A stretch of 64,000 bases of DNA. It comes from Amphiscolops sp. MND2022. Its lineage: Eukaryota. The DNA is taken from assembly GCA_964187785.1 (NCBI GenBank), contig OZ076409.1, forward strand, positions 56,918,001 to 56,982,000, read 5' to 3'. Positions 1 through 64,000 of the stretch are shown here, in pieces. Position numbers and translations under genes: made by a program. The notes under the pieces are model-generated. The model was not told where the DNA came from, did not search any database, and saw only the letters and a program-made list of their open reading frames with translations. Position 1 is the stretch's first letter, and each line of letters starts with the position of its first letter.

Positions 1-997
1 CTCTAACGAAAAGAAAGAGTCCAAATTCATAGAAATATCGTTCCTAGCGTCATTTAAATAATCATAATTTGGAAGTTAGTCATATGTTGCTCATGCTGAA
101 ATTCAAAATCAGGTATTTTTGTTCACGTCAGCGTCATCTCAGCGTCAATTTCCCGCGAAAAAGCAGTAAAACAGGGAAGCATTTCCGGTTTGACAGACTG
201 AAGTAATATCTACTTCCTGCTTGGGAGGAAGCGAAAGGACGCCGGGATGAAATGATATGATCATGTTTGATGACTAACACTAAATAAAGTTCAACGTGTC
301 TTAAAATTTGACGAAATGTCGACGCAAATTTGGGATCTTCGTTATTTTTTCATCAGTAAAACAGGAAGTGACTAATTGTTCGAGGAAAATTAGGGAATAT
401 AGTCGTGATCAAATGATGCTGGGAGGGTATAAATACAGTAAAATTCGATGATTAGGGGACTCAGTCTTTTCCAATTGTGAAAATCAGTTATTTCATAACT
501 TGCTCAATTTTCCAATACTTAATCTCAACTCTGTTGAAAATACTCAGAAAGTAAATTGAATTGCCAGAAATCAATTTCTCTCTACATCGAAATGTCGACT
601 ACCAGAAGCCAGAAAAGAAAGAACAATCAACAAGAAGTTGTTGAAAACGTAAGTGAAGGTTTTGTTTCGCCAGTCTTAGCGGAAAACTCTTGTTCTTTGA
701 TTCAAGATGTAGTTGTCGCAGGTCCGTCAAAACCTAAATCTCCTAGGGTAGAGAACAGTGTCTTGGAGAGTTTGACAGTCTCTTTAAAAGAGGAGATCAC
801 ATCTGAGATCAAAAGTCTTCTTATGGAATCCCAAAGAGAAATGTTGAAGCTCCTAAGATCTGAAACAGGAGAAAATGTAAGAAATAGCATAATAGACGAA
901 ACGGAGAATAAAACGAGGAGCTTCCATACTCCGACGAAAACAGTACGAATCAACTCTACATCAAATCACGACTCTGACACGTATGTAAGTCGTAACA
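1..997 (+). repeat. 5' LTR (visible 3' part)
   Basis: Aligns with 3917-4916 with scattered substitutions and small indels; similarity ends exactly at the CA at 996-997. Confidence 0.9.
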
Positions 998-2040
998 TGG
1001 TGACAGGAGTCCTGACCGACTCCACAAACCACCCGAAAAGACCCAAAATAAGGTCCCTGGGTCAACCTGCGGCCAAAGAACCTCCAGCGGCGGCCAGAAC
1101 ACTATTCGAAGCAGACAAAACTGACTCCACCACACTACATATGACGAGGGCCCTAACGGCATCACTCCCAACCTTCGATGTGAAATCTGACAAATTCGAA
1201 ATCTTCGAAGACCTGTTCTGTAATAACATAAAAATGTACCCACACCTCACGGAACCCCAAAAAATCAACTACTTCCACTCACTGCTAAGAGGAGACGCCC
1301 TACAGGCGTTCTGCAACATTGAAGACTCCAAGAAGGACTCGCTAGACGACATAATGACGATTTTTAAAAGACGATTTGGAGACTATTTATCAATGGCAAA
1401 AACCAGATGTGAGTGGGACTCACTCAAATTTGATCCCGCAACACAAAAACTACATGAATTCCTGGACGTACTCCAAAAAACGGCGAAAGATGCTTTCGGC
1501 TCGGAAGCCCAACAGTTTATCGACAGAGCAATCTACGCGAAAATGCCAGATCATGTAAAGAAAATCCTCAACAGAGAGTATCTTGAGGACAAACCATACA
1601 ATGATACAGTACTCCATTTGGAGCGGGATATGCAACTCAACGGCCTTGGAGCACCAGATGAAGTAACTCTGGTACCACTAAATGAAATATAACCGGCTCA
1701 AACAAAACCAGAGACAAAACAAATCGAGAACACGACGCAGAACACCAAAAAAGGATACTGCTTCTATTGTAACAAATTCGGACACTACAAGGCCGAATGC
1801 AGAAAACTGAAACGCGACAACTGGCAGCAAACCCGGAAAAATAATGGACAAACCAATTACAGCGCTGGCAAACCGCCCAAATGTGACACTTGCGGCAAAC
1901 CCCACAAGACGGAAGATTGTTGGAATGGAGCTAACTCTGCCAACGACCCACGACCCAAACGTCATAACACACAAGAACGAAAGCCGGACTCCTCCGCCCA
2001 ACAAACGACAACTAAACTTGCTGACGAACAAAAAAACTAA
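592..2040 (+). pseudogene. gag: Gag (capsid-like region plus two zinc knuckles) with one premature stop
   Basis: ATG at 592. The segment LPTFDVKSDKFEIFEDLF...LLRGDALQ...KRRFG is capsid-like. The frame continues past TAA 1690-1692 into CFYCNKFGHYKAEC and CDTCGKPHKTEDC and ends at TAA 2038-2040. Confidence 0.85.
998..1010 (+). promoter_or_regulatory. Primer-binding site TGGTGACAGGAGT (tRNA-Leu-like)
   Basis: Directly follows the LTR-terminal CA; one mismatch from TGGTGTCAGGAGT, the complement of a common metazoan tRNA-Leu 3' end. Confidence 0.65.
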
Positions 2041-2085
2041 TTACGTCGCGCCTGCGCTTTGGGGAAACACTAGACGCGAGGGCGT
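2031..2085 (+). promoter_or_regulatory. Putative -1 programmed ribosomal frameshift signal
   Basis: A AAA AAC (2031-2037) lies in the gag frame just before the stop. Stem TCGCGCCTG (2046-2054) pairs with TAGACGCGA (2071-2079). The -1 frame is open to TGA 2511-2513. Confidence 0.7.
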
Positions 2086-2468
2086 ATTCACCAGAAGACC
2101 CCCCTACCATATACACAACTGAGACAACAGCAGAGTGCACCGGTACTCCAACAGATGATTGGCTGAGACAACAAGCCGTCGCCTCCATAAAAAGACCACC
2201 CCCAGAAAAAGATCAGGAAGCAACATTCCTGCAAGATCAAGACTACAGAAGCGACAATCAACATCACACAAACCCACTCTCTCAGCCAACCATCAACACC
2301 AAAGAACTCTCTGTTGCAACGCAAATAGACCACAACGAAAACGCCCCCGAGGACAACGTTCCGTCACGAACGACTTGGACAAAAGAATACAGACGATCAC
2401 CATTACCCCGACAATCGCCTCACAACTCAGAGCCCCGGGCAGCGTCAATCTTCTTACGAGAGCGGCCC

Positions 2469-4916
2469 TGTCACAGCCCGCTCCCGGTCTGGCTTGTGGT
2501 TGCCGACGACTGAAGATCGGGAGAGGACATAGAGGTAATCTGAGAGTCCCAAAATCTTTATTTAACTGGTAACTCTAAAACTTTTACTTTAAAATAAACT
2601 GTGACTAAAAAGGTAAAAATACGTCTACATAGCGCAAACCTTAAATGAAAATGAAAACAGAGAATGAAATGAGCCAAAATGATTTCACGCATTTCCGGTA
2701 AGACGTATTCGCCACGTCAAAATAGCCACATTCGCCACCTGGAAACTAAATTAAAATACATTCTAAAACAAAGAAATCATAGTCTAATCTAAATGAAAAC
2801 GTAGTCAAAATCATCTCCCAAAGAACATCAATCAGATCTAAAATAGAAAATACACTGAAATGGCACGCCGAAGAAACTAAGCCTTTTCTGAGAAAGGCAG
2901 CTTTTTTTACAGCAATTACTCTTTGAGCAGCAATTAGTGTGGTTTAGGACGTCAATATTGCGCTGAGCAAACAAAGCAGCGGAGAAAATAAGAATACATG
3001 TATATTTGCCGTCAGTAAAACGCAGACAAGTTTGGAGGTATACCAATTGACGTCACTGCCTCGTCTATGCGTACCGGAAAATCATTCCAATTATCCGCCC
3101 ATACTAATAGCATTACTAGAAATCATTCCAATTAACCGCCACTGTGACGTCACAGCGCCGGCAGCTAAATAAGAAGCCATTCTCAAGATACTCGTCAGCA
3201 TTGCGTCAAACTAGTCAAATTCTCTACTCTGCAAAGAAAACTCGTCAACATGACGTTGACAAGTTTATGAAGCTTAAAATCTGCCAAGAAAACTCGTCAA
3301 CATGACGCTGACAAGTTTATGAAATTGGATGATTTAGGTAAAATTGCCCTATTAAACTAAAAAAATTACGCTAAAGTAACGTTGAGAACCTATCAAATTC
3401 AATTGTTTTAACCTGTCTAAGATAAGGAAATGGATAATTATCCAAATAAGATCAATATGGGAAGATATCTGTTCTGAATCAGTTTTAATTAAAAGTGAAG
3501 GAGTAACGATTTGCGCCAGTCTCACGACAAATAAAATATTGTTCACCCGAACCTAAGGCAGAGAATGTTTTCTAACTGGAATTTTTTCAGTACTCTACAT
3601 GAATGAGTCACAGTTTTTTCTCTTGTTATTAAACAAGTAACCATGGTTTTGCTACTTGAAGTTTTTTTATATACACTCCAACAGTGCCGTGGAGCCTGGA
3701 TTTGCAACCTGTTAACTTATACTAGTGCTTTTTGTATAACGTTAACTATTATTTTTTATGAAAGCGATCATCAGTGTTGAAGCGCATTAATAGCGTAAAC
3801 GCTATATTTGATGTTTTGTTGCCATTGTTATTACTTTTGTAAAATTTGTCGCACTTGTCGCGACATTTCAATATTGTTGATGATGAAAATAATTGGTACT
3901 GTGATCTTAATTTTGTCTCTAACGAAAAGAAAGAGTCAAAATTCATAGAAATATCGTTCCTAGCGTCATTTAAATAATCATAATTTGGAAGTTAGTTATA
4001 TGTTGCTCATGCTGAAATTCAAAATCAGGTATTTGTAGTTCACGTCAGCGTCATCTCAGCGTCAATTGCCCGCGAAAAAAAGCAGTAAAACAGGGAAGCA
4101 TTTCCAGTTTGACAGACTGAAGTATTATCTACTTCCTGCTTGGGAGGAAGCAAAAGGACGCCGGGATGAAATGATATGATCATGTTTGATGACTAATACT
4201 AAATTAAGTTCAACGTGTCTTAAAATTTGACGAAATGTCGACGCAAATTTGAGATCTTTGTGATTTTTTCATCGGTAAAACAGGAAGTGACTAAGTGTTC
4301 GAGGAAAATTAGGGAATATAGTCGTGATCAAATGATGCTGGGAGGGTATAAATACAATAAAATTCGATGATTAAGGGACTCAGTCTTTTCCAATTGTGAA
4401 AATCAGTTATTTCATAACTTGCTCAATTTTCCAATTCTTATTCTCAACTCTGTTGAAAATACTCAGAAAGTAAATTGAATTGTCAGAAATCAATTTTTCT
4501 CTACATCGAAATGTCGACTACCAGAAGCCAGAAAAGAAAGAACAATCAACAAGAAGTTGTTGAAAACGTAAGTGAAGGTTTTGTTTCGCCAGTCTTAGCG
4601 GAAAACTCTTGTTCTTTGGATCAAGATGTAGTTGTCGCAGGTCCGTCAAAACCTAAATCTCCTAGGGTAGAGAACAGTGTCTTGGAGAGTTTGAGAGTCT
4701 CTTTAAAAGAGGAGATCACATCTGAGATCAAAAGTCTTCTTATGGAATCCCAAAGAGAAATGTTTAAGCTCCTAAGATCTGAAACAGGAGAAAATGTAAG
4801 AAATAGCACAATAGACGAAACGGAGAATGAAACGAGGTGTTTCCATACTCCGACGAAAACAGTACGAATCAACTCTACATCAAATCACGACTCTTACACG
4901 TATGTAAGTCGTAACA
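2469..4916 (+). repeat. 3' LTR (3917-4916 confirmed; start at 2469 tentative)
   Basis: Repeat of 1-997, including a truncated gag N-terminus (ORF 4475-4933). Candidate start TGTCAC at 2469 is an imperfect inverse of the CGTAACA end. Short internal duplications occur at about 3080-3140 and 3229-3322. Confidence 0.6.
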
Positions 4917-5420
4917 GCGTGGGAATGGCGTAAGTCGGCGCCCCATTTAATGATTAAACAGCGGAAAAACAAAGCGAACTTCAAAGCGTTAACTGTTTCT
5001 GAAAAATTCCTAATTCAACAGAGTGAAAAAAAAACGAGGAGGAAGTCTCTTTGGTCTTGAAAAATCTTCATTCTAACTTTCAAAAATATATTTTAAAGCT
5101 AAAAGAATGTCTTTATAAAAATTTTGGAAAATCTCAGTGTTAAAAATTGTGTCTGGTCTCAGAGAAGCCTTTTCCTCATTGAAAATGTTTAAAACCCTTT
5201 TGGTGAAATCAAAAAAGTTTCAAAAAAAGTCGCACAGTGCCAAAAATTAACACACATATTGATTTTAAATCACAAAAAATGTGTGTAAAATGGAAGAGAG
5301 AATCTCTTCAAACCATTTTAGCTTTATCACTTTTTGCATCGACCGGATTGAAAATAAATGGAAAAATAGAAAAACAAACAATAATTAGTCGCCTTTTATT
5401 TCATGAAGCGCCGCCGAAAC
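4917..5420. mobile_element. Non-autonomous Helentron-like (HINE/DINE-type) element, family A, degenerate
   Basis: AGTCGGCGCCC near 4933 and TAGTCGCC...AAGCGCCG near 5386-5413 match the ends of the 17101-17410 copy; the internal AAAAAGTCGCACAGTGCC motif is shared with related copies. Confidence 0.5.
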
Positions 5421-6786
5421 TGACGAGTAGCGGTAGAGCTTCAAACATCTCTTTCAGCTCTTAGTGCTTAAAAACCGTTAAATTGGGGCGGCAAATGGGG
5501 ATCCTTTGCTGTCTGCAAGACTTTGCTGAGCTGCCAACTACGTTTTGAATTAGTTTTTTTAGTCAGCACTTACGAGACTCATGATCCAGATGAATAATTA
5601 GACAATTTCGGAAGAAACCACTATGCCCCACTTATGTCGGAAAAAGCTATAACCGAGTATGGATAACCAATCATGTTTCAGCCCTAGAAGTTAAAAACGT
5701 TTGGTCATTTGATACAACATTTTTATAATCACCTCATTGATTCTAAGACTTCATAGAAAGCTTCATTTCAAAAAATTGTTCTTTTTTCGATCTGAAAATC
5801 TACATACTTTTTACATAGCTTTACTATAAAATGTTGGTGACCTGGCACAAATTTTGTTTGGAAAATTAAAAACAGTTGAATATCTAGCCAAAAATTTAGC
5901 TTCAAAGTGCCTTTCTAAAAAATTCAACAACCAGAGGATGTTTCTATTAAGTTAATTGAATAAAAACGGTTCCTGAAGGCTGAAGTTGAGGTATTTGATA
6001 ACACAAGGCTGGCATCAAATGTATTTGGCATGATTGAAATTCGAGATTACTTCGGAATGAGCGAAAACAATGAACTATTTCTCAATATATTTTGTTCAAG
6101 ATTTATTTGTGGCGTGTGTTTTTATTATTTGAATGGTATGAGAAAAAAGTTTCTTTCAAGCGAAACATTTGATATGATAGTTACGAACCAGTCTCTTCCT
6201 TCTAGTGTAAACAGTTTTTTAAAGAGATTGTATTCACTCGAGATATGAACTTCTCCAGGGGAACATCTTAGACGATGTCTTTCCCATTATGAAAGTTTAA
6301 AGCAGGGCTGGTAAAAACGTTTTTAAACCCGAATGAAACAAACAGCGTGTTTGTGTCTCAAAAAAAGTGTTTATTTGTTTTTATTTTTTTCTTTTTTCTT
6401 GCAAAAGTAAGGTTAAAAGCTTAATTTTAATTCACATAGAGAGTACAATTATTCAGCGTTGAAATGGCTGGACAACTCATGCCTTGTGCGAACTCTTCAG
6501 GTGTAATATTTTTTCTTTAGTGCGAGGATAGCTACCTGAAAAAAAATGTTTTTCCGTTATTGTTTGAAACATGTTTTTACTGCTGTTTAAAACAGTTTAA
6601 AACAAACGTGCCAGCCTTGGTTTAAAGATGCCCCGTTAGGGTAAGCTACTATTGTTTCTCGATTCTTTGAGAAAATGATTCTTTTTCGTTTTCTCAGGAA
6701 CATGAAAAATCTTAATTCAGCGGGATGTTTTGAAGCAATGTTTGCCTGAAATGACTAGATTGCTGCAATAGAAAGTACTTTCTACC

Positions 6787-6870
6787 TAGCCTAGTGGTTA
6801 CCGCGAGTGTCCGCCTCGGCTGGGTTCTGGTAAAAAGAGTAGGTGGGTTTGAATCCCGCACTGGATCATT
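6787..6870 (+). mobile_element. tRNA-derived SINE-like head
   Basis: A-box-like TAGCCTAGTGGTTA and B-box-like GGTTTGAATCCC; no intact cloverleaf; related to 28015-28130. Confidence 0.5.
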
Positions 6871-9800
6871 TTTACGGTTGCAAAGCTAGACGAAACCAAA
6901 AGATTTTCTTGGCGTTTTTCAACACTATGAAGTTTTTTCGAAAAAACTTTTTTGACTGACTTAGCTCAAGATACAAAAGTCACCCAGGGATGCCAAACAG
7001 TCCCCTTCGATTTTAAAAAAATTTCAGCTATTTAAAAAAGCTGCTTGTGACCAAAGGGCCAATTTTTTATCGACACGGACGTTTTTAGAAATGTTTTTCA
7101 TTTCACAAAAAGTTGACACCTCCGGTTTTCTCAATGCTTCCAGTGAAAAAACGTTTTAACGCCGAAAGGTCTCTATTTTTCAAAACTTCTTGTCATTGCG
7201 GGACCTTTCTTGGTTCAGTTTTTTTAACCAAATTGTATTCTCAGCGCGGGACATCTATCCGAATTTTTGACGTTCGATTCAATCTTTCTAAGAGATCTTG
7301 CCAGCACATTAGTCCTAATTGGCACGTAAACATTGTCAACGATTTGAAATTCTTTAATTGTACGGAATTAGTGCCATTTTGAAAAAGGTAGGACTTAAAT
7401 TCCGAGTCATATAAATTCTGTCAAGCTTTACTGTTTTCAAGCAATTTTTGGATTCAAGTTAACCAAACTGATTTGAGTCGAAACATGCCAATCAAAATGC
7501 GGTATATTCAAAGCAATGATTCAAGGTTTTTGCCAAAATGTTGTTTTTAAGATAGCTTGACCCTTAAGACAAGTCTGCATGAAGTACGCTTTAAATCCGT
7601 AGAAACAATTCAGTTGAAAAATGTTGGTTGTTTATCATTTTCAATCAATTGAGGATTGTGGAAGATCGATTTTTGCCATAAGGCCTCTTTTAAGAGATAA
7701 AGAGTGTTGTAGGTTTCATTGAACTGCTGAATGTTTTTTTAACCTGTCCAAATCAACAATTTTTGGTTCGAACGTGCTGAAGGTTTAATTTCGTCAGCTG
7801 GATGAATCTGGGAACACTAGTTGAATACAACTAGCCAAAAATGATGAAAAGTATTCACTTGAAACTACAGTAGAAGTTAGCTCTTCGATAACTTAAGTCA
7901 ACTATTGTCAGCCCAGCTGATACACGAGCCTGTAGAAGTAAGAGTCCTTTCTATTTTAGTGGGGTCAATTGTTTTCAATGACAAAAAAGGATCAAATCAA
8001 ACATTCACTAGATGTGTTGCGGATGAAAAACGTCGACAGATAAACTCAGAGCTTTCGAATGTATTAATCGAACACTCTTGTCTATCAACTTAGAAAAGTT
8101 TTGAATTATAACCTCTTAAGTTTTATTCGTGGCAAATGTTTGAAGTGAGCATCATTAACATTTTCGATACAGCGATGAACACCTAGAATTCCGCATTCCG
8201 TCAGAATTGTTTGATCACATGACAACCATTTCTCTGGATAGAAGATCTTTCGTAGAAACTTGTACAAAAGCGACGAAAGTTTGTTTTTGTCATCGCTCAA
8301 CCTTCTCCAGAAACCAAATCTCGTATCCAAATTTATTATTACGTTTCACTTCTACCTAATTCTTTGTAAATCACAACTTTTGCAGTACTGAAACGAAAAA
8401 CTTAGAGCGTTCGCAAAAAATTCCGATGAAATATTTCATTTTTGTTCAAAATGTTGACGTCCCCAACCTTCACAGTCATAAGTTGGGATCGGTAAGATGA
8501 TTGAGTCGAACAAGTGCAATTTTGTCTGTACTGCCAATGACCACTTGTTTCGACTCTCAATTTGAATAACGCCTTCTTTACTTAACAACGTTTTCAATCG
8601 TTAGCTGAAACGTCTTTCGTTTATGAACATGTATAAAATTTTCCAAAACTCACCCCTTTTGGAGAAAATTATATTTTTCGTGTTGGATCAATTCATTCGT
8701 ATAATGAACTTTCTGCGAGATTGAGATGGTCAAAATAATGGTAACGTCTGCCTACAAAAGTGCAACGATTTCCTCCTCACGGACACTAAAATTGCTTTCA
8801 AGAGAGAATTCAAATCACTGTCAAGACTTCGCCAATCGGTAGCATTATATACGTCAGTCAAAGATCATCCAATTGTATTTTTATTGGGGTCGCTGTTTGA
8901 ACGTTTAGAAGGTTCAAATTCTTCGCCATCGATGTCTAAAAAACTTTGCATGGTGGAAGTTCTTGCATTGAAATAATCCTTTATCACCATTTCACTATCT
9001 TCTGTCTTTCTTGGTCCAATACCTTCCAAAAGTGATGCGAATATTGGCTTAATCCAAGTTCAAGAATTTTCACACGGCATATAAAACAAGCCTAACAAGA
9101 ACTGCGTTTAGAGTCTGCGATTCGAACGCACAAGCCGACATCAGGTCTGAAAACTGAATGTGAAAAATCTTTCTAACCAAAACTGTCAGTCCCCCAAGGG
9201 TGCACGAGCAACACGCCATGGGATACCAAGGGTCTCAAAAAAATGATATTCGAATCTGCAGCTTGAGAGCCAGTGTTTTTTTCGTTGATATTGATACATT
9301 GCTCGCATGTTACTGAACTTACACATCGTTTCGAAAAGTTCTTGAGAAATGATACAAAAAACTGTGAAAGTTTAATCAAATTCCAGGAAGTTTTGGGGTA
9401 GTAGAGTAAGGGTTCACAATTCTAAAGTTTTTTTCGATCAGATGGGAAGTTGAATAATGAACTGCTCGAAAATAAATGTTCTTTCAAAAAGAGTCCACTT
9501 TGAATTTTACGTGCAATTGTATCTATTGAAAGCTATTGAGAGTAAACGTGGAGAAAAAAAGTAATGTTAGTGAACGAATGGTTGACAGCGCTGCTGATTT
9601 TTCCAAAGGCAACACTGGAAAATAACAAAAATTGGTAAGCAGATGTTACTAGTATACAGTTCTTAATCGGCGCTTCATGAAGTGAAACTCGACAATAATT
9701 GTGACTCTTTGTCTTTTTCAACCCACACGAACTGACCAAAACAGTTCTTCAAAGTTCTTCGGAACTTCAAGGTGGCAAAGTGGATGATTTGGCTCAAGAA

Positions 9801-10131
9801 ACTGAAATATGAAATTTGTTCCTTTTTTCAGCGTACGATACAATACCAGCCGAGACTGAAAGGTACACCTTTTATTCAACTTTCATGTAATTTTCTCTTC
9901 AAAGAGCCCTTCAATATTTTGGATGTATTGCGACCAATTGGATGTTGAAAAATTCCAACGAGTTCCCCTTTTTAGCAAAAAGAGTACGGAAGCGAAAAAC
10001 ATTTAGTCGAATGAAATAAAGAAGAACAAAATTGATTTTCAAAGTTGTAGCGCTTGAAATTTGACATGGGATGAGACTGAAGCCTTCGTACGCCCCGATA
10101 TTTTTTGTGTGCTTCTGGTCATGTTGCAGTT

Positions 10132-10329
10132 TGTAAAGGACTGATAAAAGGAGGGAAGAAGCACCTTTATTTTAAAAGCAAAGAATTTACCATGAACAAA
10201 ACTCAGTACCGTAAAAGTATGCTTTATACCATATCGAACTCAAAATTACTCATAAATGAATGTATTGTCTGAGATACCTTTGGGGCAGGTACTTCTGTGT
10301 CAGAATTGATTGTTACTATCTGCTCTTCA
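10132..10329 (-). repeat. 3' LTR (198 bp)
   Basis: Diverged direct repeat of 14988-15186; preceded on the - strand by polypurine tract GGAGGGGGAA (10330-10339). Confidence 0.9.
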
Positions 10330-13300
10330 TTCCCCCTCCACAGATTCATGAGAACCAGCAGTGTTCTCTTCCATATGTAGGATGACAATGTTGTGCATTT
10401 TTGGTTGTGTGTGTCCTCTGCCGGGTGATGCGGATGACCTTGGATGGCGTTGTGGTTCGTTTTCGAAACGAACCACTTTTGAATAAAAGTACTCCCTTCG
10501 GCCTATTTTTTCTACTCGCTTTGCTGTTTTGATCCGATCGGATCTACGTATAATCGGTTCTTCAAATTTCATAAAATTCTTTTTCTCCTTTCCATCTACC
10601 CCTAAGTTTTTATCACCTTTCCGTTTTGTTGGCCCAGATGGTGTACCGGTGCTGTCGCGAACACCTCTGCGCATAGTGCGCTCGGTACTGCATTCGATCG
10701 GGGATGTTGGCATCGGCGTGTTAGCGATTGTCAACGGTTCCGCGACTGTCACTGACTCTTCATAGCTGTCTCTCGGTGCATCTTCGGTAGTAGCGGTGTT
10801 TTTTGGTACATCTTTATCAGCGTGTGGGAGATCCTCCGTTGTTCCGACATGGTTGTCCACAAATGTGGTGTCCATCCGGTCATCGCTCTGACTCTCGTGA
10901 TGGCAGCATGGGAAAGTACTTCTCGTGCCCGCGGTTGATCCATTCTCAGCCATGATGCGTAGGTTGTGTCGCTGTAATTCCCATCGTTGAGCCGTCCACA
11001 TCAGCAGCATCTACTTGTGGGCTTCGTTGGTTCATCATGTTTCTTTGATGGCTGAAGCTTTAAAGGATTAGATGCTAGTTTTTTATGAATTACTCTTCCT
11101 TCCGCTGTAGTATTTGTATGATCGGTCTCCTTAATTGCAGTTAAGAATTTGTTCGTTTTAAATCGGCATTTCAGAGTCAAGTTTCGTTTCTTTCTCGCAG
11201 AACTTGTATGGTCTAAATTCTTGGCTTACAGAGCGGCCTCGCGTCTTCGAGTCGTTAAAAACCAGATAATCAGCAAATTCTTCGTCAGAATGGTTTACAT
11301 GGTGAATATCTGCAGTTCCGTGGGTTGAGCTAACATATATTTCGTCAAGATCTTTTTCCAATTGGATAGTAGGCATGACGGCTGGCCCATTAGGTTGGTG
11401 ATAGCCGTGCGCAGTTTCCGTCCTAGATGCATTTAGAATGGTGTCTTTTTCGGCGTAATATGCAGTGTTTGTCAAATCGTTTTAATTGCTAGTTGGACGC
11501 TTTCATCGAACGTTAACGCGTCTTTTAAAATATCTCTCGTTAGTGATTTAAGTGTTCGTATGGTTCTTCCGAACACTCCGGTGCCGGTATGTAAATTTGG
11601 CGTACATCGGATTCGTTCTAGATTTTTACCGTCACAGAATTCTTTGAATTCTTTGCTTTCAAAAAACACCTGTTGTCTGTGGCGTTCGTTATCTGAACAA
11701 AATTCAGTATAAAATTTGAAACAATCCGTGTATCTGTATTTTTACAAATGAGTAAATGGCTGCTGGCCATTTACTTTCTCCGTCAGAACTGTTGCTTTTC
11801 CAGGAATCGTGATTGTTTTGCTGGAATTTTTGCAGCGGTGTTGTTCCAATCAGCTCGCAGTATTATAGAATCTATTGTATATTGCTTTGTTCAGTCTTTC
11901 AATTTGTTTCCTGCCTCGCTGACTCGGCCGATATACCTGGAATCGTTCATTGTCCTTTCCTTTGCCGACTATACTTGTCCGGTGTGACTGAAGGATTCGA
12001 TTTCTTTCGGTTCTCAATCTATCAATTTCTGGGGAACGCCCCTGCTTTTTGAAGATAAGTTCCATGTCCATCCCGTTTATTCTGTCCATTTTAGAGATGG
12101 ACAACCGATTACTTGTTTGATTTGAAGTGATGCAGTTTTGTGGAGTGTTCGTTTCAATAGATTTTGTTTTGATTTTGTTCACACGTGTAATTACCGCGTT
12201 TTGATTGGTCGGCTTCTGGCGTCGGTAGTGATTGTCCGATATTCTGCGTAATACTCCCGTTCGTTCGGTTGAAATTAAACAAACCGTAGATTTGATTTAT
12301 TACGAACTCCTTTTCGGCATCGATTTCGTCGTGTTCGTTGTTTTCTCATTCCGTTTTGGTTACGTCATCGTACGCAATCGGGTGTCGACTAAGGTAATCC
12401 GTCTGCATAATATTCTTACCGGCGGTGTATTGGACATTTACGTCGAAATGGCCTAATCGATCTAACCAGCGAGTTAAATTTGGGCCGTATTACTTGTGTG
12501 CTCTATTGCGTTTATATAACGGTTGATGTGCTTGGTGATCGGTTAATAAATTCGCCTTTTTCCCGTAGACAAAACATCTAAAATGTTCAAATCCCCATAG
12601 TGCTCCCAACACTTCTAGTTCATTTTTGGCGTACCTTGTTTTCGCAATCCGCTAGAAAACTACTTGCAAATGCTATGGGTCTAAAATCCTTGCCTCCTTT
12701 TTGCCAAAGGGTTGTCCCTAGGCCCGTGGTACAAGCATCAGTTGCTATAAAATTATCTTTCTTTGGGTCAAAGTGTGCCGGACTAAGTGCTTCCGTGATT
12801 TCATTCTTTAGCTTTTCCAAATCATCGGTTATCTCCGGTGTCCACTCCCAATTTACGCCTTTCTTTAGTAGTCTTCTCGTTCTGTCAGACTTATTGGAAA
12901 GGTTGTTAATGATATTGGTTAAGTGTTGTTATGATCCCAGATGGGATTTCAAATCGTCGTGTTTTTGGGGGCTTGTAATTTTGTGATTGCTTCTGTTTTG
13001 TCTCTCACAGGTTTCACACCGAGCCATACTAATTTTCTTTTGAATAATTCTGTTTCCTTCTCGCTCGCTCGGTATTCAGCATCTTGTAGTTTCGATAAAA
13101 TTTCCCGTTATTCGCGTTCATGGTCTTCAATTGTCACATTCGTCACATAGATAATATCATGTAACCAGACCGGTGTTTTCAATTCCAATACTTGGTCGAT
13201 GTTTTCTTGAAATAAGGTTGGAATATCCGATAGCCCCTTAGAAACCCCTCTTGAATCGATAGTGTCCCGTGAAGTCGCCGCCAAATATTTAGAACACACT

Positions 13301-14960
13301 GTGTTTGGATGCTTCTTTGGATAGTTCTGCCTGACCATATGCTTAGTCTGGATCGATTTTTGACATCCATATTTCTTGCCGTATATAATTTTTGCCGTAA
13401 TTTTGCTGATCAGTTTTTCCATGTTCGGCATGGTTGCTTTTCATCTCATGCAAGCCTCGTTTAATTTTCGTGAGTCTAGAGCTATTTTAACCGATTTGTC
13501 TTTATTAAGGGTATCACGGCGGGGAAACAAAACAATTTTCAATCGTCTGGTCTGCTTTCTCGAGGTGTCCCTTCTCTATCAGTTTTTCCAGCTCTTGCCG
13601 TATGGTGTTTTGGAAATGGATAGATACGGGTCTTTCCTTTTATTCTATTGGTTTGGTTGTATTGTTTTTCAATTGGATGTCTGTCAAATCATTTATCGTG
13701 TGGTTGTTTCTGAGTAGATCTTCATATTCTCCAATTATTTTTCGCGTTTTTCGTCGTTGATCACATTTCTAATAATGTTGGTGTTTTTGCTACCTTGCAG
13801 ACCAATTTCCAGCTTGTCTAACCAATTTAGTCCCAAAATGGCCTGTGTGCATTTTGTGGTCAATTGGGTATCATTTGGACTAATTCTCGGCGGAACAATT
13901 GTGACTGGACAGCCTGTATCGATACTGAATTCTATTGGCTGTCCCTCGACCATTAGGATTGCTTTATAGAAGTCAATCCGGGTAACGCCGTTCGCGTACT
14001 GTATATGATCGAGTTCTTGCCATGGCTCCGAATTGCGGCCCGTTTCTGCTTCTTCTTGTATCCGGTTCACGGTCTTTGATCGGAATACTTTAGCAAAGTG
14101 CCCCCTTCTCTTGCATTTATTGAACTATGTTTTCCGTGCCGGGAATGAATGTTTCGACGTCCAATTTGATATTCCGCAAACATGGCAATTTCGAATATTT
14201 TCTTTCTTCTTGTCCGCTTCGTTCAGTCTCTTCTTCCGTATTGGTTTTGTGTAAGCAATCTCTTCTCCATCTGAGGAACTGTCTGAGGATGCTTCCCTCT
14301 GCTTTCTAATTTGAGATTTTTTGTCGTCGTACTTACGGTTTTAGTTGCCCATTTCGATAGTTTCCAGTACCAATGGTCGTGTCAGTGGTCCTCTAATGAA
14401 TTTGTCCAGTGCCTTCGTGTCGTCTATTGTGGCTGGAATTTATACGTGATTGTTTCTTCTGGTGTGATTCTGTTATATTCGCACTTTCTTTTGATATCCA
14501 CAAGGTTTTTCCAATATTCATCAAGTGTCTCGTTGTCTTGTTTGATTTTGAGGATTTGTCTCTGCCGTGGAATACATTTCTCGTGGGTAAGAATGTCTTC
14601 TTGAACAATTTTAAAAATTCTTGTAGGCTGATGTCCTTCAGTTTTTTTGTCCCATTTACCTCTTATTATCTCATGTTTTGCATTTGGACCCAATGCCCAA
14701 ATGACATCGCCTTTGTTGTGGTGGGTTATCTGTGCATCCAGAGAGTTGGTTCCAAGCTCTATCAATTCTTCTAGGTTTTTCTGGTATGTGAGATCAATGT
14801 TTTCTGAGATTTCTTCCCGCCACATTCTCGGGTTAGTTTTTGTCAGATCCGTCTTTCTATCCGAAAGAATCCGTATTTTGTAAATATTTCTCTCCATCCT
14901 TTCTACAATCGTGGCTTGATTCGGGGCTGTATGGTCAGTTGTGTTTGTAGCATCCATATT
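10330..14960 (-). pseudogene. pol: Fragmented gag-pol
   Basis: Short ORFs carry gag (14424-15056), protease-like FSIDTGCPVTIV (13735-14070), RT MPNMEKLISKIT (13108-13431), RNase H AHFDPKKDNFIATDACTTGLG...FRPIAFAS (12620-12820) and integrase FKEFC...TPNLHTGTG...RTIRTLKSL (11472-11669); many stops and frameshifts. Confidence 0.88.
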
Positions 14961-14974
14961 TTCTCGTTGTTTAT

Positions 14975-14987
14975 GCCGACTGCGCCA
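14975..14987 (-). promoter_or_regulatory. Primer-binding site TGGCGCAGTCGGC (tRNA-Ser-type)
   Basis: Abuts the 5' LTR end; TGGCGCAGTCGG is the tRNA-Ser-type PBS known from Drosophila 17.6/297-group elements. Confidence 0.75.
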
Positions 14988-15186
14988 TGTAAAAAACTGA
15001 TAAAAGGAGGTAAGAAGGATCTTCAATTGTAAAATCAACGAATGTACTATGAACAAAACTCAGTATCGTAAAAGTATGCTGTATACTATATCGAACTCAA
15101 AAGCACTAATAAATGAATGGATTGTCTAAGTTGTTTATGGGGCAGGTACTTCTGCGTCAGAATTGATTGACACTATCTGCTCTTCA
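14988..15186 (-). repeat. 5' LTR (199 bp)
   Basis: Direct repeat of 10132-10329, flanked by the PBS and the TSD. Confidence 0.9.
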
Positions 15187-17100
15187 CAGTTAAAACATCA
15201 CTCAGACACTAAACGACTTGCCCTTGAAAATACTAATGGGAAAAGTTACACAGCAAAATTTCACAGTTTAGCGAGCCAAAACCTTCCGCAGATCAATGAG
15301 TCAGACATTTTCAACGTTTGCAAAGATAGATCAAATTAAAGAGTCTCTTGTTTATATCTCAATTTCATCGTCAAGTAAATAAGTTAACGTATAACAATTG
15401 AGAGAGAGAGAGTAGTAGGCTCTATTTGATGCCTCAGGAATTTTGTAGATAGAGAATTGGTTCTTAGTTTCTGGTTGCAAATCTCTACGTCTTATCAAAT
15501 AATTGGGTCGAAGACTGAAAACGGCATCAAACCTCGTTTTCTTTCATTATTACGTAACAGTTTTCAAATGGCTGTGATGCTTGTTCAAGTTCCGAGCAGC
15601 AACATGCGACGGGTCATCATTCTGTCATCTTCTCGGTAGGTTGTCATAACAGTTAGGCTTGGGGAGTTAATTTTATAAGTAGCTAGTAACCTGCGGAAAC
15701 AGTGATTCACTTAAACGAACCTTTAAGGACTTTCTAATGCATTTAGGGACTCTGATTCGTTTTTTACCAATCGACCGGTAAGTCCTTAGCACATCGAAAA
15801 GGTAAACTTTCTGAAATATTACTTCTTTAGCTGTTTCACGTTTTGGAAAAACAAAAAACCGAAACCTTTTTACTCAAAACATTCATATAGAAATACACCT
15901 CCTACTGTGACCGCCAATTTAAACCTTCATTCGTGACGGTGATTTTGATTTAAAAACACTTTATAGCCTACGACTCAAGTCTTTTATAACTGAGTTGACT
16001 TTTAGCTTAGAAATTAGTTTCTCCCGATGATCAAACTATTTTGTTTAACTTTTTTCGACTTCATTTGTTTTGTTTTTATGAACCTTCGTCACAACTGGCA
16101 AAAGATGTATATCAATTTTCTTTAACAGAATTAAAAATCTGTTTCAGCGGCTTTTTCCAACCTTCTCTGCCAGAAACTACTGAATTGCTGAAAACTACTT
16201 GTTCCGGTTCATTTTATCAACTTTCATTTGTTCAATAAACACCAATGATTCTCTTCGGCGTCAGGAAACGCTTGAAAGGCAGGCTAGAAAACTGGAAAAA
16301 AATCGAAAGTTTAACGTAAGAAAGCGGAAATGGCTTTCAAAGACGTTTGGGACATCTTTATGAAATTCTTCTCTGTGGTGGGAAAGGTCCGAAGGAAACC
16401 CTTTCTGTCTGGTGCTTTTTGGTAATTCAAGTAAAAGTGTAGAATGATCATTTTTGCCAAAATTCCTTTCAAAAATTTTATTACCTTGCAGGATTTTGTA
16501 CGATTCTATCAAAATTCAAACGTTTTGCTCTGGGAACGTTCCGTTTGTTCTCATGCCGTCTGGTGGTAACAAAAGCAGGCCCAAGACTCAAAAAATGAAG
16601 AAAGACGTGGTATTAAATGCTCTAATGTTTTCCAAAAAAAACCTCAAAAAAATGTTGCTACCTGGGATCTCACAGCCTTGTGTCTCACAGCGCACTCGTT
16701 AATCAATAAGCATTTTTTGCAAACTTCGAAACAACAAATTTCAAACCTCTAGGACAAATCGCCTTTGATATTTCATGTTTGTTTAAGTTACGTCGGTAAA
16801 ATTATTGGGTCACTTGCGTCGCAATGAAAGAAAAACGACAAAAAACACATATAAATTTATAAAATTCGGTCCTCAATATTTATACAATTTTTTGATACAA
16901 TTTATACAGTTTCGATATGGGTCGATAACCTGATAACTTGACACCTTTTTGTATAGTCATTTCGTCTAGCTGTGTCATTGAGTATACTATAGTATAATAT
17001 ACTATAGTATACTATAGTATAATACTGAGCATGGAACAATATATATTTGAAATCGCTGATGACAAATTACTCTGTCAACATTCACGTTAGCAACCGTTAG

Positions 17101-17410
17101 AAAACGAGCCGAGAACGGCCCAAACCGGCGCCCGCTAAGGTTCAAAAAAGTAAATGTTTTTTAGAAATGCAAAGGACATTTTTGTTGAAATTTCATCAAT
17201 TTTACAGTGCCAAAAAATACCTCGAGGGATACGTATAAGACTCAAAAATCACCTCTTCCCCAACTGGAAACAGCAAAGAAACCATCTCAATCAACCGGAA
17301 ACCTCTAAAAAATTGAGAAAAAATGTATTAGGTAAGTCGCATAGTAAAAACGCTAACGAAAAGCCAAGACTACAGTCGACTCTTTTCTTAAGAAAAGCGC
17401 CGACTAAAAA
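17101..17410. mobile_element. Non-autonomous Helentron-like element, family A, apparently complete
   Basis: The left end is an A-run, hairpin GCCG-AGAA-CGGC, then CCGGCGC; the right end is GCGCCGACT (17397-17405) followed by AAAAA. Related ends lie at about 19975-20003 and 21170-21198 (reversed), 32757-32803, 50728-50757 and 53555-53603. Confidence 0.6.
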
Positions 17411-17967
17411 TATCCAAAAAATCGGATCTTTTCCATTTGCCTCATTCTGCAGTGGTTTTTGATTACCCATTTTGTAAAAACCTGCTTTTCATTTGTTTCT
17501 GCAGTGTCAGCTGTATCAGTTTGCTCGCGTATTTCACAAACAAAATGTATTTGTTCGAAGAGTTGATATGATTTCAAAAATTAGTGTCCGAATCAGGAAT
17601 ACGATCTTTGTAACAGAGTTTGTACTCAACATTTTTCAATCAGTCTCAGGACTTCTCCGAAAAATTTTCTCAATCGTATGAATGTCCTTTCCCAGAACTT
17701 TATGCTGAATTATTTTAGCTCTTTCAAAACTTTCATTTGATCTTTCTGATTTGTACTTTTTATAGTGAAATATGAGTATTTGAGGCTTCAGAGTTTCGAC
17801 TTTCCATACATGGCCAGAGGTGGTTTATACATGCATGGCCACGGATGTTCCATTGATGACCCAGTGGTGGTCTGTCGATGAGTTCAGGGTGGTCGTTCTG
17901 AGTATCGGACGTTTTTTGAATGTTTTCAAAATGTTGGTTTCCATCCCTGGCCAGGAACGGAACTGCC

Positions 17968-18912
17968 GGGAGGCGGAAATTTCGTCGACAGTAATTTCGT
18001 CGTCAGAAATTTCGTCGTAGAAAGTTTCGTCGTATTACCAAATCCAGAAATTTCGTCGTCAGACATGTCGTCGTCGGATATTTCGTCGTATTGATTAGAA
18101 TTACCAGCGTAACGAAAAGACATCATTTGAAGTATTCAATTATTTAATTATTAAAATGTGATCTTGAGAATAAGAACCAAAATTGAGTCAAAAAGTTAAT
18201 TGCATTCAATCAACTGATCAAGACGCTCATTGAGCAATGGTATATTTTCAGTTCTAACAGTGGAACGAGTTGCCTCTTCAGAGTCGAATTATTTAGAATC
18301 GAAAACTGCAAGTGAAAGTTCCAGGGTCGAATTATTTAGGATCGAATTTTACAGGGCACTGTAGCAATTGTATAATATTAATAAAAATTTCAATTCTTTC
18401 AATCCTAGCTAAAATGTCAAAATTCGATCCTATAAACTTTTGCACATTTTCGATCCTGTACAATTCGACTCTGTGCAGCAATCCCAGTGCAACTACTTAT
18501 CGGACCTTTACAATACAATTTAGGCTTGCTCCAGGGGTGAATTTTTGCTTTTTATCAGAAAATTGTTTTAAAATCCTGGTAATTTTTGCTTTAAGTGTCG
18601 AAACAACTCCGTGTTGGGGAGATAAGGAACAAGATAAATCTGGGGGGGGCTATTTTTTCAAAACCATAACTAAAAGTAGTCAATGATAGCAATAATTGCA
18701 CAATTATTGTTAATTATCAAGATAATTAACAAATCTTGATAATTACTAAGGCTCAATAATGAAACGATTCCTAAAAGATTAGAGAAAATGCGACGATTTA
18801 TAGATCGTAATCACCGACGACGAAATTTCTGACGACGAAATTTCTGACGACGAAATTTCCGACGACGAAATTTCTTGCGAGGAAGTTTCACACGACGAAA
18901 TCTCTGGTAATG
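17968..18912. mobile_element. Non-autonomous Mutator/Phantom- or Foldback-like DNA transposon
   Basis: 9-bp direct repeat GGAACTGCC at 17959-17967 and 18913-18921. Inverted arrays of an about 15-bp GAAATTTCGTCGTCA unit lie at about 17976-18090 and 18813-18903. Confidence 0.7.
18279..18473. mobile_element. Nested MITE-like inverted-repeat element
   Basis: CAGAGTCGAATT (18279-18290) and AATTCGACTCTG (18462-18473) are perfect inverted repeats, with internal GGATCGAA/TTCGATCC subrepeats. Confidence 0.55.
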
Positions 18913-19111
18913 GGAACTGCCATGAATCATTCATGGCATTAGATGGAATACCCTGGAGTCTCGGTACGGGAAGGCAGTAACTATCACTTGAACCATGCCG
19001 AAGTTTGAGTCGCTGAAGACCGCTTTTTTGAACCAATAAAACAAACCTGACAAACAAACATATTCCATAATCAATTAAATCCTGGAATCATTCTAAGTCA
19101 AGACGTTAAGA

Positions 19112-21500
19112 CCCAATTCCTGAATTTCACAATTCTGTCAAAAATTGAAAATACCTCAATATTTCTTCGGATTACTTTGACCCAGTAATGCTCTATTAGA
19201 TCGGGAACAAATGTCACAGAAAACCCATTTTTCCTGATTCAGGGAAGAATTCTAAACTCGTTTTTGGAAAAATTTGAAGTTGTAATTTGGTGTCAAGAAC
19301 ACACCCATATGAAATCGAGCCATAGCCTTAGTCATTTTTTTCGATACACCTGAACTGTCCAAAATTTCTTCTATTTTGGCAATCTGCATACTACCTTTGA
19401 ATAGTAAAGAGTCCCCTCCGACAATAACACAACCCATACCGGAATTAACGCAAACCGGAAATAATGAATTCCCGATATGACGTATACCGGATATAACGTT
19501 TCCTTGAGAATTTTCAAAAGGGTCGCCTTTTTGATTTTTAGGATACGTAGGGTTGATACAAAGTCATTTGAAGCCAAAGGGTCCCCCATTGGATTTTTTT
19601 TGGTTTTGTGAGGCCCTATTCTTTTTCATCTTAACTCAACATCTGTTTCTCAAAACTTTATCAAACTTTGTTTAAGCTTTTTTGGCTCTGTGCCTTTCTT
19701 CCGAAACTTTCATTTGGTCAAAGGGTACGCTTTTGCTTGCATAGTTGTTTTCGGCTTGAGAAAAGTTAGTTGTTCGAGCTGAAAGTTCTTTTTTAGCACT
19801 ATGAGACTTTACCAAAAATATATATATATTTTTCGAAAAATGGAATTTTTGTGTTTCCAGTTGGGGATAAGGTGTTTCCGAGTCTTATGCGTATCCTTTG
19901 GGGGTATTTTCGGCACTGAGAAAGTGACAGAAGTTTAAAAACAATGTCCCTTGCATATTCGAGAAACTTGAGCGGGCCCCGACGTGGGCCTGTCCCGGCT
20001 TGTTCCTTTAAGATCATGCTTATACAGTGTTAAAAGTGTTCATTGAATAATTTCATAAGTCTGATGTCTGGATCAAAAAATGAGGCAAATGATTCAAACC
20101 CCGCGAAGTTCTAGAACCATTTGACGAAATCATGCAGAACTTGGATGAGACTTAGGTTAGGAAAAAGGGAACCATAAGTCTATTTCTCTATTCCGGGAGC
20201 TCGCCATCGGCCATCGATGGCCAATTTTTTGAAGATGAAAAGTGAGATAGCGGAAAGACCGGATGCAGTCTTACCGCTGTCCCACTTTTCGTCTTTAAAA
20301 AATTTCCCAATTCCTAAATTTCACAACTCTGTCAAAAATTGAAAATACCTCAATATTTCTTCGGATTACTTTGACCCAGTAATGCTCGATTAGATCGGGA
20401 ACAAATGTCACAGAAAACCCATTTTTCCTGATTCAGGGAAGAATTCTAAACTCGTTTTTGGAAAAGTTTGAAGTTGTAATTTGGTGTCAAGAACACACCC
20501 ATATGAAATCGAGCCATAGCCTTAGTCATTTTTTTCGATACACCTGAACTGTCCAAAATTTCTTCTATTTTGGCAATCTGCATACTACCTTTGAATAGTA
20601 AAGAGTCCCCTCCGACAATAACACAACCCATACCGGAATTAACGCAAACCGGAAATAATGAATTCCCGATATGACGTATACCGGATATAACGTTTCCTTG
20701 AGAATTTTCAAAAGGGTCGCCTTTTTGATTTTTAGGATACGTAGGGTTGATACAAAGTCATTTGAAGCCAAAGGGTCCCCCATTGGATTTTTTTTGGTTT
20801 TGTGAGGCCCTATTCTTTTTCATCTTAACTCAACATCTGTTTCTCAAAACTTTATCAAACTTTGTTTAAGCTTTTTTGGCTCTGTGCCTTTTTTCCGAAA
20901 CTTTCATTTGGTCAAAGGGTACGCTTTTGCTTGCATAGTTGTTTTCGGCTTGAGAAAAGTTAGTTGTTCGAGCTGAAAGTTCTTTTTTTAGCACTATGAG
21001 ACTTTACCAAAAATATATATATATTTTTCGAAAAATGGAATTTTTGTGTTTCCAGTTGGGGAAAAGGTGTTTCCGAGTCTTATGCGTATCTTTTGGGGGT
21101 ATTTTCGGCACTGAGAAAGTGACAGAAGTTTAAAAACAATGTCCCTTGCATATTCGAGAAACTTGAGCGGGCCCCGACGTGGGCCTGTCCCGGCTTGTTC
21201 CTTTAAGATCATGCTTATACAGTGTTAAAAGTGTTCATTGAATAATTTCATAAGTCTGATGTCTGGATCAAAAAATGAGGCAAATGATTCAAACCCCGCG
21301 AAGTTCTAGAAGCATTTGACGAAATCATGCAGAACTTGGATGAGACTTAGGTTAGGAAAAAGGGAACCATAAGTCTATTTCTTTATTCCGGGAGCTCGCC
21401 ATCGGCCATCGATGGCCAATTTTTTGAAGATGAAAAGTGAGATAGCGGAAAGACCGGATGCGGTCTTACCGCTGTCCCACTTTTCATCTTTAAAAAATTT
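19112..21500. repeat. Tandem duplication of an about 1.19-kb unit (19112-20305, 20306-21500)
   Basis: Near-identical units with duplicated short ORFs in the ORF track; each unit ends in an 82-nt hairpin. Confidence 0.95.
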
Positions 21501-22099
21501 AGACAAGTTCCGGAAGATTTTCGTGGCCGCGGGAAATGTAATTCAGATTTGAATGACGTCAAAAACTAGCTGCATTGCGAGAAATGACTTTAGGGGCACT
21601 TTGGAGGAATTTAAAAGAGCAAATAAATGACAGGAGATGTAGCCAAGTAGTTAATCTGGAGTCTAGTCGGAAAAGGCCCTCAAACGGCGGCGCATCTGTG
21701 GCTGGACAAACAAGTAATAAAAAAGTACAAACGAATTGAGAGTGAGGCTAAACCTCAATTTTAGATTATCTTCTTTGATGCTGCCGTTTGCAACTGATAC
21801 CATTGGAGATTTGAACAATTGTTCAATCGATCAAGCGCAACTGCCGTTTCTCTTCTCCCGTCTCCCATATTGACCTTTATAGCCACCTCCAATTTAAAAA
21901 AGCACGTGCCACTACAATCAGCAGTGTCTTTGGTATTGATTCAATTTCAACATTCTTGAAAATTTTGTGGCTTGGCTGTTTTCAATTAGGCTTTAATATT
22001 TTTAATAGTACTTTACTGGCATAGTCTGCCATTCAGTTCAAAATTTACTGCAAAGCCTGCTGGTTGGAAATTTAATATTTAGGTTGAAACAGATGAAAA

Positions 22100-22298
22100 G
22101 GTTACAGGACAAAAAACCAGAGGACAAAATACCGAAGGACAAAATGCCAGAACGGTCGGCCTCCGTCAAAACCAGCAGCTGGTCAGGAACGGTCCGCTTC
22201 CTTTCTGTATTTAGGGACCTACAGAAAGTTCAATATGCTGGTATTTTGTCTCAATGGGATTTTGCCTAAAAAGTATTATTTTGTCTTATCTAATTCCC
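22100..22298. repeat. Small degenerate inverted-repeat (MITE-like) element with 15-bp subrepeats
   Basis: Three AGGACAAAA units at about 22106-22150 face decayed ATTTTGTCT units at about 22240-22290; no TSD identified. Confidence 0.45.
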
Positions 22299-23849
22299 AA
22301 AAATAAATTAAAGCAATTTTTTCACATCTATGAAATGGAGGCTTCGAAATACAAAACAGCAGTGTCTGTAGAAACTCAATGGCTTCAACGGTCAAGTTTC
22401 AAACACGAATATCCTGAAAACGAAAATGTTTAGAAAAATGAGAAAGTTCATTACAACCATGATTACCCTCCAACCGACAGTGGTGCTGTCGAATTTAGCA
22501 CATTTCAGAGTTCATTCAAAAATCCTAACAGCGCTCTGACGTGTCAGGTGGCATGCCCGATTCCTCTGTTACAGCCCTTCTATGAGAAGCTCCTTTGTTA
22601 AAATTATCGGAAAATGCTAAAAATTTCACTTGTACTCGTAAAAATTGAAGTTTTAACCCGATTGGCAAAATACCGGACATGGAGAAAACACATAGAAGTT
22701 TTTTCGCGTTTAACTTTTTTCCAGTATTTGGGAATCCAGCCTTGCTGCTGTGGAGTTGTTTAGTATTCCCATCCTGTAGTTTTGAGTCCATTTGCATAAT
22801 TTATCTTTTGGATATGTTAATAGAGACCCTTCAATGAAAAATTACCGGAGAAAAAAACGACGACCCATCCGTCCATCAATACCTATTACTTAAAAATTAC
22901 TTTAAAAGTCGATATTTTCATGGCTTTGACGGTTGAGGTTACAAAAGTTGAAAGAAAGGGCCCCTAAAGATTTTTCGGCTCTAAGCGACCTCCGTCCGAT
23001 TTTCAAAAGTCTGCATTTTGATTACTTAGATATTTGGCTTCGATATGGATGGCCAAAGTGTCCCTTGTTAACTGTTTTTGTTGTCACTGTAATCGTTTTT
23101 ATTTTGTGGAATATTGTTGCTATTGGTTTTGCCTTTCGCTTTTTAACCTTTTTTGGAAATTCATTGGGGAGACAGATCAAGATCCAGTTGTAAATGGCGG
23201 TGAGATTTGAGTCAGCTAAATTTCCATTTTCGAGCCAACCAAAATGAATAGTTTTATGAGCCATTTGAAGGTTAATCTAATTTTAGGAATCAATGTGCAA
23301 ACAATTTGATGACGCAGATGAAATTCATGGAATGAAAGAATGAAAACAGAGTTCCTCAGTTGCTATTTTTCGTGAGCACTTCTGAGTGCCTCAAACTAGC
23401 ATGTGCATTACACAATACGAACCAAAAAGTAGAACTCTCAAAAAGTCAAGCTTGCAAAATACAAAAAATATTGATCAACAAACGCTTCAAAGCAGCTTTG
23501 AACGCTGCAATTTTGCTTGTCAATCATGAAAACACAACTTTGTTTGATCACAATGAAGCAAGAAATACTAACCTAGTTAAAGTGATAACGAATGGACTGA
23601 TAGAGACATCTAGTGTGCGTTTTGAATTGTTAGGCAGGTGAAAACTTTGAATACTTTTTCTCAATTTTTCTCAAGTAATTATGGCATTCAAACTAAATTG
23701 AAACATATTAACTGCATTACTCAAATTTCAGCAAAAAATCAACAACGGTGAGTTAAAAATTACACTTTTATCCATTTTCGTTATATTATTTCCTGATAAT
23801 ATTTCAAACATATTTACAGGCAACATTACGTGCTTTGACAAAAATGAAA

Positions 23850-24840
23850 AGAATCAGTTAATCAAATTGTTGGCTAATCAGGAATGTATCCGTATATCCA
23901 TCGAAATTGCCTAAATGTTATCTCGAGATCACCGAACAATCAAGCATTTTGTGGAAAAAGCGTTCAAAGACAGAACTGAAGTGATAAAGGTAACTTTAGA
24001 ATAATCAGAAAAGAAAAGGTTTTAAAGATTGCCCGAAATGACCCCTCAAATGTGTTTCAATGAGAGCAATATTCAAATTGAATTTAGAGCCTACCGCTAA
24101 AAAAAGATGACAGTTCTGGATAAAATAAAATCAGCGCATAAAAAGCCTCCGCCGATCATCAACCATTTGGAGAAGAAGGCTGAAATTGCAATCAGTTACA
24201 GGAAGCAGGATTTTTCTAAAATCTTGTTTATCTTGTTTACACAGGAGTCTCGAGCATCCTTCGACGGTCCAGAGGAATTTTCAAGGGCCTGGGTATCCAA
24301 AGAAACTGGACATCGCAGTCAGACTATGACAACAGCGATGCGGGCTATTGTTGGGTTTCAACTTATAGGCCCTTTCAAGGTACCAAGTTGAAAATTGCAT
24401 GTCACATACACCGAGTTCCTGGACGAAAAAAATCATTTCCGAAAACACACCTTCTGGAGCTTGGGCTGCAAGACAACTTTTCATTCATGATTGACAATGC
24501 ACCGTCCCATGCTTCCATCATGGCTAGAGAGTTTCTACGCGCTCATGATTTGTCGGGAAAGCGTCTAATGGAGTGATCAGCGAACTCTCCAGACATCAAT
24601 TCAATAGAGAACTTGTTGGCTATAGTAGAAAAAAGTTCTAAGAGTGCTAAACATTACAACATTAAAAGTCATGACTTCTTGGGATTCTGCCATGGGAATC
24701 TATCAAGACTCTTTGCTCAACGGTTGAATCACATATTATTCAAAACCTCACGGTATCAATGGATAACCGGATTGTTTCAATGTTCAAGAACAAGGGAAGC
24801 TATGTCTACTATTCGGTCAATCTTCAACTCGTTAAAATAA
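23850..24840 (+). pseudogene. Tc1/mariner transposase relic, DD37E (TRT-type)
   Basis: ILFTQESRASFDGPEE (decayed first-D motif), FMIDNAPSHAS and ME*SANSPDINSIENL are present, with 37 codons between the second D and the E. Boundaries are approximate and TIRs were not found. Confidence 0.8.
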
Positions 24841-27800
24841 GTTTTCTGTTGAACTTGTTTTATTTGCCCAATGTATTGGAACTTTTGAACATTAAATTTT
24901 CGACTGTTTCTTTTCTTGTCATCTGTATAGTATAAGGTACCAATTATTTGTGATCCTTTCTTCTCGGATCTCAAACGAATAGTAATAAATATCCCAAGAA
25001 GTGAAAATTGATTGTTTCTTTTCTGGAACATTTAATTTTGTCTAGTAACTCGGAAAGGAGTGTACACTTTCTCTAGTTGTTCACACCAAACCATTGCTAG
25101 TTAAAGAATTGACTACGCAATGAACGCTTTGCAGAAATGCAAACTTTTCAGTTCCTTGTTGTTTTCCGTCCCCACAATTTTATTTGTGTATGGGCTAGGA
25201 ACTCATAACCTTTGCGATTTTTTCCAAAATTTGCCAAATCTCCACTTTTTACTCCATTTTCTACTTGATATCTGGTGCTTCTTTTGATTTATTTTATTAG
25301 TTAATGATGCTTAGAAAAGGAGCTGCAATTTGTCCTAGCACACTTTTTCCGAGATAAATTGTGTTTTACTGAAGAGGAACCGGAGGTTCCAAAATATAGC
25401 GCTGTATCCGAATTTTGCACGTTATGTTCGAAGTAAATTGCTTTTTACCAAGGAGGGGCTTAATTTTCGATTGAGTGTCGAATGTTAGCCAATTGAAGTC
25501 GGAAAATGTCCCCCTGCATAATGGGTGTCTTTTTCTACTAATTAAAGCGTAAATCTTTTGAGTTCCGTTATTTGGTTCACCGAATCATTTTCTTTATCCC
25601 TACAGCCGCCGCGGGGAGATAAAAAACAAGGTTCAAATGTCTTTATGTCAACTCCGTTTGCACTGATTTTTTGGTGCAATAAAATAAATGGTTATTGTCA
25701 TAATCCTGTCTTTTATTTCCATTCACAGTTGAAGAATGCCTTGGTGAATTGCACGTTGCATAAATTTTGCGGTAAAACAGGTGCCTTCATCTACGATATT
25801 AGCTTGTTCCTTGTGAGAGAAGTTGATATTTTCAAAAACAACATAAAAAAGTCAGGGTCATTTTTGCTGGAAGTTTGAAAATAGCTCTAGAGACAATCCT
25901 CTAAGTGTTTATAACCTTATCATTAACTTTTTCAATTGTGCAATAAATTTATTATCAAGTGAAACGCATGTTTTCATTGGGACAAGGGGTGTAAAAAACA
26001 AGGTGTTTTTGGGGGAACGGAATCTAACAAACTTGCATGGTTCTGTTCATCTAGTATGTATATATTTAAATGTGTGGAATAATAGAGCGCAAACAATTGT
26101 GCATTAAGTAGTCATGGCAATTTGGTCAATCATTGGGAGACACTCATTCTTTAAATCTTTTAGTACCACGAATTTAAACTAGCTGGCATTTACTATGCAT
26201 AAAAAGCAAAGCCTTGAGAGATTGGCGGGAGCTGTCAGGTGTAGAAAAAAAATCAGCAAAATAAGCCTCTCAGTCAAATTGGGAAAACCTGTTGTGAATG
26301 AATTAGTTGCATTCAAATTCACATTTTCAGACAAAATCGTACTCCGCACAGCCGAGAGCAGTTTGTTTCCCCTATTTGTAAATCCGGAGTGACTTTTATT
26401 CAATGAAATAATCTATCATTCATATGCTACTTTCCGTGAAATTTAATATTTTTTATTGGCACCTACATTTAAAGTGATTATTGGGCTTGTCAATTAACGT
26501 CCTTTTGGCAAAAGGAAGTAGCCAAGCTGAATATCAGGGTGTTGGAAAAACATAAAAAGCGTTGGTGTATTTGGCAATCATTTAGATTGACCCTCAAAAA
26601 TGCAGAAGCTCATTTCATTCTTCCGTTACGTTTACGCCCATATTAATTGACCATCCGACATTTCGACAACCATGTGTAGAATAACAAAAAAACACGCAGT
26701 ATATTTTATACAAACACAAACGTTTGCCCAAAAGTATATCTTACTTTTCGACAAGAAAAGTTAAAAGATGTCCGACATTTAAAGAGTCTTTAGAAAGTGT
26801 ATATGTGCTTTATATGTATAAAGTATATAGAAATACTGAGCATGAAAACGATAGTTGCCGCAGCATTTTGGAGTTCAGCCGATTGAACTAGCAAAATGTA
26901 GTTCTCAGGGCACATCCATTAGGGCCATTTTGCTAGCCCACGGCACCTGGAAGTACAAAAGCGGAACATTGCATTTCAATCAAGCCCTTCCGGGTCTGTT
27001 CAAATATTCAGTAGGAGAAATTTCTTTGATTACTTGTACAACCCAATTTAGGATATTGTGACAAAATGTTGCAAACTCATTTTGCTTTTTGATGTGAATT
27101 TCAAAGATTGCAAGTAGTCCGAATTTTCGATTTGCCACTCTAGAAAAATGCACGTCCATGAATTTAATTTACCATTTTTTGACGAAAAATACACTTTGCT
27201 TATTAAGTGCAGTGTAAACATTTGGAAAAGAATAGAAGTAATCAATAGAAGTAAAATTTAAAAAAGAAACTGTTATTTACCATAAAGGTTTCCTGGTTGT
27301 TAATACCAGGAAAGATTTTCTGAGAATTTGTTTCCGAGTCTCAAAAATGCTAATATAGTTCCAATTTTTCCAGCTTGCTTATCTTTCTACGGTTGGAGCT
27401 TTGAAAAAAGTCGAAAGTGAAAAAAATTAAAGTTAACTCGCTGTGTTCTCAGAGCAAACTGCGAACTTTGACAGCTTTCACCGCCGAACAGTTTCACCGA
27501 GCAATGCTTACCTTAATTCGGGAAAAGTTTCCTAATTTGTTTCAATAAAATGCAAAAACTGACAGTTTTCAAGAAAACGAACTTTTTTAGCTCTGAATTA
27601 CTGATAAATTTTCGGTATCTTCGAAATGGAGGTAGCCAAGTCTTCTAAATGGCTGGAAAAATAGATTCTATTGGTAAGGTTTCATATCACTGTTAGACTA
27701 CTTGCAAACCTGCACAAGGCGTAATGTTATTGCCTATAAAAGTTACCGGAGGCCTTCTTTATAAAACTTTGTGACACTTGGTTTCCACCTCCCTAAAACC

Positions 27801-28014
27801 CACGCCTACAATGCTAAACGATTTGGCGGCTATTACTTGAAGATACTGATTTGAAAAGGGGAAAAAGTTCACGAGATATTTATAACGTTTCTAACTTTTT
27901 AGTAGGCGCTTTCGAAAAAAGCACACTAATATAGGGACTTTTTAAAGACCACTATAAGTCAGAGACTCTAAAAATCTACAACATTTTTCTTCGTTGTCCA
28001 GCCACTCCACTTGC

Positions 28015-28130
28015 CGCTTGGGCTCGTGGTTACGGCTCGTATCTGACTCGCTAGGCTTGGCTTGGCGTGAGTCGCATTAGTACGTTGGTTTGACTCCCGC
28101 TCTGGTCTGAAAATATTTACGCTTGTAAAG
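28015..28130 (+). mobile_element. tRNA-derived SINE-like head
   Basis: GGGCTCGTGGTTA (A-box-like), GGTTTGACTCCCGC (B-box-like) and downstream TTTACGCTTGTAAAG resemble the 6787-6890 copy. Confidence 0.45.
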
Positions 28131-29180
28131 ATAAACTAGAATAAACGGCTCCACCATGAGTTTTTTGGTAACTATGCCATCCAGAAAAAAAATTCATTTT
28201 CAGCAATCATTCCGCATTTGGGTTTTTGGCACTTCGCATTTTTTCAGTAAAAAAAATTAACGGAAATTTCCCGAACGAAATGTTTTTCTCATAACTTGGA
28301 GTTTTTTGATGTTTTCAGTTGGATATATCGAGGCTCGATTTTTTGACTGTGAGGTTGATGAGAGTTGCTCAATACTTGTCCTGGAGCATATTCCAATAAC
28401 TTTTCTCTTTTCGCACCTTAAATGTCAAACTTCTGAGGCAAAATCTGTCAAATCATCTTTTAAACACCATCTTTGCAATTGGGCAGGTACCCTGAATCAT
28501 TACAGATGCCGAAAAGAAAGACGACACAAACACAAAGGCAAAAGAAGATTGAGAAGCCGGGAAAGGCATCCGTCGACACCCCAAATTAGGCTCAAAAAAG
28601 TGCTTCAAAAGGATCAAAGAAGATTTTTTGAACAAATTCTTCTCTCTTAGTGTCAAACAATTTCGAAGAGAGAGCCATTGGGGTCTAAAAGGGTTTTTTT
28701 CTTGCCAGAAACGCAAAAAAAGAAACCTTTTCTGCTTCATGAGCAAAAACATCAAAGAATAAAAGCGAGACACCAAAAAAAGTCACATAGTGCCGAAAAA
28801 CTCCAAACGAGGAAACCTTTGGTCTCAAAATGCTTTTTCAAAAACCAAAAAATATCAAAAAAACCGAAGAGCAACCCCTTATTGATTTTTGTCCGAAAAA
28901 GTTGCTCACCTCCGTAAACAACATCGAAGATCTTTTACAACCCGAAAACGTATGTCAAAATATGAAAATATGAATGGGAGACTTTGTCAGGTTAGAGTTG
29001 CCATTGCAGTTGTTGAATTTTGATTGAAAATTGGAATTTCACAGGAAACAATCTCCGCTCCTATTATTGAGAGAACTATGAAGCAAAAAAAAAGTATATA
29101 TCAACTTCTTTGATGATCTGATTTCATAATTGGCTGAAAGAGTTAGAACTCATTCGATCTCAAATATTCGACAGTTAAAA

Positions 29181-30305
29181 ACATAGGCGCGACGGCATGT
29201 CGCGCTTGGGCACGAGCAGAAACGTTCAATGGTCTGCAGAAGGTGTTACAATTTCTTTGTGTTCCAGGGCCCACAATCTTGTGAACTTATCCAGTCTCAG
29301 ATGAGGATATTTTGATGAAAGAACTAAAAAGATGAGGGAAAATTTTTTTTTGAGAAAAATGAAAAAATGTATTTTTGGCAGAAACCCGAAGGCGTCATAC
29401 TTCATGACGGAAACTTTGATAGTACAAAAAGTAGCCTTCATACTTGCCTCACTTTGTGATGGAGAATGGTTTTCGTATCTATTTCCAGTTCGGAGAAAAA
29501 TCCGCTAGAAATTGAAAAAAAATGGAAAAAAATCAGAAAAAAATTTTCATTACTTTATTTGCTAAAAAAATCCAGAGCGGAAAAAATTTCGACATCACTT
29601 TTAACCTAAAACGTAGCCTACATAAGCCTCGTAAAATTAACGAAACCATGAACCCCATATTTGGTCTCGGTCATGAGATATACGAGCTCAAGTTAAAAAA
29701 AACCAAGAAATTTTTTTTGAAAAAAATTGAAGTTTTTTTGGCAGAAAAACGAAGACGTCATACTTGATGACGGTAAATTTGTTGGTCCAAAAAGTAGCCT
29801 ATATCTATGCTGTTCTTCTCGAAAGAGAACGGTTTCTGTATCTTATATCAGTTTTGAGAAATATGAGCTTGCAATGAGAAAAAACTTTTCGAAAAATTTT
29901 TTGTCCTTTTTTGCCCAAAAACACCAAGTATGAAAAAAAACTTTGACGTCATTTTTAGGCCAAAATGTAGCCTATAAAACGCTTGTACAATTTACGAAAC
30001 CATGGACCCTGTATTTGATCTCAGTTCGGAGATATAGGGGATCAAAGATGAAAAATTGTCAAAAATAGCGTTTTTTCAAAACTTTTTTTGAAAAAAAACC
30101 ATGAAGCCGATTTTTTTTCGAAAACTTTTTTCGGCAAAAATGTAGCCTAGGATCCTGCGCAACTTGTAGCGAAAACATGGTGTCCGTGTCTGTTCTGGAT
30201 TCTGAGAAATTTGCCTCACAAGTTTGAAAAATTGGCACATGTCACGAAATCTGCGAAAATAAAAACGTCACCATATGGGCATCTTGCAAAGCTCGTGCCC
30301 CAAAA
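29181..30305. mobile_element. Non-autonomous Helentron-like element, family B, with internal 175-180-bp tandem repeats
   Basis: Hairpin GCGCGAC-GGCAT-GTCGCGC (29187-29205); subterminal inverted repeats GGGCACGAGC (29208-29217) and GCTCGTGCCC (30291-30300); A-runs at both ends; GTAGCCT recurs at 29431, 29613, 29794, 29967 and 30142. Confidence 0.7.
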
Positions 30306-30739
30306 ACATGTCGGTCTAATCAATGAATTATACATCGTTGACAATAGCGATCTTTTCGGAATATATTACTAGACAATTTTATTTTGCAAGATAGTGTGAT
30401 GAGCATTTTAAATATTTCGATGCTGAGTAACGTTTGGCTTTTAATATTCTAGGGGTGCAATCTTGAAGAGCAGTTTAGCTCTTTTTGCGTCCTAATTGGC
30501 GTGTTGTAATTGTTCGATGAAGAATGTATCTCTTTATACCCAATTGAATTAACTATTTTCAATCAGTTTGAAATTCTGTAGAAATTTAGAACTTTTATGA
30601 TCATTTCGGCCGGGTTGAAAAGAAATTACTACGAAAAGTCATTATAGTAGTCGCTTTTCATCTCATAAAGTGCCGTCTGAAAATGTTCAAATCTTGAAGA
30701 GGTTCACTGATTGGGCTATTTTTAGTCTTCAGATTGATA

Positions 30740-30965
30740 TCGAATAGAGCATTTTGTGAATACCGTGTAATTTTCTGATACCTAGCGGTCCTCGGCAGAA
30801 GGTCAGAAAAGCTGGAAAAGCTAGGAACAGTTTTACATGCTTGGAGAACATGTCCGGACCTGGTGTGTGCCGGCAATCGTTCCGGAGCTCTAAAATACGT
30901 AAAATTGATCACTAGATAAATTGTAGTTAAAGTATGCCAATATACCCAAGTTCTTGCCCAGTTGT
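30740..30965. repeat. Dispersed repeat family C, fragment
   Basis: TTTTACATGCTTG...TGTCCGGAC...GTGCCGGC...CGGAGCTCTAA is shared with about 48350-48420 and 55640-55706. Confidence 0.65.
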
Positions 30966-32879
30966 AGCTGGGATTTTTAATCTATGAGGACATTGAGGCT
31001 ATGGTGAGGAAACGTACGAAAATCTGACTGTAAGCTCAACTGTGGAACCAAAAGGCTCCATTTGAATCAACTTTGAGTAGTTTTTCTGACATTTATGAAT
31101 CCACCGCCGTTCTGGCCTTGATTTTCAACTTTACGATTGGCGGAAAGCAAAAAGATGGGCAGATGTTGCGGTATGGCTGAGACGTTGAAATGTTAATTTC
31201 TGCTATAACGCAATTTGATCCATTAAAATTTACAGTCAGCTCAAAGACAAGTGAAGGCAAAGCAATTTGGGGCGCTTTTATGTGAAGCGACTTCAAAGCT
31301 GGTGGTGCTCGACTAAATGTCGGCTAACAACTCACTAGATTGTCACAAAAGGATAAAACCAACATGCTGCAGCATTTCAAAGAAACCAATTTCAAAAATT
31401 GCAAGTTCAAGTGTCTAAACTTATCTCTTGTAACTGCTTCTCTTCAGTATTGCTCTCCCCTCTTAGGCGATGGTCAAAGTCAACTTCTTGAAACAAGCAT
31501 TTTAAAGTGATTTGACGGGAGCTTTTGTTGTTTGATAGACCTTTTTCAAAAAACTTATACTCAGCATAGTAAAGCAGTCGACAAATCTAGCCAAGATGCA
31601 TAATTTACTGGGTACACAAACCCGGTTATGATTTTGATCACATTGCTCATCCTTAAGACCCAAAATGCAATTTTGCATGAATCTTGCAGAATGTTTTGTA
31701 CAATTTCGTGAGGTTCTTAGCACATTGGTAAGAATCTTTCAAGATCTTGTAAGGAACGTATTTTAGTTACACAGTTTTCTTGACCTTCAACACGAAAAAA
31801 ATGAAAGTATCTATATTGCTAGTTAGTAATTACATTGATAACTTGTCATAGCATATCAAGTGATTTTGAGTGATTCTCTTTTGATGTACTTTTTAAGGAA
31901 AGAATTTCAGCATGGCACGTGTGTTTATTTTTTCATAAAACAGTATGTTTGCATTCGTAACCCCAAATACAAATGAAGAATAATGGAGCCCTGTGTTTGC
32001 GCCTCTAGGACATAAGCATTTGCAGATTTTCCGGTTTTACACTCACAAAAAATATTGAACGTGGAACTAATGCACACTAGTTGAGGCAAAGTAAATAGTT
32101 GAATTAAAAAGGTCGAAATATTCTATGAAAAAGTTTCTACCAATTTTTTGTCAAACGACTACATTCAAACGTCGCATGCGGATTAAAATGGATTCCTTCC
32201 AAATCCAGATGCATATAGTTGAACAAGCCGAGAAGGGCAACAGTACTTCAAAGCGTCAAGGATTCTTTTCCGAACAAATGCTCAATTTCACAGTATCGAA
32301 AAAACCATAAGAGTGACCCTTTGGGCTTAAAAAAGACTTTTCTGCTTCTCTTTCCACCAGAAACAATAAAACCAAAGCGAGTCCTTTTTGCGGAACAAAC
32401 ATTCTAAAAAACTGCACAGATCCAATAAAATCTCAAAGGAGACACTTTGGGCTTAAAACTCGTTTTCCTATTCAAAAGTATCAGAAAACCAAAAGGGGGA
32501 TTTTTTTGGAAAATTGGTTTTCTGAAAAAAAGTCGCACAGTGCCGAAAGAACCCAAAGAGGGGTCTTTTGGGATTAAAAACGCTTTTTACCATCAAAAAA
32601 TATCAAACAAAAACAAATAAGGGCACTCTCAAAAATTTATTTGTGAAAATTTGTAGACTTATTTGTAGAATTTTGTGAAATTTGTATAGTTTTTGGATTT
32701 TGACATTCGGCATGAAATTGGTCACTTCGACCGGATCAAAAGAAAAACACGACAAGAAGTCACTATATTAGTCGCGTTTTGTTTCCCAAAGTTCCGACTA
32801 AAAACTAGTATTTAAACAAATCAAATGTAACTTGAACCTAGTGTGACATATTGAAATGTCATTTGAGGACAATGAACAA

Positions 32880-33090
32880 AAACTCTTGGTTGTTATCATT
32901 TGAGATCCAAATACATTTGATGTTTGTTCTGTTTGAACTTTTATGAAGTATTGTAAGTTGGTAATCAAATTGATATACACAATATGAGTGGCCATCATCA
33001 AGACAAGAAGCTGGTCAAAATTTGTGCAATAAAACTTCAGCGCTGACAATTTTTCATTACCGGGAACCACGACAAGAAAGACCACACGTC
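32880..33090 (+). repeat. Dispersed repeat family D (possible LINE 3'-end fragment)
   Basis: Reverse-complement similarity to about 53685-53900 and 55005-55145. Confidence 0.65.
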
Positions 33091-34734
33091 CTAAGAACTG
33101 TATTCAGGGAGTAGTATTATGCGACACCTGGCAAAGGATGCTTACATGTGGGAAACCTAAAGCGCTAGTATACTCCCGAACTTGAAGAAACTAGAGATAG
33201 AAAGTCCATTTCCCAGGAAAACGTCTTGTGGGGTGATTACTTTAAGACGTTTTCCGCTGTACACCTTAGTAGGTTATTGCAACTAAGGCATTACGTCTTG
33301 GTAGAAACTGGGAAACTAAGATTAAAGAGACCATGGCATTAGATGAGTAGATGGATTGAAGCCGAACATAAAATAAAAACGCTACAATTGAGAAACATGA
33401 ATCATGAGAATGCTGTCTAGTTGACACTCGACGAATGTTTCCACGTTTCAATAATGATAACAACGAACAAAAAACTCTTTCCAATGTTTCCAATTCAAAA
33501 ATTCGGGGGGGGGGGGGTGATTGTATGCATTGCTGACAATTCCTCAGGCCTTTTGTGTGTTTTTTTAATTCTCGAAATAGGTATATTGCCCCGTGATGTG
33601 ATCAAATGGTGACGACTGGCATTATGTGACATGTACCAGCGCCCCCTTGTGACCAGTCGGAAAATTTCAAAATTGCGGTTCAACTTTCATCACGCGAAGA
33701 CTTTTGAAAATACATTTCACTTGAACAAATAACTGAAAGGGGTGGATGTCCTTTATAAGCAGAGTCCCGCTTCGCTTTGGGCTACATTGCCAGTAGCATC
33801 TCTCGATTGTGATGATAACCTCTTTTGGGATTTTGGAACACAATCGAACTCGTGCATTGGTTCTGGTCATATTGCTTTGGGGTAGAGTAACGTCATTAGT
33901 ATTTTCGTTTTGAAAAATTCCGCTTTTTGAGTTCAGCATTTTTGGTATATTAAATTGGTGGCAATGTCGTAGTTAATTGCTTCCCTTCACAATAAATTCA
34001 TAATTTTCAATTACCGCCCATGGGAAAAAATTATTGAGTGAGCTGCGTTTTCCTTTCCTACTTTTCCCATGTTTCTGTTTTTCGATCTTTTTTTGGAAGT
34101 GCCTAGAGACAAAAAAGTGAGTAAAAAGCCCAAAGAGTTCAATGACGCAACATTAAGTTGTCCACTACGTTTATCAGAAAATAAATGACTCTTAAAATTC
34201 TCACGGAAATCGTAATCATTTCTAATTTTTACTGATAGGTTAATTTTGTAGAGTGTCTAAAAGCACTTCAATTTCCAACATTTTACTGCCTTGATCAAAC
34301 ATTTTTCAGATGCTTCCATCGCGATGAAAATCTGAAGACTCGAGAGAAAATTTGACAAAAAGTATTCGGCCGTTTCATGCAAGTTTTGAGAAAAAGATGA
34401 AGAATACAGGAAGTGTGAAGATTCAAAGAATTGAAATACGAAAGATTCGTTCAGAAAAAAAACAACAAGTTTCGGATATTTTCGTGGCTTCGAAATAACA
34501 TTGAGGTAAAGAAATCTAAACATTTCGTCAGGAATGATGTGTGAAAGGAAACAAAAAATGTTCAAAGATTCGAAGTTTGAGAAATCCAGGCAGATTTTTC
34601 ATTCAATTTCTGGAAGTTTTCGTTGGCGTAGAGATCTAAATATAAAACATTCATCGACTTAGCAAACTTTTGTGATAAAAAAGTTTTTGTATCCAAAAAA
34701 GTGTAATTTGAACCAATGTTTCATTCTGGAGATC

Positions 34735-34850
34735 ATGGTATAGTAGAGCATTGGTCCTGTATTGAAGCGTTATCAGGTTTGATTCTATCTCAAGCCATTA
34801 TTGTTGAGCCTTGGGGAAGTCCTTCATCATTACAACGCATAACCCTACAC
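34735..34850 (+). mobile_element. Degenerate tRNA-derived SINE-like sequence with a CORE/V-like motif
   Basis: TGGTATAGTAGAGCATTGGTC, B-box-like GGTTTGATTCT, then GTTGAGCCTTGGGGAAGTCCTT, which resembles the CCTTGGGCAAGTC core motif. Confidence 0.35.
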
Positions 34851-36400
34851 TTTTAGTGCGGCTCAAAGTTGAGCCGTTTGAGCAGTGGAATCCTGGGCCA
34901 AGCTCTAAAACATATCAACCGCAAAGAGCGAAATAGGATGATCCCTATTTGGGCGGTCAGTGTAAAAACGGAATTTAGCGGGGAAAACAATTATAAAAAG
35001 AGCAACTATGAGCAGACTTCTCGCTGAAACAAGGGCTTTTGTTAATGTCAGAAACTCCAAACTCGGACTTTCCTGAATGAATAGACAAGACAGAAGCCCG
35101 CTTGTCACCCCGCTTGAATCTCAAAAGCCTCTGGTTTCATAGAAATACTCAGGGTAACTTTTAGAAAATTTTCACCTTCAGAAAAGTAAAAAAGACGGCC
35201 GACCTGCAGCCTGAAAAAGTTGGTTAAGGTGCTGCAAACAAAAAATGCTGAAAAGAAACAAATATTGGAACCATTAGGCTTCAAAATGTAACAAGAAGAA
35301 ACCGAGAGGGGACCTCTTGGTGGAATTACTATTTTTCAAAGAAAAAGTTGCACTGTGCTGAAAACATCCAAAGTTGCCCTTATGGGCTAAAAAGACTTTT
35401 TAGCTTTTTTCCCACCGGAAACGTTAAAAAACCAAAGCGAGAACCCTTGTGTGAAATTAAAAGTTACCAAAAAGTCGCATACTTCCGAAGATAACACCCA
35501 ATTTCCTTTTCAATCCAAATAAGCATGTCAAAATATGAATGGGTAGTCTGTTCAGTATGAGAAAATGCTGTAATCGAATTTTCCAGGCAGAATTCAACAA
35601 TTTTATTATTCTTCAAAAAGTCTGGAATAATCAAGTGAAGCATAATTAAAATGAGGCAGTAGGACCATGATCACGAAGTCGGTAGGTACTCTCGGTTTCG
35701 TCTGTCGAATATGGAATGAAAACAGATAAATCTGCACATTACAAATAACATGCGAATTCGGTAGATTAAAAACTTGGCCGGAAACTGACTAGAATCACCC
35801 ATAGTGTTTTCATATCACCATGCCGGGTGCGGATTTTACAGCATGCTCCTAATTCCTGAAAGCAAATACTCAAAATCCAATGTTTATCCGTTTCAAATCC
35901 CTGATTTTGTCAAGTGTCGGGAGGAATTTACCTCCTGTTGTTTTCAATTAAGTTGTTTACCGTGGGGGTTCATTAATAGAGCTTGGTCGAATTTTCGTAA
36001 GCACTAGTTATTTTATCAGATTATCTTGGTTCAATCGACCCATAAAACTGGACCAATCAAGGCTGAATTATGGAGTAAATGTCTTGGAAAAAAAGCTCCG
36101 TGAAAAATGCAAGCAAACGTCACGTGAACACACACGCACAAAAAAAACATGTCTTTCAGAAGTCACTTATTGTAGAAAATAATATATATAACAATACATA
36201 ATATATAATACCTTCATGCTAGTTTTGATAGTGATGTATTCTTGGTGTCTTAATTGAACATATTTACTTGAGGAAAACACTTTCTCTGTATACTTTTTCC
36301 TTATATAAAAGATGATGCGCTATAAAGAAAGGTACATAGAGAACCAAAACATCCACCTTTCAAAAACGAGTTTTTTAAATATTTATGAATCCATAATGTG

Positions 36401-36750
36401 TATAAGGATCTGTATATTCGAGTCGCCTTCGGCTAATAATACAGTCCGTTTGCAAAGAGTTTTTTTGAACGCAGTATTAAAACATTCAAAGACATCAGTG
36501 AATAAATCAAAACAACTTGCAAAAGATCAATGTTGTTTACAAATATAATTAAACAAATTAAAGTTTCGAGATAGCAAATTATTTGAATGATATTTGAAAA
36601 ATATATTTTACTATTTTCAGAAGTAGCAAATATTTGACGGTTTCGGGAATCGAACCGGTAACCTTCAAATTCCGAGTCCCATACTCTACCGACCGTGCTA
36701 CGGTCACTTAATTTTGTTTGTTTTAATTCAACCATATTTGCTTTGCAACA
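36401..36750 (-). repeat. 3' LTR of the BEL/Pao element
   Basis: Identical by eye to 45031-45380; reads TGTTGC...CTTATA on the - strand; preceded by the PPT-like GGGCCCGGAGGA (36751-36762). Confidence 0.97.
36635..36707 (-). ncRNA. tRNA-Lys-like sequence with Pol III A/B boxes inside the 3' LTR
   Basis: The - strand reads GTGACCGTAGCACGGTCGGTAGAGTATGGGACTCGGAATTTGAAGGTTACCGGTTCGATTCCCGAAACCGTCA. It parallels tRNA-Lys(CTT) TAGCTCAGTCGGTAGAGCATGGGACTCTTAAT...GGTTCGA, but the acceptor and T stems pair poorly. Confidence 0.7.
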
Positions 36751-36911
36751 TCCTCCGGGCCCAAGAAGGTGTGAATGCAAAAAACTGAAAAAAAAACTTT
36801 TTTACTATTTTTTTTCGGAAAACGGTTTACATGGAATTCTGATGTACATGTTACATTTTACTCATATTAGGCATGATTACAAGCAAGAACAAAAACAAAA
36901 AGGGTTATAAA

Positions 36912-39581
36912 CTAAGCGATATTGGGAGGGTCGGGGGACGGGAGAACGGGTGCGAGTTTGACGATGGGTCGAACTAGGTTTCCTGTTGCTGTTTTCAGTT
37001 CGGCAGAGCGGGCGATTGAGTCAGTTCCGTAGTTCAACTTAACCACTCGTGCAAGTGGGTAATGTCCTCGTGGACTCGTCGGCTCGACAATCCAGACGAG
37101 GTCTCCGGTGATGAGATCTCGTTCTGGTGGAGTCGACCACTTTGAGCGACGATTAAGTGAAGGAACGTACTCTCGTAACCAGCGTTCCCAGATAGCATCA
37201 GAGTATGCTTGAGCACGGACGTAACGCTTACGGTGGTCGATGTCGGCACGTTGGTGAGATGGCATTGTGGAACCCGCAGTTCCCAACAGGAAGTGATTTG
37301 GTGTCAGAGCATCCAAGTCTGTGGCATCCGAACTTACAGGTACAAGTGGGCGGGAATTGAGACTCTGCTCGACTAAACAAAACGTAGTTGTCAAAATCTC
37401 ATCTGTTAGTCGCCGGTTTCCAAGAATCGCGTAGAAGATGTGTTTAAAACTCCTTACAATACGTTCCCAGACACCTCCATGGTGGGGAGCGCTTGGAGGA
37501 TTAAACTTCCATTGGATCCGTTTTTTGACGAGCGTTTCCGACAAGGTTTGTTGGTTCCAAGCTGCTACGTTTTGTAACAATTCCTTTTCGCTGGCAACGA
37601 AATTTGTTCCATTGTCAGACCACAAGACAGATGGAGTGCCCCGGCGGGCAGCGAAGCGCTCTATTCCCATCACACAACTACTAGTGTCCATGGTAGGGAC
37701 AACTTCGAAGTGAACGGCTCTAGTAGTAAGACAGGTGAAAAGGAAACCCCATCGTTTCTCTGTTGACCTTTTAACAGAAACGTAGAAAGGTCCGAAGTAG
37801 TCGATGCCAGTATTAGTGAAAGGAGGTTCTCTGTAAGCTAGTCTTTCGCGGGGAAGATCTGCCATTATCGGATTGATTGTATTAGCTCGTCGTTTCCGGC
37901 ATGTAACACACTTCGAGACAACTGTTCGCAGGGATGCTCTAAGTTTGACGATAGCGAACTGTTGTTGCACTAGCGCCCTCAAATAGTCAATACCTTGATG
38001 ACAGTGTGTTTGATGGAGATGTTCTAAGAAAAGCCGGATAACAGGATGTCGGCTGTCGAGTAGAACTGGGTGTTTGGCATCAAAGTTGGACACTTCGAGT
38101 CGTTTCGTTCGACCGGTTGCTCGCAAGAGGCCTTGAGGCCCAATGAAGGGGGAAAATTGAAGGATTTTGGAAGTACTGTTGAGTGGAGATCCTTTCAACA
38201 GACTCGTCTTCTCTGTAGGAAAAGACTCATGTTGCACGAGGTAGAAAAGTCTACATTGAGCATTCTCTAGTTCTTGGGGATCAGTGACAGAGCCCGAAAT
38301 GGAACGGTATCCTTCGTTTTTCGGCAGTAAGCGCAAAGCGTAGGCAACAACGCGCAGGAGTTTCTCGTACGAGCTATACTTCTGCCACTCGAAAGTTGAT
38401 GCGATGCTAGCTACTGTTGCACTTAATGCAGTGTCAGTTTCGAAAGTAGTGTAATTGGTTTCATGAAGCTCTGTCGTTTTTGCTTTGAGTTTGAATTTCA
38501 CGTTTGTTGGTGGTACAAATGGCCAGTCGGGAGTTTTCAGAAACGAAGGTCCGGTGAGCCAAGGGCTGTCGCGAAGTGACTTGGCACAAATTCCGCGTGT
38601 CCCAACATCTGCCGGGTTATCACTTGACTTCACATAGTTCCATTCGTCTACCGTACTGAGTTCTAGGATTTCTGCTACACGGTTTGTAACAAAGACTGGC
38701 TGCTTTTCTAACGAGTTGAGCCAATGCAGGACCGTCGTGCTGTCAGTCCACATGAAAATCTTGTCAATCTTTAACGTGAGGGCATTTTGAATTTCTTTTC
38801 GAAGTCGTGCGGCGAGTAATGAGGCCTGTAACTCGAGCTTGGGAATCGTGAGGGCTTTCATAGGTGCCACTCTAGCTTTTCCGAAGACGAAAGCTAGTTC
38901 GGTACAGGTGCGGTTAGCAGCGGTTACCTTTCCTCGTAAAAAGGCGACGGCGCTGAAAACATCTTGTGAGCTATCACCAAACATGTGAAGCTCCATTGAT
39001 TCCACACGTCCTTCGAAGTAGCTCCTTGGTATTTCAATTTCGCCCAACATTGTTAACTCTTCACTCCATTCAATGAACTTGGTTACAATCTCATCTGGTA
39101 GGTCATCGTCCCATTGTTGACCACTTAGTCTCCAGATGTCTTTCAACAATAACCTCGCTTGAACGGTGTAGGGAGCCACGAGGCCAATTGGGTCGTACAC
39201 CGCTGAAACTAAGCTCAACACTACCCGTTGTGTTATCTTTTTCGTGGTGTCGGGACTTGTGCCTCGACTCACTACAAGGGTATCAGTTGAGTGATTCCAT
39301 TTGAGTCCCAAAACGTGGGAACACTCTTCAGCGATTGGTATTTCTTTTTCTTGATTCGATGTGAGGTCTGGTTCGAGCTTGGTTGGCAGTTGGCTCACGT
39401 TAGAAACGAATTTGGTTAGCTTGAACCCGCCTTTTGCAAGTAGCTTTACTAGGTCCTTCGCTTTGTTGCTGGCATCTTCCACGGTAGGACTTGATTCCAG
39501 GTAGTCGTCCATGTAGAAGCTTCGATGGACACTTTGAGCTGCTTGCGGAAAATCGCTTTGATTGTCGGTACCGGTGCGTTT
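36912..39581 (-). CDS. pol: Pol C-terminal part: RT palm/thumb, RNase H, integrase
   Basis: FYMDDYL; ELHMFGDSSQDVFSAVAFLR...KARVAPMKALTIPKLELQA; HQTHCH...CVTC; GIDYFGP, SDNGTNF and GGVWER; W..EY.P.L C-terminal domain. In frame with the upstream ORF across one TAG at 39582-39584. Confidence 0.95.
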   Translation of the reverse strand, partial: KRTGTDNQSDFPQAAQSVHRSFYMDDYLESSPTVEDASNKAKDLVKLLAKGGFKLTKFVSNVSQLPTKLEPDLTSNQEKEIPIAEECSHVLGLKWNHSTDTLVVSRGTSPDTTKKITQRVVLSLVSAVYDPIGLVAPYTVQARLLLKDIWRLSGQQWDDDLPDEIVTKFIEWSEELTMLGEIEIPRSYFEGRVESMELHMFGDSSQDVFSAVAFLRGKVTAANRTCTELAFVFGKARVAPMKALTIPKLELQASLLAARLRKEIQNALTLKIDKIFMWTDSTTVLHWLNSLEKQPVFVTNRVAEILELSTVDEWNYVKSSDNPADVGTRGICAKSLRDSPWLTGPSFLKTPDWPFVPPTNVKFKLKAKTTELHETNYTTFETDTALSATVASIASTFEWQKYSSYEKLLRVVAYALRLLPKNEGYRSISGSVTDPQELENAQCRLFYLVQHESFPTEKTSLLKGSPLNSTSKILQFSPFIGPQGLLRATGRTKRLEVSNFDAKHPVLLDSRHPVIRLFLEHLHQTHCHQGIDYLRALVQQQFAIVKLRASLRTVVSKCVTCRKRRANTINPIMADLPRERLAYREPPFTNTGIDYFGPFYVSVKRSTEKRWGFLFTCLTTRAVHFEVVPTMDTSSCVMGIERFAARRGTPSVLWSDNGTNFVASEKELLQNVAAWNQQTLSETLVKKRIQWKFNPPSAPHHGGVWERIVRSFKHIFYAILGNRRLTDEILTTTFCLVEQSLNSRPLVPVSSDATDLDALTPNHFLLGTAGSTMPSHQRADIDHRKRYVRAQAYSDAIWERWLREYVPSLNRRSKWSTPPERDLITGDLVWIVEPTSPRGHYPLARVVKLNYGTDSIARSAELKTATGNLVRPIVKLAPVLPSPDPPNIA

Positions 39582-41426
39582 CTACGCGTAGTTGGCGCAC
39601 GTGGGCGAGTCTTTGGAGCCAAAGATATGCCGGGTGTATTGGTATACAGCTATTTCGGAAGCTGGGTCTTCCCGCCACAGGAAACGAAGTGACGGTCGGT
39701 CGCGTGGAATAACTCCAACTTGGAGAAACATTCCTTCTATGTCGGCGGAGACAGCATACTTGAACTGTCGGAAACGAATTAGGATGTGGATTAAACTTTG
39801 TAGCAAATCCGGTCCAGTTAACAAGGCGTTGTTCAGGGATTTACTTTGAAACTTTGCTGCTCCGTTCAAAACTCTGCGGACTTTGCCAGGTTTATGTGGG
39901 TTGACAACTGGGTGGTGCGGCAGATACCACTCGCGAGGGTTGTCCACTTTGAAGCAGTCTGTTTTGTCGATTTTTTCAATATACCCTTTCTCTAAGTCAT
40001 CTTGGATTGTTTTACCGTAGTGTTGTTTCAACTCGGGGTCTTTGCTGAAGCGCCTTTCCAGTGATTTTAGCTGTACCAGGGCAGAAAAGTAGTTATTCGG
40101 CAAGCTACTTCCGTCTTCTGCCCACAACATTCCCACTTGGTACCGGCAACCATCGTGGTACGTTGTTTCGTCAAGTATTTTCGACGCCCTCGCGTCGGCA
40201 GCGGAGCGCGAATCTGCTTGTTTGTACGTTCCGTACGATTCCATATCGTACCAGCTACGTAGTTGGTCAACAAGTTCGGTATCCAATTGTTTGTCACAAG
40301 TAACAGCTTTAAAACATGTTGAATAGAAACCCGAGGTCGACGGTAGTGGCCCACTCAAAACCCAGCCCAATGGTAGACGGACGGCAACTGGAGTATTTTT
40401 GCGGTCGGAATCAAAATACTCCAGCGGGCGGATCGAGTGAAACACATCCTGACCAAGGATCATTTCCACATCAGCGTAACTGTACTTTTTCAAAGCGATT
40501 GGTTCGAGGTGTGGGTACTTTGTTTTCAAAAAATCGACGTCAATGAAGTCAGTTCCGACACTAAGGTCCTCCCTGACGTACGGTTTTACAACAAAGGGCG
40601 AGCAAGAGCCACCTGAATGAACGGGTGTCAACTTAAGCTCTACCATTTGTGTGTCAACAACTTGGTTAGAATTAATCCCGTGGACGGTGAGTTGGGTTGG
40701 TTTGCCATTAACATTCAACTTTTTTGCCAGATTCGCGGAGATCCAGGAATGGCTGCAGGCAGAATCACACAGCGCTAAAACTTTTTCCGACTTACTATGT
40801 GACTGAAGTTCGACTTCCGTTACTTGTAGTAATCCTTTGACATCTGTGACGGAAGGCATGCCTGAGCTTTCTTCTGGTTTCTCGCTGTTTATCGATGTGC
40901 CAATGCAACCAGATGTTTCGGGTTTTACTTTGCTGCTACTGACAGCATTCTTTGTGAAAATCCGCTCAGCTCCGTGCAAGAAGGTGTTGTGTGAGCTTTC
41001 ACATCCATCTTTGGTGCACTTGCGGGGCTGTGGACACTGTCGGAACGAGTGATTGGGTTGGAAGCACGAAAAACAAAGCTTGTTGTCCGCCACAATTCTT
41101 GCTCTTTCCGTGGGTGTCTTTTTTCTGAAAACTGGACATCTCCACAACGGATGTTTGTCTTTACAGGCGACACAGTTTGACAGTTGTTCCACTTTACTCT
41201 TCGAATTCGAACGTTGTTGGCTAGACGAGGCTGTCGAGGCAAAAACTTTGGAGACAGTTTTAGTCTTGGTTGCAGTGATGGTACTGTCTTCGGTTTTTGG
41301 CTTGAGGGACGCTGACTTCATGCGCTCGTGCGCTTCAGCCTTATCTTTTAGCCAGTCGTTGAAATCGATCAGTGTTGGCCTGTCCAATGTTCGCTTCACC
41401 GTGTGCATTGACCATGCTTCTTTCAT
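39582..41426 (-). CDS. pol: Gag C-terminus (three Cys/His knuckles), aspartic protease and RT N-terminus
   Basis: CVACKDKHPLWRC, CFSCFQPNHSFRQC, CTKDGCESSHNTFLH; protease ALCDSAC; WYLPHHPVVNPHKPGKVRRVLN, SLNNALLTGPDL and ADIEGMFLQV. Confidence 0.95.
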   Translation of the reverse strand: MKEAWSMHTVKRTLDRPTLIDFNDWLKDKAEAHERMKSASLKPKTEDSTITATKTKTVSKVFASTASSSQQRSNSKSKVEQLSNCVACKDKHPLWRCPVFRKKTPTERARIVADNKLCFSCFQPNHSFRQCPQPRKCTKDGCESSHNTFLHGAERIFTKNAVSSSKVKPETSGCIGTSINSEKPEESSGMPSVTDVKGLLQVTEVELQSHSKSEKVLALCDSACSHSWISANLAKKLNVNGKPTQLTVHGINSNQVVDTQMVELKLTPVHSGGSCSPFVVKPYVREDLSVGTDFIDVDFLKTKYPHLEPIALKKYSYADVEMILGQDVFHSIRPLEYFDSDRKNTPVAVRLPLGWVLSGPLPSTSGFYSTCFKAVTCDKQLDTELVDQLRSWYDMESYGTYKQADSRSAADARASKILDETTYHDGCRYQVGMLWAEDGSSLPNNYFSALVQLKSLERRFSKDPELKQHYGKTIQDDLEKGYIEKIDKTDCFKVDNPREWYLPHHPVVNPHKPGKVRRVLNGAAKFQSKSLNNALLTGPDLLQSLIHILIRFRQFKYAVSADIEGMFLQVGVIPRDRPSLRFLWREDPASEIAVYQYTRHIFGSKDSPTCANYA

Positions 41427-43291
41427 ATTCGGTGGAGCTTTTGCACCGCTTGTCCCAGCAGTGATGCACTGGATAGATCTTGAAGGTAATTCAAAGAGCG
41501 GAAGACTCCGACTAAAGAACAGATGGTCGCCGAGTAACTGATGATGTTCTCACTGTTGTGCATCTTTAGAGGTGGGAAGTTCGATAACTTGTCGAGGTAC
41601 GCAGTTACTACAGTCTGGGGCTGGCCGAATTTTCGCTCTAAAGCCTTTAACGCGTCTTTATACATTGCTCCACAGTAAGCGAATTCGGAAATAGCCGTCT
41701 TGGCTTTACCTGTTACGAGGGTCTTCAGGTATGTTAGCTTGACATCGTCTGTTAGTGGGGACGAATCGATAGCGCTTTTGAATTGGCTGAACCACTCGTG
41801 CCACTGTAGCGGATCGCCACTGTATTGCGCTAACTTCCACTCGGGCAGATGGTCTTTCTTCGTTGAAGCTAACAAAAGCGCAAGATCTTGAAGAGAAAAC
41901 CCAGTTGTACTTGGTTGCTGTATCAACGTGGTTCCTGCAGGCACAAAAGTTGGAGCGGTTGGACTCAAAGTCGTGGTTGGTTGCGTTGTGGTATATACAG
42001 TGGGGTTACTAAGAGTTGTCAGCGGAACATAATACACAGCTCCCCCACGCGTAACGGGTATTGATGGTACGCTGCTGACCGGTGTGATAGCTACAGGAAT
42101 GGTAGACACACTTGCGGGAGGTGTCTGGGGTGAAGCTGTTGTAACAATTGGTGTCGGATTAATGGTCGGGTTAGGGAATGTCCATGCGGATAAGTTCGGT
42201 AGGAGGTGGTTCACCGGCATTGTGAACGTTGGCATCCTTGGCGGTACCAATGGCGGCTGCGGGACGTGTGAGAAAGTACTGGTTGCCTGGAGAATAGGCA
42301 ACTGTTGTGAAATGGCCGGTGTTGATGGTCCGGGGACTGGCACGGTAGGTTCCGTAGGTGTAAGTGATGTTACTGCCTGTGCTACAGCATTAGGACCCAC
42401 GGTTGGCACCGGGACAACTGTTGTTGGGACACCAACTGCTGTTGGCGCTTGGTTTGTACCGTCCGGTGTCATGGTAGTTGGATCAGCATTACCCAGTGGC
42501 GGAAGCGAAGATGTCACTGCGGTAGTAGTAGCAATCGACGTTGCAATGCCAATGGGAACCACTGCTTGCGGTTGGGTATTGTTGATAGTAACAACCGGGG
42601 AGTTGTTGATCCATTCGTTTATCCTTTGATTCTCGTTGGCTGCGCTTGTACCACTCAGTCGTGACAAAGTTTCGTGCAAATCCTCGTTGGCTTCGGAAAG
42701 ATCATCTTGGAGTTCCAACTCCACAAGGTGAGCTGCTGCCAGTCGTTTCCGGTTTTCTTCTTGTAGCTGCTCTAATTCGAGCTCTTGCTTCTGCTTAGCT
42801 AGTCGTAAAGCGGCTTCGTTCTGCCTTTCTACCTCTTCTCGCTTATGCTGAGCAATAAGCAATTCGCGTTGTCTTTGACTGGAGGACTTAGATACCTTGC
42901 TACTAGAAGCTTTACTGGATTTCACCTTTTTTGAAGTCCTAGCTGAAGATTGTGATGACCGTTCAACGTTAGGGCACTGGTCTATATACTCCCTTGCACT
43001 CCTGAGAATTTCATCGTTTTGAACAGTGGTGTCATTCAGCCACTTTTCCAAATCGGCTTTTACAGATGCAGGGTCACTTGTTTTCTTAGCAAGTTCGAGG
43101 AGCTGTTCATTCTTGGAGAACGCTTTGGTCATGGCTTCTTCGCAGTAAGTGACCAACCGTTCGATGCGGACGCGTCTCTCGGCATTGTTAACTGCTTCTG
43201 TCACTTCCCTTTGAATTTTGTTTAGGTCGGCCTCGGCTTTCGCACGACTGTCAAACAACTTCTGTACTTTCTCGTGAACGGGGTCAGACAT
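41423..43291 (-). CDS. gag: BEL-type Gag N-terminal part (coiled coil, P/T/V-rich linker, capsid-like domain)
   Basis: LPEWKLAQYSGDPLQWHEWFSQFKSAI...KLTYLKTLVTGKAK...LERKFG is the BEL gag motif. A 1-nt deletion near 41435 (KLPPNMK becomes KLHRI*) separates it from the next ORF. Confidence 0.93.
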   Translation of the reverse strand: MSDPVHEKVQKLFDSRAKAEADLNKIQREVTEAVNNAERRVRIERLVTYCEEAMTKAFSKNEQLLELAKKTSDPASVKADLEKWLNDTTVQNDEILRSAREYIDQCPNVERSSQSSARTSKKVKSSKASSSKVSKSSSQRQRELLIAQHKREEVERQNEAALRLAKQKQELELEQLQEENRKRLAAAHLVELELQDDLSEANEDLHETLSRLSGTSAANENQRINEWINNSPVVTINNTQPQAVVPIGIATSIATTTAVTSSLPPLGNADPTTMTPDGTNQAPTAVGVPTTVVPVPTVGPNAVAQAVTSLTPTEPTVPVPGPSTPAISQQLPILQATSTFSHVPQPPLVPPRMPTFTMPVNHLLPNLSAWTFPNPTINPTPIVTTASPQTPPASVSTIPVAITPVSSVPSIPVTRGGAVYYVPLTTLSNPTVYTTTQPTTTLSPTAPTFVPAGTTLIQQPSTTGFSLQDLALLLASTKKDHLPEWKLAQYSGDPLQWHEWFSQFKSAIDSSPLTDDVKLTYLKTLVTGKAKTAISEFAYCGAMYKDALKALERKFGQPQTVVTAYLDKLSNFPPLKMHNSENIISYSATICSLVGVFRSLNYLQDLSSASLLGQAVQKLHRI

Positions 43292-43720
43292 GATAATGTC
43301 GAAAGTGGAAATCGGTAACCGTTTGTACTTTTCCCGACGTCAACCAAACAATCAAGTTTGGACGCAGTTCAAGGAAATGTTTAGTGGTGAGGAATACGGG
43401 GTCAATCAGTGACAGCACGGTGTTTATACAGTGCTTAGAGAAAGAAATTGGCGGTTTTTTTTGGTTTTAAGTTAAAATTAGTCACAGACTACGAGGACGG
43501 AACACGATAAACTCAAAGTCGCGTCGACTCAACGCGGTAACAGTTGACGGTGGTGCGGGTGAGGGACGAAACGACTTTCAGAGTATCAACCAGTCAGTCA
43601 AGGCTGGACACAACTCTGAAAGAAGGAGGAAGAGCTGAAGAAACTTCAACCGATCAGTGAAGTTCGGACACTGTCTCGACAGCTGGAACCAGCGGGGGGG
43701 GGGGGGGTTGTCAACTGAGA

Positions 43721-44329
43721 CTAAAAGGAGGCAGCGGCTCTCTTAGCAGCGTTCCGGGCACGCTTACTTGGCCGTTTGGGTCGGCTTTTATCAGTTATTG
43801 AGGAGAGTTCGTTCTCATTACGGAGCAGAAAGTACAAATTTTTCAGTTCAAGCTCAGGGCTCTGATGCAGTGCTTTAAATTTTTTCAAAAGGTCGGCATC
43901 CTTCTGTTTTTTCAGGGAAATAAAGTCTTTGACTATATCGAATACTTTGATATCAAGATCGGTTTCCAATGTTTTCAATGATTCAAAGATCTCGGGGGTA
44001 CGAAAGCGGTGGCAATACACCAGAGCACTGAGTTTTTTCTGAATGTGTTTCAAAATTTCAATTAATTCTGACACTGATAATGCACAAAAGTTATTACTAT
44101 GATGTCGGGAAATGCTGTTATTTAGGACATCGTGCCAAATGACAATGTTGGTTTTGTCTTTCAGATCTTTAGAAAGCAGATTTTGAACAATTTTTCGGGG
44201 ATTTTTTGTGTGTGGATTCAAACTTAGGCCCGGGATAGAGAAAATTTTTTCTTTATATTGATCTCTTTTTTCGGGGGGTAACGTTTCCAAAGCATGATGT
44301 AGAGAACTTGCGGCTAGAATGAACACCAT
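43721..44329 (-). CDS. Extra ORF (202 aa from the ATG), SGNH/GDSL hydrolase-like, upstream of gag
   Basis: Intact sense-strand ORF inside the element. Motif order VFILAASSL / FSIPGLSL / IVIWHDVLNNS / KALHQS parallels SGNH blocks I, II, III and V. It ends in a basic tail. The fold call is by eye only. Confidence 0.65.
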   Translation of the reverse strand: MVFILAASSLHHALETLPPEKRDQYKEKIFSIPGLSLNPHTKNPRKIVQNLLSKDLKDKTNIVIWHDVLNNSISRHHSNNFCALSVSELIEILKHIQKKLSALVYCHRFRTPEIFESLKTLETDLDIKVFDIVKDFISLKKQKDADLLKKFKALHQSPELELKNLYFLLRNENELSSITDKSRPKRPSKRARNAAKRAAASF

Positions 44330-44611
44330 GAACTTTTTCGCAATAATTACTTTCCCAGTCAAGAACTAAATTTCGATGATAGAAACTTATATGTTTTTCC
44401 AAATTAGACACCTTTTCCCAGTCTTTGAAAGAATTGATTTCACATTTTGGGTCAAACAAGATGTTGGAGTTTTCCTTAATTTGCTATCTCGAAGAATTAA
44501 ACAAAATTTAAAGAGTTTTCAAAGTTTATCAGTTTGCTTTCTCTATTACTCACGACCATGGGTCTTTCCGGCGAATTGGGGGGTCTTCGGTGGGTTGAGG
44601 GAGGCGGTGGT

Positions 44612-44940
44612 ACGCCCTCGTCTGTGTGGGTGGCGGGGGGGGACACCCTCGTGTGTGTGGGTGGCGGGGGGAACACCCTCGTCTGTGTGTGGGTGGCGGG
44701 GGGAAACACCCTCGTCTGTGTGTGGGTGGGGGGAAACACCCTCGTCTGTGTGTGGGTGGCGGGGGGAAACACCCTCGTGTGTGTGTGGGTGGCGGGGGAA
44801 ACACCCTCGTCTGTGTGTTGGTTGCGGGAAAAACACCCTCGTCACTGGGTGTTGGTTGCGGGAAAAACACCCTCGTCACTGGGTGTGGGTGGCCGGGGAA
44901 ACACCCTCGTGCGGGTGGGAACTGTACCCTCGTCTGGTGG
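44612..44940. repeat. GC-rich minisatellite, about 11 units of 30-34 bp, in the BEL leader
   Basis: Core ACACCCTCGT followed by variable (GT)n-GGGTGGC-Gn-An tracts. Confidence 0.95.
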
Positions 44941-45010
44941 ACACATCTAGTTTGTAGGGCGATAATTGTTTCGAAATAGTTCGAAGAATATTTGGGTGAC
45001 AGTTTCTATT

Positions 45011-45030
45011 GAATCCTGGTCTGGACACCA
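45011..45030 (-). promoter_or_regulatory. Primer-binding site TGGTGTCCAGACCAGGATTC
   Basis: Abuts the 5' LTR; its complement GAATCCTGGTCTGGACACCA has the form of a tRNA T-arm/acceptor/CCA end. The isoacceptor is not assigned. Confidence 0.9.
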
Positions 45031-45380
45031 TATAAGGATCTGTATATTCGAGTCGCCTTCGGCTAATAATACAGTCCGTTTGCAAAGAGTTTTTTTGAAC
45101 GCAGTATTAAAACATTCAAAGACATCAGTGAATAAATCAAAACAACTTGCAAAAGATCAATGTTGTTTACAAATATAATTAAACAAATTAAAGTTTCGAG
45201 ATAGCAAATTATTTGAATGATATTTGAAAAATATATTTTACTATTTTCAGAAGTAGCAAATATTTGACGGTTTCGGGAATCGAACCGGTAACCTTCAAAT
45301 TCCGAGTCCCATACTCTACCGACCGTGCTACGGTCACTTAATTTTGTTTGTTTTAATTCAACCATATTTGCTTTGCAACA
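45031..45380 (-). repeat. 5' LTR of the BEL/Pao element
   Basis: Identical by eye to 36401-36750. Confidence 0.97.
45265..45337 (-). ncRNA. tRNA-Lys-like sequence with Pol III A/B boxes inside the 5' LTR
   Basis: Same sequence as 36635-36707. Confidence 0.7.
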
Positions 45381-47859
45381 ATGTGTGAGTATAACTATTA
45401 CTGCTTATATCTAAACACTCACTAATATGGTAGGTATAAAATTTCCCACATTGTTTTTCTAATGTTCATCTCGATTTTATCGCTTCTCAAAACGCAGAAC
45501 TGACCCAGCAAACAGTGCAGAAAATTGGATTTTCCAGTTAAAAAACATGTAGGAACATACATAATTCTTACGTTTAATTAGTTTTGCGAAATTGTAGTTC
45601 AAATGCTTCTAAATTAATAATTCAACTTGGTTAGTTACTGTACCAATGAACTACAACGAAAGTTGTGTAGTTCTTCATCACAACAACTGATTATCGAATA
45701 ACAATTTCAAACAAAAGACATAATTCCGGTTTGTGATTTCAACTTGAATAAAAACAGAAAATAACTATTCCACAGAGAATTCCAAAGAATTTCAAATACA
45801 TTCACACAATAATATCATTTAGGTTATCACCAGTCGGATTCCTAAGAAGAATGCTGCCGCAAGAACTCTCATAATGACCTGCCTGAAACTTGAATGAAAT
45901 TTGGAGTTGTGACGTCACTGTCTAATTCAAAATTGAATGTTGTCTGAGTCAATCAAAGAAGTAGAACTGACTTCGAAAAGATAAACAAAATTGTACACCA
46001 AAAAATTTCTGAAAATGATTATATTTGAAAAAAATCTGTTGTTACCATGGTTTCGATGGATGGTACACAGTTCATAATACAGGCTGTTATTCATCACAGT
46101 TTTGGTATAAAAACATTCTGTGTACCAACTATACTTGTCCCTAAATCCAGACAAAACATTAATAAGAACGCAAAACTCGGCAGATGCTTTTGAGTATACT
46201 TATAAGTGCTTATACATATACAAGAATAAGTATACATATAATTTATAGTGCGTGTCACAAACTTTGATCACAAAGGGTTTAGTTTTACTCCTTTTTTCAT
46301 GATCACAAATCTAGGTATTTTCAAATTTTATCCGAAATCAACTGTCTATAGATAAACTATAGTTTATCTAATACAGTATGGTATGCTTTTCATAACACCA
46401 AGCGCGGTTAAATGAAGGATTTGATGTAATTGTGAACTTTATTGCGAAATGTAACGCATGCGCAAAAACTATTCCGGTACTAAATTCTCAAAGAATACTT
46501 GAGCTTTCTTATACGTTGTCTGAGAAACAGCTTGAAAAATATTCCAACCTTCCGCTAAAAAAACACTAAATATATTATTATAAAACATAATGAGTTTCCA
46601 ATGTGTGTTCAATAATTAAACTATCATTGAGAAAACACCCCTGGTCATCAACATCAAAACCGACTCTATTTTTTCATATCTTATAGCAGTGTAAATTTTA
46701 TCATAGTCAGAAAAATGCAACAAAAAATTTCATTTCCCGCATTTTTTCATCCTTAACCAATATTGCTAGATGAGACGCAAGGCGTAGTTGCTCTTTGATC
46801 TGAGAATTGAATATAACCCACAGTGTACATCAAATGAATCACACGGCTAAACTGAAGACTAATGCTTGAAAGCGCCGAAATTCTACCATTCAAGTACCCG
46901 AAATTTTGGTAATTGAAATTGTGCCATGAAACAGATCTTTTCAGTCCATATACCATGGATGGCTACAATTTTCTAAATCAATGCTTAGCAATAAACTCAG
47001 CTAATATATCTTTCGCACTCTCACGTGCTGTCATTTCCACTTGAGAAACAAATTTTCTAAATTGTCTAGACAAGTTCAAAACTCTGGTTCTTGGAAATAT
47101 CTATAGGAAGCCGATATCTAAGCCAAGAAAATAACTCGCAATTGAATTCCTCAAACTTTTCGGACCAGATATTATCTTGGTTTTGTCGAGTATAATCCCG
47201 ATCGCTTCACGTATCAGAGGAACTAGTTTATCATGTGTCACAGAATTGATTGGCCATTTTTAGATGTAACAACTCATCTCTCTGCGAAATTGCATAATTT
47301 TCAGCATTCTAGCCGATTGACTCTTTATCTACAGAGCATTTTTCCGTATCTTTCTCTCAGTAACGCCAACCTTAAGCTTGTAGGCGGAGCTGCCATCATC
47401 TATCAAGAAAAGATTCCAAAAACTATCTTGAGTCCCAAGGACAGAAACTATAGAAGCTACTATATCAGCATAGGTTCAACTGAAGAACTTTTAGAGCCTA
47501 GTACCCAAGTATCAGCCTCAACATGCTGAAAAACATCCTACGAATATGTAAGTACAAGGAGGCCCACAACTAGTCTAATGTATCGACTGTTCTAAATGAA
47601 AAATGGACATTTGTGTTTAGGCATTAGAGTCAATTCTTGTACCAAAAAAACTTAGTTGAATAACAAACAGTTTAATGCGCCAATCAATCTACAACTGTCG
47701 CAAATTAGGGTATATCGAGAGGTTTTTTATAAGTTGTAAAAATAAGTGCGGTTTGCAATGACTTTCCAAATGGGTAGTATTAAAAGGGTTCCGAAAGTTT
47801 ACGCACACCTACTAATTTGTAAGTTTCTGGACTTTTAGCAATAAGAACTGTAACGTCCA

Positions 47860-48570
47860 GCAACTGATGACATTTCGATCAAAAATTCGAATGTGCGATA
47901 GCAAATGAGATCATTCAAAATGGCCGACCCGACAGGTACAGAAAATCGAAAAGGAATACGAAAAAACCAACAAAACACCCCCACCCCCAGCCCGAGAGAG
48001 AACACCCCGCCATAGAAGTATCCCTGAAATCGCCGTGCGGTGCCATTCCCCTCGAAAGACGTCCCAGCAGACAGCAGAACCCGAAGAACGGCCCAAGAGA
48101 TGAAGAAACTCAGAAGTTTGCATATTTTGCATGTGCCACCTCGCAAGTCCAAGACTCGCTGACACTGATGCCTGATGTTTCCTTAGTCTGTTGTACCGTA
48201 TTTGTGGTTTTTGCAGGTGTTTAGTGATGTTTGATCCCTATTTGACTTATTTTAGATGTTATTCCGATAATTCAGTGTACTTTAGCTAAACACCCGTTTT
48301 TGGACCTCGGAGGTCTGTAGGAAGTCGCAGGAACGTTAGGAACTTTAGGATTCGTTTTTACAGGCTTGTGGGACGTGTCCGGACTTTGAGAGTGCCGGCG
48401 CGTAGCCTCGGAGCTCTAACTGAGGAACCTCCTTTGACGTATGAAAAGTCCCCTTAGGGGACTATTTTGCGATCAAAAACTAGTGTCTAGGGTTTTAGTA
48501 AAACAACGGTCTCCTGTTTAAGCAACCTAGGCATTGTCCCACTTCTAGCATGTACGCTACTAGCTCAACG
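47860..48570. repeat. Dispersed repeat family C
   Basis: Colinear with about 55150-55870 (CAAAATGGCCGACC, TTTTGGACCTCGG, CTTGTGGGACGTGTCCGGACTTTGAG, GGTCTCCTGT...GCAACCTA). Confidence 0.75.
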
Positions 48571-51267
48571 TTACAAACAAATTTTGAAGAAATGCACTTT
48601 TTGGTGTTTGTTTGTCGAGCTTTTCTTTGTCCAGGTAACTTCCCCTCACTTCAAATACCGTATTTTATTCGATTTGTGTTCTTGACGGTTTTTGTCGTTT
48701 TATTTTCCTAAGTTTGATCATATCTCGAAAAATTTCTGATATTTTTTATCAAAATGGACGCTAAACAGAGCAATACAGATATCTTCAACCAATGCCGGTA
48801 CAATGGGGAAGCATCCAAAAACCAAGTGATATTAGAAAACCAAATACTAGAAAACCAAGAGTATTCGGAATTTTGACATTTTAGATCATCAATTTTTTAG
48901 TTTCCACAACTTATCCTCAACAACTTAGGTTTGAAATATCTCAGTCATTTTTGTCACAAAAGGGCCTGTAAGTTGGTTTTTACAGGGTTGCTAAATCAAG
49001 CCGATAAAGTTTGGAAAATTTTGTACTAGCATTTGTAAGAAATATTGCCAAATTCTGAATTAACGTAGTAGAACGGTAGCCATTTGGAACTAGTGATACG
49101 TTGTGGGTTTTCCATTGAGGATTAATTTGGCTACATTGAGAGCATTGCCAATTCCAAATATGAATTTCAGAAAAATCTATGATCATAAAATGGTCTTTTT
49201 GATATGACTGATTTGTTCGAAATGTTTGGGCGAATGAATTTTAAACATGACTTTTCGTGTTTATAAGTTCGATCGAAAAGTTGCTGTTTGTAAACTTTTG
49301 GGTTACTGAAAGTACAAGCTCTTCGAAAATGTAGGCACAGAATCAATTTTGATGTCAATTGGCGGGTAAGGGTTGTTTTTCGGACTTTAGATATATTTTC
49401 GGCATATGTCGGAAAAGGCGTGCTGTTTTCATGAATTTTGTCTCCTTTTAATTCCTCTAGAGCAAAAATTTTAATATATCAACAGCGTGTTGGATATTCT
49501 TATCAAAAACAAACGGTTTAGGTAGTAAGTTAACCTTCTATTTTTCATTATATCCTCATAAATATAAGGGGAAAGTCTTTTTGATGTGTAGTCACAAATT
49601 TTATCAAATTTCGAAGCAACGTACTGTCGAATTCTCCAATTATGCATTCTGTGATGTAACTACGAGTACTCGTAGCTGTCAACTTGACTCACTTTGCGTT
49701 GTCTTATCGTGGAGGTGTTAGAGCCGCAATTTCTGACAGGTGAATAAATCAACGTGATCAAAGCCCCATACCTGAGCTGGGGCTATTCAGATGCATTAAT
49801 TGAGTCAAAGTCGAAAATCTCCATTAAGTGAAGCTATCAAATCATACATATATGGACGAAAGTGCTAAGTAATCATAATTCCGATTGGGAATTAACCTTG
49901 AAAATTTTTCTTCCATTCATAGCTCTTCGCTACCAAGATCTAATTTGCTTTTTATTCACGTCAGTGTTCACGCGGGTATTCAAAAGTATATTTGATAAAA
50001 CAATAGATTCTGGAGCTCGGCATTATAACCTCTCGCAATCAAATTTTGACAGCTTCCTCGCTTCTCTATTCTGCATTCAGAATTCATTGGATGGTTTTCT
50101 TTTGGTTAAAAAGTGTCCCTTTTCTTATCAATTTTTCTCAAGTGACGGGAATGAGATTAGAATTTATGCCTCAGCTCATGGGTGTACGTAATCAAATAAT
50201 TAATGACTAAAGCAAAGATATCTTCTCTAAAATCAATTGCATACCTCCTTCTTATCGGGTTTGAAGTCTGTCAGTTCTCTGACGCCTACGTTACCCCCCT
50301 AATCCCAATTTTTCTTTCAAAATTTCTCTCCCTCTTCGGTGTGAATCAAAGAATTGGGCGCACTTTTATCTTTTGTTCCATTTTCGAGTCACTTTCTTTT
50401 TATCGCTAATAAAATTTGGAGCACGCACATAGGCATGTAGGATGCCGAATGATCCAAATTATGTAGATGAAAGCACGGAAAACGCAGGTGGTGTGAAATT
50501 TCGATGTCGCACGTCCTTCTTGTAATACCCTTTGGGTAAGGATGCATATGCGCAGAAGCACATCTCAAATATTCTCAATTTTAAGATCAAGAAATCAATT
50601 GGCAAGACCACCCATTTTTAGTTGACAAAACAAACATTTTAAATGCAAGTTGTTCACCATGTTCATTAAAAGATATATGATTCTGCAGCTGTTTGAGATG
50701 AGCTAGCTTCGACTAATATAATGAAAAACAAGCCGGAAACGGCCCAAGTCGGTGCCCTCTTCAAGTTTCAAAGAATCAAGTTTATCAAGTTTACAGCACC
50801 AAAAAATACCCGAAGGGGTACCCATAAGCTTTTCTCCAAAAGGAAACATCAAAACGATTTTTTTGAAAATTTAATTTTTTTCCCGAATAGTATTTTCTCA
50901 TTGGAAAAAAATCTCAGTGTCAAAAAAGGAGTTTCAAGCTCACCAAAGCTATCCGGAACCATTTATGAAAGCGATCGCTTCTTCAGTTTTAATTGCTGCC
51001 AAAATTTGTGTCGTGTGACTTCGATTACCCAAATGTAAGGGATTGAGCCTTGCCTCCACAAAAAATACGATCTGGTAATCTGTAACTGCCTCGAAGAAAA
51101 TAGCTTTGTTCAAAACGTTGCATTTGCAATCGTTCATCCTTAAAATCAAAAATGTAAAGTTTGCTGTAGCTCAAGTTTGGTCCACTCACTTTGTAATCAT
51201 TGCCTTACTGAAATTTCCCGTAAATAATAAACGATTGAAGCTTTCACGTCTTCCAGCGGTATCTTTG

Positions 51268-51510
51268 CCCAGCGATCGAAGACACGTTACGCTTGCCAAG
51301 ATCATGGTTAATCTTGCTAAATCATGGTTAACCATGGTACCCTTGTCAAGATCATGGCTAATCATGATACATGGAACGCTTGTCAAGATCATGGCAAGAT
51401 CATGGCAAGATCTTGACAAGATAACCATGGTTTGTCATGATTCTTACCAAGGATACCATGTCAAAAATTCGATTAAACCATTTTCAGTTATTGACCGTGT
51501 CCCTAGTTGG
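51268..51510. repeat. Quasi-palindromic CAAGATCATGG repeat cluster (MITE-like)
   Basis: Multiple CAAGATCATGG / CCATG / GATCTTG units in both orientations, bracketed by GACACG...CGTGTC; a related decayed cluster lies at about 31590-31755. Confidence 0.5.
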
Positions 51511-53684
51511 AAGGCCTGTCTGGGAGGACGGAATAAGATCTATGTTTGCAGTTTGGAACCAAGTCCGACATTTTTTGATGCGATTTTCGTTCTTCTTAGA
51601 CATTGTTCCAGTGGTTCTCTCAATAATTTCATGAGTACGCTTTTAGGCACTTGAAAGTTTTATGAAAGGTACAAGATTTTGGGACGAAAAGTAGACAGGA
51701 GGTACACTCTGCCAAGAGATACATAGGCCTGGTTGACCGGGTCAGTCGATTGACCCTCAGAGCACAACATGATCGTATTGGACCTCACACCACGAATTCT
51801 ACTACGGATCGTTCTATGAAATGATGCTGCCTAAAGTTTGGTAACATCCAAAAAAGTCATCACAGCTATTTGAATAAATTTGCCAGTCTCCAACAATCCA
51901 ATTGGGATGGCCTATGAGACCTCTTCGAAGATAACAACTCTCAATTTTATAAGCCTTTTATTTCGATTTTGATTGAGGCGCCTTCTGAATATTCTTCAAA
52001 CTGTATTTTTAAGTTCATTTTATTCAAGCTTCCATCGCATGTCACAGTAATTGCGCAGTTTTTCGGATCAAAAGACTTATTTTTATCGCGGAGATTCTTT
52101 GAAGTTAGCATTGAAAGAACATAGCGTCTATGCTTCTTCCAATAAAACTGAGCCTAGAAATTACTAGTTGGAGCCATAAATCATAAATTTGGGAACTCGT
52201 AATGCAAGTCTACTTTCTCAATGTACTGCTATTGAAAAAAGTAGTTGCATTTATGACACTTCAATGGAAAATGTAATATTTTGTTTGTTTGTTCGAATCC
52301 AATATATAAACCAAATAGGATTATAATTCACAAGAAGTAAGTCTTGGAGTCTCGATCACGTGATAATTATGCGTAAAAATGCAATTCGCAGTTATATTTG
52401 TTTCAAAGTGTCGACATGAAGGAACTAAAGAAATAGACGGTGGTACAATTTTAGCACTACTAGCTGCGAAATTTTACAAAAAAGCCGAAGCAGTTTTCAG
52501 ACAATGTAGAGCAGAATCGGAAACTTTAATTGGCCAGTACTTTACCAATCGATAAAAGTAGTGATCTACATTCCGTATAATTAATATTAGAAAACTCAAT
52601 AACATGGAAATTCCCGAAGAAATGTCCAATTTAGATGCTCTCAATTTACACATCAATGCTTCTAAAGAACATCAGTTATAACTAATATTTATAACTCATG
52701 CTCTATCATAACTAATCTTTATAATGACCAGTTAAGGATTAATCTCGAGCACCTAAAAAGGTAGGAAAAACTCGCCGAAAAATAAAATGTTGAATTATAG
52801 GATTGGCTACTCCTTTATATGCATATGCTATTTATCGTGCGAACGTTGGAGCGTTTTCTGTAGAAAGGTCTAAATCTATGTTTTGTAAGAAACGAACGGT
52901 ACAAAAATTAATCATTTTAGCAGGAGATAACAATTTCGCTCATTAGTTAAGTTCATCCAAAACTGTCGATTCCTCTCGTCTCTTATATTGACGCCACTTT
53001 GTCTTCTTTATCTCCATTACGCAAGAAGCAAAACCCACGAAGGTCCTGGGGCAGTAAGTTCACAGACTTGCGATCAATCAGGCACAAATTGCGCAAATTT
53101 ACTACCTACTTTTAAAAGTAAATTTTTCAAATGCTCTAGACTCCGCCTTTCTAAGATAGAACAAGATAATTGATAAGACGCAGTTAGTTGATGAGAAATC
53201 ACACAATTTTTATTACCTCAATCAAGTAGATTGCTCGTAGAATGGAAGTTACGTCGACATTCTGTACTCAAAAATATACAGAAAACTCAAAAAATCAGCT
53301 ATCTGTGAAACTTCATCAACATTGACTCTTTCAAAATAAGACGGGAAGTCAATTCAATTCAACACTTGAAAGCAACTTTTCCAGCTTTTTCTAACACACA
53401 ACGCAGTTTTGTGAAGGTTTGCACTCGATTTTGCCTAGATTTTGATTGGAGCGAGGATAAATGTGTAGTTGACATCAAGCGACTTTCTCAAGATCTCCGA
53501 AAAACTCAAGCATCAAAGTAAATGAAGCGAGTGAGAACAAAGACAACTGACGGAAAGCTATGACTATAGTGGCTCTTTTCTGAAGAAGAACGCCGACTAA
53601 AAATCAGTTTACCTCAAACCGATTCTAAATTCAGTCATTATCTCTGTCGCATACTACTCTCCTTGAAGACATTTCTCAGGATGC

Positions 53685-53900
53685 GAGGTCTTCTTTGTCC
53701 CGGCTCCCGTTCATCAAAAGTTGTCAGCGCAGAAGTTTTATTTCTCAAGTTTTGACCGCACGGTCTTGCTAATGTCTTGTCAAATTGTGTATATCAAATT
53801 GATTAACAACTTACAATACTTCGTGAAAGTTTAAACAACAAAGATTGAAGGCATTGATACTCAAATGAGAAAAACTGAATATAGTCCTCAAATTACATTT
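53685..53900 (-). repeat. Dispersed repeat family D
   Basis: AAAGTTGTCAGCG...TTTTGACC...ATCAAATTGA...AACTTACAATACTTC is shared with 55005-55145. Confidence 0.65.
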
Positions 53901-55004
53901 CAATGTAACCAAGCACTTCTTTGAGAAACTTCCCCACAGGTGAAATGGTCTCCATCCATTAATCTAGGAACTTTAGCCACGGACAATATGTGGTCGGTTT
54001 GGTTCTAAGAAGTCCGAGACACATGGTTGATGCTCCATTAAACAATCAGATGCTTCAAAATCTCAAAACTTCAAGCAGGCCTCCGCAGTTGCAAGATGGA
54101 CACACATTTCCTCTGCAAAGACCTCTTTTCGCCCATTGATACAAAGACTGAATGAAGAACCCCAACATTCATAAGACACGACTAAATCATGATGTTGTGA
54201 ATGTATTCATCTAAACTTTTAATCAATTTTCTATTGGCTTCGAAAATGGTGTATCTTCTTTAGTTTGGTCTCACCGAAGCACAGAATATACATCGAACTA
54301 AATTTCAGACATTCCACATTGCGTGAGTTAGTGAAAACAGCTGAAATGGCTGGCAATAGCATGCTTCGATATGGCTTACTTGGCAAACTAGGTATTTACT
54401 TAGTAAACGAAACGTATTAGGCAGAATTACCAAGTTAATGAGTGACGTCAATAACGAAATTGTTCGAATCATGCTAAGACAGAATTTGTTCCGCCAAGAG
54501 TGAACTTTACTAAGTTTTTTCTTTTGCGCGAAAATGAGAATCGTGTAAAATTGGGCCTACAAGCAAGTTGAGCCTTGAGAAACTTGGCTTCGCTATAAGA
54601 ACTGGTTTGTCGTTAGCTCTAGAGATTGAACTTGAACAAGTCCGGGACTTGTGTTTTGCGTTGCTACGCAGTTGGCTGAATCGTGAATAATTGTTTAGTG
54701 ATTATTGTTAAAGAACTGATTTGACTTTCTTTATAAGAAGTAATTCGAGTATTACTTCAGTTTTCTTAGTCAATTCAAGAGAGCCGAACAACTTGAGTAC
54801 TGGAGAGACTTTGGATAAGCGAGAACACGATAGAAAAACCGAACTTTCTCACCAAAAATCTTTTTTGTGATAGAGTTAGATTCTTGGGAAATTCTCTCGG
54901 CCCTCGAAATCTAAATTTTCTACAGCTCCAAACAAGCTGTACTTGTTCCCTTGTCTCTGTCACCATGTCTCATACTCCTCTCCCAGAATACATTTATTAG
55001 GAAT

Positions 55005-55145
55005 CGTGGTCTTCCTTGTCCTGGTTCCCGGTTACCAAAGTTGTCAGCGTTGAAGTTGTATTGCACGAATTTTGACCACCTGGTCTTGTCGATGGCCAGT
55101 CAGATTGTTCAGATCAAATTGAATACTAACTTACAATACTTCATT
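55005..55145 (-). repeat. Dispersed repeat family D, ending next to a family C copy
   Basis: Same motifs as 53685-53900; similarity stops at about 55145, where family C begins. Confidence 0.65.
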
Positions 55146-55149
55146 GTAA

Positions 55150-55870
55150 CATCCACCAGTCAGCACCAAATTTTCGATGAAAAATTCGATCAAGGACCAG
55201 AAAGTGTGCGAATCAAAATGGCCGACCTGGTAGGTCGTTGGAATCAAAAAGGAAGCAAAAAAAGAAAAGAAGAGACCCCCCACCCCGACCAAAAAAAGAA
55301 GAAAAGACACTGACACGATGTGGAAGAATAAGAAAAATGCTCGGATTAGTGTCATCTCCCCAGAAAAGTGCGTTTTTAATAAAAAAACGTTCTGAGATCC
55401 AGATATCCCACAGCGAAGAAGATGAAGAGAATCGCGAATTCAATAGAAACATGCCAGGAGTGCCAATCTTGATTAATTCTGATGTCATTAGTATTGATTT
55501 ACGGATTTATGATGATGTCAGATCTGCCAGATCCTTGTAATGGAGCATTTAGACGTTATTTTCTGAAATAGAATGCATTTCAGCTAGAACCCTGTTTTCG
55601 GACCTCGGGAGTGTGTAGGACCGCAGTAAGTCTTTAGGAACGTTTTTACATGCTTGTGGGACGTGTCCGGACTTTGAGTGTGCCGGCACGTCGCCACGGA
55701 GCTCTAATAAGAGGAGTCTCCACGGTGTTTTGGAAAAGTCCCTAGGAGACTTTTAGGGACGAAAAACTGGTATTTAGGCTTGTTATAGGACTGTGGTCTC
55801 CTGTCTAGGCAACCTAAGTATTGTCCCAGTTCTGGTATGTGCGTTACTTGCTTGACGTTACATCTAGAGT
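55150..55870. repeat. Dispersed repeat family C
   Basis: Colinear with 47860-48570; may extend to about 56100. Confidence 0.75.
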
Positions 55871-56221
55871 AGTTTTTATGGCGCCCCACAAGGGACATTT
55901 TTCCATCTTTTCGCCATAATTGGAGTTTTTCCTGCTTTCCGGCCCTGGTAGGTCTGGACCTAGGAAAACTTGTTGGAGAGTCCTAGATTGTTTTTATTGC
56001 CTTATTCTAGCCCTGTTGGCCTTGTACTAGTGTTTTTCCTGCATGTCCTGCGTATTTCCGAGGTCTGAAACCGAAAATCGACGATTTCAGACAGTGTACC
56101 CCTTGTATTTTGATAACACCTGTTGAAAATGTTAACCCGACCTATCCGGAACTGGTTTTAAAGGGTTTTGTAGCTCCGTTTCAGTAAATTAGCAATGTAT
56201 GGGGACCGGGAGGACGAGTGC

Positions 56222-59200
56222 TGAAGGCCCCAATTAGCTGACGACAGGGTGTGAGCACCTCCGACATCACACCTCCAGTACCCCTGTAGTTGCCGTATAT
56301 CCACGTTAATCGGGTTATATTGCTAATTCTTGCTAATAATCGGCCCAAAAAGCATATTCCCAGGCCTATTCCCACTAAAATTAACTGGGGAAAGTACCCT
56401 GTGGGTGTTTAGGCCAGTTGATTAAAAATTTGAGCGCGAAAACCTTGAAAACAACACCATATATAGCTCAAATACCGATTCTTGAGGTGTTGAAAAATGA
56501 AATCTAGTGTAGAAGGATACGGCCGGTGGGAATACAAAAAAAACGTTCCATCAGACCTGCTCGGTCAAGAACAGAAAAATTTGCTGGGCTAAATTGTTGA
56601 AACATTGAGAAAATTAGCAATTTTTATAGAGAAAACATCAATTTTGGCCTAAAAGACCAAAATTGGTGAGGGCGAAGCCTTGGGCACTTGTTCCCAAGCT
56701 TTAGGATCAGCCCAAAAACGTTGTTCCCAAGCTTGGTAGTACAAAACACTACTGCCAAGACGATTTTTAGCGATCCCCAATATAAATTGACACTTTAACT
56801 TCTGATTTTCTTTGATATACATAGACCTGAGTAGAGGACCCCATAGACCTGAGAGTAATAACATCAAAAGTAATAATTGAAATAACCCCACTCCCCTAAA
56901 TAAAGTTGTCACACCTTCCTACTGTACTGTTAGAACCATCCCGAACATCTGGGAACCGAGAAATAAAAAGTTCCTAGGGAAAATACGTATTTTTCACATT
57001 GTTCTCAGAGTGTAAAAGGTGTAACTTGAACTTTATTTTGAGAGACCTTATTCGGAACCTGCCAGGTTTCGCTTGCCTATTTTCTGTTAGCATAGAGTAT
57101 AACGTTGCAAACGCAGAAAACCACGAGTGATTCCAACCAGTGGTTGCCGAGAAATAGCCAAAAACGTGTTATTTCAGTGACAATATCGGTAGTGTTCCTG
57201 AGACAGGTCGAAATCTCTCCTAGCAGGAGTAGCCCAAAACGGATTGCACCATCGTGTAGACCGAAAAAAGTTACGTTAGTGGTGTAATTTTCGTAGCGCT
57301 ACCATTACTGGTGGTTGAGAAATTTTAGCCGCAGTTTTGCTCAAAAATTGTACGATACTGTCAAAAAAAATCGAATTTTAGTTGAGCATAGTGCAATACC
57401 TTCGGAGTATCCCAGCACTAAAATTCTAGCATTTTCGTACACATAGCACTAGATCCCGACGATTTGTGCATTTTGAGCAGCTTGCTACTGTCCAACTTGG
57501 AGAAATTGTCATTTTTGTGAATTTTGGCCCCAGGAAGTGACTAATAGGGTACATCATAGTTTCGTCAACTCGGATTGCGGAATATTGATCTGGGCACCCC
57601 GCTATTTTGTTTTTCTGTTACGTGAGCATAATTCACGCTCGCATACAAAATTTCAGGTAGCTAGGAAGCCTAGAAGGCGAGTTTGACAGACTTTTGTAAA
57701 TTTCACAACATAGTCGATTCTTCAAACAAGATTCTGAAGCGACCCAAAGTCACGTATAATCAATTTTGGCGCAATCGGCGGTGATTTTCCCACGATTTGG
57801 TCACAGTAATATACCGTGTTAATTTTTCAGGTCGCTAGTAGCTCTAGAAGTGATATTCATCTTCCTGTGGGTGAAGGCCCCAATTAGCTGACGACAGGGT
57901 GTGAGCACCTCCGACATCACACCTCCAGTACCCCTGTAGTTGCCGTATATCCACGTTAATCGGGTTATATTGCTAATTCTTGCTAATAATCGGCCCAAAA
58001 AGCATATTCCCAGGCCTATTCCCACTAAAATTAACTGGGGAAAGTACCCTGTGGGTGTTTAGGCCAGTTGATTAAAAATTTGAGCGCGAAAACCTTGAAA
58101 ACAACACCATATATAGCTCAAATACCGATTCTTGAGGTGTTGAAAAATGAAATCTAGTGTAGAAGGATACGGCCGGTGGGAATACAAAAAAAAACGTTCC
58201 ATCAGACCTGCTCGGTCAAGAACAGAAAAATTTGCTGGGCTAAATTGTTGAAACATTGAGAAAATTAGCAATTTTTATAGAGAAAACATCAATTTTGGCC
58301 TAAAAGACCAAAATTGGTGAGGGCGAAGCCTTGGGCACTTGTTCCCAAGCTTTAACATCAGCCCAAAAACGTTGTTCCCAAGCTTGGTAGTACAAAACAC
58401 TACTGCCAAGACGATTTTTAGCGATCCCCAATATAAATTGACACTTTAACTTCTGATTTTCTTTGATATACATAGACCTGAGTAGAGGACCCCATAGACC
58501 TGAGAGTAATAACATCAAAAGTAATAATTGAAATAACCCCACTCCCCTAAATAAAGTTGTCACACCTTCCTACTGTACTGTTAGAACCATCCCGAACATC
58601 TGGGAACCGAGAAATAAAAAGTTCCTAGGGAAAATACGTATTTTTCACATTGTTCTCAGAGTGTAAAAGGTGTAACTTGAACTTTATTTTGAGAGACCTT
58701 ATTCGGAACCTGCCAGGTTTCGCTTGCCTATTTTCTGTTAGCATAGAGTATAACGTTGCAAACGCAGAAAACCACGAGTGATTCCAACCAGTGGTTGCCG
58801 AGAAATAGCCAAAAACGTGTTATTTCAGTGACAATATCGGTAGTGTTCCTGAGACAGGTCGAAATCTCTCCTAGCAGGAGTAGCCCAAAACGGATTGCAC
58901 CATCGTGTAGACCGAAAAAAGTTACGTTAGTGGTGTAATTTTCGTAGCGCTACCATTACTGGTGGTTGAGAAATTTTAGCCGCAGTTTTGCTCAAAAATT
59001 GTACGATACTGTCAAAAAAAATCGAATTTTAGTTGAGCATAGTGCAATACCTTCGGAGTATCCCAGCACTAAAATTCTAGCATTTTCGTACACATAGCAC
59101 TAGATCCCGACGATTTGTGCATTTTGAGCAGCTTGCTACTGTCCAACTTGGAGAAATTGACATTTTTGTGAATTTTGGCCCCAGGAAGTGACTAATAGGG

Positions 59201-59516
59201 TACATCATAGTTTCGTCAACTCGGATTGCGGAATATTGATCTGGGCACCCCGCTATTTTGTTTTTCTGTTACGTGAGCATAATTCACGCTCGCATACAAA
59301 ATTTCAGGTAGCTAGGAAGCCTAGAAGGCGAGTTTGACAGACTTTTGTAAATTTCACAACATAGTCGATTCTTCAAACAAGATTCTGAAGCGACCCAAAG
59401 TCACGTATAATCAATTTTGGCGCAATCGGCGGTGATTTTCCCACGATTTGGTCACAGTAATATACCGTGTTAATTTTTCAGGTCGCTAGTAGCTCTAGAA
59501 GTGATATTCATCTTCC
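56222..59516. repeat. Tandem duplication of an about 1.65-kb unit (56222-57865, 57872-59516)
   Basis: Near-identical units separated by TGTGGG; it lies just upstream of the Gypsy gag and may be part of that element's LTR or leader. Confidence 0.95.
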
Positions 59517-60590
59517 CCAGGCGTGCACTTTGGCGAAAGAATTGCCGATTTTGAGAAATTTTGCGAAAAATTATACACTTTTCGTAAGTGTAGTTGCGAG
59601 TGAAGGTTTAAACGACCCTAGTTCTACACCATAGCACGTCCCATTGAAGTAATCAGAATAGAGCTAGCTCAACCCTAAAATCTTGGGTTTGTCAAAAAGC
59701 TGTCTACAAGACATAGGAGGGCCAAACACAAAAATAGTATTTTCTCTCCCAACGGCCACCAGGGTCACCTAAGTGCGAACTGATAGGTGCATTCACATTT
59801 GCCTCGACTGAAAAATGACGCGAGAGAGCTAGAACGCAATTAGGAGTTCTCTAGGAGACCTGGATAGTGGACGCGGTGCGTCTCGAGACAGAAAATTGAG
59901 TATAGTAGCATTTGAAATTGTAAAGAACTGTGTTTCCATTGATCGTGCTACGATCAGATCACGATAACTCTCTTGTTTGAAAGTGTCCTAACACCTACTC
60001 ACCCCCAAGGTCTAGTTCCCAACACCCCTTGTTGTAGCAACACCACAGGTGCTCTCCTACTAAAAGTCAGTACGAGTGACATAGTGTACGCTCCCAGAAG
60101 AAAAGCGCGGTGAATTCTTGAATAAATCTCTGCAATGTTCTGATAGCGCGCCAAAACCTTTAGTTGTCCCGACCACATAGCCTGTGGCTGGATAAAGCGT
60201 AGTTTAGTGGGAGTAACTGTAAACAAAAAAAACTTAAAAAGCTTAACTTTGAATTTGCGTAGAATAACTATCTCCAGTTAGTGGGGAAACAAACCTTTCT
60301 GTTCTGATTTGTGGTGACTAACACCAGTGCATGTAATCTTGAGTTAGTGCATGTAATTAGGAGTGTGAAGTTTATGACAGTCAGCTGATCTCGAAATAGA
60401 ATCAAGAGGGCGATCACGAGCTACAAACTCCATAACTTAATAGTACGACAGTTTAGTTAGAATATCTGAGAATAGGATATCAAAACTTTCGTTTTGAGTT
60501 GCCTTTAATTCAATTTGTTGAAGAGAAGGAGTGAGTGAAAGACGAAAGAAAATCTAATTTAGTTGAGCTGCAAAAACTGTGCAAGTAAAA

Positions 60591-63500
60591 ATGAGTTTGA
60601 GTGAGTGGGAATATTTGTTATTCGTGAGTGAGACATCATTGGAGTCTAGTGAATTTCATGCTACCAATCCGTTCGCGAACAACATAGAAGAGTTGCATAC
60701 CCTGAGTACACAAGCTGAAATTGCACCGCTGGATATGATCGCCGACCTGTTTTTAGGCGACGTAATGTCAGATAACGTGTCTAACATTGAGCAAAATTCG
60801 CAAATTGCGCATACAGGCCAAGCAAATTCCTCAAAGATGTCCTTTGATAGCACCGAACTTGCTAATGAGACTCCCATGAACCACACCAACGTATGGCCTC
60901 CTCTGAACACTTCCGTGATTGTTACCGGGGACTGGCCGAACTCGAATAGAGAAGTAGCTACTAGCTCGGATATCAGTAAGTGGGTTGAGAATATGAATGT
61001 GGGCATGACTTTGGGAGAAATCACCCCTCACTTGAGCACGAGTGCGGACCCGCTGGGTTCCGGAGTATCAGTGTTTGATAGTAGTAGAAATACACTGGGT
61101 GACACTGCGATAGCTCCTTCGGAAAGTCAGCCGGGAAAGCGGAAGACCAGAAAAGGAGTCACTCTCCAGAATAATGCCTCCTTTACACCACCATTGCTGG
61201 GTCCCAGCACCTTACGGCTGGAACGCACGGCAACGCCCCAACACTCCAATGCCGGCAGTGCAGCATCCCCAAATTCGATGATCACCAGAGGTATCAAAGA
61301 AACTGAAGCCATACGAGAAGATTTTGGACGTAGTATGGAACAATTGAAACGAGTCCAAGTAAAGTTGGCTCAGGAAAACATTGACCATGTCCGTCGGGCA
61401 GAAGTTCTGGTGATGGAAGTAGAAGAGTTACGAAAGGAGGTGAGTGAGATCAAGATGGAAGGACGAGTCAACCAGGGCAAGATAGAAACGTCCGTGGCAT
61501 CAGTCAAGGACCTGACGGAAAAACGTATATCGGAGATGACGGCAATAATGGTGCAAAGAGATCAGCAAGCGGATGAGCGCCTAAAACACATGTCCGAAAT
61601 GATGCACCACAGAGATTTAGATGTCGACAAACGCATGGTGGACCTCATGACTACGGTCCAGGATTTAACCCTAGGGGTGAAGACCGAAGTAGCGACGATA
61701 CCAAACCGTCCCTCACCCGTGCCGGTGGCATCAAACCCTGCAGACATATCATCTACGAGTGCGTTTCCTATTCAGCACCCCTCCTATCGAGAAGTTGCCA
61801 AACGCCAATGTGTGACGAAACCGGATCAGACAAAACACCCAAAGTTACAACCACCCGCAACGTACAAAAAGGTGCCGATAAAAACCCAATTGTCAACAGC
61901 CAGTCAAACTGAAGTACAGCGCTGCGACATATCAGGCCCTCCTTCATTCGACCCATATGCTAGAGGTGCCTCAACGACTGGAGATTATTACTCAGCAGCC
62001 AGCGACCAAATGCATAATAACATGAAAACAGCATCAGGAAGTACCGAATATCAAACTGCTATTTCGTCAATGCTTGGCGCAAAACGCTCAATGCTACCCC
62101 ATAGTAACGACCAATTACGGCCATTGGCCTCTAGCACGCAAAGGAAGACAATCTCGAGAAGGAACCTGAACACTGGAACGGTGGAAGGAGCTGCCAAGGA
62201 CAAGGACAATGCTCCGAACGCTATACACAGCCAAGCGTTGGCGGAAGCAATAACCACTGCGATGTCCAAGGGTCTGGAGCCATTATTAGCAGCTAAAGAA
62301 TCTAAGAACAAACCTACCAAGTATCGTCGCACACGCGATGGAATAGTGGATGGTTGGCTAATGCTGTTGAGGCGTTACCTGGAAAAAGCCCATGCAAAAG
62401 ACACTCCTTTAGACAGAGCATGGACCATTGTGGAGTTCCTAGAAAATGAAGCACAGGACTATATTAAGAATAAATCAGAAGCGGAACGCGATACTGATGA
62501 AAAAGTCTTCGCGCTGCTAGCACGAAGATTTGGATCAGGATGTAATAAGATCCAAATACAACAACAGTTCCGTACACGTAATCAGTCCCCGGATGAAGAC
62601 TACATGCAATACCTTGACGCATTGGAAGGTTTACGCAGCCAAGGTTTTCTTAACGAGGAAGTTGCGGTGAGGCGCTATGAAATTATGCAGAAGTTCATCG
62701 AAGGGGTACGAAGCTATGAGTTGAAACGAAACCTTGCACTCATGTATGCACAGGAACAGTATGTAGACACACCCCAAACTGTGGAGGCCTTACGATTCAC
62801 GGTACAACAATACCTGCGTATGCGTGATTCGACACGTTCGGAAAATTATCCTGCACCACAACAACAACAACAGCTGCCTGTCGCAGCGAACCCGCAAAAC
62901 CAAGCACAGGCACAAGCCCCTCAAGCGCCCAACGCCCAGCAACTCCCACAGCAGCCTCCAGCTTTCCGACAACAACCGCAGCGAACATGTTTCAACTGTG
63001 GAGATCCTTCACACTTTGCAGCTGATTGTCCGTTGAAAGACCGAGCACGGAAACCAGTACAGCACATAGTCAATTCGTGTCGCACGAACACAGCTGGAGA
63101 ATGGGTGTGCCCATCGAACCCACGCGGCATGAATGATGACTTAATGCCCGCAACCCTACCAGAACAAGGAACATCAGCATTTTGTGTTAATTGTGGTCAT
63201 GTAGGCCACGTGGCATCTGATTGTATGACGCCTCACAATGTTGCAACGGAAGAACAAGTAAAAGCGGCGTGGTACGCCCCGGTCGCAAACTCAACAGACT
63301 TTTGCGATTCAGAGGATCAAATAAGGGTGATCTCGACTTCAGAAGACGGAGGCCCATCACGTCCTGTGGTTGTAACTTGTGGTGAAAAACAAATCTTGAC
63401 GACACTTGAAGCACCAGCGCCTGACTGTACTGAAACACTAATATCCATCCATCTGTTGTTATCCGCGGAACAAAAGGCGCTTCCAAATCTCACATTAGCA

Positions 63501-64000
63501 CAATTGAAAGAAGAACTGTGCCGCAATACCAGTTTGACGATAGCTTCGCGACCACTACCCCACTTCACCAGGAATGATGAGACCAAGCTGGCCCAAATAA
63601 AGAGAGTGAAGACAATCGCGCCAGTCCCCGTAGCGATCACGGTTGATGGTGTGGACATGAGGTTTGATGCGGTTGTTGTCCTGGAAGGACACTTTCCGCA
63701 AGGCCTATATCTGGGCAGGCAAGAACTGCGTTGTTATAGCATTGGAGTGCAAGATGCACAAAGAGAGGCCCAGATTGATGAGCGAGCCTCGCTAGTAGTA
63801 GCATTCGGAACTCCTCTGCAAAAGCCGATACCACTTTTCGGCATGATTGAAACCGGTTCGGGAGTTTCCATCCTTTCATTGAGTGCGTACAAGAAGATTG
63901 CTTCCCAGCATACGCTGAGCCTATCACCATATGACGTTGAACTAACTCTTCGCTGCCAATGGCAAAAGTATCACCACCGTAGGTATAGCCGAAGATGTAA
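60591..64000 (+). CDS. gag: Gypsy-type Gag-protease polyprotein (over 1100 codons, runs off the window, absent from the ORF track)
   Basis: Manual translation from ATG 60591 has no stop to 64000. It gives a coiled-coil region, capsid-like KPTKY...DGWLMLLRRYL...LLARRFG...FRTRNQSPDED, knuckles CFNCGDPSHFAADC and CVNCGHVGHVASDC, and protease-like GMIETGSGVSIL. A 4-nt duplication near 63940 shifts the frame before LFAANGKSITTVG. Confidence 0.9.
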   Translation, partial: MSLSEWEYLLFVSETSLESSEFHATNPFANNIEELHTLSTQAEIAPLDMIADLFLGDVMSDNVSNIEQNSQIAHTGQANSSKMSFDSTELANETPMNHTNVWPPLNTSVIVTGDWPNSNREVATSSDISKWVENMNVGMTLGEITPHLSTSADPLGSGVSVFDSSRNTLGDTAIAPSESQPGKRKTRKGVTLQNNASFTPPLLGPSTLRLERTATPQHSNAGSAASPNSMITRGIKETEAIREDFGRSMEQLKRVQVKLAQENIDHVRRAEVLVMEVEELRKEVSEIKMEGRVNQGKIETSVASVKDLTEKRISEMTAIMVQRDQQADERLKHMSEMMHHRDLDVDKRMVDLMTTVQDLTLGVKTEVATIPNRPSPVPVASNPADISSTSAFPIQHPSYREVAKRQCVTKPDQTKHPKLQPPATYKKVPIKTQLSTASQTEVQRCDISGPPSFDPYARGASTTGDYYSAASDQMHNNMKTASGSTEYQTAISSMLGAKRSMLPHSNDQLRPLASSTQRKTISRRNLNTGTVEGAAKDKDNAPNAIHSQALAEAITTAMSKGLEPLLAAKESKNKPTKYRRTRDGIVDGWLMLLRRYLEKAHAKDTPLDRAWTIVEFLENEAQDYIKNKSEAERDTDEKVFALLARRFGSGCNKIQIQQQFRTRNQSPDEDYMQYLDALEGLRSQGFLNEEVAVRRYEIMQKFIEGVRSYELKRNLALMYAQEQYVDTPQTVEALRFTVQQYLRMRDSTRSENYPAPQQQQQLPVAANPQNQAQAQAPQAPNAQQLPQQPPAFRQQPQRTCFNCGDPSHFAADCPLKDRARKPVQHIVNSCRTNTAGEWVCPSNPRGMNDDLMPATLPEQGTSAFCVNCGHVGHVASDCMTPHNVATEEQVKAAWYAPVANSTDFCDSEDQIRVISTSEDGGPSRPVVVTCGEKQILTTLEAPAPDCTETLISIHLLLSAEQKALPNLTLAQLKEELCRNTSLTIASRPLPHFTRNDETKLAQIKRVKTIAPVPVAITVDGVDMRFDAVVVLEGHFPQGLYLGRQELRCYSIGVQDAQREAQIDERASLVVAFGTPLQKPIPLFGMIETGSGVSILSLSAYKKIASQHTLSLSPYDVELTLRCQWQKYHHRRYSRRC

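Follow-up and report, generated by a model that had tools for sequence, protein, structure and literature searches.

SGNH-type esterase genes have been described in retroelements before. Bdelloid rotifer Vesta LTR elements carry an SGNH accessory ORF, and this GDSL/SGNH ORF is common to the Athena/Terminon Penelope-like elements; as described there, Vesta is non-BEL and low in copy number, and its gene is ORF3, located after gag and pol (PMC5408684). The ZfL2-1-type esterase of CR1/L2/RTEX LINEs and Penelope-like elements is described as an ORF1p domain that follows a coiled coil and has the complete Ser-Asp-His triad as well as the motifs GDS and HVGTND (PMC3905857, PMC4120745). Ngaro YR retrotransposons, which belong to another order of elements, are reported to have a stand-alone SGNH ORF of putative function at their 3' end, after the tyrosine recombinase (PMC9210276). 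For BEL/Pao elements (Belpaoviridae, Semotivirus), the ICTV profile gives gag, pol and env only, with tRNA-Arg or Gly primers (PMC8742986), and the words 'esterase' and 'SGNH' have 0 occurrences in the main text of PMC3118150. In searches that covered open-access papers, we found no report of an SGNH gene in BEL/Pao elements or ahead of gag. The gene described here, ORF0, is almost certainly a real, selected accessory gene with an SGNH fold, and it occupies this position.

The BEL/Pao element and its pre-gag ORF

The window, that is the whole stretch of 64,000 nucleotides that was analysed, contains an 8980-bp BEL/Pao element on the minus strand (36401-45380). Its 5' LTR (45031..45380, minus strand) and 3' LTR (36401..36750, minus strand) are 350 bp each and 100% identical, with TG...TA termini, the 3' terminus being TA and not CA, and they are flanked by the 5-bp target-site duplication ATGTG (36396..36400 on the plus strand, other copy at 45381-45385). 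These sizes lie within the BEL/Pao ranges (LTRs of 0.2-1.2 kb, elements of 4.2-10 kb, a target-site duplication); the purine run before the 3' LTR is 6 nt, where the BEL/Pao polypurine tract is ~10 nt. Along the minus strand, the 5' LTR is followed by an 18-nt PBS (45013..45030, minus strand) that is complementary to the 3' end of host tRNA-His and matches host tRNA-His genes, a minisatellite in the 5' leader (44615..44910, period ~32, 9.2 copies), ORF0 (43721..44329, minus strand), a spacer of 429 nt (43292..43720, minus strand) and gag, which starts at 43291. As the preliminary description had it, ORF0 is a clean frame of 202 aa between the PBS and minisatellite and gag, inside identical LTRs; it runs from an ATG at 44329 to a TAG at 43721. 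The gag-pol of the window copy, all on the minus strand, is in three pieces: gag with DUF1759 (41423..43291), ended by a frameshift near 41425; the rest of gag, the protease and the first part of RT (39582..41426), ended by an in-frame stop near 39582; and the rest of RT, the PF05380 domain, the integrase and DUF5641 (36912..39581). Since gag-pol is broken by a frameshift and a stop, this recent copy is either non-autonomous or mis-assembled; a single gag-pol ORF of >2000 aa is present in 16 of 61 family loci. The earlier assignment to BEL/Pao was borne out by Pfam matches in the window gag-pol (PF05380, E 2.7e-42; PF18701, 6.8e-21; PF03564, 2.3e-14). Like the elements of the ICTV profile, this one has LTRs, a PBS, a length of 9 kb, the order gag-PR-RT-RH-INT and the domain set PF05380, DUF1759 and DUF5641 (PMC8742986), but it differs from them by a gene ahead of gag and by a tRNA-His primer. 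Elsewhere in the window, other LTR-element fragments lie at 1-4933 and 10327-14957, one of them with a gag that matches PF03732/PF03564 at 592-1692, and a 15-bp repeat forms inverted arrays ~800 bp apart at 17974-18910, possibly DNA transposon ends.

The inferred transcript has three short upstream ORFs in its leader, and its first long ORF is ORF0. Because copies of ORF0 contain 3-11 ATGs, leaky scanning past it to gag seems unlikely, and reinitiation, internal entry or a shorter RNA would be needed. The spacer, which is without ATG, contains three copies of a conserved ~26-nt motif that is found, in 2-4 copies, in 55/55 clade-a spacers and forms predicted RNA hairpins with a 5x5 internal loop. 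Two of these are at 43642..43675 and 43579..43618 (both minus strand), the second with both sides changed in 8/12 pairs. Overall, both partners vary in 11 of the 20 pairs, a count reached by 0/500 shuffles (12 sequences, the structure being drawn from the same alignment). A check of clade-b, LINE and Gypsy carriers did not reveal the motifs, which therefore track the BEL clade, not ORF0. Rfam gave only a weak opposite-strand snoRNA match on the spacer, far below threshold. The hairpins may be a packaging or translation signal.

Predicted fold and residues of the ORF0 protein

The ORF0 protein contains ILAASSL, SIPG, WHDVLNN and ALHQS and ends in the basic C-terminal tail KSRPKRPSKRARNAAKR (residues 181-202), as previously noted. 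It has a pI of 9.8 and a net charge of +13, and a transmembrane stretch is absent. A profile search with ORF0 gave 790 cluster representatives at E<=0.001, and 89 near-full-length homologues, reaching down to ~30% identity, were aligned; their last 30 residues contain a median of 11 K+R. The AlphaFold2 model obtained with this alignment reached a pLDDT of 96.6 and a pTM of 0.89, and a model built on a shallower alignment gave the same fold class. By structure alignment (VIA; 48,161 chains), the model matched SGNH hydrolases over residues 1-177, namely the acetyl xylan esterase 7ddy at Z 11.4 (rmsd 3.8, 159 residues), followed by OatA 6vjp (Z 11.3) and 3p94 (Z 11.2), and 41 of the 48,161 chains scored Z>=8. 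Foldseek matched the model to the GDSL lipase 3p94 with an E of 7.8e-4. Nearly all of the fold matches listed are titled GDSL/SGNH esterases or acyltransferases, so the SGNH-like fold suggested by the preliminary description is the one predicted. At the level of sequence, the window ORF0 gave no match to PF00657 or PF13472, and neither family was on the list of 25 obtained for sets of 112 and 89 homologues; PDB sequence profiles gave a best E of 0.043, and the deep ORF0 profile matched no PDB chain at E<=10. As no Pfam or PDB sequence match was obtained, ORF0 looks like an unnamed SGNH family. A lead comes from Atlas neighbours at score 0.90, which bear PF00657 / PF13472 on 21-30% of their members. 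A TPR_ZFYVE26 identity was rejected: 81 of 112 close copies matched this family weakly, short of the cut-off, and the predicted fold contradicts it.

The Ser, Gly, Asn and His proposed earlier as SGNH residues are kept across the homologues (S8 in 82/89, G34 in 82/89, N71 in 81/89 and H155 in 85/89), with all four jointly present in 69/89. They are retained in all four carrier groups, G34 being replaced by Ser in 8/10 BEL clade-b rows. The GDS and DxxH motifs are altered, as also proposed. S8 follows the strand at residues 3-6 in the block I context (A/G)ASS, not GDS, and the block-V Asp (position 152) is present in 0/89 homologues, with any D/E at 151-153 in 13/89. After strand 3, the context is WHDxxNN without the block III Gly, N70 being found in 73/89. 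Further highly conserved polar or aromatic positions are W65, H66, D67, Y105, R108, S138 and E161. By predicted fold and the four residues S8, G34, N71 and H155, ORF0 is placed in the SGNH superfamily; the missing Asp sets it apart from the canonical triad class but leaves it within the superfamily. Among SGNH enzymes, the acid is reported to be Asp in 23/30 structures and a main-chain oxygen in several enzymes (PMC10792757), and since enzymes with a main-chain acid exist, loss of the Asp is no proof of a dead enzyme.

Copies, carriers and exchange of ORF0

A genome search with ORF0 gave 3518 first-look candidates; the 150 that were scored are 72-100% identical, and ~125 of them are stop-free by hand count. 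Among the 30 best loci, 28 have gag within 1.5 kb. A further 60 loci of 10 kb were sampled over 60-82% ORF0 identity, and BEL gag and/or pol followed ORF0 in 60/60, with a flanking LTR pair in 52/60. The ORF0 frame is open in 60/61 loci and each of the five other frames in 0/61, a count biased upward by the choice of loci by ORF0 similarity, mostly as stop-free matches; this choice leaves dN/dS unbiased. Selection was measured by NG86 on 59 copies (one truncated copy and one with a shifted tail were dropped), giving 1711 pairs of which 617 were saturated. The median dN/dS of ORF0 was 0.19, 0.24, 0.14, 0.13 and 0.11 over five dS bins from 0.02 to 2, near that of N-terminal gag (0.07-0.20) and higher than those of RT (0.04-0.16) and integrase (0.02-0.12). 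Differences at codon positions 1/2/3 numbered 1748/941/4103. With diverged copies at 0.11-0.24, neutral evolution was not seen; purifying selection maintains ORF0 as a conserved accessory gene.

To look at BEL elements independently of ORF0, we used PF05380 as the only criterion: it gave 6212 candidates, 150 were scored, and from these 40 loci were chosen, with long open frames favoured; their pol is only ~30% identical to that of the window. Ahead of gag, four had an ORF0 homologue (36-37%), one an ORF0 fragment, seven a second SGNH-like type and six an antisense JmjC-like ORF, and no pre-gag ORF was seen in 23 of the 40, many of which have no visible 5' LTR. Some BEL lineages at least are without such an ORF, so ORF0 is dispensable for BEL elements. 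We also read 49 contexts of distant ORF0 homologues (15 of one 20-locus set, then 20 and 14). In 18 of these, the element is a LINE whose first ORF is ORF0, followed by a coiled-coil-like ORF1 and an APE-RT ORF2 (class assigned by Pfam on six of the 18 loci); in 13, ORF0 comes first in members of a Gypsy-type LTR family with protease, RT, PF17917/PF17919 RNase H, integrase and ~160-bp LTRs. Further BEL families carry it in 15, and three were assigned to no class. In all carriers examined, ORF0 is separate, ORF1 or gag starting past its stop. Uncorrected pN/pS was 0.41-0.42 in each of the clade-b/further BEL, LINE and Gypsy groups, synonymous sites being saturated in two of them; the Gypsy-type value (0.42, 25 pairs) is a weaker signal of selection. 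The preliminary description had spoken of a captured accessory gene. The conserved accessory gene stands, but a one-off capture does not, ORF0 being a gene family common to two BEL clades, LINEs and Gypsy-type elements. Three loci (L185, L186, L187) contain ORF0 homologues 46-48% identical to the Gypsy-borne one, in contexts that we assigned to neither BEL nor Gypsy nor the LINE family, with a distant RT match downstream in two. In two metagenome scans for other hosts, ORF0 was confirmed in 0/38 and 0/171 stretches; 141 of the 149 listed among the 790 cluster representatives are <85% identical to the sampled host loci.

The history of the gene was read from two trees. In the unrooted ORF0 tree (53 rows thinned from 98), four groups were found, namely the window clade, BEL clade b, LINE and Gypsy-type, with LINE and BEL clade b joined at 94/87 support. 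A single BEL origin of ORF0 was not rejected (p-AU 0.42, 33 of 53 rows); for this reason, and because the tree is unrooted, a LINE-to-BEL direction of transfer was set aside. For BEL pol, a tree of 36 rows (100 before thinning, and without L122) rejects a single clade of ORF0 carriers (p-AU 0.00096); at least 3 changes are needed on the starred branches, and the JmjC-like carriers are nested among those with ORF0. From these trees, it appears that ORF0 passed between element classes at least 2 times and was repeatedly gained or replaced within BEL. Swaps are visible even between close subfamilies. Recombinants were seen that combine the ORF0 of one subfamily with a gag-pol near that of the window (L040, L047, L048, L065; also L016, L019, L026); in the first four, ORF0 is 76-79% identical to the window, versus 86-98% for most gag/pol stretches. 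Six loci (L010, L030, L035, L045, L070, L080) have internal deletions in which ORF0 is kept and much of gag or pol is gone. A shared primer tRNA was rejected as the exchange route, a tRNA-His PBS being found in 13/13 Gypsy-type, only 13/66 clade-a and 0/13 clade-b loci. Genome-wide, 445 matches to the tRNA-His 3' end were counted, with a long tandem array of ~200-bp spacing (G000:C10, from about 40068746).

The place ahead of gag has other occupants. In other BEL families, antisense ORFs of 274 and 243 aa lie there inside the LTRs (L099:2614-3435 and L120:2480-3208, both minus strand; also L100, L102, L108 and L111). The first passes the JmjC cut-off (PF02373, 25 bits versus 24), and the second has no JmjC match, its likeness being judged by eye; our literature search found no report of JmjC in LTR elements. 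In another BEL clade, a second SGNH-like ORF of ~200 aa lies pre-gag (L101:3418-4005, plus strand; L104, L106, L110, L124, L125, L127), with the motifs xDS, PG, GGN and DxxH and 783 first-look candidates in the genome. Kinship between this type and ORF0 was not detectable (hhalign probability 0.6%). A 201-aa GDSL-like ORF (PF13472, E 5.6e-5, below the cut-off) was found in each 1270-bp LTR of a BEL family that forms the sister group of the window element's clade (L131:919-1521 and 8843-9445; L132). A 189-aa haem peroxidase ORF (PF00141, E 5.8e-24) lies near a BEL element but outside the detected LTR pair (L110:7466-8032, plus strand).

Possible functions and comparison with known systems

The explanation that we prefer, with a probability of roughly 45%, is modelled on the esterase of the LINE ZfL2-1, which has a low turnover and binds liposomes and anionic lipids (PMC3905857): ORF0 would be a slow serine esterase with an affinity for acidic lipids and would anchor the particle of the element to membranes. 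Lying in front of the other genes of its BEL/Pao, Gypsy-type and LINE carriers, ORF0 would be translated alone as the first cistron, and gag-pol would then be reached by one of the three routes given above, perhaps with the help of the spacer hairpins. The predicted protein would likely work as a slow SGNH-type serine esterase in which Ser8 and His155 form a dyad, a backbone carbonyl or another side chain takes the role of the acid, and Gly34 and Asn70/71 form the oxyanion hole. It would bind acidic membrane lipids in a matrix-like role, the basic tail would tether the RNA-protein particle of the element to membranes, and the gene would move between elements as a 5' module via recombination. 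Judged by its conserved residues, ORF0 is probably catalytically active: strict Ser and His together with the extra polar residues make an active site more likely than an inactive binding module, and the lack of a block-V Asp (0/89) and the (A/G)ASS of block I count against the esterase reading. The deep profile found no sequence similarity to ZfL2-1 (PDB, E<=10) and its structure 4c1b is not among the listed fold matches, so the lipid analogy is one of predicted fold. Likewise, ORF0 is a separate protein, unlike the ZfL2-1 ORF1p, and the link to the particle is therefore assumed.

A rather unlikely alternative is that the enzyme serves in counter-defence, acting on a hypothetical host target such as an acylated protein, a glycan or a signalling lipid, possibly in the nucleus, and is traded among classes for this reason. 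This would suit carriers as different as BEL, Gypsy-type and LINE elements, which have no common structural protein, and a gene that stands alone, no longer fused form having been found among 8000 candidates (a weak test). The invariant W65-H66-D67, Y105, R108, S138 and E161 suggest a specific substrate, and the tail presumably resembles a nuclear localisation signal. The JmjC-like ORF in the same slot of sister BEL lineages, which fall between ORF0 carriers in the pol tree, points the same way, but these ORFs are antisense and their function is perhaps unrelated, and the ZfL2-1 esterase is reported to be without histone-peptide deacetylase activity (PMC3905857). Quite unlikely, in our view, is a broader joint reading: host retroelements would have a swappable 5' accessory slot, comparable to the accessory genes of viruses, in which an anti-host deacylase of an undescribed Asp-less SGNH family is traded among BEL, Gypsy and LINE elements and is replaced in sister lineages by JmjC-like and other SGNH ORFs. 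Its target would be a defence protein, a chromatin mark or a signalling lipid. If this were true, there would be one host defence that all three element classes must beat.

We are equally doubtful that ORF0 is a catalytically inactive SGNH scaffold which binds RNA, for example the spacer hairpins, or lipid in the manner of the OSK domain of Drosophila Oskar. The missing triad Asp, the basic tail, the covarying hairpins that adjoin ORF0 and the SGNH fold of OSK itself (5a4a, Z 8.4, rmsd 3.8, 148 aligned) would fit this explanation, but OSK is described as being without the triad (PMC10792757), whereas ORF0 keeps Ser in 82/89 and His in 85/89 homologues at ~30% identity, and the clade-b, LINE and Gypsy carriers that were checked did not show the hairpin motifs. 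Finally, it is highly improbable that ORF0 is a chance frame or neutral passenger that persists solely through the youth of its copies: LTR pairs are 95-100% identical in most loci, so many copies are recent, and the intactness counts are biased by the choice of loci, but a dN/dS of ~0.11 at dS 1-2 (363 pairs) refutes it, ORF0 DNA is 68-79% identical between subfamilies versus 48-62% for the leader, and the motifs persist across three element classes.

Why transposons keep SGNH esterases has been a question since 2003, and ORF0 makes it directly testable, as its protein is small, has a single domain and a confident model, and comes in many natural variants. The usual picture of BEL/Pao elements, gag-pol plus env in some cases, is changed by an enzyme-like gene that is under selection, lies ahead of gag and has thousands of candidate copies. 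Like the Vesta gene, ORF0 is an SGNH accessory gene found in several classes and patchy on the pol tree (PMC5408684). In contrast to it, ORF0 lies before gag, in BEL, Gypsy-type and LINE elements, in thousands of candidate copies and without the Asp, and its dN/dS is 0.11-0.24, whereas the intragenomic evolution of Vesta ORF3 is described as consistent with neutrality (PMC5408684). With ORF0 at the 5' end of BEL, Gypsy-type and LINE elements in the same genome, the gene sharing known from rotifers is extended to three classes, with clear selection. With Ngaro, ORF0 has in common that its SGNH ORF stands alone (PMC9210276). It resembles the ZfL2-1 type in SGNH fold, 5' position and basic surface, and its IPG resembles the block II FPG of ZfL2-1 (PMC3905857, PMC4120745), but ORF0 is stand-alone, lies in LINEs before a separate coiled-coil ORF1, and has (A/G)ASS, WHDxxNN and no Asp. 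ORF0 is outside both the ZfL2-1 ORF1 type and the Pfam GDSL families. While shared enzymatic ORFs are known, the ORF0 family, its position ahead of gag, its BEL carriers and its spread over three element classes appear to be new.
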